Made by a program: the position numbers and the translations under genes. Shown piece after piece: positions 1 to 64,000 of a DNA stretch of 64,000 nucleotides; positions within the stretch are counted from its first letter, which is position 1, and the number at the start of each line of letters is the position of its first letter. The notes beneath the pieces are model-generated. The model had not been told where the DNA came from. It ran no database searches and saw nothing but the letters and a program-made list of their open reading frames with translations. Origin of the DNA: a virus. Location: positions 32,001 through 96,000 of IMG/VR virus record IMGVR_UViG_3300045988_171958; one strand, 5' to 3'.

Positions 1-1
1 T

Positions 2-130
2 CCTATCTATTTTCTTTCACATGATCCGGCATTGACTAATCGTTCTATCATATATTCTTTTAAGGATGATCTTGATGATGCAGGTATTTTTGTTACAGAA
101 TTCTTTACGGATTTACGAGATTGCCTATAA
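2..130 (+). CDS. 3' end of an upstream gene (partial, open to the window edge)
   Basis: Frame-2 reading frame is open from the window edge to TAA at 128-130 (..FVTEFFTDLRDCL*). Too short to identify. Confidence 0.25.
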   Translation, partial: PIYFLSHDPALTNRSIIYSFKDDLDDAGIFVTEFFTDLRDCL

Positions 131-131
131 A

Positions 132-222
132 TTCTCCAGGGAAGCGCCTGGGTCACACAGGGAGCGGAAGAATATGTTTCAGTATATTCTATCAGCTAAG
201 ACAATTTTAACGTCCTTGGCAC
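132..222 (+). repeat. GC-rich structured element, copy A (family of four)
   Basis: Core AGCGCCTGGGTCACACAGGGAGCGGAA at 143-169 and an inner hairpin GAATAT/ATATTC at 170-189. The 3' arm TCCTTGG..AC (213-222) is complementary to the core. About 53 of 60 positions match the reverse complement of 46087-46178 in my hand alignment. Confidence 0.7.
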
Positions 223-231
223 AATAATTTA

Positions 232-255
232 AGTTCTTGAACAGAACTATGAAAA
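232..255 (-). repeat. post-stop motif ..TAGTTCTGTTCAAGAACTT (copy on minus strand)
   Basis: The reverse complement reads GTTTTCATAGTTCTGTTCAAGAACTT. The same GTTCTGTTCAAGAA hairpin motif occurs at 3730-3754 and 34965-34993. Confidence 0.5.
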
Positions 256-256
256 C

Positions 257-292
257 AAAAAAGAGAACCTTCAATTGAAAGTTCTCTTTTCT
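257..292 (-). terminator. intrinsic terminator of the 311-1591 gene
   Basis: Stem AAGAGAAC (261-268) / GTTCTCTT (281-288), flanked by A- and T-runs, 20 nt beyond the stop codon. Confidence 0.7.
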
Positions 293-310
293 TTTATATT
301 ATTTATCCTC

Positions 311-1591
311 TTATTTATTTTCAAGCATTGCAAGTTCTTTACTTAATGAAGAAAGAATAGCAATTTTTGTAGGATCATTCTTATAAGATTCTGCAAGTTG
401 CTGTATCTTCATACGGCGAGATTCAATCTTTGCATCTTTATTTGCTTGCAGTTGTTCATGTATCTGTGCATAAGAATCAGGGTCTTCTTTCTTCAAATCT
501 TCATCAATACGAGCTTGGTAGTTTTCACGAAGATTTATGTTAGTCAAAGACTTGATTTGATCTAATGCTTCATGCATGTATTCAAAATTCTGGCATTCAT
601 TACACTTTACTTGTGCACTACGATTCCAAGTCAGTGTAACATTCTCTTTACCTTCTACAATTGTAGCAATACTACCATCTGCACATTCAAGAACTTTAGC
701 TGTATCTACTTCACAAATGTTATTCATACCTTCTTGTACAGTAGCTACATTTGCTACAATATTCATGAAGTTAGTCTTTGTTCCACCAAACATAGTAGTA
801 GAAAGGTTGTCACAATAAACTTTAAAGTCTACTGTATTGTTGAATGATTCATCTACAATACCATCCTTCTTAAGTTGAATACCAGATTCAGCAAGAACAA
901 AAGTAAATGGCTTTTCACCAAAGTTAGGAGTCCAAGTAAATACAAGACTTTCATCTACCTTTTCAAAGTTAGGAAGAAGATAGTTGATAGTATTGAAAGT
1001 CTGATCTTCACACATCTTATTCTCTACTTTACCTTCTTTGATACAATAAGTAAGTCCATTTACACAGAACCAAGTTTCATCTTCATTCACAATAGCATAA
1101 GACAATGGATTGATCAGAGAATACTGTTGTGTACGTACTTCATCAACATGCATTGTACCATATACTTCTTTACAAATGTTTCTGAATTCTGGAATGTACT
1201 GGATGGATTTTAATGCTCCGGCCTTAATATACTGTACTACTTCTGATTCATTCATTTCAAGAAGCTTTTCTGCTGTCTTACAACCTTCCTTAGCAATATA
1301 ACCATAAGGATCATTAGAATTTTCAATGATCTCACATGCACTTGCAATCTTCCAACTTATCTTGTTTTCTGTTACATACTTCAGAACGGACTCTAAAATA
1401 GAAGCAATGCCATTGTCATACTTGTGGTTGCATGCTTCAGATATGAAACCATTGACAAGGCCGTAGCTTGCTGGATTTGTGTAAAGATAGCCACGATAAG
1501 ATTTCAAGAATTCCTTACCTGACTCGGTAATAGCCTCTGTCATATTGAGCTTTTCAGCAAATTGAAGGCCTTTAATCAAATTTAGATTCAT
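311..1591 (-). CDS. hypothetical protein with a C-terminal coiled-coil (possible virion or scaffold protein)
   Basis: 426-aa ORF; all overlapping plus-strand ORFs are short and low-complexity. The charged C-terminal ~80 aa (..EDLKKEDPDSYAQIHEQLQANKDAKIESRRMKIQQLAE..) looks like a coiled coil. No family recognised. Confidence 0.8.
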   Translation of the reverse strand: MNLNLIKGLQFAEKLNMTEAITESGKEFLKSYRGYLYTNPASYGLVNGFISEACNHKYDNGIASILESVLKYVTENKISWKIASACEIIENSNDPYGYIAKEGCKTAEKLLEMNESEVVQYIKAGALKSIQYIPEFRNICKEVYGTMHVDEVRTQQYSLINPLSYAIVNEDETWFCVNGLTYCIKEGKVENKMCEDQTFNTINYLLPNFEKVDESLVFTWTPNFGEKPFTFVLAESGIQLKKDGIVDESFNNTVDFKVYCDNLSTTMFGGTKTNFMNIVANVATVQEGMNNICEVDTAKVLECADGSIATIVEGKENVTLTWNRSAQVKCNECQNFEYMHEALDQIKSLTNINLRENYQARIDEDLKKEDPDSYAQIHEQLQANKDAKIESRRMKIQQLAESYKNDPTKIAILSSLSKELAMLENK

Positions 1592-1629
1592 TTTAGTTTT
1601 TGGTATAATTTATTTATGACTAGGTTCGG

Positions 1630-1658
1630 ATGAAACCGAAACACTTAATTTCTATTTT
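1630..1658 (+). promoter_or_regulatory. promoter (ATGAAACC-N12-TTCTATTTT variant)
   Basis: Matches the window-wide TTTGAAAT-N12-TTCTATATT architecture, 49 nt upstream of the ATG at 1707. Confidence 0.45.
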
Positions 1659-1706
1659 ATTAAAGTACAAGATTTAATTCTTAGTTGTTTAAAAATAAAA
1701 TAATTT

Positions 1707-2360
1707 ATGATAAATTTCAATTTCATAATTGATTGCTTAGCTTCATTAAATACTATGAGGAATGATGTTGGGTCTATGAAAAACATCAATATTCTTTCTG
1801 ATATGATTAAAGAAGCTATATTGGACAATCAAACAATATATATTACAGGAATAGGTAAGCCAGGATATATAGCTCAAAAGAATGCTGCCACATTGAAATC
1901 AATAATGGTTGATGGACAATTCATAGATGCGTGCTTAGCAGGACATGGAGATTTAGGACCTATTTCAACTGACAAACCATCTTTGTTGATTGCTATGTCA
2001 AAATCTGGATGTTCAAATGAACTTTATGTGTTGTTCAAATACATGAAACAATTGCGACCAAAATGTAAAATTGCAATGATTTGCATGTCAAATGAAATGC
2101 AATTGAATAAAGTAAGGTCATGTAAAGATATTGATTTTATTTGCCATATAAAGACAGATCCAGGAGAGTTGGATGGATTTGGAATTGTACCGGCTACATC
2201 AAATATAATATTTGAAGCAGTAATGTCCACAGCTATATCTGGGGCATTCAATTCAGAAGAGCTTGGTATGGTAAACATGTGTGAAAGATTGCAAAAGAGT
2301 CATCCATCAGGAACATTGCAATCAAAAGTTACTAATCTTTTGAATACTTTAAGAAATTAA
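1707..2360 (+). CDS. SIS-domain sugar-phosphate isomerase, KdsD/KpsF-like (arabinose-5-phosphate isomerase type)
   Basis: IYITGIGKPGYIAQKNAATLKS resembles the GxGKSGxIgxKiaATlaS SIS motif. ..AGHGDLGPIS..LLIAMSKSGCSNEL resembles the HGDLG / SxSGxtxE motifs of KdsD. No CBS domains are present. Confidence 0.7.
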   Translation: MINFNFIIDCLASLNTMRNDVGSMKNINILSDMIKEAILDNQTIYITGIGKPGYIAQKNAATLKSIMVDGQFIDACLAGHGDLGPISTDKPSLLIAMSKSGCSNELYVLFKYMKQLRPKCKIAMICMSNEMQLNKVRSCKDIDFICHIKTDPGELDGFGIVPATSNIIFEAVMSTAISGAFNSEELGMVNMCERLQKSHPSGTLQSKVTNLLNTLRN

Positions 2361-2368
2361 TCTATATT
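2339..2368 (+). promoter_or_regulatory. promoter-like element (TTTGAATA-N13-ATCTATATT)
   Basis: Lies in the last codons of the SIS gene, and a second TCTATATT box follows at about 2377. Positioned upstream of the ATG at 2402. Confidence 0.4.
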
Positions 2369-2401
2369 AATATTGTCTATATTAGTATTGATTTAAAATT
2401 G

Positions 2402-3727
2402 ATGAAAATGAAAAAGAATTGTTTATTTGTTGTTCAGTCACATTATCCAGAAAGCCATTATATGGAGCTTAACTTAGAGTTAGTTTTTCCATTCTATTTG
2501 GTTACAGATGGAGAAAAAACTATAATTGAGAGAAAGATTGATGAGTTGCTTAATAAATATGATGGGGATATTTATGTTTATGAGGCATTTCATGAATATG
2601 CCGAGTTGCTAAATTCATTTCTTTGCCACAATAGAGAATCTTATGATAGAGTGCATGTAATTTCCGAAATTGATCGAATGGGTGATTTGACAAAAACTTT
2701 TTCTATTGAATGTTGGGATAAAGGTATCAGAGAAGAATTTGACCAAAAGAAATATCTTAGGGATTTGTCAACTAAAAATACATGCAGATATTTCAATCAG
2801 ATTAAAATTGAAGATGATAAAGTAATTAAGATTGCAAAGACAGAAGATGCTATCAAATTACAAAAAATTGAAAATGATTTCTACGACAAATATAGCAATA
2901 TACCATGTTTGTGCGGAAAACAAGGATATGATGAAAATAAACATGAATTGATTTTGAATAAAATCGACGGAGTAACAGCTCAAGAATGGTATTATAAAAA
3001 TGGTGATTTTAAGAAATTGATTTCTAATGTAATCAAAGCTTTACATACCATTAATGATGTTGATATAGATGTAGATGATGAAGATGAAGATATCAGAAGA
3101 GCATTCTACAATGAATTGATTGGAAAGGTATATACTAGGGTAAATCCATGTAAGAAATTGATTGATTATTTCATTGAAGAAACAGAAGTAAGGTGTATTG
3201 ATTACATGCCAATTACAACACATTTTAATGTATTGATGGATGCATTAAAGAAATGGTATGAAAATAATGAAATCAATTTCAATGCATGTCTTTGTCATGG
3301 TGACCCAAATACAGATAATACAATGATTGATAAAGATGGTAATGTAATCTTTATTGATCCTCGTGGATATTTTGGGAATCTTAAGACAATTGGATTAGGA
3401 ATGGCAGAATATGATATTGCAAAATTCTGCTATGGACTTAATGGATATTCAAGATTCAACAGTGCTCCTTATGTCACAATTGAAGAAATTGATTATTCTG
3501 ATGGTATGAATCTTAAATTAGAATATCCATCTGGTGATTTTTCTTCAATTACACAAATTGATTTGGATGATATGCCAATTGATACAAATATAAAGATTAT
3601 CGTTGGTATTATTTGGATGAAATTGACTTCATATATTATAAATGATCCAATGAAGAGTGTAATTGCTTATCTTTATGGAAATGCAATTTGTACAAAATAT
3701 TTAAAGGAATTAAAATATCTAAAGTAA
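2402..3727 (+). CDS. two-domain protein with a C-terminal APH/choline-kinase-like phosphotransferase
   Basis: CLCHGDPNTDNTMIDKDGNVIFIDPRG matches the HxDxxxxN catalytic loop plus IDxx(G) of the aminoglycoside/choline kinase fold. The N-terminal ~200 aa is unassigned. The first ATG is at 2402; the ORF track starts at the TTG at 2399. Confidence 0.7.
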   Translation: MKMKKNCLFVVQSHYPESHYMELNLELVFPFYLVTDGEKTIIERKIDELLNKYDGDIYVYEAFHEYAELLNSFLCHNRESYDRVHVISEIDRMGDLTKTFSIECWDKGIREEFDQKKYLRDLSTKNTCRYFNQIKIEDDKVIKIAKTEDAIKLQKIENDFYDKYSNIPCLCGKQGYDENKHELILNKIDGVTAQEWYYKNGDFKKLISNVIKALHTINDVDIDVDDEDEDIRRAFYNELIGKVYTRVNPCKKLIDYFIEETEVRCIDYMPITTHFNVLMDALKKWYENNEINFNACLCHGDPNTDNTMIDKDGNVIFIDPRGYFGNLKTIGLGMAEYDIAKFCYGLNGYSRFNSAPYVTIEEIDYSDGMNLKLEYPSGDFSSITQIDLDDMPIDTNIKIIVGIIWMKLTSYIINDPMKSVIAYLYGNAICTKYLKELKYLK

Positions 3728-3729
3728 TG

Positions 3730-3754
3730 AACATCACTTGGTTCTGTTCAAGAA
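3730..3754 (+). repeat. post-stop motif AACATCACTT-GGTTCTGTTCAAGAA
   Basis: Starts 3 nt after the stop codon at 3725-3727. It is near-identical to 34965-34991, which also directly follows a stop codon. Confidence 0.5.
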
Positions 3755-3770
3755 ATAAAGTTAAAATAAA

Positions 3771-3800
3771 AATTGGGATATCAAATACTGTATCCCAATT
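3771..3800. terminator. bidirectional terminator between convergent genes
   Basis: Stem AATTGGGATA (3771-3780) / TATCCCAATT (3791-3800), flanked by AAAA and TTTT. The right arm overlaps the last codons of the minus-strand gene. Confidence 0.7.
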
Positions 3801-4062
3801 TTGCTCCAACTGCTGTTAAAATTAATCGACTTGTCATTAAACTACCTAATGGACCCTTCAAATCAATTCCAAGAACATTAGCAACAGCTTTCATTATTGT
3901 AGGGCCAACAGTAAAAGCTGCAGCACCAGCAAATAAACCAGTAAAAAGTCCTTCTTCTATTGGTTTACCTTGTTCTTTAGATTCTTGAAGTGACTTAATG
4001 ATGTCATCATAAACTTGAGATTCATTTATAGGTTTCTCAAGATACTCATTTATTTGTTTCAT
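3781..4062 (-). CDS. small hypothetical protein with a Gly/Ala-rich hydrophobic segment
   Basis: 93-aa ORF co-oriented with the downstream structural block. Its K/E-rich composition is typical of this genome, unlike the overlapping plus-strand ORF 3773-3988. Confidence 0.55.
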   Translation of the reverse strand: MKQINEYLEKPINESQVYDDIIKSLQESKEQGKPIEEGLFTGLFAGAAAFTVGPTIMKAVANVLGIDLKGPLGSLMTSRLILTAVGAKLGYSI

Positions 4063-4166
4063 TGGATCACCTTAATTAATCTGAAATTATATCATTTGTT
4101 GTTTTCTTTTTCTTAGAATCTTCTGTTACCATTCCTTCACAATAAGTATGAATATGGTTAGTTTGA

Positions 4167-4709
4167 TTACATGGTACCTCCGTTATTACTGTTTCCATTG
4201 TCTTTATTGTCATTATTTTTGTTTTCTTCAGAATTACCTGATTTAGCTTCAGCCTTCATAGATTTGATAATATCCGCAATTTTTGGACCTTTTGTCTTGG
4301 ACCAACCAGATGATTGATATCCATAAGGTTTCAAATTATCTAACAAGAAACTGAAATCAGATGAAAATTCTGTTATCAAAACTTTACAAGTTGAATCAAG
4401 TTGCTTAGTTAATGTGGCAACCTTTGCTTGTGTATTAGCAAGACATCCAGCCACAGTAGTTGGTATCAAGAAACCTCCATCAAAGAAACTGTCTTTTGCT
4501 TCTTCTTGACCAGACATTACTTTAATCCATCCTTTAACTGTTGTTTCAAAAGCTGGCCATTGCTTGAATGTACCGGCATCACCCTTTACTGATTTATCTT
4601 TATTATCTTGCTGATCTTGGTCGTTATTCTGATCATTATTCTGACCATTATTTTGATTGTTATTTTGCTGATCTTCTGCTTCCAAAATCAAATCACTTAA
4701 GCTTTTCAT
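4167..4709 (-). CDS. hypothetical protein with N/Q/D-rich low-complexity termini
   Basis: 180-aa ORF. The N-terminus is QQNNNQNNGQNNDQNNDQDQQDNKDK and the C-terminus is NKNNDNKDNGNSNNGG, flanking a ~110-aa ordered-looking core. Confidence 0.7.
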   Translation of the reverse strand: MKSLSDLILEAEDQQNNNQNNGQNNDQNNDQDQQDNKDKSVKGDAGTFKQWPAFETTVKGWIKVMSGQEEAKDSFFDGGFLIPTTVAGCLANTQAKVATLTKQLDSTCKVLITEFSSDFSFLLDNLKPYGYQSSGWSKTKGPKIADIIKSMKAEAKSGNSEENKNNDNKDNGNSNNGGTM

Positions 4710-4735
4710 CTTTTAATTTTCTATAAGTTTGGAAA

Positions 4736-4763
4736 GTTGGCAATGTACCGGTACATTGCCAAC
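4736..4763 (-). terminator. perfect 28-nt palindrome / hairpin terminator
   Basis: GTTGGCAATGTACC|GGTACATTGCCAAC lies between the stop of 4773-6416 and the start of 4167-4709. Confidence 0.65.
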
Positions 4764-4772
4764 TCTATAGAT

Positions 4773-6416
4773 TTAGAATTTCTTACCTCCTCGTATTGCT
4801 GAATTCCTCATCTGCTCTGCAATCATCTTTTCAGCAAGTTGTAATGCTTCATCATCTTCGGCATTCTCATAAATTCTTGCGCAAGTAATAAATGATCTAC
4901 AACTAACTTCAATAGGTTTTCCTTCTTCAACTAATTTTTCAAGATAATTCATAGCTTTAGCTTTTGATGACATTGAAAGATGATTAGATTCAATATTTGG
5001 CATAATACCACGAATTATTTCAAGCAAATCCTTAGTAGAGAAATCAAGTGATTGTGTAAATGCTCTATTTCGTAATGCTGTATCAATTTGTCCAACACTA
5101 TAGTTTGTAATGACAATCATACCGCATTTATTGTAATGTGATTTAGGGACTGGAACACCTTCATCATCTTTAAGTTCACCGGAAACTTTATATGATACAA
5201 GACGACCTTCATCATCTGCTGTTGAATCAAGGGCCGCCTTAAGAATATTGATACAATCTTCTGGTGCTTTTGGACCTACCAATGAATCAGCATCATCAAC
5301 TAAAACAATATCACCCTTACCTTTATTGTTATAAAGTGTTAAATAAAGCTGTCTAGGTGTACATTTACCTTTTACAGTATTATCGGCAGTCATAGTATAT
5401 CCTGCTGCCTTCAATTGTTGCTTTACACGGAAAGTCTTACCGATACCAGGAGCACCACAAAGAATTACAGCAGGTTGAATTCCTTTAATAACCATCTTTA
5501 TATATAACTGCATTTCCTTAAATGCTGTCTTAGGATCTGACTTAGCAGTTTCAATCTTCTTTTCTGCTTCTGCAGCACCGGCAATAGTAGATGATACTGA
5601 AACATTTTTCTTTACAGAGCATTCAAGATCATCTAAAGATGTTGCACCACCTTTAATAGCATTCAATATCTGACGATATTCTTTATAAAGAGCTTTACCA
5701 AGATCTGGGTCAGTATTTGTTTTCATTTGGGCATATACTTCTTTCTTACGATCTTCAAGTTCTGTTTCATTGATCCACTGATAAGATTCTCCAATCTTCT
5801 TATATTTATGACCAAGATTTAAATGGTACTTTTCAATAACCTTATCTTCAGAAATTCCTTCATAAATATGATATTTCTGGGCACCAAAATACATGTCACA
5901 AGAAATACATTCATTCTTGGTATCATATACTTTACGTCCAAGCTTTACTGCTTCTTCTGATGAAATATCAAACTTACCACTATTTATTACATTTGCAATT
6001 ACTGGAATATAATAAACAATACTAGCACCCATCATTTTGATTTCCAGTTGTGCTTTAATTGGTTTATTGTCATCACCACCAAAAAATAATGAAGCAGTAT
6101 TTGTTTGATTGAAGAAAGCAACTGAATAAGGTACCATAGATTGGCCGCTCTTCAAGAAGTTGATACTGAATGATGATTTTGGAATGCTTCCACCCTTATC
6201 TGATACAATATACATTACAGAGCTGCAATCATTACCATCTACTTTCAAATCAGATACACCTAAAGACCATACATGTCCTATGGTAATTTCTTTCTTCAAT
6301 ATGTTGAGAATTGTCTTCTTTGCTTTATTATAATCTTTCTCTTTAAATGCCTCATTCATCCATTGAGAAGATTCTTCTAATAATGTTTTCTTATTTACAA
6401 AATCTAAAAATGACAT
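4773..6416 (-). CDS. AAA+ ATPase with an unassigned ~300-aa N-terminal domain
   Basis: Walker A is ILCGAPGIGKTF and Walker B is IVLVDDADS. A sensor-like ITNY..ALRNRAF segment follows. Confidence 0.8.
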   Translation of the reverse strand: MSFLDFVNKKTLLEESSQWMNEAFKEKDYNKAKKTILNILKKEITIGHVWSLGVSDLKVDGNDCSSVMYIVSDKGGSIPKSSFSINFLKSGQSMVPYSVAFFNQTNTASLFFGGDDNKPIKAQLEIKMMGASIVYYIPVIANVINSGKFDISSEEAVKLGRKVYDTKNECISCDMYFGAQKYHIYEGISEDKVIEKYHLNLGHKYKKIGESYQWINETELEDRKKEVYAQMKTNTDPDLGKALYKEYRQILNAIKGGATSLDDLECSVKKNVSVSSTIAGAAEAEKKIETAKSDPKTAFKEMQLYIKMVIKGIQPAVILCGAPGIGKTFRVKQQLKAAGYTMTADNTVKGKCTPRQLYLTLYNNKGKGDIVLVDDADSLVGPKAPEDCINILKAALDSTADDEGRLVSYKVSGELKDDEGVPVPKSHYNKCGMIVITNYSVGQIDTALRNRAFTQSLDFSTKDLLEIIRGIMPNIESNHLSMSSKAKAMNYLEKLVEEGKPIEVSCRSFITCARIYENAEDDEALQLAEKMIAEQMRNSAIRGGKKF

Positions 6417-6419
6417 ATC

Positions 6420-6620
6420 TTATTTTACGTAATTTGATTTTTTATCTTTAACAATTTCATAATTGTTTCCTTTTTCTGCATCTGACACAGCCTTTTTAGC
6501 TTGACCTTCAGTGTCACAAACCGTGATGATGGTACCATCATCTTTGTCTTTTACAACGAATACTTCAGCTTCTTCTTCAAAAACTAAAGCATCATTTAAT
6601 GACTCTAATAAACTTTTCAT
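6420..6620 (-). CDS. small acidic hypothetical protein
   Basis: 66-aa ORF tightly packed between neighbours, 3 nt after the downstream gene start. Confidence 0.55.
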   Translation of the reverse strand: MKSLLESLNDALVFEEEAEVFVVKDKDDGTIITVCDTEGQAKKAVSDAEKGNNYEIVKDKKSNYVK

Positions 6621-6662
6621 TTTATTTATTCTAAAGATATCTTTATAGATAAAAATATTGAT

Positions 6663-7562
6663 TTATTTAATAGCACCACTATCAAATTTTCCATTTTTCA
6701 TTCTATTTAAAGCAGAACCTTCTTTATCTGGATAACTGCTTGGTTTAGAACCCTTTTCTTGCCCAGCTTTATCAGTTTGTGGCATTTCACCTCTAGAAGG
6801 AGCATTATCTTCTGGGTAATTATTTATCTTTACATTCCAAATATTGTCACAAATAACTTGCAAAGCTTTCTTTCTTATATCTTCACCTTTATCTGTATCA
6901 ATATTCATTTTCTGTAAGAATATCTTAGCTGGTTCTTCTTGTAATTTATCATCCACATAATCATGAATCTTTTCTCTATCCCATTCTTTATCATATAAGT
7001 TAGGACCATTTGTCTTTCCTGATGGTATTTCAGGATCTTCATCTCTAGCTGCTATAGCTGCAGCAATATTACCTTGTACAGCTTTCAACATCTGGATAGG
7101 ACTTATATCGGCATCATAATCAAAGCATACCATTTCACCTTCTGGATTAATCATAGCACACTCTGACCAACGATGATGTCCATCTATTACATAATTACCT
7201 CTAAATGTTACTAATGGCATGCCAGCAGTAATGATTTCATCTTTAAACAAATCTTTCATGTTGTCAGGATTAGTAAGACTATGTTTTACAGATTTGTCAA
7301 CATCTATTTCATTTTGTGTTGGTCTCAATTTCAATGGTTTGATAAGCTTTACTTTAAATACAAACTTTGTATCTCCTAAATCTCCACCAAAACCATCCTC
7401 AAGCAAAGTCTTTGCTTTGGGGTCATCAAGCATTTTGTTAAGTATCTTTACATAATCAGGATATTTCTTTCCCTTAAGCCACTTTTCTAATTCTTCTTTA
7501 CGTTCTTTATTAGAATGTGTTGTTCTTGCATTTTCAAATATGTAATCTTCTAATCCTACCAT
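6663..7562 (-). CDS. ParB/sulfiredoxin-like nuclease-domain protein
   Basis: LRPTQNEIDVDK followed ~45 aa later by VIDGHHRW resembles the ParB N-terminal domain motifs (RPTQ ... DGxHR). Confidence 0.6.
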   Translation of the reverse strand: MVGLEDYIFENARTTHSNKERKEELEKWLKGKKYPDYVKILNKMLDDPKAKTLLEDGFGGDLGDTKFVFKVKLIKPLKLRPTQNEIDVDKSVKHSLTNPDNMKDLFKDEIITAGMPLVTFRGNYVIDGHHRWSECAMINPEGEMVCFDYDADISPIQMLKAVQGNIAAAIAARDEDPEIPSGKTNGPNLYDKEWDREKIHDYVDDKLQEEPAKIFLQKMNIDTDKGEDIRKKALQVICDNIWNVKINNYPEDNAPSRGEMPQTDKAGQEKGSKPSSYPDKEGSALNRMKNGKFDSGAIK

Positions 7563-7563
7563 T

Positions 7564-8481
7564 TTATTTACCTATCAAATCTGATTTTGTCTTTTCTGCC
7601 CAATATTCAGAATTGTCATATATTTTCTTTATGAATTTTTTATTTCCTAAATATTCAAACAGTTCATAATTAAAATATAGATAATGATCTTTATCATTTA
7701 ATTTTTCTGATTGGAATCTTATGGCACATATATTTTCACTAAGCTTATCTACTGTTGCAAGTATGTATATCTTTTCTGTATTTCCATCTTCATAAGAATA
7801 CCTATATGAATAATGTCCCAATTTATTCATATCATGTTTCTTACATCCATAAAATATGATATCAAGCAGATTAGAAGGTACTTTCTTATTGATTAATGGG
7901 AAACTTACTTTATATATCAATGGATCTAGATAAATAGACTTCAATTCTTCCACTTTAGAATTTACTATTGTCTTATCTTCTGATCCTAAAATATCTTCAG
8001 ATAACCCTTTTAAAGTATCTATTACTGGTATACCTAATGGCTTATAAAATTCAATCAGATTTTTCCAATTTACAACATAAGTAATATCTAATCTTTTTAT
8101 TTGCTTAGTATATCTTTCAAAATAATCATTTTCAAATATCTTTTCAGAAACTTCTAATTCTATCAAAAGATCATTATTCTTAAGATATTCTATCTGTTCT
8201 TTCCAGTAATTATCTATATTATCTAAATCTCCTACAAACAACAGATATCCATCAAGTTCTCTAAGTTCATCAGTTAACCAATAACAGCAATCTTTAGCTG
8301 CTCTACTCAATAATGAATATTCTACTTCATTTATTGATTTATAACATAAATGTATAGCTGTAATGTCTATATTGGAAGTATTTTGATCTGAAGAAATATT
8401 GTTATTTTCATCATTTATTCTTTTCCATACATCCCTATTTACTAAAACTGGGGATGATTTTTTCAGTTCTTCTACTGTCAT
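7564..8481 (-). CDS. hypothetical protein
   Basis: 305-aa ORF that ends 1 nt before the next gene start. No family recognised. Confidence 0.7.
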   Translation of the reverse strand: MTVEELKKSSPVLVNRDVWKRINDENNNISSDQNTSNIDITAIHLCYKSINEVEYSLLSRAAKDCCYWLTDELRELDGYLLFVGDLDNIDNYWKEQIEYLKNNDLLIELEVSEKIFENDYFERYTKQIKRLDITYVVNWKNLIEFYKPLGIPVIDTLKGLSEDILGSEDKTIVNSKVEELKSIYLDPLIYKVSFPLINKKVPSNLLDIIFYGCKKHDMNKLGHYSYRYSYEDGNTEKIYILATVDKLSENICAIRFQSEKLNDKDHYLYFNYELFEYLGNKKFIKKIYDNSEYWAEKTKSDLIGK

Positions 8482-8502
8482 AGCATTTCATATTCATATA
8501 TT

Positions 8503-10155
8503 TTATAAGAAGAAGAACTGTATTGGTTCTACTTGCTGTTGAGTCATATCATCATAAGTCATAGTACATTTATGGATGATTGGCATTTCTAAATTTGTTT
8601 TAAGTCTTATATTTCCAACTTCATCTAATCCAATCATATCTGACTTATCATATATTGTTCTTATATCAACATAACTTAAATCTTTAGATGATGTAAAATG
8701 AAGTTCCTTCTTATTCCAATAACCCTTGTATCTAGCTATCTCATCTGCTTCTGATATGAAATCTAAATCAAAACTAAGTAATCCTGTGGTATTTTCTATA
8801 ACATACGATATCAATTCAGATTTACTTATAAATAATGTATCAGTAGGTAATGACATGAAGTAATTAGATATTACATTAGTTATGCTATTTTTTATAGAAT
8901 CTTTTATTGTAGATGTCGATAGCTTTATATAACACATGATAGAATATCTTCTTATTATTGGATCTACAAAAGTAAGGGAAGTACCAACAAAAGCCTTATT
9001 TGATTGTTCTAAAGCCTGAATAATCATAGATTTTTGATTATCAGTCAATAACATAGATTCTTTACTTAATTTCAAATAATCACTTGGGGTGGATAAATGA
9101 TCTTTAAATTTAGAAAATGCAATACAAGTTATCTTTGTAGAATTTCTAGATGACATCAAATTGAATTGTCCAACAAATGAAAATCTCTTTAAGAACATTT
9201 TGAAATTGTCTTCACTTGCTAATACTAAAGATCGAGAATTCATACCAACTAATTCTTTTACATTTGCGATAGTATCGGCATCTGTACCTCCACATATATA
9301 GCTTGTTATTGTGATATTTAGCAAATCATTAGCTTCTACTAAATCTCCAATAGAATTTCTTATGGAAGATTTGAATTTTAAAGTAACATCATCTGATGGT
9401 GAAATATTTCCAAGACTTCCATCATGTGATATGTATTTTACAGTTATTTGGTCTCCTTCATTCAAATTGTGACCATGATATCCATTACCAAACATAACAG
9501 AGAAACCTCCATCATATCCATTCTTTACTACACAGCTATGTTCATCTTCTATCATATCATACAAACAACTTGATATTGACCATCTTTCTCCATTCACATA
9601 TACTTTCATGTGATTGATATCATACAAGCTATTTACTTCTGCCTCTATTGTTTCCAATGGTTCTCCTTTAGCTGTAGCTGTTGCTCTTTTCCAAGTACCT
9701 TGTAAAATAGATATGGAATGTGTTACTAATGGCTTGCTCATATCTATTACTATAGAATCAACTGGTAAATCAACTGAATATGTTACACCGGTTGACTCAT
9801 TCATCAACTGACATTCATCTTCTATAACTATCTTATCTGTTGAATTAGATATCTTATTAGAAATAAGCACAGTACCTGAAGCTGAAGCGCCATAATATGC
9901 ATCATATCCGCTTATCTTTGCTAAACTATATATTGATTTCTTTCTAGTAGCAGTAAATATATTCTGTTCTGTCATAGCATCTTCTATGTAGAACATCATA
10001 TTTTGCATGACACCCTTTATTCCTTCTAATACGGATCCAAATATTGATGATTGAGAATATGCTTGTCCTAAACCACCAAATGATTTGTTGAGAAAATCCT
10101 GCATGGTTTCAGAAAAATTCTCATAAGATGTCTTTAATATTTCAAATAGTCTCAT
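8503..10155 (-). CDS. baseplate wedge protein, gp6 / Baseplate_J-like
   Basis: 550-aa ORF that starts immediately after the stop of the gp25-like gene. The size, the synteny (W then J) and the N-terminal region resemble the Baseplate_J family. This is recognition by eye only. Confidence 0.5.
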   Translation of the reverse strand: MRLFEILKTSYENFSETMQDFLNKSFGGLGQAYSQSSIFGSVLEGIKGVMQNMMFYIEDAMTEQNIFTATRKKSIYSLAKISGYDAYYGASASGTVLISNKISNSTDKIVIEDECQLMNESTGVTYSVDLPVDSIVIDMSKPLVTHSISILQGTWKRATATAKGEPLETIEAEVNSLYDINHMKVYVNGERWSISSCLYDMIEDEHSCVVKNGYDGGFSVMFGNGYHGHNLNEGDQITVKYISHDGSLGNISPSDDVTLKFKSSIRNSIGDLVEANDLLNITITSYICGGTDADTIANVKELVGMNSRSLVLASEDNFKMFLKRFSFVGQFNLMSSRNSTKITCIAFSKFKDHLSTPSDYLKLSKESMLLTDNQKSMIIQALEQSNKAFVGTSLTFVDPIIRRYSIMCYIKLSTSTIKDSIKNSITNVISNYFMSLPTDTLFISKSELISYVIENTTGLLSFDLDFISEADEIARYKGYWNKKELHFTSSKDLSYVDIRTIYDKSDMIGLDEVGNIRLKTNLEMPIIHKCTMTYDDMTQQQVEPIQFFFL

Positions 10156-10509
10156 TTATCTGTATTGATATTTCTTTTCTTTAACTAGATTACCAGTATT
10201 TGGTGCTTTTAAACCTATCTTAACCTCATATATGTCTCGCAAAGATCCTTTTATGACGTTTACTTCTATGCTTACATTCAACTTATTGCACCAATAGGTA
10301 TTTTCTATTATCTTTCGTTGTATGTATGATTGTACTTCCATAGGAGATGGAGTCATTTGCCATAAGAACTGTTCCATGTTTACCCCGAATCCTGGGTTTC
10401 CTAAAACTTGAGTACAATTAGTTCCAAGCAACAAATCTAATTCTTGTATGGCAGCATCATAAGGGGATTCTATTACTTTGCTATTATCTAATGCAAGATC
10501 TATTTCCAT
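10156..10509 (-). CDS. baseplate wedge protein, gp25 / GPW-like
   Basis: 117 aa. ..IQELDLLLGTNCTQVLGNPGFGVNMEQFLWQ.. resembles the T4 gp25 core (..TRKGSRPFDPEFGCDLSDQLFE..), and the size is typical of GPW/gp25. Confidence 0.65.
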   Translation of the reverse strand: MEIDLALDNSKVIESPYDAAIQELDLLLGTNCTQVLGNPGFGVNMEQFLWQMTPSPMEVQSYIQRKIIENTYWCNKLNVSIEVNVIKGSLRDIYEVKIGLKAPNTGNLVKEKKYQYR

Positions 10510-10511
10510 TC

Positions 10512-12323
10512 TTATTCTATAGTATAATTTCCAGTAGATATGTATTCATTTTCAGAAGTCAGAATATCATATTTTCCAGTTGCTTCATTTATAAGCTTAG
10601 AATTTATATTGAATATTACAAATGAAGATGTTCTTGAACTTTCATGCCACTTGTTTTCTCCTATTGACAATATGAATTCATCTACTTTGTTTACATAAGA
10701 AGATAATGATATTCCAATGTTTTGTGCCATGTTTGAACGCAATACTATATTCTGCAACTCTTGAACTTTAAAGAATATTGGTTTGTAAATTATTCTTGGT
10801 TGAACAGAATTCTTTTGTATTTGCTGTTTGTCATCATTACTCTTTACTATACGGCAATTCATATTGCTTATGAAGTTGAAATTCTCTTTATTCATATCAT
10901 CAATATCTGTTTCTTTTTTCTTTATAGACAATCTAGTATACTGTTGTTCATTTATTGTATATTTCAATTTGTCTTTGGTAAATAATACAGTAGGAGAAGA
11001 ACAGTTCTTACCAATAGCTCTGTCTTCCATTATGAGTCTTACATAAACATTATCTGGTACTTGTGACCATTTAGAAAATAGGTCTTTCATAGGAAACAAA
11101 AAGTCATCAACCCTATCAGAATATGATATTTCTTCATGTATTATGTTTTTTGACAGATAGTCAGAAGAAACAATACATGTATATTTTACCATTTCTAAGC
11201 TATCACCTAAAATTTCTTTCAAATCTTCATAATCTTTAGCCTTTTCTGATAATAGCTTATATTTAGAAAAATCAGTACTATATATTCTTTGCCAAGCAGA
11301 TTCTATAGAAGAAAATGATTCTGGATAGCAAAATCTACCAACTACTGATATTGTACCATCTATAAATTCAAATGATGCTTTTATTGACATTTTAAAGTCG
11401 TCGACAAAATAACAAGAAGCCGGTTTAGCATATTTGTTTATAGTGAATATTCCATTATCTGATATTGATTTCCATGGATATAAAGTCATGTTTAATGAAA
11501 TCATTTCAGGAATAGAATATGGATTTTCAACGTATTCTTTCATTTCTGTTCCATCATCTTCCTTATGATATTTCCAATAATGCAACAGTAAGTTCATATC
11601 TGCTAATTGTATGCATCCATTTTTTGGATTTTCTAATTCCCTATATACCTGGTAATCCGTATCTTTATGAATGGTTCTATTTAAAGCATTAGTTTCTTCA
11701 GCATATTTTATCTTATCTTGTGAATATTCATTTCTGAATATCAATGATGGTTCTTCTATATATGTAGAACCATATAAAACATCTCTAAAGTCAGGAATTT
11801 CTATTTCAAAATACTCATTGTATATATCCTGATTTAATCGTCTTTCTTTACCAGTATGTTTATCCTCACATTTTATCATATCACAGTACCAATGGATATG
11901 TAAAGAGTTTACCCAGCTATCAACATACAATATCATGTTACGATTCAAATCAGTTGTTGGATGCCATATTCTAAGCTTTATTGTTTTAACATTCTTTATA
12001 TATAGATCTTCATCAAGCAATCTGTTGTATGAATATCCACCCAATGTAGAATCATGTTCTGGAATTGAGTATTCATGTTTAATAGATTCAGAAAATGCAT
12101 CTGAATTTGTTGACATCAACGGAATTCCTGTTGTATTAGTAGATGGCCATATTTTAGGGGTACCCCTATCTATTGGAGCTAAGTATATATCTGTATCTAT
12201 GGTCATATCATTTATGACATCAGTATTTCTGAATGCAACATATTGTTTAGTAGAAATTATATCAGAATCAATCATTTCTACTAAATATTTATCTCCATTT
12301 ATTATGATTGTGTTGCTTTTCAT
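10512..12323 (-). CDS. putative baseplate/tail structural protein
   Basis: 603-aa ORF directly upstream of the gp25-like gene (3-nt gap). Function is inferred from position only. Confidence 0.45.
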   Translation of the reverse strand: MKSNTIIINGDKYLVEMIDSDIISTKQYVAFRNTDVINDMTIDTDIYLAPIDRGTPKIWPSTNTTGIPLMSTNSDAFSESIKHEYSIPEHDSTLGGYSYNRLLDEDLYIKNVKTIKLRIWHPTTDLNRNMILYVDSWVNSLHIHWYCDMIKCEDKHTGKERRLNQDIYNEYFEIEIPDFRDVLYGSTYIEEPSLIFRNEYSQDKIKYAEETNALNRTIHKDTDYQVYRELENPKNGCIQLADMNLLLHYWKYHKEDDGTEMKEYVENPYSIPEMISLNMTLYPWKSISDNGIFTINKYAKPASCYFVDDFKMSIKASFEFIDGTISVVGRFCYPESFSSIESAWQRIYSTDFSKYKLLSEKAKDYEDLKEILGDSLEMVKYTCIVSSDYLSKNIIHEEISYSDRVDDFLFPMKDLFSKWSQVPDNVYVRLIMEDRAIGKNCSSPTVLFTKDKLKYTINEQQYTRLSIKKKETDIDDMNKENFNFISNMNCRIVKSNDDKQQIQKNSVQPRIIYKPIFFKVQELQNIVLRSNMAQNIGISLSSYVNKVDEFILSIGENKWHESSRTSSFVIFNINSKLINEATGKYDILTSENEYISTGNYTIE

Positions 12324-12379
12324 GTAAGTTAGATATATGCTTAAGTAAAAATATCATCAATTGAATATCTTTTAAGAGT

Positions 12380-12470
12380 TCACCAGGAACAACAAAAAAT
12401 GCTTTAGACATATAATTTATAGTCTAAAGCATTTTCCAATCCCTGACCGCCCCAGGCGCTATTCTAGGGA
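12380..12470 (-). repeat. GC-rich structured element, copy B (minus orientation)
   Basis: The reverse complement reads AGCGCCTGGGGCGGTCAGGGATTGGAAAATGCTTTAGAC..GTCTAAAGCATTTTTTGTTGTTCCTGGTGA, with a 12-bp inner hairpin. It starts 9 nt after the stop of the 12479-14245 gene. Confidence 0.7.
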
Positions 12471-12478
12471 ATCCATGA

Positions 12479-14245
12479 TTATGAATCTATTGATACTACT
12501 AATGGGTCACCAATAGTAGATGGAGCAACAGTTATTTCATCTTCTGGTCTTGGCAATACACCTGAAGAAATGAGTTTTCTAACTAAATGATCTGTCTTTT
12601 CTCCTAAAGCATCTGTATCAATATTCTTTATTCTAAAGAAGTACTTGAAGTGTGAATAGTCAGATAGTTGTACTCCATAAAGATAAGAAGTATCAAACCA
12701 TTTTCCTGCACCCGCATATATACCACAATGATTCAATATAGTAGATTCATTCTTTACACCTATATCACCAGGTTTAAGATCATCAACAGATATTCTTTCC
12801 CAATCATTATCACTGAATAAAGTGAAGAAGTCAACACACATGTTAGGTGTCTTTACATTCAATGCCTTCTTCATTACATATTTGATATATCCAGAACAAT
12901 CCAATCCATATTCTGGTTTGTCTTTACCATGTATCTTATAGAAAAGACCTGGTTGCATAAGTAAGCAGTTGTACATTACTTCTTGTCTCTTACTAGATAT
13001 AAGTGACCAGTCATGTTCCCAAAGTTCAAGAATAGTATTTTTGTCGTATGATGTAAAGCATCTGCCTTTGTCTTGGCCAAATTCAAAATCATCAGTATGG
13101 TAGATAGCATTCTTCTTCATGTATGCTTCTATCTTATCTATCACAATGTCAAACATATTATGCTTGATTTGTTGTGATATTCCTTGAACACCCGGACTTG
13201 AATTATATTCTATTACAAAGTCACCATCAGTACAAGCCATCAAGTCAATACCAACCCATCTGCATCCAGAAAGCTTAGCAACCTTCAATGCAATTTCTTT
13301 TTGCTTGTCTGTCATCTGGTATTCTTCTGTCTTAGCTCCTAATGAGACATTGCTTCTGAAGTCGCCACTTATCTTATCACGTTTCATACAAGCAAGTATC
13401 TCATAATTAGCACCATCAACGGAAAATGCATGTACACGAATGTCACCAGTATTCTCTTTATATTCTTGTATGATGAATTCTGCTTCTTTATCCACAGCAA
13501 ACATAGCTTGCAGTATTCCTTCTATTTCATCATGATTGCAGATGAATACACCAATACCAAGACTACCATTCAGTATCTTTACTACGTATTGTCTGTTTTC
13601 TTTCAGTTCATTTATGTTCTCATTATCTTTATAGATAGAATCAAGCATCTTCCAGAAACTTTCTCTAGTATCGTGGCATTCTGTATTCAAGTCCTCCATC
13701 AATTCTCTTGTTATCAGTACATATCCTGGCTGTGGAATATTTTCTTTAGCCAATAAGTTAGATGCAAGATACTTGTCAGATGCCATGATGATTTCATCTA
13801 TAGTATTCAGCATGAAGAAACCTTCATATTCAAATGCCCTCATCAACCCAATATAGTTTTTCTTATTGTCATCATTAGCTTGACCTTGGAATATGATAGT
13901 ATCATGAATGTTAGAATGTTTCAATGAGAAATGCATGTCTGTTATATCATCATCTATAGATATGATATGATTAGAATAAGTAAATCGTACTGTTGCTTTG
14001 TTCAACCATACAAGATTCAGCTTTCTCTTATGACAGCAAATAGTCAAATAATCTTGATAAGACCAATCTTCTTCTTTTTCTTCTGCCGCTTCATCGTAAC
14101 TCTTTACTTTCTTTTCTCCAACATAGAAGCATATTACATTCTTTATTTCTAACTTGGTATCATTTTTCAGAAGCGTCATTGCTTCATTTATGTTTGCATG
14201 CCCTATGTTCTTATATTCTTTTTCCATTTTATTTACAAAGTTCAT
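12479..14245 (-). CDS. RimK-like ATP-grasp ligase fused to a C-terminal NlpC/P60 peptidase domain
   Basis: ATP-grasp motifs: VVKILNGSLGIGVF, GDIRVHAF, RSNVSLGAKTEEY and WVGIDLM..EYNSSPGVQG. NlpC/P60 motifs: GLDCSGYIKYV (catalytic Cys) and LNHCGIYAGAGKWFDTS (His). Confidence 0.75.
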   Translation of the reverse strand: MNFVNKMEKEYKNIGHANINEAMTLLKNDTKLEIKNVICFYVGEKKVKSYDEAAEEKEEDWSYQDYLTICCHKRKLNLVWLNKATVRFTYSNHIISIDDDITDMHFSLKHSNIHDTIIFQGQANDDNKKNYIGLMRAFEYEGFFMLNTIDEIIMASDKYLASNLLAKENIPQPGYVLITRELMEDLNTECHDTRESFWKMLDSIYKDNENINELKENRQYVVKILNGSLGIGVFICNHDEIEGILQAMFAVDKEAEFIIQEYKENTGDIRVHAFSVDGANYEILACMKRDKISGDFRSNVSLGAKTEEYQMTDKQKEIALKVAKLSGCRWVGIDLMACTDGDFVIEYNSSPGVQGISQQIKHNMFDIVIDKIEAYMKKNAIYHTDDFEFGQDKGRCFTSYDKNTILELWEHDWSLISSKRQEVMYNCLLMQPGLFYKIHGKDKPEYGLDCSGYIKYVMKKALNVKTPNMCVDFFTLFSDNDWERISVDDLKPGDIGVKNESTILNHCGIYAGAGKWFDTSYLYGVQLSDYSHFKYFFRIKNIDTDALGEKTDHLVRKLISSGVLPRPEDEITVAPSTIGDPLVVSIDS

Positions 14246-15293
14246 TTATAGCTTCTACTAACTTTTCAAAGAACTTACAATTAGTTTCTTCTATGTTAGG
14301 GTCATTGATAGGAGAGCTCGGTCCAGGTGCACCATTCAATTCTACTACTATAGTGTTTCCATTCTGTAATGGTAGCATGTCAACACCACACCATTCAAGA
14401 CCAGATGCTTTAGCAGCTGCTAAAGCCAGCTTTTCTTGTTCAGAAGTCATCTTGTAGTCATCTTCCATGTCACAACCAAGACTGAGATTAGTTCTGAAGT
14501 CTTTACCTTTCTTTCTCATGATAGAAGACAATATCTTTTGCTTACCATTCAATGTAAGTACATGAGCTCTGATATCACCATCTTTTATATCTTGAAAGTC
14601 TTGTATGAGTATTGGACAGTTTTCCTTCAATTTGAACAAACATTGCAATATAGATACAATGTTTTTGCCACGACAGCAAAACACACCTTTGCCACCATGT
14701 CCATTCAGAATCTTACAAACATATTTTAATCCATCATCAAGCTTACCATAGAGTTGCTTTAGCTTTTCATCTAGCTTCTTATGATCTTCTTTATCTATAT
14801 CACCAGAAGTTGCAAGTACATATTTTGGTTGTGGAAGTTCTGCTTTTGTCAAGAAACATGCAGTTGCATATTTATCAGATGACATAGCTACTGCTTCTGG
14901 ATTGTTCAATATCAGTATATCTAATTCTTGTATAGCATCAAGTAAAGCTGATATCACTTCCTTAGTATATCCACTACGCATCAATACTACTGTGTTCTTA
15001 GAATCTGCTTTAGTAAGTACTACATCTGGCAAGTCTTTCTCTCCACTATATATGTGTACTTTATCATCTTTGAAAGAAAAGTTGAGCTTGGTAGGATCTG
15101 CATATTCTACTTTTATCTTATCTCTCTTAAGCATCTTTACAGAATTCAAGTAAAGTTCACCTATCAATATTATTCTTTCTACTTTCTTAAGCTTAGTATG
15201 ATTTTCTACTTTACTGTTACTGTTTTTTTCTACTATATATTCTATAGATTTCAGTTCAGTAATGTAGTTTGTTCCATTGTACTTCATTTTCAA
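14229..15293 (-). CDS. RimK-like ATP-grasp ligase (paralogue of the previous gene, without a peptidase domain)
   Basis: VCKILNGHGGKGVF, GDIRAHVL, FRTNLSLGCDMEDY and WCGVDMLP..VVELNGAPG align with the neighbour. There is a 17-nt overlap with the downstream gene. Confidence 0.75.
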   Translation of the reverse strand: MKMKYNGTNYITELKSIEYIVEKNSNSKVENHTKLKKVERIILIGELYLNSVKMLKRDKIKVEYADPTKLNFSFKDDKVHIYSGEKDLPDVVLTKADSKNTVVLMRSGYTKEVISALLDAIQELDILILNNPEAVAMSSDKYATACFLTKAELPQPKYVLATSGDIDKEDHKKLDEKLKQLYGKLDDGLKYVCKILNGHGGKGVFCCRGKNIVSILQCLFKLKENCPILIQDFQDIKDGDIRAHVLTLNGKQKILSSIMRKKGKDFRTNLSLGCDMEDDYKMTSEQEKLALAAAKASGLEWCGVDMLPLQNGNTIVVELNGAPGPSSPINDPNIEETNCKFFEKLVEAINELCK

Positions 15294-15324
15294 ATTGAAT
15301 AAATCTTATATATGTAAAAATACT

Positions 15325-15355
15325 TTTGAAAAGTTTATGCACACTTTACTATATT
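15325..15355 (+). promoter_or_regulatory. promoter (TTTGAAAA-N12-TTTACTATATT variant)
   Basis: Lies in the divergent region between 15293 and 15382. It is the same variant as the element at 16505-16535. Confidence 0.45.
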
Positions 15356-15381
15356 GTAAATATGTTAACTATGTTATAAAT

Positions 15382-15675
15382 ATGAGTAGAATAATAGAAA
15401 TAGAAAGAGATAGCAGACCAGTAAATATAAAAGTAGGATATCTTCCAACAGAAGAAACTACTGTATATATCAAATGGGCCATATATAAAAAGAAGCATAA
15501 GTTTCTTTGGAAGACTTGGTATACATTTGATTATGACTTGACTGTACCATATATATCAGAAAAGCCATTGTCCGCAGCAGAACGTGAATCTAACATCAAA
15601 TTAGAATTAGCTAGTATAGAAGTAAGGCATAGTATCTATCAGAGAATTTTAAGTAAAAAGATGCAATTAAATTGA
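15382..15675 (+). CDS. hypothetical protein
   Basis: The internal ATG (MSRIIEIERD..) was chosen because the track start at 15277 overlaps the divergent gene and the promoter. Confidence 0.55.
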   Translation: MSRIIEIERDSRPVNIKVGYLPTEETTVYIKWAIYKKKHKFLWKTWYTFDYDLTVPYISEKPLSAAERESNIKLELASIEVRHSIYQRILSKKMQLN

Positions 15676-15699
15676 AATTTTCTATAAAGATTCTATATT
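15672..15699 (+). promoter_or_regulatory. promoter (TTGAAAT-N12-TTCTATATT)
   Basis: Consensus match, followed by TATTATGTA as in the other copies. Confidence 0.55.
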
Positions 15700-15737
15700 T
15701 ATTATGTATTATTTAAAACATTTAAAATTTGATTATT

Positions 15738-16247
15738 ATGGTTATTGCAATTATTTTAATATTGTTATCAGTTTGCTTGTTCTTGGGTTATTGCATTTAC
15801 TCAACATTTAGTGAAAGCAATTTTGATATTATAAATGATATCAGATATGATAAGAAAGGTTTCTTTGGAAGTATTGCTGTTATCATTGTATGTTTGGTAG
15901 GAATTTACTTCTGCTTTGTAACACCTACTTCATTTATCAGAAATGAGTATGTACATAAGAATGGTACAATGACAGTAGTTGAATATTCACTTACAGGTGA
16001 TTCTACAACCAATACTAATGTTAAGTTGCCAAAGACTACTTATGGAACTGTAAAAGAAGTAAAATTCCATTCAAGACTTAATGGTAAGATTTGGAATTAT
16101 TATACTGATGTTACTGTTCACCTTAATGATGGTAGAGTACTTTATAAGGAGCTTAGTGGTAAGAGAAAGTCTATTAAGGAAGGCAATGGAATGTCATTGA
16201 CAGAAACATTCTATCCTTATTACGAAATGGAATTTACATTTAATTAA
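15738..16247 (+). CDS. membrane protein with two N-terminal TM segments
   Basis: First ATG in the ORF. MVIAIILILLSVCLFLGYCIY and GSIAVIIVCLVGIYFCFV are hydrophobic helices. Confidence 0.65.
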   Translation: MVIAIILILLSVCLFLGYCIYSTFSESNFDIINDIRYDKKGFFGSIAVIIVCLVGIYFCFVTPTSFIRNEYVHKNGTMTVVEYSLTGDSTTNTNVKLPKTTYGTVKEVKFHSRLNGKIWNYYTDVTVHLNDGRVLYKELSGKRKSIKEGNGMSLTETFYPYYEMEFTFN

Positions 16248-16254
16248 TATATAC

Positions 16255-16503
16255 ATGGAAGCAGTTGGATTTATCTTAGTAGGAATATTGATAGGTGCAT
16301 GTTTAGTCACTTTAATGTCATTATGGGTATATCATCAATCATGTCCAAATTATACAGAAAGAGAAACTGGAGTTATTTGGCACTTGAAAACAGTAGCAGC
16401 AGATGCATTTTCTGGTAAAGCTGTCTATATAATGCAATCTACTAAGACAGCAGAAGTATTAGCAATGAATATGCAAGATTTTAACAACAGGTTCAGACAA
16501 TAA
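16255..16503 (+). CDS. small single-pass membrane protein
   Basis: 82-aa ORF with N-terminal VGFILVGILIGACLVTLMSLWV. Confidence 0.55.
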   Translation: MEAVGFILVGILIGACLVTLMSLWVYHQSCPNYTERETGVIWHLKTVAADAFSGKAVYIMQSTKTAEVLAMNMQDFNNRFRQ

Positions 16504-16518
16504 GTTTGAACCTGTTTT
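16488..16518 (+). terminator. intrinsic terminator
   Basis: Stem CAGGTTCA (16488-16495) / TGAACCTG (16507-16514), followed by TTTT. It spans the stop codon. Confidence 0.65.
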
Positions 16519-16535
16519 AGTCTAATTACTATATT
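16505..16535 (+). promoter_or_regulatory. promoter (TTTGAACC-N12-ATTACTATATT) of the U32 operon
   Basis: The -35-like box lies in the 3' arm of the preceding terminator hairpin, the same nested arrangement seen at several other promoters in the window. Confidence 0.45.
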
Positions 16536-16576
16536 AATATTAATATTAAAGTTTAATTAAAAAGAAAGAAGTAAAT

Positions 16577-17722
16577 ATGAGTTGGAAACCTAATTTTGAT
16601 TACAGCAACAAGAACATGAACTTTTATAAAGTTGGTTGTAATTTCGATCCTAAATTGATTGATGTTGCTGTAGAGTTGAATAAGAAATATAAGGGTAAGT
16701 CACAGATTGTAGAATTTTTTGGATCTGATGCAAGTAATGAAGTAGTAACTGCAAGACCAGGTTGGAGATTGCCAGATATTGATAAAGAATTCTTTGCAAA
16801 TTATGTAAAGAAGTTGAAGGATAACAATATCGCATTCAACTATACAATGAATTCAATTCAGCCTTATGGTTCAAAAATGGAAATGCTGAATCATAAGAAA
16901 GATATTCAGGATCTTGTAAAATGGCTAGAAAATATTGGTGTAGCACGTATTACTGTGGCAAACCCAATGATGTTACTTTTTATTAGAGAAGTATCAAATA
17001 TTGAAATTGAGATGTCATGTATTTCTCATATTGATACTGTGACTCAGTTGAAGTATTATCATGAAACATTTGGAGTAAATAAGTTCTGTAATTCAATTCT
17101 TAAGAATCGTAATAAGCATTTCTTAATTAATGCACAGAAGTATTGTGATGAAAATGGTTGCATATTAGAATGTATGGCAAATGAATTTTGTGGAGTAGCT
17201 GGTGTTGATGGAAATGGTACTCATTATGCCACACATTGTGTATTTAGAGATTCTTGCTATCTCTGTCATGCAACAAACAAGACAAAAGAGGATAGTATGT
17301 CTTACAATAATTATCCAATGGGATATTGTATGTCAGCACGTTCATCAACTCCAGAAGCTTGGCTTCGTATGAGATTCATTAGACCAGAGGATCAAAAAAT
17401 TTATCGTGAAAATACTGGTGTAAATTATTTTAAACTTTCTGGTAGAACTGGTACCACAGATTATCTTGAATACATTATGAATGCATATATGTCAGAAAAC
17501 TATGATGGTAATCTTCTTGGTTTGTGGAAACCTCTTTCATCAATTTATGATGGAAAAACAGAATTGAAATCTAAAACAGATATTGATATTCCAAATAAGA
17601 AGCTTGATGGATTCATCAATAAGTGGATGGATGGAAATGGATGGGAATGTGCTGACCAGATGTGTGGTACAACCTGTGATTATTGTGCAAAATTTGCTAA
17701 AGAACATAACTTATATGACTAA
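16577..17722 (+). CDS. peptidase-U32-family protein (RlhA/TrhP/UbiU-type putative hydroxylase)
   Basis: TIM-barrel-like N-terminal half (..VARITVANPMMLLFIREV..IEMSCISHIDT..), a Cys-rich block (ECMANEFCGV..THCVFRDSCYLCH) and ..VNYFKLSGRTGTTDYLEYIMNAY (compare the KIEGR block of E. coli YhbU). Family recognised by eye. Confidence 0.6.
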   Translation: MSWKPNFDYSNKNMNFYKVGCNFDPKLIDVAVELNKKYKGKSQIVEFFGSDASNEVVTARPGWRLPDIDKEFFANYVKKLKDNNIAFNYTMNSIQPYGSKMEMLNHKKDIQDLVKWLENIGVARITVANPMMLLFIREVSNIEIEMSCISHIDTVTQLKYYHETFGVNKFCNSILKNRNKHFLINAQKYCDENGCILECMANEFCGVAGVDGNGTHYATHCVFRDSCYLCHATNKTKEDSMSYNNYPMGYCMSARSSTPEAWLRMRFIRPEDQKIYRENTGVNYFKLSGRTGTTDYLEYIMNAYMSENYDGNLLGLWKPLSSIYDGKTELKSKTDIDIPNKKLDGFINKWMDGNGWECADQMCGTTCDYCAKFAKEHNLYD

Positions 17723-18038
17723 TATAACTAACTCTGATTTGAAACTTCTCAAATCATGCAGAGCAGAAATTACAAGAGGTGACCGGTCATTGGTCAACCT
17801 CTTGATTTCTAGAATGAATAATGCTATATTGATAGGAAGAATCAAGAAGAAAGCAGATGAACCTATTGTACAACCAGACAGATGGAATCATGTAATGAAA
17901 AATGTGCATAAGCAATTAGAAGGTTCAAGACTTAGTACTGAATATAAAGAAGAATTTGACTATCTTATTGATAGTATATTCAATATTATTCATGAAGTAT
18001 CATGTAAATTGCAAGAAAAGGATCATGACAATAGATAA
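17715..18038 (+). CDS. AroQ-class (type II) chorismate mutase
   Basis: LKSCRAEITRGDRSLVNLLISRMNNAILIGRIKKKADEPIVQPDRW aligns with the PheA CM domain ([30 protein letters not shown]..DIDRE), conserving the Arg11, Arg28, Lys39 and Arg51 equivalents; the Glu52 equivalent is Trp. The ATG overlaps the U32 stop region. Confidence 0.6.
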   Translation: MTNITNSDLKLLKSCRAEITRGDRSLVNLLISRMNNAILIGRIKKKADEPIVQPDRWNHVMKNVHKQLEGSRLSTEYKEEFDYLIDSIFNIIHEVSCKLQEKDHDNR

Positions 18039-19137
18039 GAAATTTGTAGACGACCACATGCAAGATAAGAATATCTTGTACATACCTATTATCTCTTCTA
18101 TAAATAGAGAGACAAACAAGTATAATTTGGATAGTGATGGAAATGTAGTACGTTTTATTACATTTTTTGAACATCATAAGAATTTCAATACTTTGACAAT
18201 ATTGCTTCCAAAGAATAATGAATCACATGATATCATTGACAGGTGGGTAAAAGACAATGATAATATTGAAATCATTTGGTCAGATAATTTTGGTAAGCAT
18301 GCTGGTGAACAAAGAAGTGATTCTGATGTTGTGAGTAAGATGGAGATGGAATTGTTTGAACTTATAAATAATCCAGATAATGATAATGATTTCAATATTG
18401 TAATGTTTGAAAGTCAATTTTTAGGAAATTTATTGGTTGACCCATATTGGTTTAAAGGATTTGAAAAGGTTTTCTGGTGTCCAGTTTGTAAGATTGATAA
18501 TGAGCATACAAGAAATTTCTTAGAGGGATATGATAATTTGAATAAGAAATTGTTTCAACTTTCGGATTGGTCAATTGTAGAAAGTCCAACACAACTCAAG
18601 AAATTCTCTTTACCAGAATGTTCAATATACCCTTATTATATGATGATGGATCGCAATCTGAAATATTTTGATTATATGACAGATTTTGGATTGAAAGATA
18701 CTATTAAAACAGTTAAGAATCTTGATACAGGTACTTATTCTATTTATTATATTCCTTATAGATTGACTGATGAAGGATATAAAGTAGATGATGTTATTTC
18801 ATATATTAATTATGACTATGCTGATGTGGTTGTTGTGTATTATACAGATCCAAACAATAGTGGAGCAATGGAAGATTTGAAGAAAAAATTCAATTCAAAT
18901 GTTGTTTTCATCAAATTATCAACAGATAGAAATACACATTTTACCATGTTGTCATCAGAAGATGTTGTTGTACCATACTTTGAAGATTTAGATTTCATCA
19001 ATCATGCAACTTTATGGGAAATGATGTCATCAAAATCAAGATGTCAATTTGGAATAACTAAGGAACAATATGATATGAATTCATATAATATGAAATCTTG
19101 TGATAGATGTTTCTATATTGATTTAAAGAATTTATAA
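18025..19137 (+). CDS. hypothetical protein (possible glycosyltransferase-like alpha/beta protein)
   Basis: 370-aa ORF from the internal ATG, overlapping the chorismate mutase stop by 14 nt (translational coupling). No motif recognised; the suggested function comes from context only. Confidence 0.35.
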   Translation: MTIDKKFVDDHMQDKNILYIPIISSINRETNKYNLDSDGNVVRFITFFEHHKNFNTLTILLPKNNESHDIIDRWVKDNDNIEIIWSDNFGKHAGEQRSDSDVVSKMEMELFELINNPDNDNDFNIVMFESQFLGNLLVDPYWFKGFEKVFWCPVCKIDNEHTRNFLEGYDNLNKKLFQLSDWSIVESPTQLKKFSLPECSIYPYYMMMDRNLKYFDYMTDFGLKDTIKTVKNLDTGTYSIYYIPYRLTDEGYKVDDVISYINYDYADVVVVYYTDPNNSGAMEDLKKKFNSNVVFIKLSTDRNTHFTMLSSEDVVVPYFEDLDFINHATLWEMMSSKSRCQFGITKEQYDMNSYNMKSCDRCFYIDLKNL

Positions 19138-19147
19138 ATGAAATAAA

Positions 19148-20371
19148 ATGAATCATGATAGTATTTTATTAAAAATCTTTTTTAATAAAGAGAATAAGAT
19201 AATTGGAGGAAAAGTAGCAAGGATAAAAAGAATATTCCCAAACATATTGTCTTATTTAAATAAAAGATATCCTGATTCATTTTCTTTAAAAGAAACTCTA
19301 ATTAGGATGAAATATCATATTGATGTTCATCCAAAATGCCCGGTTTGTGGAAATTTTACAAAGTTTTATGGGTTTAAAAATTTGATGTTTGCAAATCATT
19401 GTTCTAACAAATGTACTCAATTAGATAGTGAAACTAAAATAAAATTTAAACAAACTTGCTTTAAAAAATATGGGGTTGATGCTCCAATGAAATCTTCTAA
19501 AATAAAAGAAAAATCTAAACAAGTTTGTTTAGAAAAATATGGTGTGGAAAATATATCACAATTTTTTGAAACTAAAGAAAAATATAAACAAACTTGTTTA
19601 GAAAAATATAATGTTGATAATCCATTTAAATTAGAAAAAACGAAAATAAATTCACATTCAAAAGAAGCTAAAGAAAAGCAAAGAAAAACTTGTTTAGAAA
19701 AGTATGGAGTAGAAAATTCATTCCAATCAAAAGAAGTTAGACAAAAATATAAAGAAAATTATAAAAGAAAATATGGAGTAGAAAATCCATTTCAAAACGA
19801 AATAATAAAAGAAAAGATAAAACAAACTTGTTTAGAAAAATATGGTGTTGATAGAGCAATTAAAAGTGATTTGGTAAAAGAAAAATGTAAACAAACTTGC
19901 TTGGAAAAATATGGAAGTAGTTCACCAATGAAAAACCCATATATTGTAAATAAATCTATAAATAAGAGAATTCAAAACAATACTTGGTCTACTTCAAAAC
20001 CAGAAGAAGAATTGTATCTTTATATAAAAGAAAGATTTCCATCTGTAAAAAGACAGTATAAAGATAAAGAAAGATACCCATATTTTTGTGATTTCTACAT
20101 TCCTGAATTAGATTTGTTTTTAGAATTGAATGGGACTTGGACACATGGAAACCATCCTTATGATATGAATTCTAAAGAAGACAATTCTATATTAAATATA
20201 TGGAAAGAAAAATCTAAAGAACATCCTATGTATTTAAGTGCAATAAAAACATGGGTTGTAAGTGATGTAAATAAGAGAAATAAAGCAAAAGAAAATCATT
20301 TAAATTTTAAAGAAGTTTGGAATTTAGATGAAGGAAAAGAATTTATAAATAAATTAACTAGAAGAGAATAA
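19148..20371 (+). CDS. homing-endonuclease-like protein: Zn-ribbon, eight CLEKYGV repeats and a C-terminal PD-(D/E)XK (Vsr/DUF559-like) domain
   Basis: CPVCGN..HCSNKC at the N-terminus, then 8 copies of K-x-T-C-L-E-K-Y-G-V-x-N. The C-terminus ..YPYFCDFYIPELDLFLELNGTWTHG resembles the D..(E/D)xK nuclease core. Confidence 0.5.
   Translation: MNHDSILLKIFFNKENKIIGGKVARIKRIFPNILSYLNKRYPDSFSLKETLIRMKYHIDVHPKCPVCGNFTKFYGFKNLMFANHCSNKCTQLDSETKIKFKQTCFKKYGVDAPMKSSKIKEKSKQVCLEKYGVENISQFFETKEKYKQTCLEKYNVDNPFKLEKTKINSHSKEAKEKQRKTCLEKYGVENSFQSKEVRQKYKENYKRKYGVENPFQNEIIKEKIKQTCLEKYGVDRAIKSDLVKEKCKQTCLEKYGSSSPMKNPYIVNKSINKRIQNNTWSTSKPEEELYLYIKERFPSVKRQYKDKERYPYFCDFYIPELDLFLELNGTWTHGNHPYDMNSKEDNSILNIWKEKSKEHPMYLSAIKTWVVSDVNKRNKAKENHLNFKEVWNLDEGKEFINKLTRRE
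19441..19930 (+). repeat. in-frame tandem repeats (~90-99 nt units) encoding the CLEKYGV motif
   Basis: AAACAAACTTGTTTAGAAAAATATGGTGT-like strings recur about eight times at ~30-aa spacing. Confidence 0.7.
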
Positions 20372-20373
20372 AG

Positions 20374-21846
20374 ATGAATGTGATATTAGTAAGTGGTGGA
20401 TTACAGACTAGATTTAATGAACTTTCTTGTTTTCCTAAGATATTGTTGCCATCAAAAGATGGAACACCAATTTTGATTAAGCAATTAGATTATTTTGATG
20501 AAGCAAATACAGTAAGTATCGTTGTAAATCAAAAATTTGCAAAGATCATGAAAGCTTATATTGAAATCAATCATCTTAATGTTGATGTGATTGTATCTGA
20601 TAATACTAATGGTTCAGGCAATACTTTAGCTTCTGTATATGATTGGCTTCCAAAAAAGAATGTTTTGTTTTTCTGGTCAGATATTTTGTTTGATAATGAT
20701 GAATTCAAATTGGATAGAAAAATTGAAGATAAAGACAATTGTGTGATTTTTACTGTAAATGATGCAAAATATCGATATAAGATAGAAGATGGTAAGATTG
20801 TAAACAGATCATTTGCTTATGATGGAAATATCCCAGGTATCTTTTGGATCAAAGATATTTCAGAGGTTATTCCAACTAAACCATGTGATGAAAATAAAGA
20901 TTTGATTGATATCATTCAAGAAAAAGTGAATGATGGTATGATTACTTTTGTTGAGTCAAATATCAATACAAAGATTACTGAATATAAGTCATTATCAGAA
21001 TATAAGAAGATTATGTCAACTTCTTATCAGAAAGATTTAGTTTTACCTACTGATATGGAAGTTTCGTATACTGATAAAGAATCCATGCAATATGTAGCAA
21101 AAACAAATGAGCATTTGAATTATCAATATGACTGGATTTCTTTTTTATCTTATAATCCTGGAATTAGTGATTATGTTGTAGATATGCCAGTAAGTAAGAC
21201 AGAAGACGGATACGTTTGTGATATGCACAATCTTGAAGGATATACACATGCATCAAAGGTAAATCTTACTAATCTTTTAAACAATTTTGTAAGATATAAA
21301 GTAGATGTACCATTGTCAACATCTGTAAAATTTTTGTTAGAAGAATATAATGGTAAACCACTGAAGGGGATTTGTGATACATGCAGACTTTTTGAAAATA
21401 ACAGAACATTTGCAGAAGTTCAAACACTTATAGATAATGCATGTAATCTTCTTATAGATGGTTTAGCGAATGATGAATGGGTATTAACTCATGGAAACAT
21501 CAATTCTCATAATGTTCTTGTAAATATGACTGGTGATATCAAATTGTATAATCCAGTATCAAGAAGAAATGGATCTTTTTTCTGCCATCCAATTGTCGAC
21601 CAATCAGAAGCTTATATGGTAGAGATTGGATTAGATGAAGCTTTGAGAAAGGAAATGACATATAAAGTAGATGAACTTCCAAAGATAGAAGATTGTGATG
21701 TGTTTATTGAAACTGCTATCTATCTTCATTTACTTGGTATGCTTCCAATGTTTGCAAAAGATATTATGAAATTGAATATTGTATTGGAGTATGCTATTTC
21801 AGGATTGTCTAACATAATTAATGAATGTATTGATGGAAACAAGTAA
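20374..21846 (+). CDS. bifunctional sugar-phosphate nucleotidyltransferase / APH-like kinase
   Basis: N-terminal MNVILVSGGLQTRF..PKILLP matches the (L)AGGxGTRL..PK signature. C-terminal LTHGNINSHNVLVNMTGDIKLYNP matches the HxDxxxxN-type kinase loop. Confidence 0.65.
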   Translation: MNVILVSGGLQTRFNELSCFPKILLPSKDGTPILIKQLDYFDEANTVSIVVNQKFAKIMKAYIEINHLNVDVIVSDNTNGSGNTLASVYDWLPKKNVLFFWSDILFDNDEFKLDRKIEDKDNCVIFTVNDAKYRYKIEDGKIVNRSFAYDGNIPGIFWIKDISEVIPTKPCDENKDLIDIIQEKVNDGMITFVESNINTKITEYKSLSEYKKIMSTSYQKDLVLPTDMEVSYTDKESMQYVAKTNEHLNYQYDWISFLSYNPGISDYVVDMPVSKTEDGYVCDMHNLEGYTHASKVNLTNLLNNFVRYKVDVPLSTSVKFLLEEYNGKPLKGICDTCRLFENNRTFAEVQTLIDNACNLLIDGLANDEWVLTHGNINSHNVLVNMTGDIKLYNPVSRRNGSFFCHPIVDQSEAYMVEIGLDEALRKEMTYKVDELPKIEDCDVFIETAIYLHLLGMLPMFAKDIMKLNIVLEYAISGLSNIINECIDGNK

Positions 21847-21931
21847 GTTTAAGACATCAAGAAGAGTATTGAGAGAAGGTTTGACTTGGGCTGATTATTT
21901 TAAGTCCAAGCATACCTTAGAATATATCAAT

Positions 21932-22414
21932 ATGAAGAAAATCATAATTTCTGACTGTGATGGTATCTTGACTGATGGAAATATGACTTATGATGACAAC
22001 AGAAAACGATTTAAAACCTATGGTTGCCATGATAAGGAATTATTCAATATTGCTAAAGACCTTGGATGGGAATTCTTATTTGTAACAGATGATAGGACTG
22101 GATGTGATATTACAGACAGAAGAATAAGTAATTCTTTCATGTTACATGTTACAGAAGCTGATCCAAATGAAAGAGAAAAATTAGTTAAGAAATATAGGGA
22201 TAATGGATACATTGTTGCTTTTATTGGAGATAGTCCAAGTGATGTATCAGCTGCTGTAGCGGCAAATATATGTGCTACTACAGATAATTGCTTTGAATAT
22301 ATAAAACCATTTTTTCATTATGTTTCTAAATATCAAGGTGGACACGGAGGATTTGCTGATATATTATATCAACTAATGCTAATGGATAAAGATGATCTTG
22401 AAATCTATAAGTAA
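21932..22414 (+). CDS. HAD-IIIA phosphatase, KdsC-like
   Basis: MKKIIISDCDGILTDG matches the KdsC DxDGVLTDG motif I, and FIGDSPSDVSA matches motif IV (GDxxxD). The internal ATG was chosen because it sits 6 aa before motif I, as in KdsC. Confidence 0.7.
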   Translation: MKKIIISDCDGILTDGNMTYDDNRKRFKTYGCHDKELFNIAKDLGWEFLFVTDDRTGCDITDRRISNSFMLHVTEADPNEREKLVKKYRDNGYIVAFIGDSPSDVSAAVAANICATTDNCFEYIKPFFHYVSKYQGGHGGFADILYQLMLMDKDDLEIYK

Positions 22415-22425
22415 ATCATAAAATC

Positions 22426-22468
22426 AATACTGTATTTTTAATTTAGAAATAAATTTAAATACAGTATT
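22426..22468 (+). terminator. 12-bp hairpin directly before the next ATG
   Basis: AATACTGTATTT (22426-22437) / AAATACAGTATT (22457-22468), followed by TT and the ATG at 22471. Confidence 0.5.
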
Positions 22469-22470
22469 TT

Positions 22471-23700
22471 ATGATTAAACATATAGAAGAACCTAGTGGA
22501 AAGGGAAGAATAGCATGCATATCTTTACCAGTAAGACATATACTAGTGAATAGAGACAATATCACCATGTATAATGTATATCATTATTGGAAGTATTTGA
22601 CAGAATTTTTGAAATATGATAAAGTATATATATTGACAACATCGTTGTCTAATTCTGGTGAAAAATATAATAACATATTGAAAGATTGCCCATTGATATA
22701 TGGAATTGAAAAGAAAGACTTGTTATTAGATTATCATATAAATGACATGTGGATTGTTCCAGCTCAGACAAATATATTTGGTGGAATGGCTATTATGACC
22801 TTTCCATTTTGTATGAATAGAATATATGAATGGTGGAAATCAAAATCTGCATCAGATAAGATGATATTCATTAATGATGATCCAGAAGTATGTAAGCTTT
22901 GGTTTTTCCGATATCATACTAATCGTTATGCTATTAAGAAAGATGCAAGGATAGTGTGGAAACAAGGAATAAATCAAGATAATTGGAATACAGAAATTGA
23001 TTTGTTAGAATCAAGATATGATGATATATGCAATATGGAAAATGATTTTGATTTGGCATTTTGTGGATTAGATTATGATAAATATGTTAAAGAGTATGGG
23101 ATAAAGGTCTTGCCAAAATCTTGGTTTAATTTCAATGTTTACTATTACATTACATTAAATGATGATTTAGATTTGAGAATGAGAAATTATGACTTTAATG
23201 ATAAGAAATATTCTGCTTGCTATTATGGATATATTAAAGATTTAGATAGAATAGCTAGAACAGAAGAATTTTACAGTAAAGTTGATAAGCCATTTTTAGT
23301 AATTAAAGGAGGTAGTAAGAATTTCTTTAAACATGTAGATTTTGACCATGATATAGATCTTGTAAAAAATATGCCTTATTCAGATTTGCTAAAATTTGTT
23401 CCATCAAATGCTAAGTCTTCATTAATAACACATAACAAATGTATATTGGGTAATCAAGTATCACCAAGATGGTTTGATTTGATGCTTATGGATATTGTAT
23501 GTTTTGTTGACGAAGCTTTTGATCCAAACCATGAATTGTGTGATGATTGGCTTTATGAACATACATATTGTAAGAATGGACAAGATTATGCAGACAAGCT
23601 TAAGAAAATAGAAAACAACGAACCATTATATAGAGAGATTGTTCAAAGACAACGTAAGTTTGTATTTGAAAAGTATGAAAAATATCTCCCGAAATTCTAA
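22471..23700 (+). CDS. T4 beta-glucosyltransferase-like DNA glycosyltransferase (putative)
   Basis: ..SSLITHNKCILGNQVSPRWFDLMLMDIVCFVDEAFDPNHEL.. resembles, from memory, T4 BGT ..ALIIGDKNYNDNFITLRVWETMASDAVMLIDEEFDTKHRI... The preceding YSACYYGYIKD..R segment resembles VIYGGSFRSGQR. Confidence 0.5.
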   Translation: MIKHIEEPSGKGRIACISLPVRHILVNRDNITMYNVYHYWKYLTEFLKYDKVYILTTSLSNSGEKYNNILKDCPLIYGIEKKDLLLDYHINDMWIVPAQTNIFGGMAIMTFPFCMNRIYEWWKSKSASDKMIFINDDPEVCKLWFFRYHTNRYAIKKDARIVWKQGINQDNWNTEIDLLESRYDDICNMENDFDLAFCGLDYDKYVKEYGIKVLPKSWFNFNVYYYITLNDDLDLRMRNYDFNDKKYSACYYGYIKDLDRIARTEEFYSKVDKPFLVIKGGSKNFFKHVDFDHDIDLVKNMPYSDLLKFVPSNAKSSLITHNKCILGNQVSPRWFDLMLMDIVCFVDEAFDPNHELCDDWLYEHTYCKNGQDYADKLKKIENNEPLYREIVQRQRKFVFEKYEKYLPKF

Positions 23701-23823
23701 TTTATATATAAAGTATATTAAATTGATTAATATGAAATGGGTAGAAAATAAAACACAGATTCCTATTTATGGATATCAAATATCTACAGATGGTAAGAAG
23801 TATATTTATGTTTGTAAATAAAA

Positions 23824-24426
23824 ATGGAAAAAATTCGGATCATAGTTCTTGAAGGTTGTGATAGAACCGGTAAAGGAACATTATTGGAAAATTTAAAGAA
23901 TAGATTTGATGATTTTTTAGTATATAATCCAGTATCAGCAGAGAAGGAAAAGGTAGATTATAAAAATCCACAGAAATTTGAAGAGTGGATTAAGAAAACA
24001 ATTCGTAAAGTACTTGATGACTTATATACTATGTCAAAGTTGAATGGTACTGATAGACCTATTGTAATGGATCGTCTTTTACTTACAGATAACGTATTTG
24101 CAGATTTATTTGATCGTAAACATGTAGTGGAAAAGTATTTTGGTAGAGAAATTGAAGCAAACTTCAAATTGACTAATTACATTATGCTTTGGAGAAATCC
24201 AGAAGAGTATAAAGATCGAGTAAATTTGTTGAAAGAAAATCAAGATTTTACAGAAAAAGAAATTGATGATATTCTAAGTTTATTCAATGAATATAAGAAA
24301 TCAAATGATATAGTAAAGTTGATTGACAATACAGATACACCAGAAGATATATTAGATGATTTTGTATCAACATTTATTGAAGAAACCCCTAAATGGAAAT
24401 TAGAACATGATAGTACAACACACTAA
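23824..24426 (+). CDS. thymidylate-kinase-like (d)NMP kinase
   Basis: P-loop IIVLEGCDRTGKGTLLENL (compare IxxEGxDGxGKsT) and a downstream MDRLLLTD (DR motif). 200 aa. Confidence 0.6.
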   Translation: MEKIRIIVLEGCDRTGKGTLLENLKNRFDDFLVYNPVSAEKEKVDYKNPQKFEEWIKKTIRKVLDDLYTMSKLNGTDRPIVMDRLLLTDNVFADLFDRKHVVEKYFGREIEANFKLTNYIMLWRNPEEYKDRVNLLKENQDFTEKEIDDILSLFNEYKKSNDIVKLIDNTDTPEDILDDFVSTFIEETPKWKLEHDSTTH

Positions 24427-25009
24427 AACATTGAATTATACAAAACCTACAGATTTGTTCAATTATATTATAGATACATATAAGGATGAACAGTATATGA
24501 AAGATTATGTTCTTAGTGCATCTAGAACAGAAATTTTAGAAGATTATACAAGTAGGAAGAAGGTAATGGTAACTGATGTTTTACCGTTAGGTGAAAAGGA
24601 CTATGATAAAGATGCATTAGATTTTGCTACACAACTTGGATGGGAATTTACATTATATTCAGATAATAGTATATGCCCATTATATGATGAACAGGATTGG
24701 TTAGCAAGTTGGAATTGCTACCATTATGATGATGTAGAAAAAATATGTACTTATATTCGTTCAAAGAGAAATAATGGATATACAACAGCATTCATTGGAT
24801 ATAAGATGGAAGATGTATTTGCAATGTTTGAAGCAAATTATAGTGGTACTTGTGTTGATGCATTACAATATACAAAGCAATATTGTGATTTTGTATCTGA
24901 TAGGACATTCAATTCATTTGCCTTTGCTGAATTGTTAGTACATATAGTAAAACAAGATGTGAAGAAATTCTTAAGAGAAAATTTCCAAAAATATTTTATT
25001 AAAAAGTGA
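24407..25009 (+). CDS. degenerate KdsC-like HAD paralogue (probable pseudoenzyme)
   Basis: QLGWEFTLYSDN and RNNGYTTAFIGYKMEDVFA align with DLGWEFLFVTDD and RDNGYIVAFIGDSPSDVSA of 21932-22414. Motif I is VTDVLPLGE (no DxD) and the motif IV aspartates are lost. Confidence 0.55.
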   Translation: MIVQHTKTLNYTKPTDLFNYIIDTYKDEQYMKDYVLSASRTEILEDYTSRKKVMVTDVLPLGEKDYDKDALDFATQLGWEFTLYSDNSICPLYDEQDWLASWNCYHYDDVEKICTYIRSKRNNGYTTAFIGYKMEDVFAMFEANYSGTCVDALQYTKQYCDFVSDRTFNSFAFAELLVHIVKQDVKKFLRENFQKYFIKK

Positions 25010-25015
25010 AAAATA

Positions 25016-25044
25016 TTTGAAATATTCTTGAATAATTCTATATT
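25016..25044 (+). promoter_or_regulatory. promoter (TTTGAAAT-N12-TTCTATATT)
   Basis: Exact consensus, followed by ATATATGTT. Confidence 0.6.
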
Positions 25045-25081
25045 ATATATGTTAATTTTAATTATTTAATTTAATTTAATT

Positions 25082-25450
25082 ATGATGACTACATTTGTTA
25101 AGAAATATAATTTTGCTAAGTTCATTAACTTCATTAGATCAATTGATGGAGATTTCAATAATGCTTCTATTGAATATATTACTGATGCAATATATGATGA
25201 TACATACGATAATAATGAAGATGAACTTGTCAATTCTGACAAGTCTGGTATCATAGATGTATTAGATATCATTAAGACAGCAATGACAAAGAAAAGAGCT
25301 AAGAACATTACTGTTACTATTGCTGATGATGAATATATTGATGATGTAATTAATGTTTGGATGAAACTTGACAATAATCCTACTTATGTTTTGTCATTAT
25401 GTAAAGGAATTTATGAAGAAAAGATAAATGAATGGTTAGAGCTTAATTAA
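25082..25450 (+). CDS. acidic hypothetical protein
   Basis: 122-aa ORF downstream of a consensus promoter. The antisense ORF 25066-25374 is Ser/Ile low-complexity. Confidence 0.6.
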   Translation: MMTTFVKKYNFAKFINFIRSIDGDFNNASIEYITDAIYDDTYDNNEDELVNSDKSGIIDVLDIIKTAMTKKRAKNITVTIADDEYIDDVINVWMKLDNNPTYVLSLCKGIYEEKINEWLELN

Positions 25451-25505
25451 GTTCTGCCATTTCTAATTGATGTTTAATAATTTAAAAAGTAAAATTAAAA
25501 GAAAA

Positions 25506-26639
25506 ATGAAGAAGTTTATTTTAACAATGTTGCTGGCTTTGACAGCAGTATTTAGTGTTAATGCTCAGACACAGTCTAATTATGCTGGTAGTTCTAAGTT
25601 TATGGACAATGTTTCTGTCGGTGTAGTTGGTGGTGTTGAGACTAATCTCAATCAGTGGAATTGGCCACATGGTGCTGTAACTGGTATTGTTATCAATAAG
25701 GAAATTACTCCAGTATTTGGTGTAACACTTGAAGGTACAACTGGTATCAATAACATTACTAATTGGAATAATGGATATCGAACTAGTTGCAGCAATGCAT
25801 TTGATACTTGGTCAGTAATGATTGCAGGACGTGTAAATCTTACTAATGCTATTTGGAAGTATAATGGTAAGCCACGTAAGTTCGAAGTAGAGACTAATAC
25901 AGGTATTGGATACGGTAATATGCACCATGCTTATCATATTGATGGTCTATGGAATGATCCAGAGCATCTTGCAAACCATTACATGTGCAAGCTTGGTCTT
26001 AATCTGAATTATAACGTAACAGATGCATGGACTATTACTTTGCGACCAGCAGTTATTTATGCTATTAGTGAATATAATGGAGCAAATTTTGATACACGTA
26101 CTTCTGTAGCACAGCTTACTGCAGGTATTGTATATCACTTCAAGACAAGCAATGGTACTCGATCATTCAATAAGGCTAAGCTTTATGACCAGGCAGAGGT
26201 TGATATGTTGAATGGAAAGATCAATACACTTCAGAAGAATCTTAATGATGCAAATGCAACTATTGAGGTAATGCGTGATTCTCTTACAAAGACAAATACT
26301 TTGATTGAGACAAATGAGGTAACTAAGATGGTATATCCAAAGATTCAGTTTAAGAAGGGTACAGCTAAGATTGAGTCAACATCTATGGCTAATATTTATG
26401 ATATTGCTGATGCATTAAAAGATGTTGATGGTACTATCAAGGTAACTGGATATGCTTCTACTGAAGGTTCTACTAAATATAATAAAGAACTTTCACTCAA
26501 GCGAGCAGTAGCAGTTAAGAATGCACTTATCAAGGCAGGTGTTGATGCATCAAAGATTAAGACTATCGGTGCTGGTCCTGTAAATAAGTTCTCTCCTGAT
26601 AACCTTGAGTTGAATAGAATTGTTACAACAGAGAAGTAA
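25506..26639 (+). CDS. OmpA-family outer-membrane protein with a signal peptide
   Basis: Signal peptide MKKFILTMLLALTAVFSVNAQ, an aromatic-rich beta-barrel-like N-terminal half and a coiled-coil linker. The C-terminal OmpA_C-like region is FKKGTAKIE..VTGYASTEGSTKYNKELSLKRAVAVKNALIKAGV. Confidence 0.8.
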   Translation: MKKFILTMLLALTAVFSVNAQTQSNYAGSSKFMDNVSVGVVGGVETNLNQWNWPHGAVTGIVINKEITPVFGVTLEGTTGINNITNWNNGYRTSCSNAFDTWSVMIAGRVNLTNAIWKYNGKPRKFEVETNTGIGYGNMHHAYHIDGLWNDPEHLANHYMCKLGLNLNYNVTDAWTITLRPAVIYAISEYNGANFDTRTSVAQLTAGIVYHFKTSNGTRSFNKAKLYDQAEVDMLNGKINTLQKNLNDANATIEVMRDSLTKTNTLIETNEVTKMVYPKIQFKKGTAKIESTSMANIYDIADALKDVDGTIKVTGYASTEGSTKYNKELSLKRAVAVKNALIKAGVDASKIKTIGAGPVNKFSPDNLELNRIVTTEK

Positions 26640-26670
26640 CATTAAATAAATCCTCTGAGAATTGTAAACA

Positions 26671-26703
26671 AAAAAGCTCAGACCCAGGGTCTGAGCTTTG
26701 TTC
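26671..26703. terminator. bidirectional intrinsic terminator
   Basis: AGCTCAGACC (26675-26684) / GGTCTGAGCT (26688-26697), flanked by AAAAA and TTTG, between convergent genes. Confidence 0.75.
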
Positions 26704-26721
26704 GTATATAGATTAAATAAA

Positions 26722-27192
26722 TTAATACAATTGAATATGTTTTTCATTATCTGAGTCTTTTCTCATGATACTTGAAAAATTAGAATATCTACCGACAGTT
26801 TTTATTATCACATTACATTTTTTGAATCTAGGATCTGCCCAAGAAACGAACCCAACAACAGTCAACGGTAATTTTCTATCTGTTCTTGCATCCATGATAA
26901 CAAAAGTCATAGGTTCTTTTTCTCCATAATGAGATACCTTCAACTTACCATCTTTCAACATCTTCAATATATCATCTTTAGCGCCCATTACAGCTTCAAT
27001 AATTTCAGGATCTTCAATTTTTCTTTCAGATTTTTTATCCTCAACATGAGTTCCTGTCATTATGCTTATAGGAGAATACTTGTATGTTCCTTTGCTTTTA
27101 TCAAATACAGGCCAAATTTTCTTGTTAGCTTCAAATACGAAACCCAAGTCAATTTCCAAAGATTCTGATATATATTGTGAAAAATTTATCAT
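26722..27192 (-). CDS. hypothetical protein
   Basis: The internal ATG (MINFSQYISES..) was chosen. The 31-aa N-terminal extension in the track (MFMFLFILIII..) runs through the divergent promoter. Confidence 0.6.
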   Translation of the reverse strand: MINFSQYISESLEIDLGFVFEANKKIWPVFDKSKGTYKYSPISIMTGTHVEDKKSERKIEDPEIIEAVMGAKDDILKMLKDGKLKVSHYGEKEPMTFVIMDARTDRKLPLTVVGFVSWADPRFKKCNVIIKTVGRYSNFSSIMRKDSDNEKHIQLY

Positions 27193-27196
27193 AGTG

Positions 27197-27225
27197 TTTG
27201 AAATTTTCGAAAGAAATTCTATATT
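27197..27225 (+). promoter_or_regulatory. promoter (TTTGAAAT-N12-TTCTATATT)
   Basis: Exact consensus, followed by TATTATGTA. Confidence 0.6.
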
Positions 27226-27253
27226 TATTATGTAAAAATAATAATGATTAATA

Positions 27254-27586
27254 ATGATAATTAAAATGAAAAGAAACATGAACACTTCAGTAAATAAAAT
27301 CGAGAATACAGTACGTCACTTCGCTAATAAGATGGGTATCAAGTTGACAGAAGTAGAAGTTGGATTTGTACCTTCTTATGAATATGAAGTTTATGATAAT
27401 GAAACAGATGAAACTGACAATACTTATTCAGTTTTGGTAACTGTTGCAGATCCTCAGACCATTTCAAACAAGAAAGCAAAAAAGTTTATTGCCCAGTTGG
27501 AAGGAATGTTCTATGCAAATAAGAAGTGCAGAAAAAACAATGAATCATTATTTGTTTACTTCGATAACTATGATGTTGAAGACTAA
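27254..27586 (+). CDS. hypothetical protein
   Basis: 110-aa ORF after the promoter. No family recognised. Confidence 0.6.
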   Translation: MIIKMKRNMNTSVNKIENTVRHFANKMGIKLTEVEVGFVPSYEYEVYDNETDETDNTYSVLVTVADPQTISNKKAKKFIAQLEGMFYANKKCRKNNESLFVYFDNYDVED

Positions 27587-27613
27587 TGTTTTATTCTTAA
27601 ATAGAAAATAGAA

Positions 27614-27883
27614 ATGGCATCAGCAAAGATAAGAAATATAGAAAAGTGTAAAGAAGAAGTATTAGGTATTTGTTCTAAATACCAATTGAATGTACTTGAT
27701 ATATCATCAAAAGAAGTTCAATTAGATGATTTGCATAAAGAATATGTAATTGATATTTCTACTGATTGTAAAGATGATGATATCTATGACAAAGTCTATA
27801 CAAGATGTGGATTCATTAATGAAGAGCGTTTGCCTGATGCTGATCTTACAATAAATTTAAATGAAGTCAATATATTAAAATGA
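27614..27883 (+). CDS. hypothetical protein
   Basis: 89-aa ORF. Its stop overlaps the next start (ATGA). Confidence 0.6.
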   Translation: MASAKIRNIEKCKEEVLGICSKYQLNVLDISSKEVQLDDLHKEYVIDISTDCKDDDIYDKVYTRCGFINEERLPDADLTINLNEVNILK

Positions 27884-28203
27884 ACAAGTTAAAGAAGAAT
27901 TGGAAAGAAATTTTGATTGCAATCTTGATATTGTTTGGAATGAACAAATGTACAGTAAGTTGCAATAGAGGATCAAAATTGAACAAAGCTAATCAAGAAA
28001 TTGCATATAAGGATAGTTTGAACAAAGTAATGGCAGATTCTATTAAGTCATTGAATGTTACTATTGCTAATTTATTGGATAAGAATGGTATGTTGTCAGA
28101 ATTTAATCGCCAGCAAACTAAGTCTGATTCTCTCAATAGAGCTACACAGAAGGAACAGCTCAATCAAGTAAAGAACATGGTTAATCGTCTAAAAAGAAAG
28201 TAA
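27880..28203 (+). CDS. membrane-anchored coiled-coil protein
   Basis: An N-terminal TM segment (ILIAILILFGM) is followed by a heptad-like, charged region. Confidence 0.6.
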   Translation: MNKLKKNWKEILIAILILFGMNKCTVSCNRGSKLNKANQEIAYKDSLNKVMADSIKSLNVTIANLLDKNGMLSEFNRQQTKSDSLNRATQKEQLNQVKNMVNRLKRK

Positions 28204-28205
28204 TT

Positions 28206-28967
28206 ATGGCACGAAGATGTAACAAGTCACCAAAATACATGTCTGAATATGAACATGATTTGACATGGATGGCAATGAGATATGCCATCGGAAGACATAC
28301 AATTGCTGCACATTCTATTTGTTGTGATATGGGAAAGAATGTTTATGGGAGATTATCACAGAGGGATTGTGAATTCTTATCTTCTGATATTCGGAGAGAG
28401 ATTGCAATGAAATTAGGATGCTATCCATTCAATTTTGTAATGAGTTATGATATTCCAACAAATTCTGATGACTATAGACCATTGTCACGATTGATTGAAT
28501 GGATGATGGATAACAATATTGAAACCCCAGAAGACCTTACTATTTGGGATGAAATTAGATATAAAGGAAAGGATTTTTCTGGTAATTCATCATACGAAGC
28601 TACACAGATTGATGGACCTAAGCATTATGAGACTTCTGACTTTTTAGATATGCTTGAATGGGAGAACTTGTCAGATCTTCTTGATGTTAAGAATCATAAG
28701 TTTTGTATTGTACTGCAAAATGGTAAGATGGAATTTAACATTGTTGAATACTTTGAAACTTATGTAAGAGAATCATATAAGTCTTTGACATTCAAGAAAG
28801 TTAAGGTACCAGTTGCGGAGTACTCCAAGAATCCTTATGTACTTCCTACTATTGATCCCCATACTATCATCGAGGCAGATCTTACAAAGGAACAGATTTA
28901 TGCAAAACAGAAGGAGTTAGAGAAGAAAGGCAATGTTGTAGAAATGCCAAGTTTGAAATACAGTTAA
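28206..28967 (+). CDS. hypothetical protein
   Basis: 253-aa ORF, 2 nt after the previous stop. Confidence 0.7.
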   Translation: MARRCNKSPKYMSEYEHDLTWMAMRYAIGRHTIAAHSICCDMGKNVYGRLSQRDCEFLSSDIRREIAMKLGCYPFNFVMSYDIPTNSDDYRPLSRLIEWMMDNNIETPEDLTIWDEIRYKGKDFSGNSSYEATQIDGPKHYETSDFLDMLEWENLSDLLDVKNHKFCIVLQNGKMEFNIVEYFETYVRESYKSLTFKKVKVPVAEYSKNPYVLPTIDPHTIIEADLTKEQIYAKQKELEKKGNVVEMPSLKYS

Positions 28968-28978
28968 AATATTAAAAT

Positions 28979-29347
28979 ATGTTAAATAAACTAAAGAATT
29001 TTTGGACAAAAATTTGTCTTGCATATTACATTATCAAAGCAGACAATAATCTTGTATTGACAGATTCTTGTTTCCATACATCAGTAAAGAATTTGGATAT
29101 CTTATCAGATGGACACCATTATATCTGTTTAGAAAATGCAGATGGTGGATTTGATATTTCATATATGATTCCATGGAATATGGGTAAGAAGTGCTTTACT
29201 ATTACTGTTTCAAGATTGAAAGGCGACAATGCAGGTGCTATAGCAGATGCAACACTTGATTTGTTGAACAATCATACAATGTCTGGTATGATTACAGGAG
29301 ATAGTAAGAATCAACCAAAACCAACAAACTATATTTCTTATAAGTAA
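28979..29347 (+). CDS. hypothetical protein
   Basis: 122-aa ORF in the co-oriented array. Confidence 0.6.
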   Translation: MLNKLKNFWTKICLAYYIIKADNNLVLTDSCFHTSVKNLDILSDGHHYICLENADGGFDISYMIPWNMGKKCFTITVSRLKGDNAGAIADATLDLLNNHTMSGMITGDSKNQPKPTNYISYK

Positions 29348-29352
29348 TATAT

Positions 29353-29781
29353 ATGGCTACTATAGATGATATTAAAGAGGCAGTAAAGAATCATAACGAA
29401 GGTTTCTATCTTGATGATTATGAATTTGAATGGTCTGCAGTATCCGGAAGAAATACTTTGGTTATAACACCATTAAAGGGAGCACAGATCATATCGATGT
29501 ATGTTGATGCTAATGACAAACTTCATGCAATTGTTAAAGAAGAGCCTTATAAGCAATATAATCCTATCAATATTACTGTAAGAGTACAGAAATGCCCAAT
29601 TCCTGGTAAGGAATATAGTACAGAATTGAATCCAGATTTTAGTAAGGATAAGATTATTTTTACAATATTCAACAAGTGTGGATATCCGGAGTACTATGTA
29701 TATATGGACCTTAGGAATGAATATTGGATGAATGAATATAATTTAAAGAAAGCTAGTAATTTACTTGGTTCAATTTTTTGA
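29353..29781 (+). CDS. hypothetical protein
   Basis: 142-aa ORF in the co-oriented array. Confidence 0.65.
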   Translation: MATIDDIKEAVKNHNEGFYLDDYEFEWSAVSGRNTLVITPLKGAQIISMYVDANDKLHAIVKEEPYKQYNPINITVRVQKCPIPGKEYSTELNPDFSKDKIIFTIFNKCGYPEYYVYMDLRNEYWMNEYNLKKASNLLGSIF

Positions 29782-29805
29782 AATTATTAAAGATTGTTCT
29801 ATATT
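29777..29805 (+). promoter_or_regulatory. promoter (TTTGAAAT-N12-TTCTATATT)
   Basis: Exact consensus overlapping the stop of the previous gene, followed by ATAATTGTA. This tail is identical to the one at 31033-31050. Confidence 0.6.
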
Positions 29806-29833
29806 ATAATTGTAATGATTAAAATATAAAACA

Positions 29834-30205
29834 ATGGAGACAATAAAGATTAAGAAAGCCAATGGTTCAGAAAAGACAGTTATATTGCCTGTACGTGGTA
29901 TGGTAGGTACTTTACATGTTGGATCTGATCGATATGTTGTATGTTGTAATGCTGTCATAAGTAACAAGAAAGTACGTCTTGTGAATATTTATGATATTAC
30001 TGAAGATAATAAAACCCAGTATATATATGAAAAGGATGGAGCAGAATACTTGACAGATGAAGCATTCAATAAGTTCGTACGTGGTGGAGAATTATATTCA
30101 TTAAGAAAGAATGGAACTTGGAGAGAGGTTGGAATTCCAACACGAGAATCATGTTGTATTGTGACGTTTGGACATGCCAATCCACATCTTGATCCTGACT
30201 TTTAA
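29834..30205 (+). CDS. hypothetical protein
   Basis: 123-aa ORF downstream of the promoter. Confidence 0.65.
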   Translation: METIKIKKANGSEKTVILPVRGMVGTLHVGSDRYVVCCNAVISNKKVRLVNIYDITEDNKTQYIYEKDGAEYLTDEAFNKFVRGGELYSLRKNGTWREVGIPTRESCCIVTFGHANPHLDPDF

Positions 30206-30250
30206 TAAATAAAATAAATTAAATTAACAAATAAATAAAATTAAATAATC

Positions 30251-30661
30251 ATGGGAATTTTTGATATTTTTGGAGACGTTGTAAAGTTGACTGAGTCTGA
30301 TAATGTTACTAAGTTGAATGATGTTGATATGAGTAAAGTTACACAGGAAGAGTTTAATGATGCAATGGATTTTCTTGATGGTTTGAAGGATAATGACTTT
30401 GTAACATTGCTGATTGGTGATGAATATATTGACAACTTCAAGGAAGAACTTCAGACTAAATGGGATATGACTCATGAGTCTCCAGAGCCAGAACCTAAGA
30501 ATGTACCTACAGGTAATACTGTAGATTCACAGATTGATAAGTTGGTTGATGAGTATATGGGGTCACTTGATATTCCAGATAATTCACTCATGAAGAAATT
30601 GGTACCTATGGCAAAGGCATCTTATAAGAAGTTTGCAGAATTCATTTACAATCACGAGTAA
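30251..30661 (+). CDS. acidic hypothetical protein
   Basis: 136-aa ORF. The antisense ORFs at 30224-30475 and 30241-30441 are low-complexity. Confidence 0.65.
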   Translation: MGIFDIFGDVVKLTESDNVTKLNDVDMSKVTQEEFNDAMDFLDGLKDNDFVTLLIGDEYIDNFKEELQTKWDMTHESPEPEPKNVPTGNTVDSQIDKLVDEYMGSLDIPDNSLMKKLVPMAKASYKKFAEFIYNHE

Positions 30662-30664
30662 TTT

Positions 30665-30994
30665 ATGCTTGTAGTATCTGATTTAGAAAAAGCATTGACA
30701 AGATCTCTTGAAGAGGTCTTGCCATCTGCTTTAGAAGAAGGTTTCAAACATGTATTGCCATGTACTTCTAAAGCTGGAAATAAAGCTGCTAAAGAATTTG
30801 GTGAATCTATTACTAAAATGATTGCAGAACCTCTTGGGGTTAGAATGGCAAATGCAATAGATTATTATATCAAAAATGCTGATATATATGGGCAAATTAT
30901 AACAGTCGGTTCTCCTACAACACAAACTGCTAAAATTGAAAGTCCTAGTCCATTGACTAATGGAAAAGTACCAAATACTTTAGGTATTAAGTAG
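30665..30994 (+). CDS. hypothetical protein
   Basis: 109-aa ORF with a TAG stop. Confidence 0.6.
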   Translation: MLVVSDLEKALTRSLEEVLPSALEEGFKHVLPCTSKAGNKAAKEFGESITKMIAEPLGVRMANAIDYYIKNADIYGQIITVGSPTTQTAKIESPSPLTNGKVPNTLGIK

Positions 30995-31010
30995 AATATT
31001 TTATTGTATT

Positions 31011-31041
31011 TTTGAAATTTAAAATATAAAGGTTCTATATT
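31011..31041 (+). promoter_or_regulatory. promoter (TTTGAAAT-N14-TTCTATATT) of the SSB gene
   Basis: Consensus boxes with a 14-nt spacer; an 85-nt leader follows. Confidence 0.55.
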
Positions 31042-31064
31042 ATAATTGTAAGATAAATATAATC

Positions 31065-31086
31065 AAATGTGTTGCAACACACATTT
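31065..31086 (+). promoter_or_regulatory. leader hairpin upstream of the gp32-like gene (possible translational operator)
   Basis: AAATGTGT / ACACATTT 8-bp stem with a 6-nt loop, followed by a ~40-nt A-rich unstructured tract up to the ATG. Confidence 0.4.
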
Positions 31087-31125
31087 TAACAAGTAAAATT
31101 AACAAAAACATTTAAAAGTAAAATT

Positions 31126-32232
31126 ATGGCAAACGAAAATTTGAATTCAGTTGAAAATGACATTCTTGGTTTTGACCCTAGTCAGTTGACAGTTTATCAG
31201 GAGCAACCACAGCAAACTTCAGGTGGAAATCCTAACATTTATCACCCAAAGCCAGCTCTTTCTAAGGCAGAAGATGGAGTTTACCGTTCTCAGATCAAGG
31301 TTATCTATAATCCATGGGATCTTCGAAACAGTATTCTTGAACAGCAATCTTATGCTTTGCAGGATAGCAATGGTTTCTTCTCTGTTGTAAGTTCATTGAC
31401 AAACAATGACAAGAATTGCCCAGTATTTAAGGCATGGAAGCAGTGTCATTTCTCTAAGGATGAAAAGATGCAGAAGCAGGCTTTGACCAAGGACAAGGGT
31501 GGACGTGGTTTGTTTGACAAGCGTTATGCACGTTATGCACTTATCCAGGTGATTGAAGACAATAACCAGCCGGATCTTGTAGGAAAGTACATGTTCTGGA
31601 AGCTTCCTAAGGCTATTTGGGAGACAATCAACGCTAAGATGGCTCCAAGCCCTGAGTCTAAGAAAGCTAGTATTCCTGTTATGGATTTCTTGTTTGGTCG
31701 TGCTATTGACCTTGAGGTAACACCAGGTCCAGATGATCCTAAAGCACCTGAGCGTAAGACTCGTGAGATTAGTTACAATACTTCAGAACTTACTGATGAT
31801 GTAGTTAGTTGTACTAATCCTGATGGAAGTCCATTGCTTGATGATGATCAGCAAGCTGTACTTGACCAGTACGTTGAGGAAATGACAAAGAAGGTTTGGA
31901 AACAGAAGGATCCAGATGTTCGTGCTACAGCTCTTGCAGAAATCAATGCCGAAGAGAACACAAAGAAACTTCGTGAGTTGTATCATGGTGTAATTGAGAA
32001 GATCAAGAGCTTCTGTCCTAATTTGATTGATGAGCTTGGTTACCATGAGTGGTCACCTGAAGTAACAGCTCGTGTCAATGCATGGATTAATGTAGTTCTT
32101 GCTGGTAATGATCCAACAAATCCATTGCCATCAGCAACATCAGCAGCATCAACAACTACTGCCCCTGCTGCTACTCCTTCAGATACAACAGAATCAACAC
32201 CAACAGCTGGTTCTGATGATCTTCCATTCTAG
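31126..32232 (+). CDS. gp32-like single-stranded DNA-binding protein
   Basis: LVGKYMFWKLPKAIWETINAKMAP resembles T4 gp32 [24 protein letters not shown]. The Ser/Thr/Ala-rich acidic C-terminal tail ending SDDLPF resembles the gp32 C-terminal tail. Confidence 0.75.
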   Translation: MANENLNSVENDILGFDPSQLTVYQEQPQQTSGGNPNIYHPKPALSKAEDGVYRSQIKVIYNPWDLRNSILEQQSYALQDSNGFFSVVSSLTNNDKNCPVFKAWKQCHFSKDEKMQKQALTKDKGGRGLFDKRYARYALIQVIEDNNQPDLVGKYMFWKLPKAIWETINAKMAPSPESKKASIPVMDFLFGRAIDLEVTPGPDDPKAPERKTREISYNTSELTDDVVSCTNPDGSPLLDDDQQAVLDQYVEEMTKKVWKQKDPDVRATALAEINAEENTKKLRELYHGVIEKIKSFCPNLIDELGYHEWSPEVTARVNAWINVVLAGNDPTNPLPSATSAASTTTAPAATPSDTTESTPTAGSDDLPF

Positions 32233-32276
32233 CTTCAGCTGAACTGAAGCATGAAGTTCTAACTTCAAAATAAAAC

Positions 32277-32310
32277 AAAAGAGCAGAATTCTTAAGAATT
32301 CTGCTCTTTT
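32277..32310. terminator. bidirectional terminator (30-nt palindrome)
   Basis: AAAAGAGCAGAATTCTT|AAGAATTCTGCTCTTTT lies between convergent genes. A smaller hairpin GCTTCAG/CTGAAGC at 32232-32250 precedes it. Confidence 0.75.
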
Positions 32311-32330
32311 ACTATATATTAATTTTATTC

Positions 32331-33119
32331 TTATTTTGTAATAAATTTAGAATTAGGATTAATAGTTCTAAGTATATCAGATAATATTTTCATGAAATTT
32401 CCATATAATGCATTATATATTGGGCTTTCAAATTTCAAATTTATTGGAAATTTATCTATGTCATATTTTATTATTTCTCTTCCACTACATGAAATATAAA
32501 AAAATACATCATTATCAGGATCATAAAAATTAATTGCATCTAATGATTCTGCTGTTAACCAAAAAGTATGATATTTCTTATCATCTTTTTTTGAAATTTC
32601 TCCTTTTTTAATTTTTTCAGATAAACTATCATGATCTAATGAAAAGTTTAAAGGTATTAATACTTCTGTATTCTTTAATAAATTATTAGTAACTCCTTTA
32701 ATTAAATTGTCATAAAATAAACCTTTTTCTCTTAATTTCATTACTCTGACCCAATAATCTGGTTCGGTTTCTTCTAATTTATCAGATAATTTTGCAAATT
32801 CTTTTAAATTAATGACAACATTTCCGTATAAGTTAGTATCTTTATCATATAATGATCTTATACTTACTCCTGAAGCACACTTTATTCCATCCACAGTTGC
32901 AGAAATAGATTTACGGTATACATCACCAGTAAATGGTGCTATCTTTTCTAGTTTATGTTTAAGTCCCTTATATTTATCCGGAACATAACTACCATCTGAT
33001 AATTTTTCATCTTCTACTGCTTTAAAGAAAGCACCCATGAATTTACCTGCTCTATCAAATTGTTTTTTAATTACTGCTTTATCTGCTGCAGATTTATATG
33101 TGGCACTAGAAAGCTCCAT
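32331..33119 (-). CDS. hypothetical protein (lone minus-strand gene in a plus-strand region)
   Basis: 262-aa ORF. No family recognised. Confidence 0.7.
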   Translation of the reverse strand: MELSSATYKSAADKAVIKKQFDRAGKFMGAFFKAVEDEKLSDGSYVPDKYKGLKHKLEKIAPFTGDVYRKSISATVDGIKCASGVSIRSLYDKDTNLYGNVVINLKEFAKLSDKLEETEPDYWVRVMKLREKGLFYDNLIKGVTNNLLKNTEVLIPLNFSLDHDSLSEKIKKGEISKKDDKKYHTFWLTAESLDAINFYDPDNDVFFYISCSGREIIKYDIDKFPINLKFESPIYNALYGNFMKILSDILRTINPNSKFITK

Positions 33120-33198
33120 AATAGGGTATTAAACTTTCAACAAGAAATTGTGATAATGATTTCATTTTTTTTTTTGTTTTTATATATAATAAAAATAA

Positions 33199-33227
33199 TT
33201 TGAAATTTTTTATGTTTATTCTATATT
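33199..33227 (+). promoter_or_regulatory. promoter (TTTGAAAT-N12-TTCTATATT)
   Basis: Exact consensus, followed by TAAGATGTT. Confidence 0.6.
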
Positions 33228-33254
33228 TAAGATGTTAAATAATAAATATAGATT

Positions 33255-33440
33255 ATGGATATAAATTCAATTATATTTTTAGTAATTTTCTTTGTTATCG
33301 AAAGTATTCTTCTTACATTGAATTTTACTTACAAACCAAAATATAAAGATGATTTAACATATAATATATTTAAACTTTTAGTAATGATATTTCCTAATTT
33401 CATGATAATAGTTTATGTAATTATTTTTCATGCTTTATAA
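33255..33440 (+). CDS. small two-TM membrane protein (holin candidate)
   Basis: 61 aa, almost entirely hydrophobic. It is the first gene of the lysis cluster. Confidence 0.5.
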   Translation: MDINSIIFLVIFFVIESILLTLNFTYKPKYKDDLTYNIFKLLVMIFPNFMIIVYVIIFHAL

Positions 33441-33465
33441 ATAAGATGTTTAATTTTCAAAATTT

Positions 33466-33633
33466 ATGATTATGACAATTTTGATTGGAATTATATTAAT
33501 TTTTGTAGGTATCGGATTCTATTCAGCTGCTGATAGAAATGGTATAACTAATGAATGGTTGTGCATGCTTGGTTTCTTAACAATGATGACTGGAGCACTC
33601 ATGATTGGAATGACAATGGATGGTACAATGTAG
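33466..33633 (+). CDS. small two-TM membrane protein (holin/antiholin candidate), not in the ORF track
   Basis: Hand translation gives MIMTILIGIILIFVGIGFYSAADRNGITNEWLCMLGFLTMMTGALMIGMTMDGTM* (55 aa, TAG stop), directly upstream of the endolysin. Confidence 0.5.
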   Translation: MIMTILIGIILIFVGIGFYSAADRNGITNEWLCMLGFLTMMTGALMIGMTMDGTM

Positions 33634-33657
33634 TTTTAACTTTAAAGTAAGATAAGA

Positions 33658-34446
33658 ATGAAAAAGATAAAATATTTGATAGTAGGTTCAGCTTTTCTTG
33701 GTGGACTATCTGGAACATTACCACCCATGTTCATTAATGCTAGTCCTAATATTAATTCATTAGTAAAAGAAAAAGAAGATAGTACTCATCTTTGGAAGAA
33801 CATTAAGCTATATAGTGTAGTAAGAGATACATTGACTATAGAAGAAAGAGTACAACGTATTGAGGAAATGATGACCATTGACATCAATACAATGGCAAAG
33901 TCTTCTGATGTACATGAACATCATACTAATACTTATGAACATATTTATACATATAAGAATGCAAGTATAAGTAAGAAAGGAAAAGAGTTCATCAAGAAAT
34001 ATGAATCTTGTGTCCTTACTGCTTACAAGCTTAAAGGTGAAAAGAGATATACTATAGGTTATGGTCATGTAATCTATGAAAATGATATCCCACATAAGAT
34101 AAGTCAAGAATATGCTGATAAGCTATTTGATAAGGATATGGATAAGTTCAATGTTCATGTAAGAGAATTGCTTTCTGAACTTGACCATAGATTTATCTAT
34201 ACTCAATCATTTATTGATGGGTTGACATCATTGACATATAATTGTGGACCAGATGGTGTAAGAAAGACAAGGTTCTGGAAACGAATGAAGGCATGTCGAT
34301 ATGATAAGGAAACAAAAGCTATCAATAAGAAAGACTTGATTTATGCCATAGAAGCAGTAAAGACAGCCAATATTTCTAGAATATATTATTCTGGTCACAA
34401 GAACAGAAGAAAAGCAGAACACAATAAAATGACAGAAGAAGTATAA
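33658..34446 (+). CDS. GH24 (T4 e-type) lysozyme with an N-terminal signal-anchor (SAR-like endolysin)
   Basis: FIKKYESCVLTAYKLKGEKRYTIGYGH matches the catalytic Glu ... TIGxGH motif. EYADKLFDKDMDKF resembles T4L DEAEKLFNQDVDAA. The N-terminus MKKIKYLIVGSAFLGGLSGTL is hydrophobic and Gly-rich. Confidence 0.8.
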   Translation: MKKIKYLIVGSAFLGGLSGTLPPMFINASPNINSLVKEKEDSTHLWKNIKLYSVVRDTLTIEERVQRIEEMMTIDINTMAKSSDVHEHHTNTYEHIYTYKNASISKKGKEFIKKYESCVLTAYKLKGEKRYTIGYGHVIYENDIPHKISQEYADKLFDKDMDKFNVHVRELLSELDHRFIYTQSFIDGLTSLTYNCGPDGVRKTRFWKRMKACRYDKETKAINKKDLIYAIEAVKTANISRIYYSGHKNRRKAEHNKMTEEV

Positions 34447-34458
34447 AATATTATAATT

Positions 34459-34962
34459 ATGAAAGTAAATACTAAGAGTGCTATTATATCAGCCATAACA
34501 TTTGTATTGTTTCTTACTGGAAGTATGCTTATTGTCAACAAATGTACTGGGGCATCAAATGATATTGCTATAGTAGGTGATACATTGACATCAGAAGGTA
34601 AAGTAATGGAATTCGATTATCAAAATCATAAGTTCATCAATATTGTAAAATTTGATGAAAATGGCAATGCAGAAAGTTTTGTTGTTCATGATCCTAATTG
34701 TCGGTGTAGTGTAAAGAAATTGAATAATATCACTACAGTCATTACAAATAATGACAATCATAATAAGTTGAGTTCTGATTCTATTGTAAAAGCTAATTTC
34801 AGAGTTGTACTTTCTAAACTCAATTCATTACATAATGACAATGCCGCATTAATGAAAGAAGTAAAGACTTTGCGAACAGAAGTAGCAATGCTTAAGAAAA
34901 TGAAGACAAATTGTACTTATAAACCTATTCATAGAAAAGTACAATCAAAGAAGAGAAGATAA
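34459..34962 (+). CDS. membrane-anchored coiled-coil protein (spanin-like)
   Basis: N-terminal TM segment AIISAITFVLFLTGSMLIV followed by a Cys, then a C-terminal heptad region LHNDNAALMKEVKTLRTEVAMLKKM. It sits immediately after the endolysin. Confidence 0.45.
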   Translation: MKVNTKSAIISAITFVLFLTGSMLIVNKCTGASNDIAIVGDTLTSEGKVMEFDYQNHKFINIVKFDENGNAESFVVHDPNCRCSVKKLNNITTVITNNDNHNKLSSDSIVKANFRVVLSKLNSLHNDNAALMKEVKTLRTEVAMLKKMKTNCTYKPIHRKVQSKKRR

Positions 34963-34964
34963 TA

Positions 34965-34993
34965 AACATCACTTATAGTTCTGTTCAAGAACT
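34965..34993 (+). repeat. post-stop motif AACATCACTTATAGTTCTGTTCAAGAACT
   Basis: Begins 3 nt after the stop at 34960-34962. See the copies at 3730-3754 and 232-255. Confidence 0.5.
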
Positions 34994-35012
34994 TAAGTTA
35001 ATGTTATCTACA

Positions 35013-35105
35013 GAAGCGCCTGGGTCACACAGGAAGCGGAAAATTGTTTAAGAGTATATTTATATACCTGAAATATATTTAACGTCCCTGTGTGACTTTT
35101 TATTT
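35013..35105 (+). repeat. GC-rich structured element, copy C
   Basis: AGCGCCTGGGTCACACAGGAAGCGGAA core. GTCACACAGG (35024-35033) pairs perfectly with CCTGTGTGAC (35087-35096), and TTTTTATTT follows, so the overall shape resembles a terminator. Confidence 0.75.
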
Positions 35106-35150
35106 AAATAAAAGTTTGAAATAACTTAGTTCATTTTATTCACTAAGTGA

Positions 35151-35178
35151 ATGAAATTAATTAAAATTGTTCTATTTT
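35151..35178 (+). promoter_or_regulatory. promoter (ATGAAATT-N12-TTCTATTTT variant)
   Basis: Consensus-like boxes 27 nt upstream of the ATG at 35205. Confidence 0.45.
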
Positions 35179-35204
35179 ATATTTGAATAAAAAATATTGA
35201 AATT

Positions 35205-35402
35205 ATGATGGAATTGATTTTTGGAATAATTGCTATATTAGTAGGTCTTTTCATAACAGTACTTGTCCTGTTTATAATAGTAGGATTAATAAAACTGTTT
35301 ATTGGAAGTATAGCTTTCATGGGAGGATTTGTTTTGAAGGCCATAGGTAGTTTCATCTTTTGGTGTATTGCTATCTTTGTTGCATTATGTTTGATTTTTT
35401 AA
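35205..35402 (+). CDS. small membrane protein
   Basis: 65 aa with two hydrophobic helices. Confidence 0.55.
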   Translation: MMELIFGIIAILVGLFITVLVLFIIVGLIKLFIGSIAFMGGFVLKAIGSFIFWCIAIFVALCLIF

Positions 35403-35418
35403 ATTTGATATATAGATT

Positions 35419-35640
35419 ATGATGGATGTTAATGTAGAAAACTTGAGAAATAAGAAATTGTTTAAAGTACATGCTGATATTACAGTACATGGACAGTTTA
35501 CTAGTAGAGTACTTCCATTGTCTATAAGTATTATCGCTAATGATGAGCAAGAGGCGAAAAACATTGCTAGACAAGTTAAAATTACTAATGTGAATATTAC
35601 TAATGTTAGAACAGAAGTAGATTTTAGTAAACATAATTAA
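35419..35640 (+). CDS. small hypothetical protein
   Basis: 73-aa soluble-looking ORF. The antisense ORF 35371-35634 is low-complexity. Confidence 0.5.
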   Translation: MMDVNVENLRNKKLFKVHADITVHGQFTSRVLPLSISIIANDEQEAKNIARQVKITNVNITNVRTEVDFSKHN

Positions 35641-35641
35641 G

Positions 35642-35935
35642 ATGAAGACAACAATAGTAAAGAATAGAAAAATTCCAACCCTATATGAACTAGGTTTATA
35701 TGGATATTATGGTGCTATTTCATTAATTTCTGCTGTATTGTCTTATCCATTATCTGATTATTTTATGGGTAATAGTAACAGAAAAATAGATTTTTGTTTG
35801 TCAATCTTTATGACATCAATTTCAGCATGTTTAGTATTTGTAGCATTCATTATATGTGGTGGAATTCCTTTAACAGAGTGGTTAGATGAAAAAGAAAGAA
35901 ATGAAGGTAACAATTTCGATAAATACATTTTTTAG
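35642..35935 (+). CDS. small membrane protein
   Basis: 97 aa with two predicted TM helices. Confidence 0.55.
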   Translation: MKTTIVKNRKIPTLYELGLYGYYGAISLISAVLSYPLSDYFMGNSNRKIDFCLSIFMTSISACLVFVAFIICGGIPLTEWLDEKERNEGNNFDKYIF

Positions 35936-36131
35936 AGATAAGATACAAAAAGATGGATTCAAGACTTATATTATTGCAACATTGATAATTGTAGCATTGA
36001 TGTGGTTTAATGATGTAGGAGAAAATACTATTCCAGGATTCATCTTAGTATATCTGTTTTTTGTGTTTGTTAGTTTAGTTTGTTTAATGATTAGTAGCGA
36101 TGATGAATACAGGAGAACTCATCCAGAGTAA
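35886..36131 (+). CDS. small membrane protein
   Basis: 81 aa with two TM helices. It overlaps the previous gene by 50 nt, so the start is uncertain. Confidence 0.5.
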   Translation: MKKKEMKVTISINTFFRDKIQKDGFKTYIIATLIIVALMWFNDVGENTIPGFILVYLFFVFVSLVCLMISSDDEYRRTHPE

Positions 36132-36318
36132 GAAATTCAACCATAAAGCTTTTTGCATTTTATATTCGATTTTCTTTGGAATAGCTTGGTTTATCTTAAA
36201 ATATGGTGTTGAATATACAGGTAAAGAAGTTATGATTCACCATTTGGTACTCATGACTTTATTTACTATAATCATAATTATAATATTGACATTCATGTTT
36301 ACAGAATTAGATATTTGA
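36100..36318 (+). CDS. small membrane protein
   Basis: 72 aa with two TM helices. It overlaps the previous gene by 32 nt. Confidence 0.5.
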   Translation: MMNTGELIQSKKFNHKAFCILYSIFFGIAWFILKYGVEYTGKEVMIHHLVLMTLFTIIIIIILTFMFTELDI

Positions 36319-36323
36319 AAATT

Positions 36324-36557
36324 ATGAAATTAGTACAAGATTGTAAGATTGGAACAATAATGGTTCCGTGTATTGTATATGCTGTTATATGCTATATTTC
36401 TTGGAATTTTTTTGCAACAAACTTGGTTGAAGAAAAAATGGGTATGTGCATATTTGCAACATCATTTTATGTGATAATATCAATGGTGTTTACAGTATTT
36501 GCCTATGTAGTTGTAGTAGTAATTCAAGAAGAGTTTAAAAATTTAAATAAAGATTAA
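36324..36557 (+). CDS. small membrane protein
   Basis: First ATG (MKLVQDC..), two TM helices, and a stop that overlaps the next ATG. Confidence 0.55.
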   Translation: MKLVQDCKIGTIMVPCIVYAVICYISWNFFATNLVEEKMGMCIFATSFYVIISMVFTVFAYVVVVVIQEEFKNLNKD

Positions 36558-37636
36558 TGATGGAGAATGTTTTGAAACTGACAAAAGAAAATGCAAATAA
36601 AGTATTGATTGTATATCATAAAGAAGATAATGATGGTGTGTTTTCTGCGGCATTGATGTATCATTGGATTGTTGATTGCATATCTAAACATTTACGAACT
36701 AAGAAGGAAAATGTTACTTTACTTGGTGCAGATTACAATATGCTAGATACATTAGCTAAAGATAGAAAGAATGATATGTGTCCTTATAATTGGATAAACA
36801 AATTTGGACATGTTTATATGCTTGATGTTTCATTCAATAATTGGAAAGTAATGAAGTTCTTGCATGATGCATATAGTTGTCGTTTAAGCTTTAGTTGGTT
36901 TGACCATCATGGTCCAGCATTAGCATTAGCAAAGCAACATGGATATGATGATACACCTGGATATAGGGCAACAACTACATCAACAATTGGATTAGTTTAT
37001 GAACATTTGTTTGATGTGCTTAGAATCAACCAGAATAAGGGTAATATGCCACAGTTGCTTCAGTATCTTGCTGGTTGGGACAGTTTCCATCCTAAGCAGT
37101 ATTGTCTTGGATTAGATGATTGTTATGGGGTCAATCTTGTAATCAATAGAGACTTTGAACTTGATTTTGATAAAGTATATGATTGTGTAAAGCATATTAT
37201 GTACGATGATGGTTCTGAATCTGATTATGGAAGAAACTTCATTAGTGAAACCGTACTTGATGCAGAAAACATTGTTGATTATGAAAACTATAAGAATAAG
37301 CAGTTAGTAAACAACTATGGTGATTTTGATTGGAAGTTCATCATCAATGGAAAGGAACGTAAGGCAGTTGCATTGTTCTGTCAAGGTCCATCATCAAGCA
37401 GAATGTTCGAATCAGTAGCAGATAAAGTAGATCATGCTATTGTCTTCAAACATTTGCCTAATGGAAAATGGTCTGGTTCTGTATATAATGTAAGACAAGA
37501 TGATGATAGAGAATACAATCTTGGAAGATGGATTAAGAGTTTAGTAAAGACTGCAGGTGGACATCCAGGTGCTGCTGGATTTACTATCAGTAATTCTAAA
37601 TTCAATAAGTGGAATAAGAATAAGACAGTAAGTTAA
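36557..37636 (+). CDS. DHH/DHHA1-family phosphoesterase (NrnA / RecJ-core-like)
   Basis: YHKEDNDGVFSAAL matches DHH motif I-II (DxD), WFDHHGP matches the DHH motif, and GGHPGAAGF matches the DHHA1 GGGH-type motif. Confidence 0.75.
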   Translation: MMENVLKLTKENANKVLIVYHKEDNDGVFSAALMYHWIVDCISKHLRTKKENVTLLGADYNMLDTLAKDRKNDMCPYNWINKFGHVYMLDVSFNNWKVMKFLHDAYSCRLSFSWFDHHGPALALAKQHGYDDTPGYRATTTSTIGLVYEHLFDVLRINQNKGNMPQLLQYLAGWDSFHPKQYCLGLDDCYGVNLVINRDFELDFDKVYDCVKHIMYDDGSESDYGRNFISETVLDAENIVDYENYKNKQLVNNYGDFDWKFIINGKERKAVALFCQGPSSSRMFESVADKVDHAIVFKHLPNGKWSGSVYNVRQDDDREYNLGRWIKSLVKTAGGHPGAAGFTISNSKFNKWNKNKTVS

Positions 37637-37657
37637 TAGATATAGGAGGATAAATCT

Positions 37658-37804
37658 ATGTTTGATATTACAATAAGTATTTGGACATTGGTATTGCTTT
37701 CTGGTTTTACTGGTCTTGGATTTGGATTATATATAAAGACAAGACAGAAATTAGATGAAGCAAACCGAATATTAGTAGCAAATAAGCTACCACAAGTGAT
37801 TTGA
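37658..37804 (+). CDS. 48-aa single-pass membrane micro-protein (not in the ORF track)
   Basis: Hand translation gives MFDITISIWTLVLLSGFTGLGFGLYIKTRQKLDEANRILVANKLPQVI*. It is preceded by AGGAGGA 7 nt upstream, the only strong SD-like sequence I noticed. Confidence 0.45.
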   Translation: MFDITISIWTLVLLSGFTGLGFGLYIKTRQKLDEANRILVANKLPQVI

Positions 37805-37826
37805 TATAGAAGTTATTTTAATATAC

Positions 37827-37851
37827 AGTGGAGAGCTAGCTCTCCACTTTT
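37827..37851 (+). terminator. intrinsic terminator
   Basis: AGTGGAGAGC / GCTCTCCACT palindrome followed by TTT. Confidence 0.7.
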
Positions 37852-37879
37852 ACAAATAGATCTTTGAAATAAATTAACT

Positions 37880-39334
37880 ATGAAAGTAAAGAAAAGAGAT
37901 GGTAAAGTCCAAGGCTTTGATCTTAACAAGCCAATTCATGCACTTGAAAAGGTGTATAAGAATGGAGTGAAGAAAGAAGTTCCTGATGGACTTATTAGTA
38001 AGTTTACAGAATCAATAAGAGCTTGGTTAGAAACCATGAAAGAAGATGTAGTTGATATTGAGACTGTACAAGATTTCTTGAGAGATTTCCTCATGTCAGT
38101 AGGAGAGAATGAAGCCGCAGAGCAATTCATCATTTACCGAGAAGAGAGATCTAGGTATCGAGAATCTAATACAAAGCTTGCTAAGAATATTGCTACAAAA
38201 CTTTATGCCAAGAATGTAGTTAACCAGAATGCTAATCTTGATGAAAACAGTTTTAGTGGTCGTATTGGTGAAGCTGGAGCGGTTGTTTGTAAAGATTTTG
38301 CTTTGAAAAACAGTATGTCGAAGATGGCAAGAAAGAATCATGAAGGAAACATGATTTATCAGCATGATCTTGACAAATTTGTATCGGGTATGCACAATTG
38401 TTTGACAGATCCAGTTGATATTCTTCTTGAACATGGCATTACATTGAAGCAGTGTGACATTCGTCCTGCTAATTCATTGAATACTGCATTCCAATTGATA
38501 GCTGTCAATTTCCAAGTACAATCACTTGAACAGTTTGGGGGTATTTCTGCATCACATCTTGATTGGACAATGGTACCATATTTCCGTAAGAGTTTCTTTA
38601 AGCATTACAACAATTGGTGTGATGGAATTCCATTGATGAAGTGGGCTAAACCTAACATTGATTCTAAATCTATCAAACATGTTAGTGTTGATGATAGAAT
38701 TTATACTGGTGTTGGATTGTTGAAACCATTGAAGAAAATGATATGGAAGAAAGCTTGGAATTCTACATTGAAGGAATTGAGACAAGCTACTGAAGCAATG
38801 AGTCATAATCTCAATAGCTTACAATCACGTAGTGGTGCTCAGTTGCCATTTTCTAGCATCAATTATGGTACATGTACTTTAAAGGAAGGTCGTGAAATCA
38901 TCAGAGCATTAATTAGTATGACATTGGAAGGTACTGGTAAGTATCATCGTACTGCTATATTCCCATGTTGCATATTCCAATACAGTAAGGAAATTCATGG
39001 TTCTAAAAAGAATCCTGGTCCTAACTATGATTTGTTCAGATTAGCATTGAAATCTACAACACAACGTGATTATCCTAATTATTGTAATGTTGATTGGAGT
39101 ACTAACTGGAAAGGTAATATATTTGATAGGGAGCAAAAGAATCGTGCATTGAAAGATTTGCTCAATTTCTCTAATTCAACATACTGTGCATTTGCCAAAT
39201 GGCTATCAGAACACCATGATTATGAAGATTATTTGTCATTGGAAGGTTATTATGATTGTATTGAAGATCATTGGGAAATTAAAGTAAAACCAGCAGAGAA
39301 ATTCACTAGATATGAAGTGATGAGCACGATGGGT
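37880..39334 (+). CDS. nrdD: anaerobic (class III) ribonucleotide reductase NrdD, exon 1
   Basis: N-terminal ATP-cone-like MKVKKRDGKVQGFDLNKPIHALEKV. The frame stays open for 485 codons to GGT at 39332-39334 (..EVMSTMG). The following 21 codons in the ORF track read into the intron. Confidence 0.85.
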
Positions 39335-39626
39335 AAGCGTAATACTACAGCCCATCTAAAACCTCTCGAACCATGCTTAATGGGTGTGGCAGCATAAGAA
39401 AATAAATAAGCTGCTGCTAACGGTTAGGTCCATTTATAATAGATGGATGAGATCCGTGCTAAATTGATAAATTTATTTATCATAAAGGTGTATCGACTAT
39501 CCCTGATGAGTGTAAGGGAGTAGAATCTGAGATAAGCACAGATTCGGAGCGTGAGGCCTCTGTTCATTTATGATAAATGAACTTAGGAACATATAGTCAG
39601 TCCTGTTAGTAATAACAGATAAGATG
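39335..39626 (+). other. group I self-splicing intron (292 nt, no internal ORF)
   Basis: P1 pairs exon GATGGGT (39328-39334) with intron GCCCATC (39350-39356), with a U.G wobble at the splice site. P10 pairs 3' exon TGTAG (39627-39631) with CTACA (39345-39349), immediately 5' of the guide. The intron ends in G (39626), contains several GC-rich hairpins, and splicing restores the frame. Confidence 0.8.
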
Positions 39627-40670
39627 TGTAGAACATATAATGGTTATGATATCAATTGTGATTCAAATTATTTCTTTGACATATTTAGAAAGATAGCAGA
39701 AACTGGTAAAGTACAAGACAATTGGATGTTGTCTGCAAACCAGAAAGATGGTCGTGGAAACATTTGTCCTGTTACTATCATCATGCCTACTTTAGCTATG
39801 ATGGCAAAAGAATCTGGTAGTAAAGATGTAGTAGAGACATTCATGAAGCTGCTTGATAAGAAGATTCATGAAGCAAGAGAAATGCTTCTTGAAAGATTTA
39901 CTTTGATTTGCAGTCAGAATTCTAAGTCTGCTCCATTTATGTGGACAAACAATACAATGGTAGGATATATCCCTGAAGAAGGCCCTGTATCTGCTATGAA
40001 GCATGGTACATTAGCTATCGGACAAATTGGATTAGCAGAAACATTGCAGATATTGATTGGATGTGACCAGACAGAAGCTCAAGGTCTTGAACTTGGAAAG
40101 AGAATTGAAAAGCTATTCAATGATAGATGTACAGAATTCAAGAAAAATGATAAGTTGAATTTTGGAGTATACCTGACTCCAGGAGAATCCCTTTGTAAGA
40201 CAGCAATGACAAAATTCAGAGCACAATATGGTAATGATGTTAAAGGTGTTACTGATAATGACAATAAATTCTTTACAAATTCAACTCATGTACCTGTATA
40301 CAGAGATATTGATTGTTTCAAGAAAATTGATATTGAAAGTGAATTAGATAAGTTCAGTAATGCAGGATGCATCACTTATGTTGAAATGCCAAGTTCAGCA
40401 ACTAACAATATAGATGCTTGTGAAGAATTAGTGGTTTATGCAATGGATAAGGATCTTCCGTATTTCAGTTTGCATTTCCCATTGGATTATTGTAGAGATT
40501 GCCATAGTAAAGGTGACTTCAATGGAACATGCCCACATTGTGGAAGTCATAACATAGAGGAACTAAGGATGGTCACAGGCTACCTTAGTACTGATGTTTC
40601 TAATATGAATGAAGGTAAACAAGATGAAGTTTCTAAACGATTAAAACATGTTGAACAAAATTTAATTTAA
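39627..40670 (+). CDS. nrdD: anaerobic ribonucleotide reductase NrdD, exon 2
   Basis: Begins CRTYNGYD.., so the junction reads STMG-CRTY. The C-terminal Zn-ribbon is CRDCHSKGDFNGTCPHCGS, and the glycyl-radical motif is RMVTGYL (compare RVxGY). Confidence 0.85.
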   Translation, partial: CRTYNGYDINCDSNYFFDIFRKIAETGKVQDNWMLSANQKDGRGNICPVTIIMPTLAMMAKESGSKDVVETFMKLLDKKIHEAREMLLERFTLICSQNSKSAPFMWTNNTMVGYIPEEGPVSAMKHGTLAIGQIGLAETLQILIGCDQTEAQGLELGKRIEKLFNDRCTEFKKNDKLNFGVYLTPGESLCKTAMTKFRAQYGNDVKGVTDNDNKFFTNSTHVPVYRDIDCFKKIDIESELDKFSNAGCITYVEMPSSATNNIDACEELVVYAMDKDLPYFSLHFPLDYCRDCHSKGDFNGTCPHCGSHNIEELRMVTGYLSTDVSNMNEGKQDEVSKRLKHVEQNLI

Positions 40671-40675
40671 ACTAA

Positions 40676-40703
40676 ATCAGGATGAACTTAAGTTCATCCT
40701 GAT
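40676..40703 (+). terminator. hairpin after nrdD, followed directly by TTCTATATT
   Basis: ATCAGGATGAACT / AGTTCATCCTGAT 13-bp stem. The -10-like box TTCTATATT at 40703-40711 lies 7 nt before the nrdG ATG region. Confidence 0.65.
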
Positions 40704-40717
40704 TCTATATTATAAAT

Positions 40718-41275
40718 ATGGAAACAAAAGATTTACACGTGATAGCAGTTACTGGTCCAGATATCAACAATGGTCCTGGTTTTAGAGTAACTATATGGGT
40801 ATCTGGATGTACACATGCATGTCCTGGTTGCCAGAATAAGCATACTTGGAAATATGGTCAAGGTCATAAGTTAGATGATATGGTACCATATACGAACATC
40901 ACTTATAAAGACAAGATATTGAATTTGATAGGTGATGAACATATTGATGGTGTAACAATTTCCGGAGGTGACCCATTAGACCAATCTGTACAAGCATTAG
41001 AAGAACTTGCTAAGTTTCTTTCTAATATAAAGAAGAGATATCCAGAAAAGAGTATCTGGCTCTATACAGGATATTTCATTGAAGATTTGAAGAATTATCC
41101 TCATAAAGAAGTAATTAAGAATTGTGATGTTATAATTGATGGTCCTTATGTAAAGGAAAAACGAAACATAACAATACCATTCAGAGGAAGTACTAATCAG
41201 AGAATTATCGATGTACAGAAATCATTTAAAGAGAATAAGATATGTACTATAGATGATTCAGAATTTGTAAAGTAA
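40718..41275 (+). CDS. nrdG: anaerobic RNR activating enzyme NrdG (radical SAM)
   Basis: GPGFRVTIWVSGCTHACPGCQN carries the CxxxCxxC cluster motif, ISGGDPL is present, and the gene lies directly downstream of nrdD. Confidence 0.85.
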   Translation: METKDLHVIAVTGPDINNGPGFRVTIWVSGCTHACPGCQNKHTWKYGQGHKLDDMVPYTNITYKDKILNLIGDEHIDGVTISGGDPLDQSVQALEELAKFLSNIKKRYPEKSIWLYTGYFIEDLKNYPHKEVIKNCDVIIDGPYVKEKRNITIPFRGSTNQRIIDVQKSFKENKICTIDDSEFVK

Positions 41276-41279
41276 AATT

Positions 41280-41483
41280 ATGAATAACAGAGGAAAAGAA
41301 GCTGTAGAAGCACAGAAGCAATTGATAATAGAGCTTTGTAAAGAGAGATATCCTGATAGTTTAGATGTTTCCGAAATTGGAATGCGAACTGGATGGAAAA
41401 TCAATAAGCTATTGATAGATGACTTGGTAAATGATGGCATTATCGAATGGGATGATTTGACAACAATTAAACTGAATGGATAA
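41280..41483 (+). CDS. small hypothetical protein (possible winged-helix)
   Basis: 67-aa ORF starting 4 nt after nrdG. ..LDVSEIGMRTGWKINKLLIDDLVNDGII.. looks wHTH-like. Low certainty. Confidence 0.5.
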   Translation: MNNRGKEAVEAQKQLIIELCKERYPDSLDVSEIGMRTGWKINKLLIDDLVNDGIIEWDDLTTIKLNG

Positions 41484-41490
41484 TTTTAAA

Positions 41491-41532
41491 AGTGCATGAA
41501 ATTTTGAATTTATTTTTGAAATTTCATGCACT
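41491..41532 (+). terminator. 12-bp hairpin that encloses a -35 box
   Basis: AGTGCATGAAAT (41491-41502) / ATTTCATGCACT (41521-41532). Confidence 0.6.
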
Positions 41533-41543
41533 TGTTCTATATG
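41515..41543 (+). promoter_or_regulatory. promoter (TTTGAAAT-N12-TTCTATATG)
   Basis: The -35 box and spacer lie in the 3' arm of the hairpin at 41491-41532. Confidence 0.5.
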
Positions 41544-41570
41544 TTAACTAAAGTTAACAGGAAATAAAAG

Positions 41571-41599
41571 TTTGAATTTTAATTCAACTTTTCTATATT
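41571..41599 (+). promoter_or_regulatory. promoter (TTTGAATT-N12-TTCTATATT), tandem to the previous one
   Basis: Consensus match 31 nt upstream of the ATG at 41630. Confidence 0.55.
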
Positions 41600-41629
41600 A
41601 GATACGTTAAACAAATATAAATAAAAACA

Positions 41630-41875
41630 ATGATTAATAAGTATAGAAAAAAGCCTGTTATTATTGAAGCAATTCAATGGGATGGTAAGAATTTGCCAGA
41701 GATTGATAGCTTTGTTGGTGGAAGTATTGGTATCAAAGGTACTAGTCTAGTAATTCATACTCTAGAAGGTGATATGGAAGCATCTATAAATGATTATATT
41801 ATCAAGGGTGTAAATGGTGAGTTTTATCCTTGCAAACCGGATATTTTTGATAAGACTTATGAAAGAGCACAATAA
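41630..41875 (+). CDS. small conserved-looking phage protein
   Basis: 81 aa. [17 protein letters not shown].. has the KKPV..A.Q N-terminus common in small phage proteins of unknown function. Confidence 0.6.
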
Positions 41876-42095
41876 AGAGAATTTAACCAACTTGACAGAT
41901 TTTCTTGGTACCACTTTGAAATATGGTGACAAAGTTGTATTTTGTGATCCAGGTGAATCTAGAAAATGCCTTGAACATGGTACTGTTGTTGGTTTTACTA
42001 ATAAGAGAATTTATGTTGTTCATGGTGATAGAAACAGTGAAATCCTGAAGGATTCAAGAGATGTTGTATTGAATTATTACTTTATAAATAAATAA
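41859..42095 (+). CDS. small hypothetical protein (paralogue of 43269-43490)
   Basis: Internal [30 protein letters not shown] aligns with IKVSDIVAFTNPVSSRKSLALGKVTAI. Confidence 0.55.
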
Positions 42096-42099
42096 AATT

Positions 42100-42780
42100 A
42101 TGATTAATCCAGTTCCTGTATATAAGTATGTTAAAGCAAATCCATTGATTAAGCTTAATGTTAATGATAGAGTTTATGTTGTAAATGGCTTTACATTTTT
42201 GTCAAATCAATATGGAGTAACTAGAAAGGATTGCCTTAGAGATATTAATTTTGAAGACCTTACTAAGATTGGTCTTTTCGATAAGACAATTACTAATTTC
42301 AATATATCTAATTATTCTAAAGGTGATTTGATTGTACTATCAGATAATAAGGATAAGGCAAGAGAAGTATCAGCTAGCAATCCAACAAAGAATCGTGTTG
42401 TTGAAATCGCCAAAGAACCAACTGTGGTTATTCCACGAAAGGGATATGGTAAATCTCCTTTGAAGTTTATTCAAGAAATGGAAGTAAGAGATGTAAATAC
42501 TGGAAAGATGCAAATCATCAATACAGATGATATTGTTTGCGACACTAGAAAGTATTGGTTCATCAATTCAAAAGGTCAGGTATCTTGCACATATTATTGG
42601 ATGAATCCTGTTGCTGATTTGTACAGAAGCAAGACAAACAATATATATTATTCACATGACCATGCAGTTAGTGCATTACAGACTATTGAATATAACATCA
42701 ATAATGATGCTGCTGTACTTTCTGGTGGTGATACTATGTTAGGTAAATCAATGATGATTGACAATCTTGTAGAAAAGTAG
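42100..42780 (+). CDS. hypothetical protein
   Basis: 226-aa ORF with a TAG stop. Confidence 0.7.
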   Translation: MINPVPVYKYVKANPLIKLNVNDRVYVVNGFTFLSNQYGVTRKDCLRDINFEDLTKIGLFDKTITNFNISNYSKGDLIVLSDNKDKAREVSASNPTKNRVVEIAKEPTVVIPRKGYGKSPLKFIQEMEVRDVNTGKMQIINTDDIVCDTRKYWFINSKGQVSCTYYWMNPVADLYRSKTNNIYYSHDHAVSALQTIEYNINNDAAVLSGGDTMLGKSMMIDNLVEK

Positions 42781-42785
42781 ATACC

Positions 42786-43007
42786 ATGCAAGAAATTCTA
42801 TGTATGTTGATTGGTACTATAATAGCTATATTTGTAAGCTTTGCGGTACCAGAAAAATACCAAGAAAAATTTATTTTAGGATTCTCTCTTCTTTATGTAA
42901 TAATTTATGTAATATTAAGGTACGATTTATTTAATATATGGGACACGATATACTATTTGCATTTACAATTGGAAGCATTGTTGCATTATTGTTCATTATA
43001 CCATTGA
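42786..43007 (+). CDS. small membrane protein
   Basis: 73 aa with two hydrophobic helices. The 3' part overlaps the next ORF by 70 nt, so the true end or start is uncertain. Confidence 0.4.
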   Translation: MQEILCMLIGTIIAIFVSFAVPEKYQEKFILGFSLLYVIIYVILRYDLFNIWDTIYYLHLQLEALLHYCSLYH

Positions 43008-43252
43008 TATTGATTGAAAGAAATGTTATCAAGACATCAAAAGCCATGAAAAGTTTCTTTGAAGATGAGTTGAAACTTTCTTTTCATGTTCCTTATAAGA
43101 ATTCAAAAGATGGCAGCATAATCATATTTTCAAGGTCTAATGGTTTTACAAAGGGTGGTACTATTGAGGCATTCAAATATGTACCATGGAAGTCAAGTGA
43201 ATTAGTTCAGTATAATAAGAAAGAAATGAAAGAATTGGTAAAAGACCTTTGA
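42938..43252 (+). CDS. membrane-anchored hypothetical protein
   Basis: 104 aa with an N-terminal TM segment (ILFAFTIGSIVALLFIIPLILI). Confidence 0.5.
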   Translation: MGHDILFAFTIGSIVALLFIIPLILIERNVIKTSKAMKSFFEDELKLSFHVPYKNSKDGSIIIFSRSNGFTKGGTIEAFKYVPWKSSELVQYNKKEMKELVKDL

Positions 43253-43268
43253 ACAAAATAAATAGATC

Positions 43269-43490
43269 ATGAAGGATTTTTTTGGAACAGAAATTAAAGT
43301 AAGTGATATTGTAGCTTTTACAAATCCAGTATCTTCTAGGAAGTCACTTGCTTTAGGTAAAGTAACTGCAATAGGTAAGTCATTTGTAGAGATAGAAACT
43401 GAAAACCCATATTTTGATGGTGACATCTATCCAAATAAATATGATTATGTTAAGAAGCGTCCAGAAAATGTAATTGTGAAGTCTAACTAG
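43269..43490 (+). CDS. small hypothetical protein (paralogue of 41859-42095)
   Basis: 73 aa. See the alignment under 41859-42095. Confidence 0.6.
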   Translation: MKDFFGTEIKVSDIVAFTNPVSSRKSLALGKVTAIGKSFVEIETENPYFDGDIYPNKYDYVKKRPENVIVKSN

Positions 43491-43529
43491 TACTTAATTA
43501 AAGATATTATTTTTAAACCAATTGAATAT

Positions 43530-43847
43530 ATGACTTACGAAGATTTTTTGAAAACCTTTATTGAAGAAAATAAAGATAAAGTATCAAGAGATAGATTGTT
43601 TGGTGGATATGATATTGATCGTTATGATTATGATAAAATGGTCAATAAATGTTATTGGTTTATTACCGATAAAATGAATCTAGAATTTCCTAGACCAGAT
43701 ATTGATTCAGAAGAATATCATGATTATTATAGAAATATGATGATTATGAAAGCTTTTTGTGATGCATTTCAAAAATATGCTGATAATCATCTTATGTATT
43801 TACCAAAACCACCAAGTACAGAAGTATATTGTGGACAACGAGATTAA
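43530..43847 (+). CDS. hypothetical protein
   Basis: 105-aa ORF. Confidence 0.6.
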   Translation: MTYEDFLKTFIEENKDKVSRDRLFGGYDIDRYDYDKMVNKCYWFITDKMNLEFPRPDIDSEEYHDYYRNMMIMKAFCDAFQKYADNHLMYLPKPPSTEVYCGQRD

Positions 43848-43864
43848 TAAATATTACTATATAA

Positions 43865-44155
43865 ATGGAAGTGAAAATTGATTTGATGACTAAAGAAGAA
43901 ATGTTGCAAGAGTCTTACATCAACAAAGGCAACAGATATACGACTGAAGAATGGCAACAAAATGGAGATTATGTGACAACAGATCGAAATGGCTATTTGA
44001 ATTATGCAAATGGTGAAGAAGTAATTGATGAAAACGATTTGCCGGAAGATGGATGGTTTGATTGTACAGAGTATGATGAAGACAGTGATGTTGATAGCTA
44101 TTCTGATTCTGGTTTTTATGATAACCCATTATATGATAGTGATGACGACTGGTGA
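43865..44155 (+). CDS. highly acidic hypothetical protein
   Basis: 96 aa. The C-terminal half is D/E/Y-rich (..EYDEDSDVDSYSDSGFYDNPLYDSDDDW). Confidence 0.6.
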   Translation: MEVKIDLMTKEEMLQESYINKGNRYTTEEWQQNGDYVTTDRNGYLNYANGEEVIDENDLPEDGWFDCTEYDEDSDVDSYSDSGFYDNPLYDSDDDW

Positions 44156-44483
44156 TTTAAGTAAATTAGATAAAGCAGAAAAGAAAGAATTCATATCTGC
44201 TGTAAATGATGCTATACTGAAACAAAAATATCGTATAGTAGTAAGAAGAATATTCAAGCAGTATACTTACAATGATACTACATATCTTATTAAAGAATAT
44301 GCGGTACAGAAAAGAAAGAAGTTCTTGTTTTTCTATTGGTGGGATTTTTGTGATAGAAATGAACATGGATGGGTAAAATGGACAGATAAGCTTGAAAATT
44401 GTGAAAAATACATATATGACAAATATCTTGGTACTGGTGTAAAACCTACATTTGAAGTACTAGGATTGATACCAAGTGAATGA
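44142..44483 (+). CDS. hypothetical protein
   Basis: The internal ATG (MTTGDLSKLDK..) overlaps the previous stop by 14 nt. The upstream part of the track ORF duplicates the coding space of 43865-44155. Confidence 0.55.
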   Translation: MTTGDLSKLDKAEKKEFISAVNDAILKQKYRIVVRRIFKQYTYNDTTYLIKEYAVQKRKKFLFFYWWDFCDRNEHGWVKWTDKLENCEKYIYDKYLGTGVKPTFEVLGLIPSE

Positions 44484-44503
44484 CAATTGTCATTCACTTT
44501 TTT
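44475..44503 (+). terminator. intrinsic terminator
   Basis: AGTGAATGACA / TGTCATTCACT stem followed by TTTTTT. It contains the stop codon. Confidence 0.75.
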
Positions 44504-44511
44504 GCATTTGT

Positions 44512-44540
44512 TTTGAAATTTTTAAATTCATTTCTATATT
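44512..44540 (+). promoter_or_regulatory. promoter (TTTGAAAT-N12-TTCTATATT)
   Basis: Exact consensus. Confidence 0.6.
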
Positions 44541-44579
44541 AAATCTGTTCAAAATAAGAAGTTTAATTTTTAAAATTTT

Positions 44580-44855
44580 ATGATTATGATTACAAAGACT
44601 TTGAATGACTATGCTACAGAACTTGCGATGATAAATGCTAATTTCTGTTCAACATATTTACCAAGCGAAATTTATGGTTTCACTCTTGAAGCTTTACGTA
44701 TTTTGATTTGCAATCGTATTATGAACAACAATATTGTTAAGATGGAACAGAAAGATATTGATACATTGATTGGTTTTGTGTTAGATTTTTCTGATGCTAA
44801 GATGATTACATATCGTGAAGCTCTTGTAAAATATTCAGAAATTTTACATTGCTAA
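44580..44855 (+). CDS. hypothetical protein
   Basis: 91-aa ORF after the promoter. Confidence 0.6.
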   Translation: MIMITKTLNDYATELAMINANFCSTYLPSEIYGFTLEALRILICNRIMNNNIVKMEQKDIDTLIGFVLDFSDAKMITYREALVKYSEILHC

Positions 44856-44858
44856 TTT

Positions 44859-44887
44859 TTTGAAATTTCTTGGTATTATTCTATTTT
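44859..44887 (+). promoter_or_regulatory. promoter (TTTGAAAT-N12-TTCTATTTT)
   Basis: Consensus with one -10 substitution. Confidence 0.5.
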
Positions 44888-44928
44888 ATTCATGTCAAAT
44901 AAATAATAAACATTAAAATATTAAAATT

Positions 44929-45228
44929 ATGATTATCGATTTTGTTAAGTTACATATTGCAGAAGCTCTCAGTGAAGTTGCTAATAACTATGGCAATGAG
45001 GAATACCTCAATGAAGTAGTTAAAATCAACTTTGATCAGTTGGTAGAAGATATTTTTAAGGGTTTAAATGGATATTTTACTAGAGATGCATGGCCATCCG
45101 TAAAAGATATCATCTATACCATGCTTCTTGATAAGAAGACTTTAGATGGTATTGCGAATGCAATCAAAGGTATGATGGCTTTACACAATTTTGATATTGA
45201 AAAGGCTGGTGGAATCATTAGATATTAA
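44929..45228 (+). CDS. hypothetical protein
   Basis: 99-aa ORF. Confidence 0.6.
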   Translation: MIIDFVKLHIAEALSEVANNYGNEEYLNEVVKINFDQLVEDIFKGLNGYFTRDAWPSVKDIIYTMLLDKKTLDGIANAIKGMMALHNFDIEKAGGIIRY

Positions 45229-45244
45229 TATAAAAAGTAAAATT

Positions 45245-45604
45245 ATGATAAATACAAATCCTCAAGTTATATATGCTAAGATTAATGCTAATATTGAAAA
45301 GATTATTGGCAAGATAGCAAGACAGATGCTTGATTTATATCCTAACATCAATGATTGTTTGAATGCAGTATCAAGATTATCAGAATCTGATATCAAATGG
45401 AAAATCTGGCGAATAGCAACGAAACAGAATATATTTGATGAAGCTGAGTCATCAAACTGTATTGTTGAATCATGTGTATTAGATTTGTATGATGATAGTG
45501 CATCATCTGATACATTACATAGCTTTGATTTTCGAGCAGCTATTCACAACATGTGTATTCTCATTTATTATACTAACAAGAAAATTACATCATACGATGC
45601 ATAA
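45245..45604 (+). CDS. hypothetical protein
   Basis: First non-overlapping ATG (MINTNPQVIYAK..). Confidence 0.55.
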   Translation: MINTNPQVIYAKINANIEKIIGKIARQMLDLYPNINDCLNAVSRLSESDIKWKIWRIATKQNIFDEAESSNCIVESCVLDLYDDSASSDTLHSFDFRAAIHNMCILIYYTNKKITSYDA

Positions 45605-45827
45605 GTATATCAATTCATTGACAATTCATTTTTGTCTTGGAATATTGTCAGCATTTATTGTCATATTGGTAGCAGACAATATCTCTTTAGCAACGATATG
45701 CTTGCTTGTATTTGCTCTCCCTATATGGTTTACTTTCTATAATAGAGTAAAAGATATGGCTTCAGAAGAAATTTCAGAGAAGTTAGGTTTTAGAGGTAAC
45801 AAATTCTTAGATTGTACAAATGAGTAA
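45597..45827 (+). CDS. small two-TM membrane protein
   Basis: The internal ATG (MHKYINSL..) overlaps the previous stop. Hydrophobic helices are ILSAFIVILVA and ICLLVFALPIWFTF. Confidence 0.5.
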   Translation: MHKYINSLTIHFCLGILSAFIVILVADNISLATICLLVFALPIWFTFYNRVKDMASEEISEKLGFRGNKFLDCTNE

Positions 45828-46113
45828 CTTATATAATATTGAATCAAGATATCAGTATCATACAAGAACTGGTATTGAATGGACAAAATGGTTTTGTATG
45901 TTGTCAGAAGGTCCTAATGAGGATAAAGCTTTTCTTGAGCAGAAAATTTCAGACTATAAAGATAATGATAAGAGGATAAAAGCAAAGTTGAAGCATGAAT
46001 ATCGTATAGTTGATTATGTAGAACCAGAAGAGGTTCATGCATTTCAGAAAATGTATACTAGAAGAAAGAATAAAAACTCTAAAAAGTCACCAGGAACAAC
46101 TAAAAAGTCTTAG
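45820..46113 (+). CDS. hypothetical basic protein
   Basis: 97 aa. Its last 9 codons (KKSPGTTKKS*) are encoded by the antisense strand of GC-rich element copy D. Confidence 0.55.
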   Translation: MSNLYNIESRYQYHTRTGIEWTKWFCMLSEGPNEDKAFLEQKISDYKDNDKRIKAKLKHEYRIVDYVEPEEVHAFQKMYTRRKNKNSKKSPGTTKKS

Positions 46114-46178
46114 GCTGATAGAATATACTGAAGCATATTTTTCCGCTCCCTGACCGCCCCAGGCGCTTAACAGGAGAA
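46087..46178 (-). repeat. GC-rich structured element, copy D (minus orientation)
   Basis: The reverse complement reads TTCTCCTGTTAAGCGCCTGGGGCGGTCAGGGAGCGGAAAAATATGCTTCAGTATATTCTATCAGCCTAAGAC..GTTCCTGGTGAC followed by TTTTT. It is the closest relative of copy A. Confidence 0.7.
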
Positions 46179-46220
46179 CATTATATTATATATTAGTAAA
46201 ACTTTTAAATATGAATTTTT

Positions 46221-46502
46221 ATGAAGCAATTGAAGAAACAGAGTGGAGCTTCGCGTATCGTTGAAGTTCTTTTAGGACAAGCATTATTGAATTGTAAGAT
46301 TGGTAGCGTCAAATCTCTTATTGAGAAAGTAACTGATGTTACTGGTGGTAAGTTTGATGTAAAGAAGGTTGATGGTCCAGACAAATTAGATGTTGAACTA
46401 GCACCATGGATGATTTCATTGGAGATTGGCGATACTAAGGTAATAGTTAAGTTTAGCTTAACGGTAAATTATTTTATCAATAAGATTGAAGTGTCAGAGT
46501 GA
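46221..46502 (+). CDS. hypothetical protein
   Basis: 93-aa ORF. Confidence 0.6.
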   Translation: MKQLKKQSGASRIVEVLLGQALLNCKIGSVKSLIEKVTDVTGGKFDVKKVDGPDKLDVELAPWMISLEIGDTKVIVKFSLTVNYFINKIEVSE

Positions 46503-46527
46503 CATTTTGGCAGGAATATATGACAAT

Positions 46528-46568
46528 GTGTCAGAATTTTGTAATCATGAAATTCTGGCACACTTTTT
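46528..46568 (+). terminator. intrinsic terminator enclosing a -35-like box
   Basis: GTGTCAGAATTT / AAATTCTGGCAC (one G.U pair) followed by ACTTTTTT. Confidence 0.65.
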
Positions 46569-46576
46569 TCTATATA
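46548..46576 (+). promoter_or_regulatory. promoter of dnaK (TGAAAT-N14-TTCTATATA)
   Basis: The -35-like box lies in the hairpin loop and 3' arm. The -10 box comes right after the T-run, 42 nt before the dnaK ATG. Confidence 0.5.
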
Positions 46577-46617
46577 TTAATTAGATAAATAAAAACATAT
46601 ATAAGATTAAATTTAAA

Positions 46618-48573
46618 ATGAGTAAAGTTTTAGGCTTGGATCTCGGTACTGGTATGTCATGTGTAGCAGTAATTGAGGCAGGTAAACCAGTTGTGGTAGT
46701 AAATGAAGAAGGAACAAGAACAACACCATCAGTAGTACAGATTACAAAAGATGAAGTGAAGATTGGTAATGCAGCAAAGCGTGCAATGGTAACAAATCCA
46801 AAGAACACTATCAGTTTTGTAAAGCGTTTGATGGGTGCTGATTTTAATGATGAGAATGTAAAGAAGATGCAGAAGCTTGCAACTTATGATATTGTAAATA
46901 AGTCTGGTAAGCCTTATGTTAAGATCGATGACAAAGAATATTCTCCTGAACAGATTTCATCTATGATTGTTGGCAAGATGAAAAAAGTTGCACAAGACTA
47001 TGTTGGTGAAGAAATTAAAGATGCAGTAATTACGGTACCAGCTTGGTTTGGTGATGCTGCCCGTACAGCAACTAAGACAGCAGGTGAGCTTGCTGGATTG
47101 AATGTACTTCGTGTAATTAATGAGCCAACATCAGCGGCATTGGCTGCTAACTTGATGGAAGACAAGAAAGACAAGACTGTTGTAGTAGTGGATTCTGGTA
47201 CTGGTACAGTCGATGTTTCTGTTCTTGAGTTGTCTGATGGTATGGCTGAAGTACTTGCATCAAATGGTGATGTATATCTTGGAGGTAAAGATTATGATGA
47301 TGCTATTGTAAAGTGGGTAGTTGATGAATTCAAGAAGTCAGATGATGTTGATTTGGCAAAGGACAATATGGCTTATGCTCGTGTAGTAGAATCTGCAGAA
47401 AAAGCAAAGATTGAATTGTCAAGTTCAACACAGACAGAGATTAATCTCCCATATATTTCTATGAAAGATGGTGCACCATTGAATCTTGCTATGACACTTT
47501 CTCGTGCTAAGTTTGAATCTCTTGTAAAGAATTTGAATGATCGTACTGTTGAAAAGGCAAAGATTGCTGTAGAGAAGGCTGGTAAGAAATATGATGATAT
47601 TGATTGTATCTTGCTTGTAGGTGGTACAACTCGTATTCCATCATTACAAGAGGCATTGAAGAAGGAATTCAATAAGCCATTGAATCAATCTGTAAATCCA
47701 GATGAAGCAGTTGCATTGGGTGCTGCTAAGCAAGCTGATATTCTTGCTGGTAATTCTACTGGTGATTTGTTGCTTCTTGATGTTACTCCATTGTCATTGG
47801 GTATCGAAACTAAGGGAGATATGATGGCACCTATTGTTGAAGCAAATACAACAATTCCATGTCAAAAGAAGCAAGTATTCACCACATCTATTGATAACCA
47901 ACCTATGGTTGAAGTGAATGTATTGCAAGGTGAACGTAAGATTGCTTCTGGCAATAAGTCTATTGGTAGATTCAGATTGGATGGAATTCCTATGGCAAAG
48001 GCCGGTGTACCACAGATTGAAGTTTGCTTTGATATTGATGCAAATGGTATTGTTACAGTTACTGCTAAAGATCTTGGTACTAATAAAGAACAGCATATTA
48101 CAATCAGTAACAACACACTTACTGATGAGGAAATCAAAGCAATCAAGGAAGATGCTGAGAAGTTCAAGGAAGCTGATGAAAAGAAGACACAAGAAACCAA
48201 TGACATCAATGATGCAGAACGTTATATGTTCAATACAAAAGAGATGATTGCCAATGAAGACTTTGTCAAGGCTACATCAGATGAAGATAGAGCTAAAGCA
48301 CAAGAAAAACTTGATGCATTAGAATCAATTGTTGTATTGAAGGACAAAGACCATGATAAGATCATGGAAGCTAAGAAAGAGTTAGAAGAAGTTTGGAACC
48401 CTATAGTTGAGAAATTCTATGCCGATAAGCAAAAGAGTCAAGATTGTACTAATAAGACAGAGACACAGGAAGGAAATGCAAAGGAAGAGAATGCGTCAAA
48501 TCCTGACAATGATAAGAAGGAAGAAAAATCAGATGATGTAAAAGTAGAAGATGCAGTAGTTGAAGATGCATAA
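46618..48573 (+). CDS. dnaK: Hsp70 chaperone DnaK
   Basis: Full-length 651 aa. Motifs include LGLDLGTGMSCVAV, ..AVITVPAWFGDAAR..AGLNVLRVINEPTSAALA.., LLVGGTTRIPS.. and DEAVALGAA, plus a substrate-binding domain and an acidic C-terminal tail. Confidence 0.95.
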   Translation: MSKVLGLDLGTGMSCVAVIEAGKPVVVVNEEGTRTTPSVVQITKDEVKIGNAAKRAMVTNPKNTISFVKRLMGADFNDENVKKMQKLATYDIVNKSGKPYVKIDDKEYSPEQISSMIVGKMKKVAQDYVGEEIKDAVITVPAWFGDAARTATKTAGELAGLNVLRVINEPTSAALAANLMEDKKDKTVVVVDSGTGTVDVSVLELSDGMAEVLASNGDVYLGGKDYDDAIVKWVVDEFKKSDDVDLAKDNMAYARVVESAEKAKIELSSSTQTEINLPYISMKDGAPLNLAMTLSRAKFESLVKNLNDRTVEKAKIAVEKAGKKYDDIDCILLVGGTTRIPSLQEALKKEFNKPLNQSVNPDEAVALGAAKQADILAGNSTGDLLLLDVTPLSLGIETKGDMMAPIVEANTTIPCQKKQVFTTSIDNQPMVEVNVLQGERKIASGNKSIGRFRLDGIPMAKAGVPQIEVCFDIDANGIVTVTAKDLGTNKEQHITISNNTLTDEEIKAIKEDAEKFKEADEKKTQETNDINDAERYMFNTKEMIANEDFVKATSDEDRAKAQEKLDALESIVVLKDKDHDKIMEAKKELEEVWNPIVEKFYADKQKSQDCTNKTETQEGNAKEENASNPDNDKKEEKSDDVKVEDAVVEDA

Positions 48574-48598
48574 ATAATTTACATCAATAACAGTTTGA

Positions 48599-48637
48599 AT
48601 GGTCGATTGAATGAATGAAATTTGATCGACCATTTTC
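48599..48637 (+). terminator. hairpin after dnaK enclosing the -35 box of the dnaJ promoter
   Basis: ATGGTCGAT (48599-48607) / ATCGACCAT (48625-48633) followed by TTTT. Confidence 0.6.
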
Positions 48638-48643
48638 TATATT
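48616..48643 (+). promoter_or_regulatory. promoter of dnaJ (TGAAAT-N13-TTCTATATT)
   Basis: Consensus boxes, followed by TAACATGTC. Confidence 0.55.
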
Positions 48644-48673
48644 TAACATGTCAAAGAATAGATAACAAATAAC

Positions 48674-49705
48674 ATGAAAGATTACTATGATATTTTAGGT
48701 GTATCTAGAGATGCATCAGAAGATGATATTAAAAGAGCATATAAGAAAATAATGCTCAAATATCATCCAGATAGAATGGGTAACAAATCTGATAAGGAAA
48801 AGAAAGAAGCTGAAGAGATTGTAAAATCAGCTAATGAAGCTTATGAGACTTTATCAGATCCACAAAAGAAGCAAGAATATGACAATCCAGGTTTTGGTGG
48901 AGGATTTGATCCATTTGCTGATTTCTTTGGTCATGATAGGTCAAATGGGACATCTTGGCATACTGAAGATTATCGAGATTTGAGAGGTAAGAATTGTGAA
49001 GGAAAATTGAATATTGATATTTCTGATTTCTATTTTAAAGGTATCAAGTCAGTAGCATATTTGAAGGATTTCAGATGTAATGTTTGTGATGGTGAAGGTG
49101 GTACTGGTGTTAAAGTTTGTTCACACTGTAATGGTACTGGTATGGTAACTGAATCTAGACGGCAAGGAAACATGTTCTTCCAATCTAGCCATCCATGCCC
49201 TTATTGTAATGGTAAAGGCAAGACAGTAGAACATAAGTGTGCGGCTTGTTCTGGTACTGGTTTTATTGGTAAGTTGGTAAATGAAGAAATTGACTTGTCA
49301 AGAATTCCATTGGAATATCTTTTGAAAGATGGTATTAGAATTGATGTTGGTCCACTTGGTTCTGAATCTAAATCTGTAAATGGAACAAATGGAGAACTCT
49401 ATATTACTGTACAACATACTTATGACCATAATAAATATCATATTGATGATTATGGTAATGTAGAAGGTAAAGAAGATATTGATTGGAAGGATGTAATGCT
49501 TGGTGGTAAGATTGAAATCAATTTACCTGGTAATAAGAAGATGAGAATAAATCTTCCAGAATGTTCTGAAGTAGGTAAGAAACTTAGAATAAAAGGAAAA
49601 GGTATTGATGGGCATGATTATACAATGGTTGTCAACCCAGTATTCCCTAAAACACTTGATAAAGAAACAAAGAAAGCAATTGAACATTTAAAAGAGAAAG
49701 GATAG
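48674..49705 (+). CDS. dnaJ: type I J-domain co-chaperone DnaJ
   Basis: J domain DYYDILGVSRDASEDDIKRAYKKIMLKYHPDR, a short G/F stretch and four CxxCxGxG zinc-finger repeats (CNVCDGEG, CSHCNGTG, CPYCNGKG, CAACSGTG). Confidence 0.9.
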   Translation: MKDYYDILGVSRDASEDDIKRAYKKIMLKYHPDRMGNKSDKEKKEAEEIVKSANEAYETLSDPQKKQEYDNPGFGGGFDPFADFFGHDRSNGTSWHTEDYRDLRGKNCEGKLNIDISDFYFKGIKSVAYLKDFRCNVCDGEGGTGVKVCSHCNGTGMVTESRRQGNMFFQSSHPCPYCNGKGKTVEHKCAACSGTGFIGKLVNEEIDLSRIPLEYLLKDGIRIDVGPLGSESKSVNGTNGELYITVQHTYDHNKYHIDDYGNVEGKEDIDWKDVMLGGKIEINLPGNKKMRINLPECSEVGKKLRIKGKGIDGHDYTMVVNPVFPKTLDKETKKAIEHLKEKG

Positions 49706-49709
49706 AATA

Positions 49710-50669
49710 ATGGAAGATAGTAAGGTTTTATATTATATAAACAAAGGTATAGAAAGATTACAAGAGAATTGTAGATTTCCACCAGAATCTATTATAGATA
49801 ATGATAGATTTTTATCTGCTTATGCTTTTACAAATAATGATTATAGAATATTCCAACGCTGGATAACAGTAATCATGGAAGTAAAAGCAATAGATACAAG
49901 TAAGTCATTCTTCATACCATGTATTCTCCGTAAAGTACCAGAACGAATATTTAATGAAAGAGTAAATGATATTTGCTATGGCGCATCTACTCAATATACA
50001 TTGAATGATTCATATATAGAAGATTTAGAGATTGTATTGAATGAAAAGTATTATAAGATACTAGCAGAAAACAATTTCATGAAGGCAGTATATTGTGAAA
50101 ATGGAGAACTGAAAATGAGACAAAGTTATTCATTTGATACAAATATGTCTGTAGCTGCTATGAAGCTGTATCCAAGAAAATGCAATTTAGCTTTCTATCC
50201 ATATTCATTCAGTATGTTTGCATATACATCAGATCGAAATTCATGGAATACTGAGTTGATGAATATTATCGGAGACAGGAGTTTTGAAAGTATAACAAAA
50301 TTATCTAAACAATATTTTACTATCAATGATGTAAGTCTTGGAACATTCATTTCTAAATTGTCTCTTAATGAAGGATATTCTAATGGAAGATCTGGAATTG
50401 GATATGAGAATACTATTATGAAATGTGTATGTAATTCTCTTTCATTAGTATTTTATGATAAGACAACATTATCAGATGAGGAAATAGAGAAAGCTGCTAT
50501 TACTATAAATGAAAATGATCCTAACTTCAATAAAGCATATACTATTGATTGTCAAGGTAAGAAATTTAAAGAAGTGGATGAATTCTTTGATAATCAAGAA
50601 AAAATAGAAAAGAAAAATAAAGAAAATAAACCAAATATTATCATAACAAATGATGAATTTTTGATTTAA
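49710..50669 (+). CDS. hypothetical protein, 4 nt downstream of dnaJ
   Basis: 319-aa ORF with no GrpE-like or other motif recognised. Confidence 0.7.
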   Translation: MEDSKVLYYINKGIERLQENCRFPPESIIDNDRFLSAYAFTNNDYRIFQRWITVIMEVKAIDTSKSFFIPCILRKVPERIFNERVNDICYGASTQYTLNDSYIEDLEIVLNEKYYKILAENNFMKAVYCENGELKMRQSYSFDTNMSVAAMKLYPRKCNLAFYPYSFSMFAYTSDRNSWNTELMNIIGDRSFESITKLSKQYFTINDVSLGTFISKLSLNEGYSNGRSGIGYENTIMKCVCNSLSLVFYDKTTLSDEEIEKAAITINENDPNFNKAYTIDCQGKKFKEVDEFFDNQEKIEKKNKENKPNIIITNDEFLI

Positions 50670-50682
50670 ATTTTTCTATATT
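50658..50682 (+). promoter_or_regulatory. promoter-like element upstream of the tRNA-like gene
   Basis: TTCTATATT at 50674-50682 is followed by ATTAATGTT. The -35 region is degenerate (TGAATT / TTTGATTT). Confidence 0.45.
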
Positions 50683-50706
50683 ATTAATGTTAAAACAATT
50701 AAACTT

Positions 50707-50775
50707 GGGCCATTACGGATTTGACAATCGATACTAAACTTCGGTTGGACGTGAGTTCGAATCTCACATGGTCCA
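50707..50775 (+). tRNA. non-canonical tRNA-like gene (short D region, 9-nt anticodon loop; identity unresolved)
   Basis: Acceptor stem GGGCCAT / ATGGTCC has 7 bp with one G.U pair. The T arm is canonical: GTGAG-TTCGAAT-CTCAC. The central stem ATCGA/TCGGT closes the loop TACTAAACT. Only 69 nt before the discriminator, and no encoded CCA. Confidence 0.55.
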
Positions 50776-50794
50776 CTAAACTTGAAAGAAGACT

Positions 50795-51688
50795 ATGGAA
50801 ATTTTAGACAAGAAATTTAGTAAGTACAAAGTATTTTTTGCAGAGAAAGGTATTACATCTACTTCTGCTAATCATGTTTCTAATAAAGGTAAAGAGTTGT
50901 TGAAGTCAGAACAGGCAATTCTTGACAATATCAATTTTGTCAATACTACTGCTTCATTGCTTTCTGGTGGTGAATCTAGAACTATTACCAAAGGTATGAG
51001 TGCAGATTCTTTTGAATCTATGCATAAGACTATTGCAAAGATTGCAAATCTGAATGCTATGAGTGCATGGATTCATGAAGCAATCAAAGCAAAGACAGAG
51101 ATTCTTGAGTATGTTCAGTCACTTAGTATTGACAACTGGGCTAAAGAACAGAATATTGAACTTCCAAATGCCGCATGTAAGGAATTTCCAATTACTGAAT
51201 CTGATGTAATTGGTACATGGGATGTTGCTAAAAGAAATAAGTATTATGTATATGAATCTTATTGTTCTCTTGTTGGTAAGTTCATTCATCCTAAAGGAGC
51301 ATTTTATGAAGCTAAAGCACAGATGAATAATGCTGTACAGAATCCAAACAAGGTAGAAGGTTCTGGTCGTGATGCAATCATTTATTCTTATGAACCGTCT
51401 ATGCCAATATCTGATGTAAATGTAGAATATAATTGGTTGTCTACTGAACTCCGACATAAAGAAGCAGAATTCAATAAGATGAAGCAAGAAATTGTAGATG
51501 CTATTACAGAAGATAAGCTTGCTAAGGCACAGAAGTTCAATGATGCATATGCAAAATATATTGATACAATGGAAAGTATCAGAAATAAGTTTGACATGTG
51601 GAAAACTAAGGCTGTAAAGGAAGTTAGTGCATTGAAGATTTATCTTCCACAAGGACCTAAGCAGACTTATGATGAAATCAACAAATAA
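50795..51688 (+). CDS. hypothetical protein
   Basis: 297-aa ORF. The long antisense ORF 51119-51718 is Ile/Phe/Cys-rich and low-complexity. Confidence 0.75.
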   Translation: MEILDKKFSKYKVFFAEKGITSTSANHVSNKGKELLKSEQAILDNINFVNTTASLLSGGESRTITKGMSADSFESMHKTIAKIANLNAMSAWIHEAIKAKTEILEYVQSLSIDNWAKEQNIELPNAACKEFPITESDVIGTWDVAKRNKYYVYESYCSLVGKFIHPKGAFYEAKAQMNNAVQNPNKVEGSGRDAIIYSYEPSMPISDVNVEYNWLSTELRHKEAEFNKMKQEIVDAITEDKLAKAQKFNDAYAKYIDTMESIRNKFDMWKTKAVKEVSALKIYLPQGPKQTYDEINK

Positions 51689-51744
51689 AATTAAAATATT
51701 GACATAGTAGATTTGCAAGTCCGGTTTAAGATAAGCAAGTCAAA

Positions 51745-51984
51745 TGACATCAGTTATGTGATTACTTCTGAATATATATCTATCTTAGTAACATAGGTGA
51801 AAGCCAAAATCTATATTGGTTTTGACTCTGATAATGAAACTGAGTATCAAGGGATCAAATAAATTTTTTGACCATACAATGTGTAAGCGTACACGCTATG
51901 TTGTTATGGTGTTCTAGTTCATGATCTTGCGCCTTGATACGTTCTTGCTATAGTTCTGGATATTATTGTCATGAACTGATGTCA
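51745..51984 (+). ncRNA. candidate structured RNA (~240 nt) in a 384-nt non-coding gap
   Basis: Nested helices: TGACATCAGTT (51745-51755) / AACTGATGTCA (51974-51984); GTATCAAGG (51844-51852) / CCTTGATAC (51932-51940), extended by GATCA / TGATC; ACCATACAATGT (51871-51882) / ATGTTGTTATGGT (51898-51910). The region is locally GC-richer than its surroundings and has no ORF. Confidence 0.45.
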
Positions 51985-51989
51985 ACGGA

Positions 51990-52044
51990 AAGGTTAAGAA
52001 ATAGTAGAAAATATTTAAATATGTTTTTGAAATTTCTTAACCTT
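51990..52044 (+). terminator. 13-bp hairpin enclosing a -35 box
   Basis: AAGGTTAAGAAAT (51990-52002) / ATTTCTTAACCTT (52032-52044) followed by TTT. Confidence 0.6.
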
Positions 52045-52054
52045 TTTCTATATT
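52026..52054 (+). promoter_or_regulatory. promoter (TTTGAAAT-N12-TTCTATATT)
   Basis: Exact consensus. The spacer is the 3' arm of the preceding hairpin, and TATTATGTA follows. Confidence 0.6.
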
Positions 52055-52072
52055 TATTATGTATTAAAATTA

Positions 52073-52381
52073 ATGATTAAGATTATGATAAAGAACAATT
52101 ATTCAAAAGCATATACATATACGATTATTGTGAACATCATATTTGCAAATGGTGTTAAAGAAAAGCTTTGTCGATACACTTGCGACATCAATTTGAATCC
52201 AATTAATAAGATTATGGACAAGTTGAATGCTACATTGATTGATAAAGATGGTACTCCAACGTTAGAATTTGCTAATTGGATTATTGAGAATCATCCAGAA
52301 TTCAAGATAAGTGATATTCTTGATAAGGATACTAGAATATATTTTGAATTTGTTGATTCACTTCCTGCAATTAACATTTAG
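52073..52381 (+). CDS. small hypothetical protein (tandem paralogue family, member 1)
   Basis: 102 aa with ..IDKDGTPTLEFANWIIEN.. and C-terminal ..RIYFEFVDSLPAINI. Confidence 0.6.
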   Translation: MIKIMIKNNYSKAYTYTIIVNIIFANGVKEKLCRYTCDINLNPINKIMDKLNATLIDKDGTPTLEFANWIIENHPEFKISDILDKDTRIYFEFVDSLPAINI

Positions 52382-52408
52382 AATGTAGAATATTTAATAA
52401 AATATATT

Positions 52409-52750
52409 ATGATTAAAGATTTTGATAAGAATAAAGTAGAAGTGATGGATTATGGTTCAAATGGTCATTATCCTATTCCATTAGAAAAAGATATTGTTAT
52501 TGTACAGGTATCAGTTCCGTGTTATGAGGTAGGTGATGAAGTTTGTACATATTTGTTTCAGATACTTGTATTGAAGGATGATACTTCTTGGAAATCTGAT
52601 TATGCTAATTCAGATGGTACACCAACCGAATATACAAGAGAAGTTATCAATCAGATTTCTGGAACAGAATATGATAAAGAAGTATATGACAAGACAGAAG
52701 TGGCATTTACATATTTGGAAGATATTCCTAATGTTAAATATTGTAAATAA
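52409..52750 (+). CDS. small hypothetical protein (tandem paralogue family, member 2)
   Basis: 113 aa with ..ANSDGTPTEYTREVINQ.. and C-terminal ..EVAFTYLEDIPNVKY. Confidence 0.6.
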   Translation: MIKDFDKNKVEVMDYGSNGHYPIPLEKDIVIVQVSVPCYEVGDEVCTYLFQILVLKDDTSWKSDYANSDGTPTEYTREVINQISGTEYDKEVYDKTEVAFTYLEDIPNVKYCK

Positions 52751-52758
52751 GATAGATC

Positions 52759-53013
52759 ATGAGAAAGTTTGTAGTAAGTACAATAATTAATTGTAATCTA
52801 TATCCAGTAATGAATGTGGTAATGGCTGATGATATTCATAAGATTATGGATGATGATAGCCATCCAACAGAAAAGATGATAGAAATTCTTACAAACAAGA
52901 GCCCTTATCTTGCATCTTATATTAAAAGATATAAACCACAAAGAAAAGATATTTATTGCAATTATATTTGCATCGATGATGATTTGATACCATCACCTTG
53001 TAAAATTGACTAA
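52759..53013 (+). CDS. small hypothetical protein (tandem paralogue family, member 3, more diverged)
   Basis: 84 aa with ..DDDSHPTEKMIEILTNK.. and C-terminal ..DIYCNYICIDDDLIPSP. Confidence 0.55.
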   Translation: MRKFVVSTIINCNLYPVMNVVMADDIHKIMDDDSHPTEKMIEILTNKSPYLASYIKRYKPQRKDIYCNYICIDDDLIPSPCKID

Positions 53014-53710
53014 AATGGAAACTAAGAAATATAAAATTTGGAGATTTGCATATACTAGTTGTGTTGATGAATTGATATTGCCAGCTGATATGAAACTTCA
53101 TCAGTTGCATAAGCCATTTGATGTATGTAACATATTTTATTATGCTAAAGAAATTGATAGAGAGGTAGTCAATTATTCATACGTTGGTACTATGCCATAT
53201 TCAAAAGAAGCTTGGAAGATTCTTCATGACAACAAACAAACTTTGAATATCAAATGTTATAATATATTTGATAATGATATTGTTGTTCATGTAGATCAAA
53301 TTTATCCATTGACTGATGATTTTCCAGTGACTGATGAATATCCCCATATAGGTGTTTCATATTTCGAAGAAAGAAATTATGCGGATGGAGATATTTATGA
53401 TTACATCAAATTTCATGATAAGAATAAGGAAAAGCCTAATTATGAAAAATTAGCAGAAGATTTTTTCTATCCGGTAACAAAATACGTCAAGATTCAAGGT
53501 ATCGATGAGAAATTTCCACTTATGTTGGATGTTTATGAAGTAATATTGACAACTAAATTGGATGATGTTCCCTTTGAAGGATTGATACATACAAGTAAGA
53601 ATGTTGATAATGTATTGCCATCCGAATATAATTCAAGAGTAAAAGGAAAAAAGATAACTCAAGCACAATATAATTTTGCTTGTGCTAATCAAATAGGTTT
53701 AATAGGTTAA
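53006..53710 (+). CDS. hypothetical protein
   Basis: 234-aa ORF that overlaps the previous stop by 8 nt. Confidence 0.7.
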   Translation: MTKMETKKYKIWRFAYTSCVDELILPADMKLHQLHKPFDVCNIFYYAKEIDREVVNYSYVGTMPYSKEAWKILHDNKQTLNIKCYNIFDNDIVVHVDQIYPLTDDFPVTDEYPHIGVSYFEERNYADGDIYDYIKFHDKNKEKPNYEKLAEDFFYPVTKYVKIQGIDEKFPLMLDVYEVILTTKLDDVPFEGLIHTSKNVDNVLPSEYNSRVKGKKITQAQYNFACANQIGLIG

Positions 53711-53733
53711 TAATGCTTATAAGTGGATAAAAC

Positions 53734-53952
53734 ATGGGAGAAAATAAAAATATTGGAATTTGGTTTGCGGTAAATAAAGACAATAAATTATTTCTTTTTA
53801 CATCAGAACCAAAACGAGTAGGTGATGGATGGTTTGGTGATTTCTTTTTGAATAGCTTGATTCATAATAACATTGAAACAATGTTAAAAGGAAGCAAGTA
53901 TTCATTTAATGATGAACCCCAATATCTAGAATTTAAATTAACAGTACAATAA
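53734..53952 (+). CDS. small hypothetical protein
   Basis: 72-aa ORF. Confidence 0.55.
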   Translation: MGENKNIGIWFAVNKDNKLFLFTSEPKRVGDGWFGDFFLNSLIHNNIETMLKGSKYSFNDEPQYLEFKLTVQ

Positions 53953-53953
53953 A

Positions 53954-54268
53954 ATGGGTAAATTAATAGATGTAAGTGTAAAATATTTTGGGCGTACTTT
54001 AGGATCATCATTAGAATCCGTTAAGAGGGCTAGTGAGTTTTATAAGAATGATCCTGGTACAATTGATGATCCTAATTCATTAGATGAATTGTGGAAAATG
54101 GTAGAAGAATGCGAAGACACCAAAGAAGCGGCGGATAAGTTATTGGAAGATATGAATGATTGGTATGACAAGCATCTCATTGATTTCAGATCTATGCTTG
54201 GTTTCTCATTGCAACCATTATGGGGTTCAGTAGGTCTAACATTATCAACATTAATGGAAAAGAAATAA
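53954..54268 (+). CDS. hypothetical protein
   Basis: 104-aa ORF, tightly packed against its neighbours. Confidence 0.6.
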   Translation: MGKLIDVSVKYFGRTLGSSLESVKRASEFYKNDPGTIDDPNSLDELWKMVEECEDTKEAADKLLEDMNDWYDKHLIDFRSMLGFSLQPLWGSVGLTLSTLMEKK

Positions 54269-54269
54269 C

Positions 54270-55097
54270 ATGAAAGTACAAAAGACAAAACGATTGGTTG
54301 TAGGTGATATTCATGGTAATTATGATAAGTTCAATACTATTTATAATTTGGAAAAACCAGAAGACCCAAATACTACATTGTATGAAGTAATTACTTTAGG
54401 TGACTATTTTGATACCTATGAAGATATCACACCAGAGCAGCAATTAGAAGGTTTTAAGAATTTGTTAGCATTGCAGAAGAAACATAATAAAGAAGAAGGT
54501 TTGTTCTATATGCTTATTGGTAATCATGACTTTCATTATCTTATTGATGGTAGTGACAAATATAGTGGTTATAACCAAGTAACACAGTTGCTTGCTGGAC
54601 AGTTATTGAAGGATTGTGTCAAATCTAGAAAACTTAGATTTTCTTTTGTTGATATGACAAATAGAATCATCTATAGCCATGCTGGTGTAACAAACAAATG
54701 GATTCATGAACGTCATAAGGTAAGTATTCCTATTAATATGATTAATATTGATAGTTTTGACAACTTCAAGTTTACTTACGGTTCACATTTTGATCCTTAT
54801 GGAAATGATCCATTGAATGGCCCACTTTGGGTAAGACCAGAAGCATTGTTATCTGATATGTATGAAGATTACGACCATGAAGCACAATATATGCGTACTT
54901 GGACTCAGATTGTAGGACATACTAAATGTAAGGAACCTATTATTGCTCATGAAGATGGTTCAAAATGGAAACCATCAGAAGATTGGTTCACAGCTAAATT
55001 CTATGATATTGATTGTCTTGAAAATGGATATTATATTGTAGAATGGTTAGATGAAGAAGGTTATATTACAGATAGAGAAGTTAAGAAATTGAAATAA
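54270..55097 (+). CDS. calcineurin-like metallophosphoesterase (lambda PPase / ApaH-like)
   Basis: Motif I is VVGDIHGNYDKF, motif II is LGDYFDT, motif III is GNHDF, and SHAG and VGHT follow downstream. Confidence 0.8.
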   Translation: MKVQKTKRLVVGDIHGNYDKFNTIYNLEKPEDPNTTLYEVITLGDYFDTYEDITPEQQLEGFKNLLALQKKHNKEEGLFYMLIGNHDFHYLIDGSDKYSGYNQVTQLLAGQLLKDCVKSRKLRFSFVDMTNRIIYSHAGVTNKWIHERHKVSIPINMINIDSFDNFKFTYGSHFDPYGNDPLNGPLWVRPEALLSDMYEDYDHEAQYMRTWTQIVGHTKCKEPIIAHEDGSKWKPSEDWFTAKFYDIDCLENGYYIVEWLDEEGYITDREVKKLK

Positions 55098-55099
55098 AA

Positions 55100-55128
55100 A
55101 TGAGCAGAACTTAAGTTCTGCTCATTTC
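55100..55128. terminator. bidirectional terminator between convergent genes
   Basis: ATGAGCAGAAC / GTTCTGCTCAT stem flanked by AAAAA and TTT. Confidence 0.75.
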
Positions 55129-55149
55129 AGGGTATATAGAATAAAATAA

Positions 55150-58100
55150 TTATTGATTATAATAAGATTTACCATAACAATATAAGTTAACTGTATGACT
55201 AGTAGAAGCATCAGTACCAATATGTATATTCTTTGGAATCTTATCAATAGGACATACAAATGTATATTCATAAGATGAAGTACCAAGTGTAGAAGCATCA
55301 GTACCTTGTACTGCAGTTAATGTATGTTTGGTTGCATTTAATGTATAATTATAAGTTTTGGTCCAATCCTTTGTTGATGTACCAGAAGTAGCAGTAACTT
55401 TATAATCAGAAATAGAAGCTGTAGTATCATAGGTTTGTGGATCAAATGCAGTTATTGTCTTATCATCACTACATGTTAAAGTACCAGTAAAATCAACTGT
55501 TGCTCCATAATTTTTAAGGGTAAATGTACAACTAGCAGTTGATCCTCCATAAGAGATAGTACATGTAACATCAGTAGTATTACCGTCAGTTGCATTTTTA
55601 CCAGCAGATACTGTAACTTTATTTGTACTTGTTGTACTATTACCATAATCCCAATTATATGTTACACCTGGATCATCAATTACAATAAAATCACCAAAAT
55701 TAACACCATCAGTTGAAGTGGCCATTTCACAAACAATATGTACACTTAAATCAAATGTTGAAGCATTTGTATCAAAGTATGTATGTTCAATAGTTTGTGT
55801 TGTATTTGTTTCATTAACATTTGTACCACAATAAACATAAAGATTATATATAGCAGTCATAGATGTTACTTCAAATGTCCACTCATAATCTTTTAATTCA
55901 TATTTTTTATTTATTTCATGGTTTTCTATTGTAGTAGATATATCTACACTATCTAATTTAAACGTTCTAATACCAATTACATCAGGAGTGGTTGTAACTT
56001 CTATTGTTTTAGTAGTTTTATCATACTTTTTACCATCACATAACCAATTGTATTTTATTATTGCATTTGAAGGTAAATTTTCAATAAAAGAAGGCCCTAT
56101 AAATACTTTAGTATTATTCTGTACTGGTTTACCATTTTTCTTGCTTAATTTAATTATTGCTGAAAAAGGACTAACAACCTTTATTCCGGTACGATCTTCA
56201 GTAGCACCTATTGTACATTTTATAGGTTTACTTATACTAGTAACACTTTTACATTTATCATAATTTGTACTATCAGTTTTAAAATTATCTTCATGGACAT
56301 TAATAGTTGTATTCTCATACTTTTTAATTCTAGTAAACTTTGTGATATATGCTGATTGTATTTTTGCTCCTTCAGAAGATATAGATTTATCAATAACTAG
56401 GTTTGCACAATTAAATGTTTTGGTTATTTCAAATTCTGCTGATTGTGTACCTTTACCATTCGGTGTTCCTTGTTGCACTACAGGTGCACTAGCAGTATTT
56501 TTATTGTAAGTGTATTCTAATTTTATAGTTCCTAATGGTCTTTCTTTAATACCTGTACTTACTCCTCCTGTTACTGTATAGAATTCTAATTTCTTAGAAT
56601 AATTAGTAGTATCATTAGACTTATCATCTATTTCTTTTAATAATTTAACCAATTTATTACCAGTCCAATTATTCACACCAGGTGTTATAATTGAACCAGA
56701 TTCACCTTCATTCTTATCATAAATTAAATGACAAATTTTGCTCTTTATAGTTTTAGAATCTAGATATACTTTTGTTTCATCAATTCCTTCAGAAGGTTCA
56801 AAAGACCAACTATAATAATTATCAACATCAAGTTTTCCAGCTGGTATTTTAAAATATGTATAAGTTAAAGATGTTGAAGGTTTTGTCAAGTCCGGAGTTG
56901 AAACTTTAGGATCAAATCTAGTAGATGCAGCATTGGTATAAGGGGTATCTTCAATGGGAATATTCCATTTTGTATCAACATTAATCTTAAAGAATGTGTC
57001 CTTTCCTGGTTCATACTTAGGTTCATCCGAAGCTGATATTGGTTCATTACCTCCAGAAGCACTTACCATTATCTTATCATCTATAGTATTTAATGTTATA
57101 TTATCCCATGTTAAAACACCATTATCTAAAGTAACTTTTCCTATAAGAATACCTGTTTTAATAGATGTATTACCCGATTTACAATCATTTATATCTATAA
57201 GTTCATCATATAAATTTAATGTACCATTTCCATTATCTATAATACTATTAAGTTTCTCTGATGTAAATTTTATAGTACCTGGCAAAGTTTTAGGATATAA
57301 AGGAGTTTTGTTACTTAATTTAGCAGGTATCATCGTAATAAATACATTATAATCATTTACTAAAGAAAGATCATCCACGGTATTTAAATATGTTTGCCCA
57401 TAATGTTTAAGAGTAAATGTACAAGTTGAATGATATGTTTCTTTATAAGTTGCTGTACATGTAACTATTTTATCTTTAGAATTATTATACCCTTTACCTG
57501 GTTCTAAATCAACTTTTGTATTATTTCCATTTGCTTCTGTTATAATATTGCCATTATCTTTCCATGAATATGTTACTTTAGGGTCATCAATTTCTATCCA
57601 ATTATTATAATCACTACCATTTTCTGTTGTTCTATACCAACATCTAACATATACATTTAAATTAAATGTTGATGCATTTTCAGCCCAATATAAGTGCTCA
57701 ATTGTTTCTGCTTGTGTTTGTGTTTTGGTAGAATATATAACAACACTATATTGATAACCAGTACCCGTAGTAACTACAAATTTCCATTCATATCCTAACT
57801 GGTATCTTGTAATGAATGTTTGTCCTGAAATTTCTGGATATGTAGAATTATTTTCATATTCATCTGTAACAGTACATTCATCTAATGCAAATGTTCTAGT
57901 ACCTGTTGTTGAAGGTGTAGTTGTAACTTCTATTGTGTTAGTGGTTTCACCATAAGATTCACCATCTAATTTCCAAATATATTTAATTGTTCGTTTTTTA
58001 GGTTTAACCATTTTATTACTTGCTGGACCAACAACAGTCTTACTACTATTAGAAGATATTCCATTCATCTTTAATCTATCAATTATGGCAGAAGGAATAG

Positions 58101-61100
58101 CAACTACAGTAATATTATTTTCTGTATTTTCTGTACAACCTATTGTACATTTGATAGGTTTATCTATTGTGGTAGTACTACTACATTTATCATAATTTTC
58201 ACCGTATTTTGTAAATGTTCCTTCTTTTATATTTAAAGAAGCTTTATTCCATTTTACTCCAGCAGTAGTAAACTTTGTGATATATGCTATATCTTCATTA
58301 TTTCCGGTTGCTGATATTGATGTATCTACTAAACAACTACAATTTATTTGATTTGATACTTTAAATGTTGCTGAATTAGTCTGTTCACCTGCAGTTTTAC
58401 CATTTTGAGTGACCTTAGTAGTAGCACTAGTACCAGTCTTTGTATAATCTAATTTTAAAGTACCTAATGGTCTACTATCTTGAGCTCCAGTTACACCTCC
58501 AATAACTTTATAAAATCCTACTTTATCTTTATTTTCTTTTATTTCTTTTGTTAAAATGTAAGAATCCTTTGTCCATATCCACTCATTAAATTCATCAGTA
58601 ATATTTTCTCCTCTTGGTTTAGGATTATTAGGATAATTTATTTTTACAGTTCTCTTAGTGTTATTACTTAATGTTACTCCAGTTACTCCTTTATCAGGAG
58701 TAAATGACCATTTATAATAATCATTAACATCTAATTTTTCTCCTGGTACCTCAACATCAAATGTAGATTGTCCATTAAATGTAGGATCAGAAGTATCTGT
58801 ATATGGACTATCAACATCAGGAACATTCCATGAAGTTGAAACAGATATAGTAAATTTACCATCTGAACCTGCAGTATAATTTGGACTATTTGTTGGTGTA
58901 ACATCATGTGTACCTTCTTCTGCTCCAACAGTTACATTATCCAATTTGATAGTTGTCCATGTTAATGATGCAGAATCTTGTGTATATGTACCTATATCTA
59001 ATGTAGTAGATTTAAAATCTTTATTACCAGAGACACTTAATGAACCTGATCCACTTTTTTTTCTACTACTAAATGTTAATATTGCTGGAAGGCTATCAGG
59101 ATATTCTGTTGAAGTACTACTACGTTTTGTCGGAGTTGATCCTACATACACATGTCCATCAGATAAAAATGGAGTGGCTAAATAACCTCCATAATCTTGT
59201 CCAAATCTATATAAGTTAAATTCTACAGTACCAGAATATCCTTCTGCTGAACTTACTGTAACAGAAATAATTTTACCTAAGCCTAGGTTATCCATACTAG
59301 TTCCTGGAGTTACAGATGAAACATTAACTGTTGCTGTGTTATTTTTATTACTATCTGTTCCTACCCAAGTATATTTAACACCAGTAATACTTGTACTATC
59401 ATTTTTCCAATCATCAGTACCTACCTTTGATTGTAATTGATAACCAGCAACTTTTAATTCCCATTTAGTTGAATCCCAATATATTTTTTTACTTGTATAA
59501 GCTTCTAAAGTAATCTTAATTCTAAATTGCTTCTGTTGGGATGTTATTGTAATTGTACTACTATTTAATTCATTATATTTATTATCACCATTAAACCATG
59601 CAACATAAATAACATAAGTTCCTGGTTTTGTTATATGTACAGTACTTTCTCCAGTAGTATCTAATGATTGCCAATTTTTAGTATCAGTACCTTCAACAAC
59701 TGCCATTTTAGCAGTATATGTAGTATCAACTAATGGGCCTACAGAACCAGATGATGATTTAGTTGTTGTTTGGGTATCGCCAATCCATCCATCTGGACTT
59801 TCTGGATGTATACTAAAACCATACATATAATTCCATGTCTTCTTACCAGTATGTTTGTAATTTACTGTTAAAGCAGATATTGATTTTACTCCTAAATATG
59901 TACTTACAGGAACATTATATTTAAATTCTTGACTTGAACCTTCAAATGTTGCAGTAGGTACAGTAGTTGGAAAATTACCTTCTGATAACTTATCGGAATA
60001 ATTATATATGTATGTACTTATATTCTCACTTGACCCAGTATCACCTGATGGGTTAGGATCTGGTGATGTTATATTAGATACAGTAAATGCGCCATAATCA
60101 ATAGATTCATTATAACTTTTATCGGCAGGACCCACTGGTTTAGATGTGGTACAATTTACTCCAGATGTTACAAAAGTATAAGCTATTTCATCATGCCAAC
60201 CTTCTTGCCCATTTTGTGGTACTGTTATTGAATTTCCTTCGTATGTTATACTACTATTATTAATATCTACTACTCTTATCTTAATAGTATGGTTTATTGG
60301 ATCTGCTGTTTTATAATATCCTGATGTATATTTGTATATTCCTTCATTTACATCAGTCCATTCATCAGAAGATTTCAAATCAAGAGAACAATCTCTATCC
60401 CATGTTGCATCATTGCTTTGTATATATTTAGTAGTAGAATCTGACCAACTTCCTGTATCTACTTTATATTGATATTTATAATTAGCAGGGTTGGGTTGTA
60501 CAGATCCGCTAAGTACAATACCATTGGCAGGGTTTGCAGGTTTAGAACTAATTATATTGCTACTTACAGATATTGAATAATCTTGCTTCTTACTAGTTGC
60601 AGATTCTGTTTCTACAGTACCTGATGATTTAGATATAATAATAGTTGCACCATACCAAGGAATAGTAGTATAATTTACACCAGGAGTAAGGTTTTTTTGT
60701 CCTGTAACATACAATTGTTTAGCTGATTTGAGACTATAATTGGCACTTGTACTCTTACCATCAACAGGGTATTTGGTGCTCCCATCACAACTATTTATAC
60801 CTTCACCAGTTCCTTTTATAGTAATAGTACCAGATATGTTAGTACCATTTTGAGATATAGTTATAGTAGATGGGCTTGGTGTCAGTACACCATCTTGATA
60901 AGTAGATCCTGAAAATGATATAGTGCCAGATGTTGCTGATGAATTTTTAGTAGTAGATGTAAATGTAAGTGTACCATCACTAGCAGAGGCATACCAATTA
61001 CCTATTATTGGCGGATTAGAAGCCAATGTTGCAGTAAAACTATCATCAGTATTGTCATTATTCCATGTTTTGCTTGCCTTAGAAAATGTCAAATCTTGAG

Positions 61101-63027
61101 TACCAGTATCTTTCCAGGATAATGTGGCATTTCCAAATGCATGATTAGCAGCACCTATAGCAGGAAGTTTGATATCTACACTTTTAAATTCTTTTAATGT
61201 CCAATATTCTTGATTTGTCGGAGTATTTGCGGTATTGGATATTGTCCAAGTACGTTCAGAAACACCTGAAGTAAAACCTTGTCTGAATGTAATATCTGGA
61301 TGTAACTTTATTGTAACATCACCTCCTTTATAAGATACTGCATCATTAGATCCTTTAGTTATAGTTACTTTACCACCACTATAAGTATTTACCCAAGGCC
61401 TGCTTATTGTTGGCATTATAACAGAAACAGATTTTGATGATGCGTTGTAATTCCATCCAGTTGTCTTTTCTGTACCATCTGAAGTTGATATTCCCCCTAT
61501 ACTAACAGTAGGCCAACCATGGCCATATCCATCATTATAAGTTGTAGTTGTCTTACTTCCTTGTGTGACTTTCCATTTCATATTGAATGATGGATTATTC
61601 CAATGCATTCCATGCTGTGTTAAAGTCAATGCTTGATATGGTTGACCTTTGATATCTTTAGGTGTAATGTTTTGTGCACAGCAATTGGTGACAGTCATAT
61701 TCTGTCTAAGTGTACAAGAACGAGCTGATCTATTAGTAGGAGGTGTCCAAGATACACCGGTAACAGAACCAGTAGTAGAACCACCGTTAGAAATAGAAGT
61801 ATTATTTAATGATAATGAAAGAGTACCACCAACACTTGGTTTGTCATCCCCTTGGTCATCAAATGTTACCTTTGTTGTATTTCCGGAGGTTGTAGAAAGA
61901 TGTGCCCAAGATGGATTGCTATCTATAGACCAAGCATAAGATATTCCTAACTTAGAACCTGGTTGCCATATTCTGAATGTATAAGCGTTAGTACCTGTAG
62001 GCATAGTAGAGCTTTTATTTATCATCAAACTGTATGTTACATCAACATATCTCTTATAAGAAGAGAAACCATCATCATTAGCAGTAGAAGTTGTGAATCT
62101 GTCATATTTACCATCATACCATGCTTTTGCTTCTACATTTACACTACCACCATCATAAGAAACAGAATTGTAATTATCATCATATTCGAAAACTAATCTC
62201 TTAGGATAAGTAGGCAGAGTATTGTATGTAAATGAAAGATAGTTAGTATTGTTCCAAGTAGCTGAATTCTTATATGGGTTATAAGTATAAGAATGATTTA
62301 TTCTGTATTCTGATTTATTGTTTGTTAATGTACAGAAAGTAGGAGAACTAGACTTTGCATCATCATGATTTGATATAGAAATATAGAGTTCTCCATAAGG
62401 ATCTGCTATATTATAGAAAGTTTGGAAAGCATCATATTTTTCTGTTACAACACGGCCACCAGTTGCTTTAGTCTTACCATCACTTTTATAGTTGTCATTT
62501 GTACCGTAATTATAGCTAGTTAAATCATATTTTATGCTTGGTTCATATTGTATTTTGTGTCTACGGTAACCTGCAGTAAAAGTTGTACCTTTTACAGATA
62601 AGTTAGTTCTAGATATGACGTTGTTGTTGGAATTACTGTAAGGACTTACACCATGCTTAGTATCATCTAATCCTGTTGGTTCAACAAATCTGGAATCTGT
62701 TTTGCTTCCAAATGGATAGAAATTGAAATCTCCATATACAGATCCAATCGTATTCTTATTAGCTGTTGCCCAATTGAAATAAGCAACATAATCATTACCA
62801 GTCTTTACTTCCCTATTAGGGCTAGTCATGTGATTAGTAGTATAGAAATAACAAGTAGTATTATTTCCTGTAAATTCTGCACCATTAGGATGAGGAATAG
62901 GTTGGGATACATTACCAGAATTTGCTAATTCTACAATAACCCAATCAGAATCATCAAAAGAATGTCCTCTTGTATTGTAATTGTAATTTCCACTATTTGA
63001 AGTAAAATAATTTCCGTAATCTGCCAT
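55150..63027 (-). CDS. giant (2625-aa) Ser/Thr/Asn-rich repetitive virion surface protein (tail-fibre / adhesin-like)
   Basis: Single uninterrupted ORF with beta-rich composition (T, S, N, G, Y, W) and no recognisable enzymatic motif. It contains two long tandem modules and lies in the structural strand block. Confidence 0.8.
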   Translation of the reverse strand: MADYGNYFTSNSGNYNYNTRGHSFDDSDWVIVELANSGNVSQPIPHPNGAEFTGNNTTCYFYTTNHMTSPNREVKTGNDYVAYFNWATANKNTIGSVYGDFNFYPFGSKTDSRFVEPTGLDDTKHGVSPYSNSNNNVISRTNLSVKGTTFTAGYRRHKIQYEPSIKYDLTSYNYGTNDNYKSDGKTKATGGRVVTEKYDAFQTFYNIADPYGELYISISNHDDAKSSSPTFCTLTNNKSEYRINHSYTYNPYKNSATWNNTNYLSFTYNTLPTYPKRLVFEYDDNYNSVSYDGGSVNVEAKAWYDGKYDRFTTSTANDDGFSSYKRYVDVTYSLMINKSSTMPTGTNAYTFRIWQPGSKLGISYAWSIDSNPSWAHLSTTSGNTTKVTFDDQGDDKPSVGGTLSLSLNNTSISNGGSTTGSVTGVSWTPPTNRSARSCTLRQNMTVTNCCAQNITPKDIKGQPYQALTLTQHGMHWNNPSFNMKWKVTQGSKTTTTYNDGYGHGWPTVSIGGISTSDGTEKTTGWNYNASSKSVSVIMPTISRPWVNTYSGGKVTITKGSNDAVSYKGGDVTIKLHPDITFRQGFTSGVSERTWTISNTANTPTNQEYWTLKEFKSVDIKLPAIGAANHAFGNATLSWKDTGTQDLTFSKASKTWNNDNTDDSFTATLASNPPIIGNWYASASDGTLTFTSTTKNSSATSGTISFSGSTYQDGVLTPSPSTITISQNGTNISGTITIKGTGEGINSCDGSTKYPVDGKSTSANYSLKSAKQLYVTGQKNLTPGVNYTTIPWYGATIIISKSSGTVETESATSKKQDYSISVSSNIISSKPANPANGIVLSGSVQPNPANYKYQYKVDTGSWSDSTTKYIQSNDATWDRDCSLDLKSSDEWTDVNEGIYKYTSGYYKTADPINHTIKIRVVDINNSSITYEGNSITVPQNGQEGWHDEIAYTFVTSGVNCTTSKPVGPADKSYNESIDYGAFTVSNITSPDPNPSGDTGSSENISTYIYNYSDKLSEGNFPTTVPTATFEGSSQEFKYNVPVSTYLGVKSISALTVNYKHTGKKTWNYMYGFSIHPESPDGWIGDTQTTTKSSSGSVGPLVDTTYTAKMAVVEGTDTKNWQSLDTTGESTVHITKPGTYVIYVAWFNGDNKYNELNSSTITITSQQKQFRIKITLEAYTSKKIYWDSTKWELKVAGYQLQSKVGTDDWKNDSTSITGVKYTWVGTDSNKNNTATVNVSSVTPGTSMDNLGLGKIISVTVSSAEGYSGTVEFNLYRFGQDYGGYLATPFLSDGHVYVGSTPTKRSSTSTEYPDSLPAILTFSSRKKSGSGSLSVSGNKDFKSTTLDIGTYTQDSASLTWTTIKLDNVTVGAEEGTHDVTPTNSPNYTAGSDGKFTISVSTSWNVPDVDSPYTDTSDPTFNGQSTFDVEVPGEKLDVNDYYKWSFTPDKGVTGVTLSNNTKRTVKINYPNNPKPRGENITDEFNEWIWTKDSYILTKEIKENKDKVGFYKVIGGVTGAQDSRPLGTLKLDYTKTGTSATTKVTQNGKTAGEQTNSATFKVSNQINCSCLVDTSISATGNNEDIAYITKFTTAGVKWNKASLNIKEGTFTKYGENYDKCSSTTTIDKPIKCTIGCTENTENNITVVAIPSAIIDRLKMNGISSNSSKTVVGPASNKMVKPKKRTIKYIWKLDGESYGETTNTIEVTTTPSTTGTRTFALDECTVTDEYENNSTYPEISGQTFITRYQLGYEWKFVVTTGTGYQYSVVIYSTKTQTQAETIEHLYWAENASTFNLNVYVRCWYRTTENGSDYNNWIEIDDPKVTYSWKDNGNIITEANGNNTKVDLEPGKGYNNSKDKIVTCTATYKETYHSTCTFTLKHYGQTYLNTVDDLSLVNDYNVFITMIPAKLSNKTPLYPKTLPGTIKFTSEKLNSIIDNGNGTLNLYDELIDINDCKSGNTSIKTGILIGKVTLDNGVLTWDNITLNTIDDKIMVSASGGNEPISASDEPKYEPGKDTFFKINVDTKWNIPIEDTPYTNAASTRFDPKVSTPDLTKPSTSLTYTYFKIPAGKLDVDNYYSWSFEPSEGIDETKVYLDSKTIKSKICHLIYDKNEGESGSIITPGVNNWTGNKLVKLLKEIDDKSNDTTNYSKKLEFYTVTGGVSTGIKERPLGTIKLEYTYNKNTASAPVVQQGTPNGKGTQSAEFEITKTFNCANLVIDKSISSEGAKIQSAYITKFTRIKKYENTTINVHEDNFKTDSTNYDKCKSVTSISKPIKCTIGATEDRTGIKVVSPFSAIIKLSKKNGKPVQNNTKVFIGPSFIENLPSNAIIKYNWLCDGKKYDKTTKTIEVTTTPDVIGIRTFKLDSVDISTTIENHEINKKYELKDYEWTFEVTSMTAIYNLYVYCGTNVNETNTTQTIEHTYFDTNASTFDLSVHIVCEMATSTDGVNFGDFIVIDDPGVTYNWDYGNSTTSTNKVTVSAGKNATDGNTTDVTCTISYGGSTASCTFTLKNYGATVDFTGTLTCSDDKTITAFDPQTYDTTASISDYKVTATSGTSTKDWTKTYNYTLNATKHTLTAVQGTDASTLGTSSYEYTFVCPIDKIPKNIHIGTDASTSHTVNLYCYGKSYYNQ
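55500..59230 (-). repeat. tandem duplication of a ~600-630-aa module inside the giant gene (diverged, protein-level)
   Basis: Matching landmarks about 1.8-1.9 kb apart: KLDVNDYYKWSFTPDKG (~58700-58740) and KLDVDNYYSWSFEPSEG (~56800-56840); CTFTLKHYGQTY (~57386-57424) and CTFTLKNYGATV (~55490-55530); IDKPIKCTIGCTEN and ISKPIKCTIGATED. A partial third copy of the module end is VEFNLYRFGQDYGG at ~59186-59227. Confidence 0.75.
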
Positions 63028-63062
63028 TTGATTTAAAGTCTTTCTATTTAGAAGTTATTGTC

Positions 63063-64000
63063 TTACTTACCATTTGTTGATCCTTTATACTTTAAAGAAT
63101 CTTTTTTGTAAAACAATTCTATATGTACATCGGTTTTCCAATTATTTGTTTTGTTCTTTCGACCTATCTGGAATTTTTCTGCCGACTCTGAATTTGCTTG
63201 ATATTTAGCCCAGTATTCACCGGATCTTCTCTTGGTGACCATATCTATACCGCTATCTTCATTATGTGTAGCTGTAGTATTTGTGGGTACATCAGAAAAA
63301 TTGATACATTCATATTTTTGAAATGTGTTTTCACTATTGTTTGCATATTCATCATTTGGCAAATCTGTCCAGATAGGTATTCTCACAAATTTGAATGCTT
63401 TAGTACCGCATACCTCAGCCCCATCTTTTAAACTTGTTGATATTGAATATCTGTTATAACTAGATTCACCTTCTGGTCTACCACCAACATTTCCAGGTTT
63501 AGTAGAATAATTAAGTAAGGTAGCGGTCAAGTACTCGTTGATATTATTAGGTACTACTGAGGTGATTCCTCTAGCAACAAGATTAGCTCCTATAGTACCT
63601 CCTATTTTTGGATCTGATTCTACACCATTCCACCATACTGTCTTACCTCCATCTGGACTTACTCCAAACTCTATATAAAGCAATATTTCTCTTCTTTTTA
63701 CATCCCAATTTGAATACCAATGCTCCAATACACTAGTAATTGGCGGATTTTCATAATCTGTATAATCCAAATTTACAAACTTCAGGTGGGTATAATAGAA
63801 AATGTTAGGTTTTTGCCAAACTTTCAATAAAGTGAATTCTTTAGGTAGGCTAGCATTTGGTAAAGAACGTTGACTTTCTTCATTTGTAAATGGAACTGTT
63901 CTTGGATGACCTAGCTTAGTAGATCCAAAAGTAGATGAAGGTTCAAAATATTCCCATCCTAAAGCTTCATTAACAAAACCTATGAATCTCACTTCAGTAT
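63063..64000 (-). CDS. hypothetical structural protein, 5'-truncated by the window edge
   Basis: The reading frame is open from 63063 to the window end; the M in the track is a GTG. It is co-oriented with the giant gene and 35 nt upstream of it. Confidence 0.65.
   Translation of the reverse strand, partial: TEVRFIGFVNEALGWEYFEPSSTFGSTKLGHPRTVPFTNEESQRSLPNASLPKEFTLLKVWQKPNIFYYTHLKFVNLDYTDYENPPITSVLEHWYSNWDVKRREILLYIEFGVSPDGGKTVWWNGVESDPKIGGTIGANLVARGITSVVPNNINEYLTATLLNYSTKPGNVGGRPEGESSYNRYSISTSLKDGAEVCGTKAFKFVRIPIWTDLPNDEYANNSENTFQKYECINFSDVPTNTTATHNEDSGIDMVTKRRSGEYWAKYQANSESAEKFQIGRKNKTNNWKTDVHIELFYKKDSLKYKGSTNGK

Follow-up and report, generated by a model that had tools for sequence, protein, structure and literature searches.

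The adjacent dnaK and dnaJ genes of this uncultured gut jumbo phage raise the question of whether they form a genuine phage-encoded Hsp70 system, and of how such a system would exchange nucleotide when no GrpE is recognizable nearby. Analysis of the window, meaning the whole 64,000-nt stretch of phage DNA, makes it highly probable, in our view, that the two genes form a functional Hsp70/class A DnaJ pair with an ancient history in phages. Both open reading frames were verified at their predicted positions, and the features of the locus are collected in Table 1. The standard genetic code already gives 90% coding density; an alternative code with TAG recoding, as in Lak, brought no gain and was rejected. 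No tRNA was called by ARAGORN.

Table 1. Features of the dnaK-dnaJ locus, with nucleotide positions in the window and residue positions in the encoded proteins.
Feature	Nucleotides	Residues	Strand	Remarks
16-bp hairpin 5' of dnaK	46527..46562		+	T-run follows; 3' arm overlaps upstream promoter box; terminator-like scan
dnaK promoter-like motif	46547..46575		+	ATGAAAT 46547-46553, TTCTATAT 46568-46575; 50 nt before ATG
dnaK, full-length Hsp70	46618..48573	651 aa	+	Profile matches, alignment
dnaK HSP70 domain	46627-48420	4-601	+	Pfam
dnaK interdomain linker		384-388	+	LLLLD
dnaK acidic tail	48421-48570	602-651	+	Non-canonical
16-bp hairpin between dnaK and dnaJ	48597..48635		+	Pairing kept despite base changes in relatives
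dnaJ promoter-like motif	48615..48642		+	ATGAAAT 48615-48621, TTCTATAT 48635-48642; 39 nt before ATG
dnaJ, class A J-protein	48674..49705	343 aa	+	
dnaJ J domain with HPD	48680-48883	3-70	+	5-residue insertion follows HPD
dnaJ G/F stretch		71 to about 105	+	
dnaJ zinc-finger region	49076-49261	135-196	+	
dnaJ C-terminal domain	49322-49609	217-312	+	
n319 ORF	49710..50669	319 aa	+	Begins 5 nt past dnaJ; no promoter motif of its own
n297 ORF	50795..51688	297 aa	+	Conserved; accompanies dnaK-dnaJ module in relatives

DnaK matches the Pfam HSP70 profile over positions 1-598 of 599 (E=4.9e-204). Its score exceeds the cut-off of NCBIfam model NF001413 (742 bits, cut-off 648) and lies below that of the stricter TIGR02350 (723, cut-off 822.55), which marks it as a divergent member. 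In an alignment of 114 family members (E. coli numbering), residues D8, K70, E171, D194, G196, T199, D201, P143, D148, R151, R167 and T173 are invariant, as are L391-L392-D393 of the linker and F426, Q433 and V436 (112-114 of 114 members). The window DnaK keeps all catalytic and allosteric residues plus the hydrophobic interdomain linker, and the alignment revealed no inactivating substitution. The original prediction of a complete Hsp70 is borne out in length and profile coverage, but its statement that all ATPase signatures are present was slightly too strong. In the phosphate loops, where the canonical and near-universal Hsp70 sequences are DLGTTNS and DLGGGTFD, the window DnaK has DLGTGMS and DSGTGTVD (changes T12G, N13M, L195S, G197T and F200V); these variants resemble the DSGDG loop of actin. 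T12G is family-wide (93 of 112 residues in the column) and the G197 position is variable; the family-wide occurrence of the loop variants indicates that they are selected. Further changes affect the substrate arch and lid (M404K, A429S, R467A, D481N). The C-terminus is non-canonical, as had been noticed: the tail ends in ...DDVKVEDAVVEDA, and the bacterial (D/E)A(E/D)[FY]EEV motif is missing from this protein and from the entire family of 61-98% identical homologues, but is kept in Lak, in most DnaKs of other huge phages (LR accessions and IMG/VR contigs) and in most sampled bacterial DnaKs. Given the altered loops, arch and lid and the lost motif, kinetics, allostery or client range may differ from those of canonical DnaK.

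DnaJ likewise has the predicted J domain with HPD, G/F stretch and four CxxCxGxG motifs, but is divergent, scoring 203 bits against the NCBIfam equivalog TIGR02349, far under the cut-off of 377. It passes the Pfam cut-offs for DnaJ (79 bits, cut-off 27.8), DnaJ_CXXCXGXG (48.8 bits, cut-off 32.7) and DnaJ_C (39.7 bits, cut-off 26.6), the last covering only profile positions 42-133 of 152. The HPD motif is at residues 32-34 and the basic residues of helix II are kept; the 5-residue J-domain insertion is common to Lak and 97 of the 120 best DnaJ matches. All four zinc motifs are readable (CNVCDGEG, CSHCNGTG, CPYCNGKG and CAACSGTG). The G/F region contains a 16-residue stretch, NPGFGGGFDPFADFFG, within a linker of ~34 residues (~46 in E. 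coli), and the protein ends ~30 residues short of the E. coli DnaJ C-terminus.

The predicted lack of GrpE was confirmed for the 64-kb window, in which none was detected by Pfam, by tblastn with five GrpEs or by an HMM of 57 GrpE sequences; none was found in the dnaK flanks of relatives. The two ORFs that follow dnaJ have no Pfam or PHROG match and are not GrpE-like, with hhalign probabilities of 0.3% (n319) and 5.4% (n297) against the profile of 57 GrpEs. The fast-evolving n319 is probably co-transcribed with dnaJ, given its close spacing and lack of its own promoter motif. Distant relatives L020 and L004 encode n297 products of 41-47% identity, and the n297 family profile has no sequence relative in the PDB. 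Single-sequence AlphaFold2 models reached a pLDDT of 34 for n319, which is unusable, and 45 for n297.

Beyond the window, absence of GrpE is probably a trait of the ~290-kb lineage, but it is not clade-wide: a genuine GrpE (Pfam E about 1e-41) is present in all 15 Lak genomes and in LR756502 and LR756504, where its gene is unlinked, 10-130 kb from dnaK. The Lak GrpE is Bacteroidales-like. A complete DnaK-DnaJ-GrpE triad, with grpE outside the window as in the Lak megaphages, is therefore conceivable, though we consider it doubtful. The window shows only part of the genome, and grpE in Lak can lie 130 kb from dnaK. Against this, two IMG/VR motif scans that detected 52-54 GrpE-bearing viral contigs found GrpE on none of seven lineage contigs (up to 283 kb, three of them 244-283 kb). 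The scan patterns match 40 of 40 Lak-like GrpEs (100%) and 71 of 80 other close GrpEs (89%); one scan missed Lak's own GrpE. Among the 120 homologues closest to Lak GrpE, none lies on a contig of the same length as a lineage dnaK contig. The largest contigs cluster at 282-301 kb, suggesting that the 283-kb contig is close to genome length; the genome size of the lineage is probably ~290 kb.

Slow-exchange, GrpE-dependent DnaKs, such as that of E. coli with its slow release of ADP, reportedly share K55/R56-E264/E267 salt bridges, an L257/V59 patch and a G32 loop, criteria that Brehmer and colleagues are said to have set out in 2001. K55, R56, E264 and E267 show little or no variation in the phage family, V59 is conserved, G32 is retained and L257 is M or L; the window DnaK has M at this last position and retains the other six residues. 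We take this to be the signature of GrpE-dependent exchange. Its retention would suit a complete triad, and combined with the lack of a detectable phage GrpE it points to use of host GrpE by the phage DnaK, a reading we regard as evenly balanced. We offer only tentatively, as an unlikely reading, a two-component Hsp70 in a ~290-kb gut jumbo sub-clade: DnaK plus class A DnaJ, with remodelled loops, arch and lid latch, the C-terminal motif lost and no exchange factor of its own. It would be host GrpE-dependent, or exchange factor-independent through changed nucleotide kinetics; if true, the latter would define a new kinetic class of DnaK-type Hsp70.

Each gene was predicted to sit behind its own phage promoter and hairpin, and this arrangement was upheld. 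Inspection and a regular-expression search found at least 13 copies of a bipartite promoter-like motif, TTTGAAAT-N13-TTCTATAT, on the plus strand of the non-structural block. Its two parts are the TTCTATAT box and, upstream of it, a (T)TGAAAT box; the motif is intergenic, mostly lies 27-50 nt ahead of ATGs and is conserved in relatives. The hairpin upstream of dnaK is kept in relatives L001 and L004 and occurs in altered form in L005. A sigma-70 consensus scan gave 34 sites compared to 36.3 expected from shuffled sequence, and so no excess. A sigma-54-like reading of TGGCAYAC-N-TTGC 5' of dnaK was rejected, as the TTGC belongs to each lineage's downstream promoter box. The chaperone genes are located within a replication and nucleotide-metabolism block, in which the gp32-like SSB gene has the full motif and nrdG the downstream box only. 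That dnaK and dnaJ each have a copy of the block's motif suggests that they would be expressed along with the replication and metabolism genes. Fibre, capsid and replisome were proposed as possible clients; the position and shared motif of the chaperone genes would not favour a purely late virion-assembly role, nor would they exclude one.

By homology to the canonical cycle, the phage DnaJ would bind non-native phage (or host) polypeptides via its zinc-finger and C-terminal domains and hand them to the phage DnaK, with its HPD-bearing J domain stimulating ATP hydrolysis. The client would be trapped in the substrate-binding domain and released on ADP/ATP exchange, catalysed by host GrpE; because GrpE acts catalytically, the host supply may suffice. 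Such a pair, probably long inherited in a clade to which the Lak megaphages and other very large phages belong, would give the ~290-kb phage extra capacity to fold its proteome, independent of the host's heat-shock regulon. A specialized role apart from bulk folding, whether lambda P-like remodelling at replication initiation, RB43 Rki-like manipulation of the heat-shock response or the countering of chaperone-dependent defence sensors, strikes us as rather improbable. It would agree with the replication-block location and shared promoter motif and with the diverged arch residues and C-terminal tail, and both counter-defence and recruitment of host DnaK have been raised for phage J-proteins (PMC12619734, PMC7824862). 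However, the full class A client-binding architecture and the canonical DnaK pocket (invariant F426, V436 and Q433) are what a general chaperone would have, the search beside the module identified no defence or anti-defence gene, and a specialized role is in any case compatible with general folding.

The best 120 database matches to DnaK are 61-98% identical and all metagenome-only; the two sampled, at 61% and 72%, are in phage contexts, adjoining T4 gp2- and gp13-like genes and DUF7487. Sampled cellular DnaKs (Pseudomonadota, Bacillota, Actinomycetota, Planctomycetota and DPANN archaea; the sample contained no Bacteroidota) are 42-51% identical, and a PLSDB tblastn search with DnaK returned only Pseudomonadota, Bacillota and Actinomycetota DnaKs (45-51%). 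A GTDB genome scan with overly specific DnaK patterns recovered mis-binned phage contigs in MAGs labelled Romboutsia and a few distant cellular DnaKs. With the nearest sampled cellular DnaKs at no more than 51%, the best 120 matches metagenome-only and the two sampled among them in phage contexts, the DnaK represents neither contaminating host DNA nor a recent acquisition. In a neighbor-joining tree, the window DnaK and its family group with Lak DnaK (100% bootstrap) on a long common stem, within a clade that includes other huge-phage DnaKs (97% bootstrap). The changes T12G, Y145W and G197x are derived and common to the window DnaK and Lak. The same gene order, dnaK-dnaJ-n319-n297, was seen on independent contigs in IMG/VR, ENA and Logan. 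The dnaK of relative L006 carries an insertion, in which an Rfam search matched no intron model.

Both genes are under strong purifying selection. At unsaturated dS (0.1-0.2), dN/dS is 0.042-0.056 for dnaK and 0.058-0.068 for dnaJ, compared to 0.13-0.17 for neighbouring ORFs. The phosphate-loop substitutions and lost C-terminal motif could be read as marks of decaying or catalytically dead relics, but this is very improbable: dN/dS is low, the reading frames are intact, the catalytic residues are invariant over 114 homologues, and the loop variants, which resemble the actin loop, are family-wide and hence selected. Host DNA, as an assembly chimera, binning contamination or very recent passenger, is effectively refuted: GC is slightly higher in the genes (0.36) than in the flanks (0.29-0.33) and near-identical contigs occur in the Romboutsia-labelled MAGs, but the gene is not near-identical to any sampled host dnaKJ operon (cellular DnaKs at most 51% identical, Bacteroidota not in the sample), its DnaK has a 24-residue segment that Bacillota DnaKs lack and is thus not a Romboutsia gene, both the synteny and the phage promoter motifs are found again on numerous independent contigs, and the long stem is shared with Lak.

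The closest known system is that of Lak, also from gut metagenomes, in which dnaJ follows dnaK at 220-350 nt and the derived DnaK changes and J-domain insertion are shared. Lak differs in its genome of ~540 kb, its GrpE and its retained YEEV motif; DnaK and DnaJ are 57% and 35% identical to those of the window, and other tested window proteins have no Lak match. The Lak preprint mentions "multiple molecular chaperones" (10.1101/356790). The huge phages of Al-Shayeb et al. (LR756501/02/04/08, LR745206) and large IMG/VR viral contigs with dnaK, grpE and dnaJ also encode full-length DnaK and class A DnaJ. Their DnaKs are 45-51% identical to the window DnaK and, unlike it, have canonical phosphate loops and a YEEVK tail; grpE often adjoins dnaJ. 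Moraphages, large predicted Bacteroidota infectors, carry both DnaK and DnaJ, whose role is described as not well understood (PMC12619734). The moraphage DnaKs reportedly nest within Flavobacteriaceae as recent transfers (PMC12619734), whereas the window DnaK is on a long phage-specific stem. The E. coli system has the same domain architecture, HPD and zinc fingers, and the same residues for catalysis, allostery, the linker and GrpE dependence, at 46% (DnaK) and 30% (DnaJ) identity. The window pair departs from it in having no detected GrpE, altered phosphate loops, arch and lid latch, and no C-terminal motif; in its DnaJ, the G/F region is shorter and the C-terminus is truncated. Lambda P works with host DnaK, DnaJ and GrpE, and T4 gp31, the phage EL GroEL, mimivirus Hsp70 and closterovirus Hsp70h are other viral chaperone solutions. 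RB43 Rki and the DnaJ domains of jumbo phages are J-proteins that recruit host DnaK (PMC7824862). These strategies address the same chaperone need, but in the present case it is a bacteriophage genome that encodes the Hsp70 ATPase together with a complete class A J-protein.

An Hsp70/Hsp40 pair was called uncommon for phages, and among deposited phages this is so: ~21 genuine Hsp70 carriers were found in 50,697 records, all 484-735 kb. Among huge uncultivated phages, however, the pair is recurrent. All 15 Lak genomes encode dnaK and dnaJ, adjacent in those examined, and DnaK relatives occur on at least 576 stretches of IMG/VR contig. The dnaK-dnaJ pair is thus an already recognized feature of very large phages, the Lak megaphages among them. 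Phage-encoded Hsp70 systems can be seen in the genomes of huge phages, with none characterized so far. The window lineage shows the pair to be of long standing, under strong selection and diversified inside a gut jumbo/megaphage clade, where it has at least two configurations, one with a phage GrpE (Lak) and one in which it is apparently absent (the window lineage). For mechanistic work, the lineage supplies naturally occurring variants of three Hsp70 parts, the phosphate loops, the substrate arch and the C-terminal tail; for phage biology, it suggests that very large genome size correlates with partial independence from the host's proteostasis network.

The window dnaK and dnaJ, both on the + strand and exactly where the original prediction placed them, very probably constitute a functional pair that is ancestral to the phage, judging from domain content, residue conservation and phylogeny. 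The interpretation given in the original prediction is borne out in part. DnaK gives a full-length match to Pfam HSP70 (E = 4.9e-204), scores 742 bits on the NCBIfam DnaK equivalog NF001413 (cut-off 648) and reaches 723 bits on the stricter TIGR02350, below the cut-off of 822.55. The J, zinc-finger and C-terminal domains of DnaJ each exceed their Pfam cut-offs, and alignment with the E. coli and Lak-A1 proteins identifies HPD, a short G/F stretch (NPGFGGGFDPFADFFG) and four CxxCxGxG repeats. DnaJ scores only 203 bits on TIGR02349 (cut-off 377), so we class it as a divergent class A J-protein.

Features of the window, in window coordinates
Feature	Position	Strand	Remarks
OmpA-domain protein	25470-26636		
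NrdD ORFs	37880-39397; 39624-40670		split
Gap between NrdD ORFs	39368-39619	+	group I intron-like
GC-rich intergenic stretch	46113-46221		
Hairpin before dnaK	46527-46562		16 bp
dnaK	46618-48573	+	651 aa
Hairpin before dnaJ	48597-48635		16 bp
dnaJ	48674-49705	+	343 aa
ORF downstream of dnaJ	49710-50669		319 aa
tRNA-like element	50707-50775	+	
ORF downstream of dnaJ	50795-51688		297 aa
Fibre-like single ORF (original prediction)	55150-63027	-	2,625 aa
Bipartite motif copies	15691, 25036, 27217, 29797, 31033, 33219, 41535, 41591, 44532, 46568, 48635, 50674, 52046	+	

In an alignment of 114 DnaK family members (E. coli numbering), the catalytic residues D8, K70, E171, D194, G196, T199 and D201, the allosteric and J-domain-contact residues P143, D148, R151, R167 and T173, the linker L391-L392-D393 and the substrate pocket residues F426, Q433 and V436 are all invariant or nearly so. 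Inactivating substitutions are thus absent from the catalytic residues. The statement that DnaK carries all ATPase signatures was slightly too generous, however: the catalytic residues are kept, but both phosphate loops of the family depart from the canonical form (DLGTGMS and DSGTGTVD). The family also has a changed substrate arch (M404K, A429S), as well as R467A and D481N. The non-canonical C-terminus was correctly recognized and proves to be a family trait, with variable acidic tails in place of the motif (D/E)A(E/D)[FY]EEV found in most sampled bacterial DnaKs, in Lak and in most LR and IMG/VR phage DnaKs. Among close relatives with unsaturated dS (0.10-0.23), dN/dS was 0.042-0.056 for dnaK and 0.058-0.068 for dnaJ, below the 0.13-0.17 of the two ORFs downstream.

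A hairpin precedes each gene and is followed by a TTCTATAT box, with (T)TGAAAT approximately 13 nt upstream of the box. The complete bipartite motif, TTTGAAAT-N13/14-TTCTATAT(T/A), occurs in at least 13 intergenic copies in the window, all on the + strand between 15.7 and 52 kb and mostly 27-50 nt ahead of start codons. It marks the non-structural + strand block: the full motif lies ahead of dnaK, dnaJ, most small + strand genes and the gene for the gp32-like SSB, only the downstream box is present at nrdG, and no copy precedes a - strand gene of the window. A generic sigma-70 scan of the window performed no better than on shuffled sequence, which argues that the promoter-like motif is phage-specific. 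Both hairpins and motifs are kept in relatives, where base changes preserve pairing; a more distant relative, L020, has a different downstream box (ACTATTTTATATAAAG). The regulatory elements originally ascribed to each gene, a hairpin and a promoter-like motif, are real.

By its gene content, the window is phage DNA. Baseplate and tail families match window ORFs, and the + strand block encodes a gp32-like SSB, a split NrdD with NrdG, thymidylate kinase, a DHH phosphoesterase and an endolysin-like protein. The window is consistent with the standard genetic code, at a coding density of 90%. No close deposited relative of the window was found; the gp32-like query matched only a Chryseobacterium jumbo phage (26%), and the 603-aa - strand protein returned no match. 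Near-identical dnaK genes (98%) are present on many metagenomic contigs, and from the largest contigs of the lineage and its closer sub-lineages, which cluster at 282-301 kb, we infer a genome of ~290 kb.

Several other elements were observed. The window encodes two RimK-like ATP-grasp proteins and an OmpA-domain protein. The gap between the NrdD ORFs of the split anaerobic ribonucleotide reductase gives a full-length Rfam group I intron match (30.6 bits, E = 4.4e-6) that does not reach the gathering score of 50; the T4 nrdD (sunY) intron is a parallel. A tRNA-like element closely follows a promoter-like motif in the interval separating the 319-aa and 297-aa ORFs; its Rfam tRNA score of 28.5 bits (E = 3e-4) falls just short of the gathering score, 29, and ARAGORN called zero tRNAs in the whole window. 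Upstream of the 93-aa ORF preceding dnaK, an intergenic stretch of unusually high GC content (…TTCCGCTCCCTGACCGCCCCAGGCGCTTAACAGGAG…) matched no Rfam family at gathering threshold.

The absence of a nearby GrpE holds throughout the 64-kb window, where neither Pfam (all 72 remaining ORFs), nor tblastn with five GrpEs, nor an unfiltered 57-sequence HMM detected one; the HMM was run on six-frame ORFs from the window and from the regions flanking dnaK in relatives, likewise without a GrpE. Comparison with the GrpE profile ruled out the 319-aa and 297-aa proteins as cryptic GrpEs. Lack of GrpE is not a trait of the entire clade. All 15 Lak genomes, as well as the huge phages LR756502 and LR756504, encode a clear GrpE (Pfam E ~1e-41) unlinked to dnaK, that of Lak being closest (40-53%) to sequences including Bacteroidales GrpE, and many GrpE-bearing viral contigs have dnaK and dnaJ nearby. 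That the window phage likewise encodes a GrpE elsewhere in its genome seems rather doubtful. Two IMG/VR motif scans, an indirect test whose patterns together recognize 40/40 Lak-like GrpEs and 71/80 of the other close ones, found 52-54 GrpE-bearing viral contigs, with none of the seven lineage contigs among them, and none of the best 120 Lak-GrpE homologues lies on a contig equal in size to a lineage dnaK contig. K55, R56, E264, E267, L257, V59 and the G32 loop mark slow-exchanging, GrpE-dependent DnaKs, as reportedly described by Brehmer et al. in 2001. Since the window DnaK keeps all of these except L257, which is M, use of host GrpE would be the most economical reading. A more far-reaching reading, of a two-component phage Hsp70 system either dependent on host GrpE or independent of any exchange factor, has a fairly low probability.

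Host contamination or recent acquisition of the pair is excluded by phage contexts, low cellular identity, the DnaK tree and shared derived characters. Far from the near-identity to a host operon that the original prediction had named as refuting it, cellular DnaKs sampled from five phyla are 42-51% identical to that of the window. There are more than 8,000 database matches; the best 120 (61-98% identity) derive from metagenomes, bar one NCBI record. Two sampled contexts (DnaK 61% and 72% identical) are both phage contigs, one with T4 gp2-like and gp13-like genes and DUF7487, the other with the same dnaK-dnaJ...297-aa ORF synteny. Neighbour-joining analysis (584 columns, 100 bootstraps, cellular sampling without Bacteroidota) groups the window with its family and Lak-A1 on a long stem (100% support); this clade joins the DnaKs of other huge phages (LR756501, LR756502, LR756504 and IMG/VR contigs) at 97%, apart from all sampled cellular sequences. 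In agreement with the tree, window and Lak DnaKs share the derived T12G, Y145W and loss of G197; a 5-residue J-domain insertion after HPD is common to the window, Lak and 97 of the 120 best DnaJ matches. The huge-phage clade might be nested within Bacteroidota, which would date the origin of the gene and not make its acquisition recent. Contigs of the lineage phage also occur in GTDB-representative MAGs named "uncultured Romboutsia sp." (L008, L009 and L013; CALFLM010000034.1, CALESE010000188.1 and CALESE010000210.1). This label is probably a mis-binning of low-GC phage DNA, because the window DnaK has a 24-residue segment that Bacillota DnaKs, like those of Actinomycetota and archaea, are without.

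The dnaK locus varies among relatives. The window copy is uninterrupted, and dnaK is broken at one shared place in the sibling genomes L006 (7899-11371), L008 and L009, in Lak-C1 (L017 10001-13440) and in Lak-B genomes, within the phosphate-2 loop codons between …VVVVDSG and (T)GTVDVS…. The ~1.5-kb insertion carries a 378-aa ORF weakly similar to PD-(D/E)xK endonucleases (TnsA-like N, E = 0.003; phage endonuclease I, E = 0.004). The exons lie in different reading frames, which favours an intron with a homing endonuclease over an intein, although none of the Rfam intron models matched. Contigs L005 and L007 (IMGVR_UViG_3300045988_172955 and _174340) are mosaic relative to window 46618-51688: DnaK is only 77% identical, compared with 94% for DnaJ, 92% for the 319-aa and 91% for the 297-aa protein, which suggests replacement of the dnaK allele via recombination between sub-lineages. 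The DnaK of L020 is 72% identical to that of the window by BLASTP (70% in a MAFFT alignment). There, a 337-aa ORF (9132-10145) overlaps and follows dnaJ and differs from the window 319-aa ORF (22% identity, not homologous); its HExxH motif (LIHELTHAYEDF) suggests a metalloprotease adjoining the chaperone pair.

Of 50,697 deposited phage records, 39 match DnaK, and approximately 21 carriers (15 Lak and six LR7 huge phages, all 484-735 kb) are left after dropping obvious host-DNA records. In PHROGs, full-length families resembling DnaK and DnaJ are annotated as "unknown function", and at least 576 IMG/VR stretches encode DnaK relatives, many on 100-670 kb contigs. Multiple molecular chaperones were described as typical of Lak genomes (10.1101/356790), and a jumbo-phage survey reported DnaJ-domain proteins only and predicted host Hsp70 recruitment (PMC7824862). 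Given these carriers and reports, we conclude that the phage Hsp70/DnaJ pair is already known though uncharacterised, and that the window pair is a new, divergent example.

By homology, DnaJ would hand over clients and, through HPD and R167, set off ATP hydrolysis, with DnaK trapping the clients and then releasing them. Because the bipartite motif is common to dnaK, dnaJ, the SSB gene and small + strand genes, the pair may be co-expressed with the replication and metabolism class, and not exclusively late. A general folding supply or a replication-linked role may thus fit better than a dedicated role in fibre assembly.

Follow-up and report, generated by a model that had tools for sequence, protein, structure and literature searches.

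Putative Bacteroidota-type promoters interleaved with terminator-like hairpins in a jumbo phage resemble PeSL cassettes

Promoter-early stem-loop (PeSL) cassettes have been described in the T4-type phages RB49/phi1, PST/T4 and nt-1/KVP40 (Arbiol et al. 2010, PMC2839356; Comeau et al. 2014, PMC4122927), and both promoter and terminator activity have been demonstrated for them (PMC2839356, PMC4122927). The PeSL211/210 stem-loop lowered the output of a reporter to roughly the degree seen with rrnB T1, a strong terminator (PMC2839356). PeSL stem-loops lie in the gap from the -35 box to the -10 box or overlap these boxes (PMC2839356), so the nesting of promoters in hairpins that an earlier note on this DNA had called an unusual second layer is not without precedent in print. 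T4 early promoters have consensus positions in addition to the host elements (Hinton 2010, PMC2988021). The primary-sigma (sigma-ABfr) promoters of Bacteroidota have a -33 TTTG element and a -7 TAnnTTTG element (Baez et al. 2019, PMC6847099), and T-12, A-11, T-8, T-7, T-6 and G-5 of the latter are nearly invariant (PMC6847099). Here we describe a promoter-like motif that recurs across a 64,000-nt stretch of phage DNA (the window, by which we mean the whole stretch analysed) and is repeatedly interleaved with hairpins.

On the plus strand of the window, TTTGAAAT-N12-TTCTATATT-N5-tGT recurs in 15 strong copies and some 5 weaker ones. When up to three mismatches were allowed, TTTGAAAT-N12-TTCTATATT gave 13 matches in the window, of which 12 are plus-strand, compared to a mean of 3.5 and a maximum of 9 in dinucleotide shuffles. 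A position weight matrix (PWM) scan, in which a strong promoter site was one scoring 10 bits or more, returned 15 sites on the plus strand and none on the minus strand. The copies are intergenic, and about 18-41 nt separate the end of the box from the start codon. These scans bear out both the claim of some 20 plus-strand intergenic copies and the claim that none lies upstream of the minus-strand structural genes, where inspection for a late-promoter motif also gave nothing convincing. The spacing of N4 before TGT had to be corrected, as TGT starts 5 nt past TTCTATATT. The downstream G is conserved in 93% of sites, even though it was not used in site selection. Chance and AT-rich low complexity were ruled out by the shuffles, by the strand asymmetry and by a spacer-swap control that is given below with the hairpins. 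Together, the position, strand, spacing and conserved predicted +1 G of the motif point to a promoter.

The highest PWM score, 47 bits, belongs to the site under study, a predicted plus-strand promoter at 52026..52062 that matches the motif exactly (TTTGAAATT-N11-TTCTATATT-N5-TGT). Its predicted +1 G is nucleotide 52061, and its box ends 18 nt from the ATG of ORF 52073-52381. Further exact matches on the same strand are found at 25016..25052, upstream of ORF 25082-25450 and an OmpA-domain gene; at 27197..27233 and 29777..29813; at 33199..33235, upstream of ORF 33255-33440; and at 44512..44548, upstream of ORF 44580-44855. The predicted promoter at 44859..44895 precedes ORF 44929-45228, and the one at 31011..31049 has a 13-nt gap and precedes the gene for a gp32-like single-stranded DNA-binding protein (SSB; 31126-32232). 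A tandem pair consists of 41515..41551 (TTTGAAATT-N11-TTCTATATG), which lacks the downstream G, and 41571..41607, which lies upstream of ORF 41630-41875. All ten coordinates previously listed as exact or near-exact copies are right, with a spacer longer by 2 nt at 31011.

The variants proposed in the earlier note fared less uniformly: five (given as 15672, 35151, 46548, 48616 and 50658) are good, two (2339 and 1630) plausible and two (15325 and 16505) weak. The good ones, again all on the plus strand, are 15671..15707 (ATTGAAATT-N11-TTCTATATT); 35150..35186 (AATGAAATT-N11-TTCTATTTT); 46546..46584 (CATGAAATT-N13-TTCTATATA), upstream of dnaK (46618-48573); 48614..48651 (AATGAAATT-N12-TTCTATATT-N5-TGT), upstream of dnaJ (48674-49705); and 50652..50690 (GATGAATTT-N13-TTCTATATT-N5-TGT), which is 112 nt upstream of ORF 50795-51688. 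Both plausible variants keep the downstream G, and one of them, 2339..2376 on the plus strand (TTTGAATAC-N12-ATCTATATT-N5-TGT), lies 30 nt upstream of ORF 2399-3727. The two weak variants have TACTATATT as their box and no G at the expected position. A weak promoter candidate and its hairpin together occupy 16486..16543 of the plus strand, with the variant box TACTATATT at 16527, and head the gene array at 16577-25009. Some window sites have ATG or TTG in place of TTTG.

A clade of IMG/VR phage contigs of 166-283 kb has the same consensus as the window. Among 161 distinct clade sites, 138 (86%) are followed within 10-70 nt by the start of an ATG-initiated ORF of 40 aa or more, compared to 23% of random positions, and the median distance from motif to ORF start is 30 nt. 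With TTTG-N19-TA..TT-N6-G as the sole selection, we recovered 124 distinct clade sites in which the unselected positions were still conserved (AAAT in 90-99%, TTC in 93-95% and T+2 in 82%). In 137 of 165 sites, 11 nt separate the two 9-nt boxes, which puts 19 nt between TTTG and TA. Conservation is higher in TGAAAT than in the two leading T's of TTTG. Literature searches found no earlier description of this motif, and no promoter description for the uncultured clade of 166-294-kb phages.

The earlier note had assigned the motif to the Bacteroidota -33/-7 type, and this holds for TTTG, the 19-nt spacing, T-12, A-11, T-8 and T-7, but not for G-5. TTTG occupies -35 to -32 with 19 nt to TA, matching the published numbering (PMC6847099), and the motif shares with sigma-ABfr promoters the TTTG near -33, this spacing and the four conserved -7 positions, as well as A-rich leaders devoid of Shine-Dalgarno sequences. 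It differs in that T-6 occurs in about 40-50% of sites and G at -5, nearly invariant in Flavobacterium promoters, in 6-10%, and in that the phage motif adds an invariant GAAAT after TTTG, a TTC before TATATT and a fixed start tGT. The motif can be read equally well as a sigma-70-type promoter, TTGAAA-N16-TATATT, with a sigma-70 score of 10/12. Shine-Dalgarno-like 4-mers are not enriched upstream of the window's genes (3 of 68 genes, compared to 6.5% of random windows), as expected for a Bacteroidota host (PMC6847099). The nearest phages are the Prevotella Lak megaphages and jumbo phages of Tenacibaculum, Flavobacterium and Chryseobacterium. Both observations favour the Bacteroidota host proposed earlier, which is probably Prevotella-like. 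The source phage is huge and of gut type.

The motif is most likely read by the host's RNA polymerase under the primary sigma factor. That host sigma-A recognises it is likely rather than proven because the clade has a sigma-70-family protein of its own, which remains an alternative recogniser. This protein is encoded at 6248-7501 of the relative L026 (Sigma70_r2, 31 bits against a cut-off of 24) and has homologues in L054 and L101; Pfam and PHROGs scans found no sigma or transcription factors among the window ORFs. The motif could thus define a phage-specific promoter class of the same architecture, served either by host core polymerase that carries the clade-encoded sigma-70-family factor or by host sigma together with a phage activator on the TGAAAT box. 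Such an activator would be MotA-like, as in T4, and the cassettes would then be middle-mode, for which the 'PmSL' elements of phage nt-1 are a documented precedent (PMC4122927). The consensus is indeed far tighter than the generic host one, with TGAAAT outdoing the first T's of TTTG and G-5 missing. In addition, the motif is not enriched in the 42 kb around dnaK of Lak-A2, whose host belongs to the presumed host genus, which suggests that the extended consensus is clade-specific and not a general host signature. However, phage sigma factors usually serve late structural genes, which here occupy the minus strand and lack the motif. The sigma gene itself also has a degenerate motif (TTTGAATAA-N11-TTTACTATT) that lies about 35 nt upstream of its start, suggesting that the host enzyme reads it first, and the -33 TTTG, the 19-nt spacing and TA..TT fit the host type. 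We regard a phage-specific class as unlikely.

Co-directional plus-strand genes of the window have seven strong hairpins between them, and a -7 box follows each of the seven within -2 to +32 nt. All six hairpins claimed in the earlier note are real, with folding z-scores of -3.6 to -6.6. The nested geometry claimed for them was found at 41490, 46527, 48597 and 51987, where the -33 box lies in the loop or the 3' arm and the stem ends -2 to +5 nt relative to the -7 box; it does not hold at 16486, which is offset by 10 nt, or at 40675, which has no -33 box. The hairpin of the site under study (51987..52047, plus strand) pairs GGAAAGGTTAAGAAAT with ATTTCTTAACCTTTTT over 16 bp. Its loop contains most of the -33 box, its 3' arm runs from the last bases of that box through the spacer into the start of the -7 box, and its z-score is -5.9 (-4.4 for the segment 51975-52062). 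The loop is 29 nt long with an inner helix of its own, an unusual length for an intrinsic terminator. Downstream of dnaK, the plus-strand hairpin at 48597..48635 has 16 bp including G.U pairs, a 7-nt loop and a z-score of -4.0; the -33 box lies in its loop and 3' arm, and its stem ends at the -7 box. At 46527..46562 (plus strand, 16 bp, 4-nt loop, z -3.6), the -33 box is in the 3' arm, and TTTTTT and CTATATA follow. The plus-strand hairpin at 41490..41533 (AAGTGCATGAAATTT / AAATTTCATGCACTT) has 15 Watson-Crick pairs, or 19 with G.U, and a z-score of -6.6; its 3' arm is made up of the -33 box and the spacer, and its tail, GTTCTATATG, is only moderately T-rich.

The remaining plus-strand hairpins are less intimately joined to promoters. 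At 16486-16516 a 13-bp stem (z -5.0) has TTTGAACC in its 3' arm and ends 10 nt before the variant box. An ordinary terminator hairpin at 44474..44499 (11 bp, tetraloop, T-tract) precedes the next -7 box by 32 nt and adjoins its promoter rather than nesting in it. Between nrdD and nrdG, the terminator or attenuator hairpin at 40675..40704 (13 bp, tetraloop, z -5.3) runs into TTCTATATT. Because a -33 box is absent here and the ATG of nrdG follows the box by 6 nt, we did not count it as a promoter, and it is probably a terminator only. A consensus scan for intrinsic terminators passed the hairpins at 40675, 41490, 46527, 48597 and 44474; the convergent gene ends at 26673, 32277 and 55098 carry classic terminators with tracts on both sides. 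No known RNA family was detected in the window by Rfam at the gathering threshold. Hairpins accompany about a third of the window sites and roughly 14-27% of sites clade-wide, and about three quarters of the promoters have none.

The physical interleaving of terminator-like hairpins and promoters pictured in the earlier note is real, and it is kept by covariation. In the 41490 hairpin, 7 of 15 pairs have changed on both sides among relatives, 96% of cells are paired, and none of 500 shuffles matches this. The 51987 pairing is kept in the relative L004 with different arms (GGAATGGTTAGAAAA / TTTTCTAACCATTTT), the 48597 variants of L001 and L005 stay paired through G.U pairs, and in L004 the 46527 hairpin shows a compensatory change from G-C to A-U. 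Orthologues of the 44859 promoter in L001, L002 and L005 carry a nested hairpin (TTCAGAAGTTT / AAATTTCTGAA) whose window counterpart is decayed. No fewer than 10 unrelated stem sequences occur in the same register. When the spacers of clade sites were set against their own upstream DNA, 13.9% formed stems of at least 12 bp, compared to 2.0% with swapped spacers. The internal non-Watson-Crick pairs of the stems comprise seven G.T and no A.C. Our first comparison of sense and antisense folding was biased by allowing G.T pairs at selection; repeated with Watson-Crick pairs only, it favoured the sense strand in 25 of 29 cases. Hairpin-free promoters also fold 2.4 kcal/mol better in the sense orientation, an effect of composition, and the energy difference was therefore dropped as proof of an RNA-level role. 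The sense-strand folding excess is partly compositional and gives weak support to such a role.

Taken together, these features make it likely that the motif marks strong early or middle promoters of the Bacteroidota -33/-7 type that are fused to intrinsic terminators, the T-rich -7 box doubling as the U-rich tail. The motif would serve as the regular promoter for the plus-strand block of non-structural genes in a jumbo phage of ~294 kb, with TTTGAAAT as its -33 element, TTCTATATT as its extended -7/-10 element and an initiating G 7 nt past the TATATT hexamer. Such a promoter would be very strong and uniform, in the manner of T4 early promoters. At hairpin sites, the intrinsic terminator of the preceding gene would be built into the next promoter, the sequence-free 11-13-nt spacer becoming the 3' arm of the RNA hairpin, joined at most such sites by AAATT(T), the self-complementary part of the -33 box. 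Because transcripts from a nested promoter would begin 3' of the hairpin, the hairpin would exist only in RNA arriving from upstream, and a small gene cassette could thus be insulated while the promoter restarts transcription.

The hairpins could instead be RNA 3'-end stabilisers or processing sites of polycistronic transcripts, with polymerase reading through and an RNase trimming back to the stem. The covariation and G.U pairs point to an RNA-level structure, with or without termination, and in some stems the U-tract is weak or the loop long. Against it, T-rich sequence directly follows most stems, the stems resemble the canonical terminators at the window's convergent junctions, and a PeSL stem-loop rivals rrnB T1 in a reporter (PMC2839356); we think stabilisation or processing improbable. 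That the inverted repeats act in DNA, as a cruciform, a promoter-occluding switch or palindromic operators for a dimeric regulator, is very improbable: the -33 box does contain a self-complementary AAATTT, several sites read GAAATTTC and the repeats overlap the polymerase-binding region, but the stem sequences differ wholly from site to site while pairing is kept, which marks a structure and rules out a protein operator, and a cruciform would have A.C mismatches on its other arm where the sense strand shows only G.T. For the cruciform or regulatory switch raised in the earlier note we found nothing in favour, and the repeat is not needed for promoter function because about three quarters of the promoters lack one.

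Returning to promoters fused to terminators, we asked where gene order breaks between relatives. Promoter cassettes cover 4.5% of the region and hold 7 of the 23 breakpoint clusters (P about 5e-5); conversely, 7 of 9 cassettes coincide with a breakpoint. At the 16 clusters away from cassettes, no microhomology or other repeat was evident. One such replacement is at 41535/41591 of the window: in relatives, a gene of ~140 aa lies directly 3' of the 41515 promoter, and in the window a 56-bp segment with the 41571 promoter replaces it; the 41515 promoter is probably a remnant at the place where this gene is absent. The same promoter doublet occurs at another locus in the relative L002. The gene at 43530-43847 is 85% identical in DNA to Lak-A2 and lies within an indel hotspot, with no canonical cassettes flanking it. 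A search of GenBank found no near-identical phage genome, the sole hit being a 320-bp match to Lak-A2. Near-identical elements of ~60-90 bp in the same orientation may serve as crossover points for the gain, loss and swapping of cassettes between related phages. A bolder proposal is that the nesting is functional, with polymerase that terminates in the -7 box being freed atop the next promoter and recaptured there, and that the cassettes are a dedicated exchange system among huge Bacteroidota phages. We consider this proposal a long shot; if it were true, gene cassettes would be insulated and polymerase still used efficiently.

The analysis yields a precise model of the promoters, start nucleotide included, that can be tested in this uncultured clade (phages of 166-294 kb). 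It would also extend the link between PeSL-type cassettes and gene shuffling past T4-type phages of Proteobacteria to another lineage and host phylum, suggesting a recurrent solution in large virulent phages and not a T4 peculiarity. The compact promoter-plus-terminator units of ~40-60 bp are possible parts for Bacteroidota genetics. The cassette concept is already published, and the surprise for a specialist is modest.

How, then, do these cassettes compare with known systems? In phage N4, a short hairpin is the recognition element of the virion RNA polymerase and is present at every early promoter. The window shares with N4 an inverted repeat within the promoter region; its stems, by contrast, are 10-19 bp long and free to vary in sequence, and an N4-like hairpin promoter is ruled out because most promoters have no significant hairpin. 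Like T4 early promoters, which capture host polymerase for pre-replicative genes and to which we liken the window promoters, the class is far more uniform than host promoters and has consensus beyond the core boxes; it differs in host phylum and recognition elements, and no Alt-like or other modifier was identified in the window. The window has a T4-like baseplate wedge protein, the gp32-like SSB and an nrdD with a group I intron; the nearest phages, however, are the jumbo phages Lak, pT24, PTm1 and PAU at 22-28% identity.

The closest likeness is to PeSL. PeSL elements belong to T4 subfamily phages, use sigma-70 and end in a Shine-Dalgarno sequence and start codon, whereas the window cassettes belong to a Lak/pT24/PAU-related jumbo phage, use -33 TTTG / -7 TA..TT, and have a start codon at a regular distance with no Shine-Dalgarno sequence. 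PeSL elements have promoter and terminator activity in reporter assays and form mini-circles (excised circular cassettes), whereas the activities of the window cassettes are predicted from sequence. Only a minority of window-type promoters carry a stem, and the commonest geometry here places the -33 box partly or wholly in the 3' arm through its self-complementary AAATT(T). Both systems nevertheless have repeated, near-identical strong promoters (predicted ones in the window) in short gaps between small genes, many of these without a recognisable family, and an AT-rich region upstream. In both, the stem-loop lies just 5' of the promoter, between its boxes or overlapping one, and is read as the terminator of the upstream unit. 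Both also have half-cassettes and tandem remnants, and in both the indels and replacements between close relatives are concentrated at cassettes. The window cassettes thus resemble PeSL cassettes, and are real without being a new kind of element.

An earlier note on this DNA had described a recurrent promoter made of two blocks, a -33 box (TTTGAAAT) and a -7 box (TTCTATATT), separated by 12 nt and followed by N4-TGT. With up to three mismatches, this pattern matched the window 13 times, compared with 3.5 matches expected, and 12 of the 13 were on the plus strand. A PWM scan at a threshold of at least 10 bits found 15 plus-strand sites and none on the minus strand, showing that the motif is non-random and plus-strand-specific. 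All ten coordinates previously listed as exact or near-exact copies were correct. Among the proposed variants, 15672, 35151, 46548, 48616 and 50658 are good sites and 15325 and 16505 are weak. Good sites in a two-block scan are intergenic and have a start codon 18-41 nt past the box end, with larger distances at 31011 (84 nt) and 50658 (112 nt). The earlier observation holds after small corrections, among them that N5 rather than N4 precedes TGT.

An exact-pattern scan of IMG/VR recovered multi-copy contigs exclusively from samples 3300045988 and 3300001525 (the largest 148-283 kb), including relatives of the window found via DnaK at 77-99% identity; the remaining contigs have single matches, or two in a few. 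We collected 161-165 distinct sites from 668 kb of DNA from this clade. At 137 of 165 sites, 11 nt separate the two boxes, and the downstream G is 93% conserved in this first set, where it played no part in selection. Reselection on a minimal core alone (TTTG-N19-TA..TT-N6-G) gave 124 sites, and the unselected positions were still nearly invariant: AAAT after TTTG (90-99%), TTC before TATATT (93-95%) and T after G (82%). Because the G and these flanking positions stay conserved across clade sites, the consensus is TTTGAAAT-N12-TTCTATATT-N5-tGT. Numbering by T-12/A-11 (PMC6847099) puts TTTG at -35 to -32 and makes the G the predicted +1. An ATG-initiated ORF of at least 40 aa starts 10-70 nt downstream (median 30) of 86% of clade sites, compared with 23% of random positions. 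This coupling is strong positional evidence for a promoter, whose activity is inferred.

The window is contained in the jumbo-phage contig CACVDK010000001.1 (293,853 bp; assembly GCA_902729945.1), and its recognizable genes include those encoding a baseplate wedge protein, a gp32-like SSB, an OmpA-domain protein, NrdD, DnaK, DnaJ, NrdG and a homing endonuclease. Non-structural and unknown genes fill a long plus-strand block (15.3-55.1 kb) that is bordered on either side by a minus-strand block with recognizable structural genes (~4.2-15.3 kb and ~55.2-64 kb). GenBank contains no close phage relative at the DNA level. The nearest phages by protein are Prevotella Lak megaphages (DnaK 57% identical) and huge-phage MAGs, together with jumbo phages of Tenacibaculum, Chryseobacterium, Flavobacterium and Sphingomonas. 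Upstream of start codons, Shine-Dalgarno-like 4-mers show no enrichment (3 of 68 genes versus 6.5% of random windows) and gene leaders in the window are A-rich, as is the pattern in Bacteroidota (PMC6847099). Together, these sequence features indicate that the host is likely a member of the Bacteroidota. Adjoining the tail and baseplate genes are a RimK-like ATP-grasp protein (14229-15293, minus strand) and its neighbor (12479-14245, minus strand), which weakly matches "ribosomal protein S6 glutaminyl transferase". A 2,625-aa ORF (55150-63027, minus strand) has no match in Pfam or PHROGs; its middle (~55.8-59.5 kb) is unalignable with relatives and the remainder is 79-88% identical, so it may encode a variable giant virion or tail-fibre-like protein.

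The motif had been assigned to the Bacteroidota primary-sigma type, and its geometry matches that type in having TTTG at -33, 19 nt to TA, and T-12, A-11, T-8 and T-7. Two features count against a simple fit: G-5, which is nearly invariant in the Bacteroidota -7 element TAnnTTTG (PMC6847099), is missing from the clade motif, and the motif also scores 10/12 as TTGAAA-N16-TATATT. In 42 kb of the Prevotella megaphage Lak-A2, no enrichment of the extended consensus is seen, and the extension is clade-specific. We considered the possibility that a phage sigma factor or activator reads the motif instead of host sigma-A. The clade encodes a sigma-70-family protein outside the window, on the related contig L026 (6248-7501, plus strand; 417 aa), with a Pfam Sigma70_r2 score of 31 bits against a cut-off of 24, a weaker region 4 match, and homologues in two other contigs (L054 and L101). 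However, pre-replicative-type genes use the motif and the structural genes lack it, and the sigma gene is itself preceded by a degenerate copy, making this alternative unlikely. Moreover, a high uniformity of early promoters is normal among large virulent phages, and the consensus of T4 early promoters extends past the host elements (PMC2988021). For these reasons, host sigma-A is favored.

The earlier note had further proposed that hairpins are interleaved with promoters at six sites. These plus-strand hairpins are real, all being far more stable than shuffled sequences (z = -3.6 to -6.6), and as sense-strand RNA they are predicted to be terminator-grade. At 41490 (19 bp, 6-nt loop), 46527 (16 bp, 4-nt loop), 48597 (16 bp, 7-nt loop) and 51987 (16 bp, 29-nt loop with an inner helix), the 3' arm or loop contains the -33 box, the spacer forms the 3' arm, and the end of the stem falls at -2 to +5 relative to TTCTATATT. 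The proposed nesting fits these four sites but not the other two: the stem at 16486 (13 bp, 5-nt loop) ends 10 nt upstream of a variant box, and the hairpin at 40675 (13 bp, 4-nt loop) has no -33 box. The latter lies 6 nt upstream of the nrdG ATG, and its most plausible role is that of an nrdD-nrdG terminator or attenuator. In all seven cases where a strong intergenic hairpin lies between co-directional plus-strand genes, a -7 box follows within -2 to +32 nt.

At convergent gene ends, the strong hairpins (26673, 32277 and 55098) are classic terminators flanked by A and T tracts. Canonical intrinsic terminators at convergent junctions and after minus-strand genes comprise 26673-26699, 32277-32310, 55098-55127, 12396-12435 and 4735-4764, with 12-15-bp stems, mostly 3-4-nt loops (12 nt at 12396) and A/T tracts on both sides. 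Therefore, the polymerase that transcribes the phage appears to use ordinary Rho-independent termination. A stretch of ~300 nt (51689-51985) without ORFs of at least 35 aa separates gene 50795-51688 from the 51987 hairpin; it is alignable in close relatives and may represent a non-coding RNA or a gene that has decayed.

Stems of at least 12 bp between a site's own spacer and its own upstream DNA occur at 13.9% of clade sites, compared with 2.0% when spacers were swapped between sites. One register is shared by at least 10 unrelated stem sequences, and the self-complementary AAATT(T) of the -33 box is often the seed. In the 41490 family (7 sequences), 96% of cells are paired and both sides have changed in 7 of 15 pairs; none of 500 shuffles reached the observed covariation, and pairing collapses once the partner column is slid. 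In the related contig L004, the helices at the orthologues of 41490, 46527 and 51987 are preserved although their bases differ. The internal non-Watson-Crick pairs (seven G.T, no A.C) fit an RNA helix in the sense transcript; the excess of sense over antisense stability is partly compositional and therefore weak evidence. A protein operator is ruled out because stem sequence varies while pairing is conserved, and an N4-like obligatory hairpin promoter because most promoters have no hairpin. The promoter occlusion, cruciform and switch suggested previously are unneeded to explain the data and found no support in this analysis. Overall, the earlier interpretation is partly supported.

Alignment of six relatives (L001, L002, L003, L005, L006 and L007) to the window gave 23 breakpoint clusters in the 36-55 kb region. 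Seven of these are located -30 to +65 nt from a -7 box, intervals that make up 4.5% of the region (P ~5e-5), and 7 of the 9 cassettes there (promoters, some fused with the upstream gene's terminator-like hairpin) coincide with a breakpoint. Cassette-sized insertions are found at 44879 (752 bp in L003), 52046 (285-359 bp in L003, L005 and L007), 48635+25 (412 bp in L006) and 40703+20 (952 bp in L003). A gene of ~140 aa directly follows the 41515 hairpin-promoter in L001, L002 and L003; the window lacks it and has a 56-bp segment with the 41571 promoter in its place, resulting in two promoters 56 nt apart. This doublet recurs at another locus in L002. Because 16 of the 23 clusters lie away from cassettes, the cassettes are one exchange route among several. 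The DNA of a 105-aa ORF of unassigned function (43530-43847, plus strand) is 85% identical to Lak-A2, the only megablast match from 40-56 kb, and the segment containing it (43005-43864) is missing from L001, L005 and L007. This match suggests recent gene exchange between distantly related phages, possibly through a shared host.

Intervening sequences were also found. An insertion of ~295 bp (39335-39632) splits nrdD into ORFs 37880-39397 and 39624-40670; L001, L002, L005, L006 and L007 lack the insertion and have a continuous gene, and the L003 alignment could not be judged. The insertion matches the full-length Rfam group I intron model RF00028 (39368-39619, plus strand; 30.6 bits, E 5e-6), below the gathering score. 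The arrangement is reminiscent of T4, whose nrdD carries an intron. Relatives carry copies of the homing endonuclease ORF at 19148-20371 (plus strand; phrog_3339 at 8e-30, Pfam DUF7487) with 70-73% identity, inserted elsewhere in intergenic DNA: in L003 (~2022-2974) the copy separates nrdD from nrdG, and in L005 and L007 (~8750-9895) it directly precedes the dnaK hairpin-promoter. In L006 (3300045988_170924), dnaK is interrupted by a 1,521-bp insertion (8480-10001, corresponding to window 47199/47203) that is absent from the window and the other relatives and could represent a homing-endonuclease-bearing intron or intein.

In T4-type phages, promoter-early stem-loops (PeSLs) combine a strong early promoter of the host type with a stem-loop that lies upstream of the -35/-10 boxes, between them or overlapping them; the stem-loops have been demonstrated to terminate transcription, and PeSLs are implicated in modular shuffling (PMC2839356; PMC4122927). 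We consider it likely that the window elements are composite terminator/promoter cassettes resembling PeSLs, with host sigma-A as their probable reader. Such an element is useful and clearly defined, but the concept has already been published for PeSLs. The architecture is the same, with a stem-loop upstream of, inside or overlapping the promoter boxes. Unlike PeSLs, the window promoters have a host-type -33/-7 consensus without a Shine-Dalgarno sequence and belong to a Lak/pT24-related jumbo-phage lineage. Only a minority of promoters of this type carry a stem, and in the preferred geometry the 3' arm includes the -33 box in part or in full.
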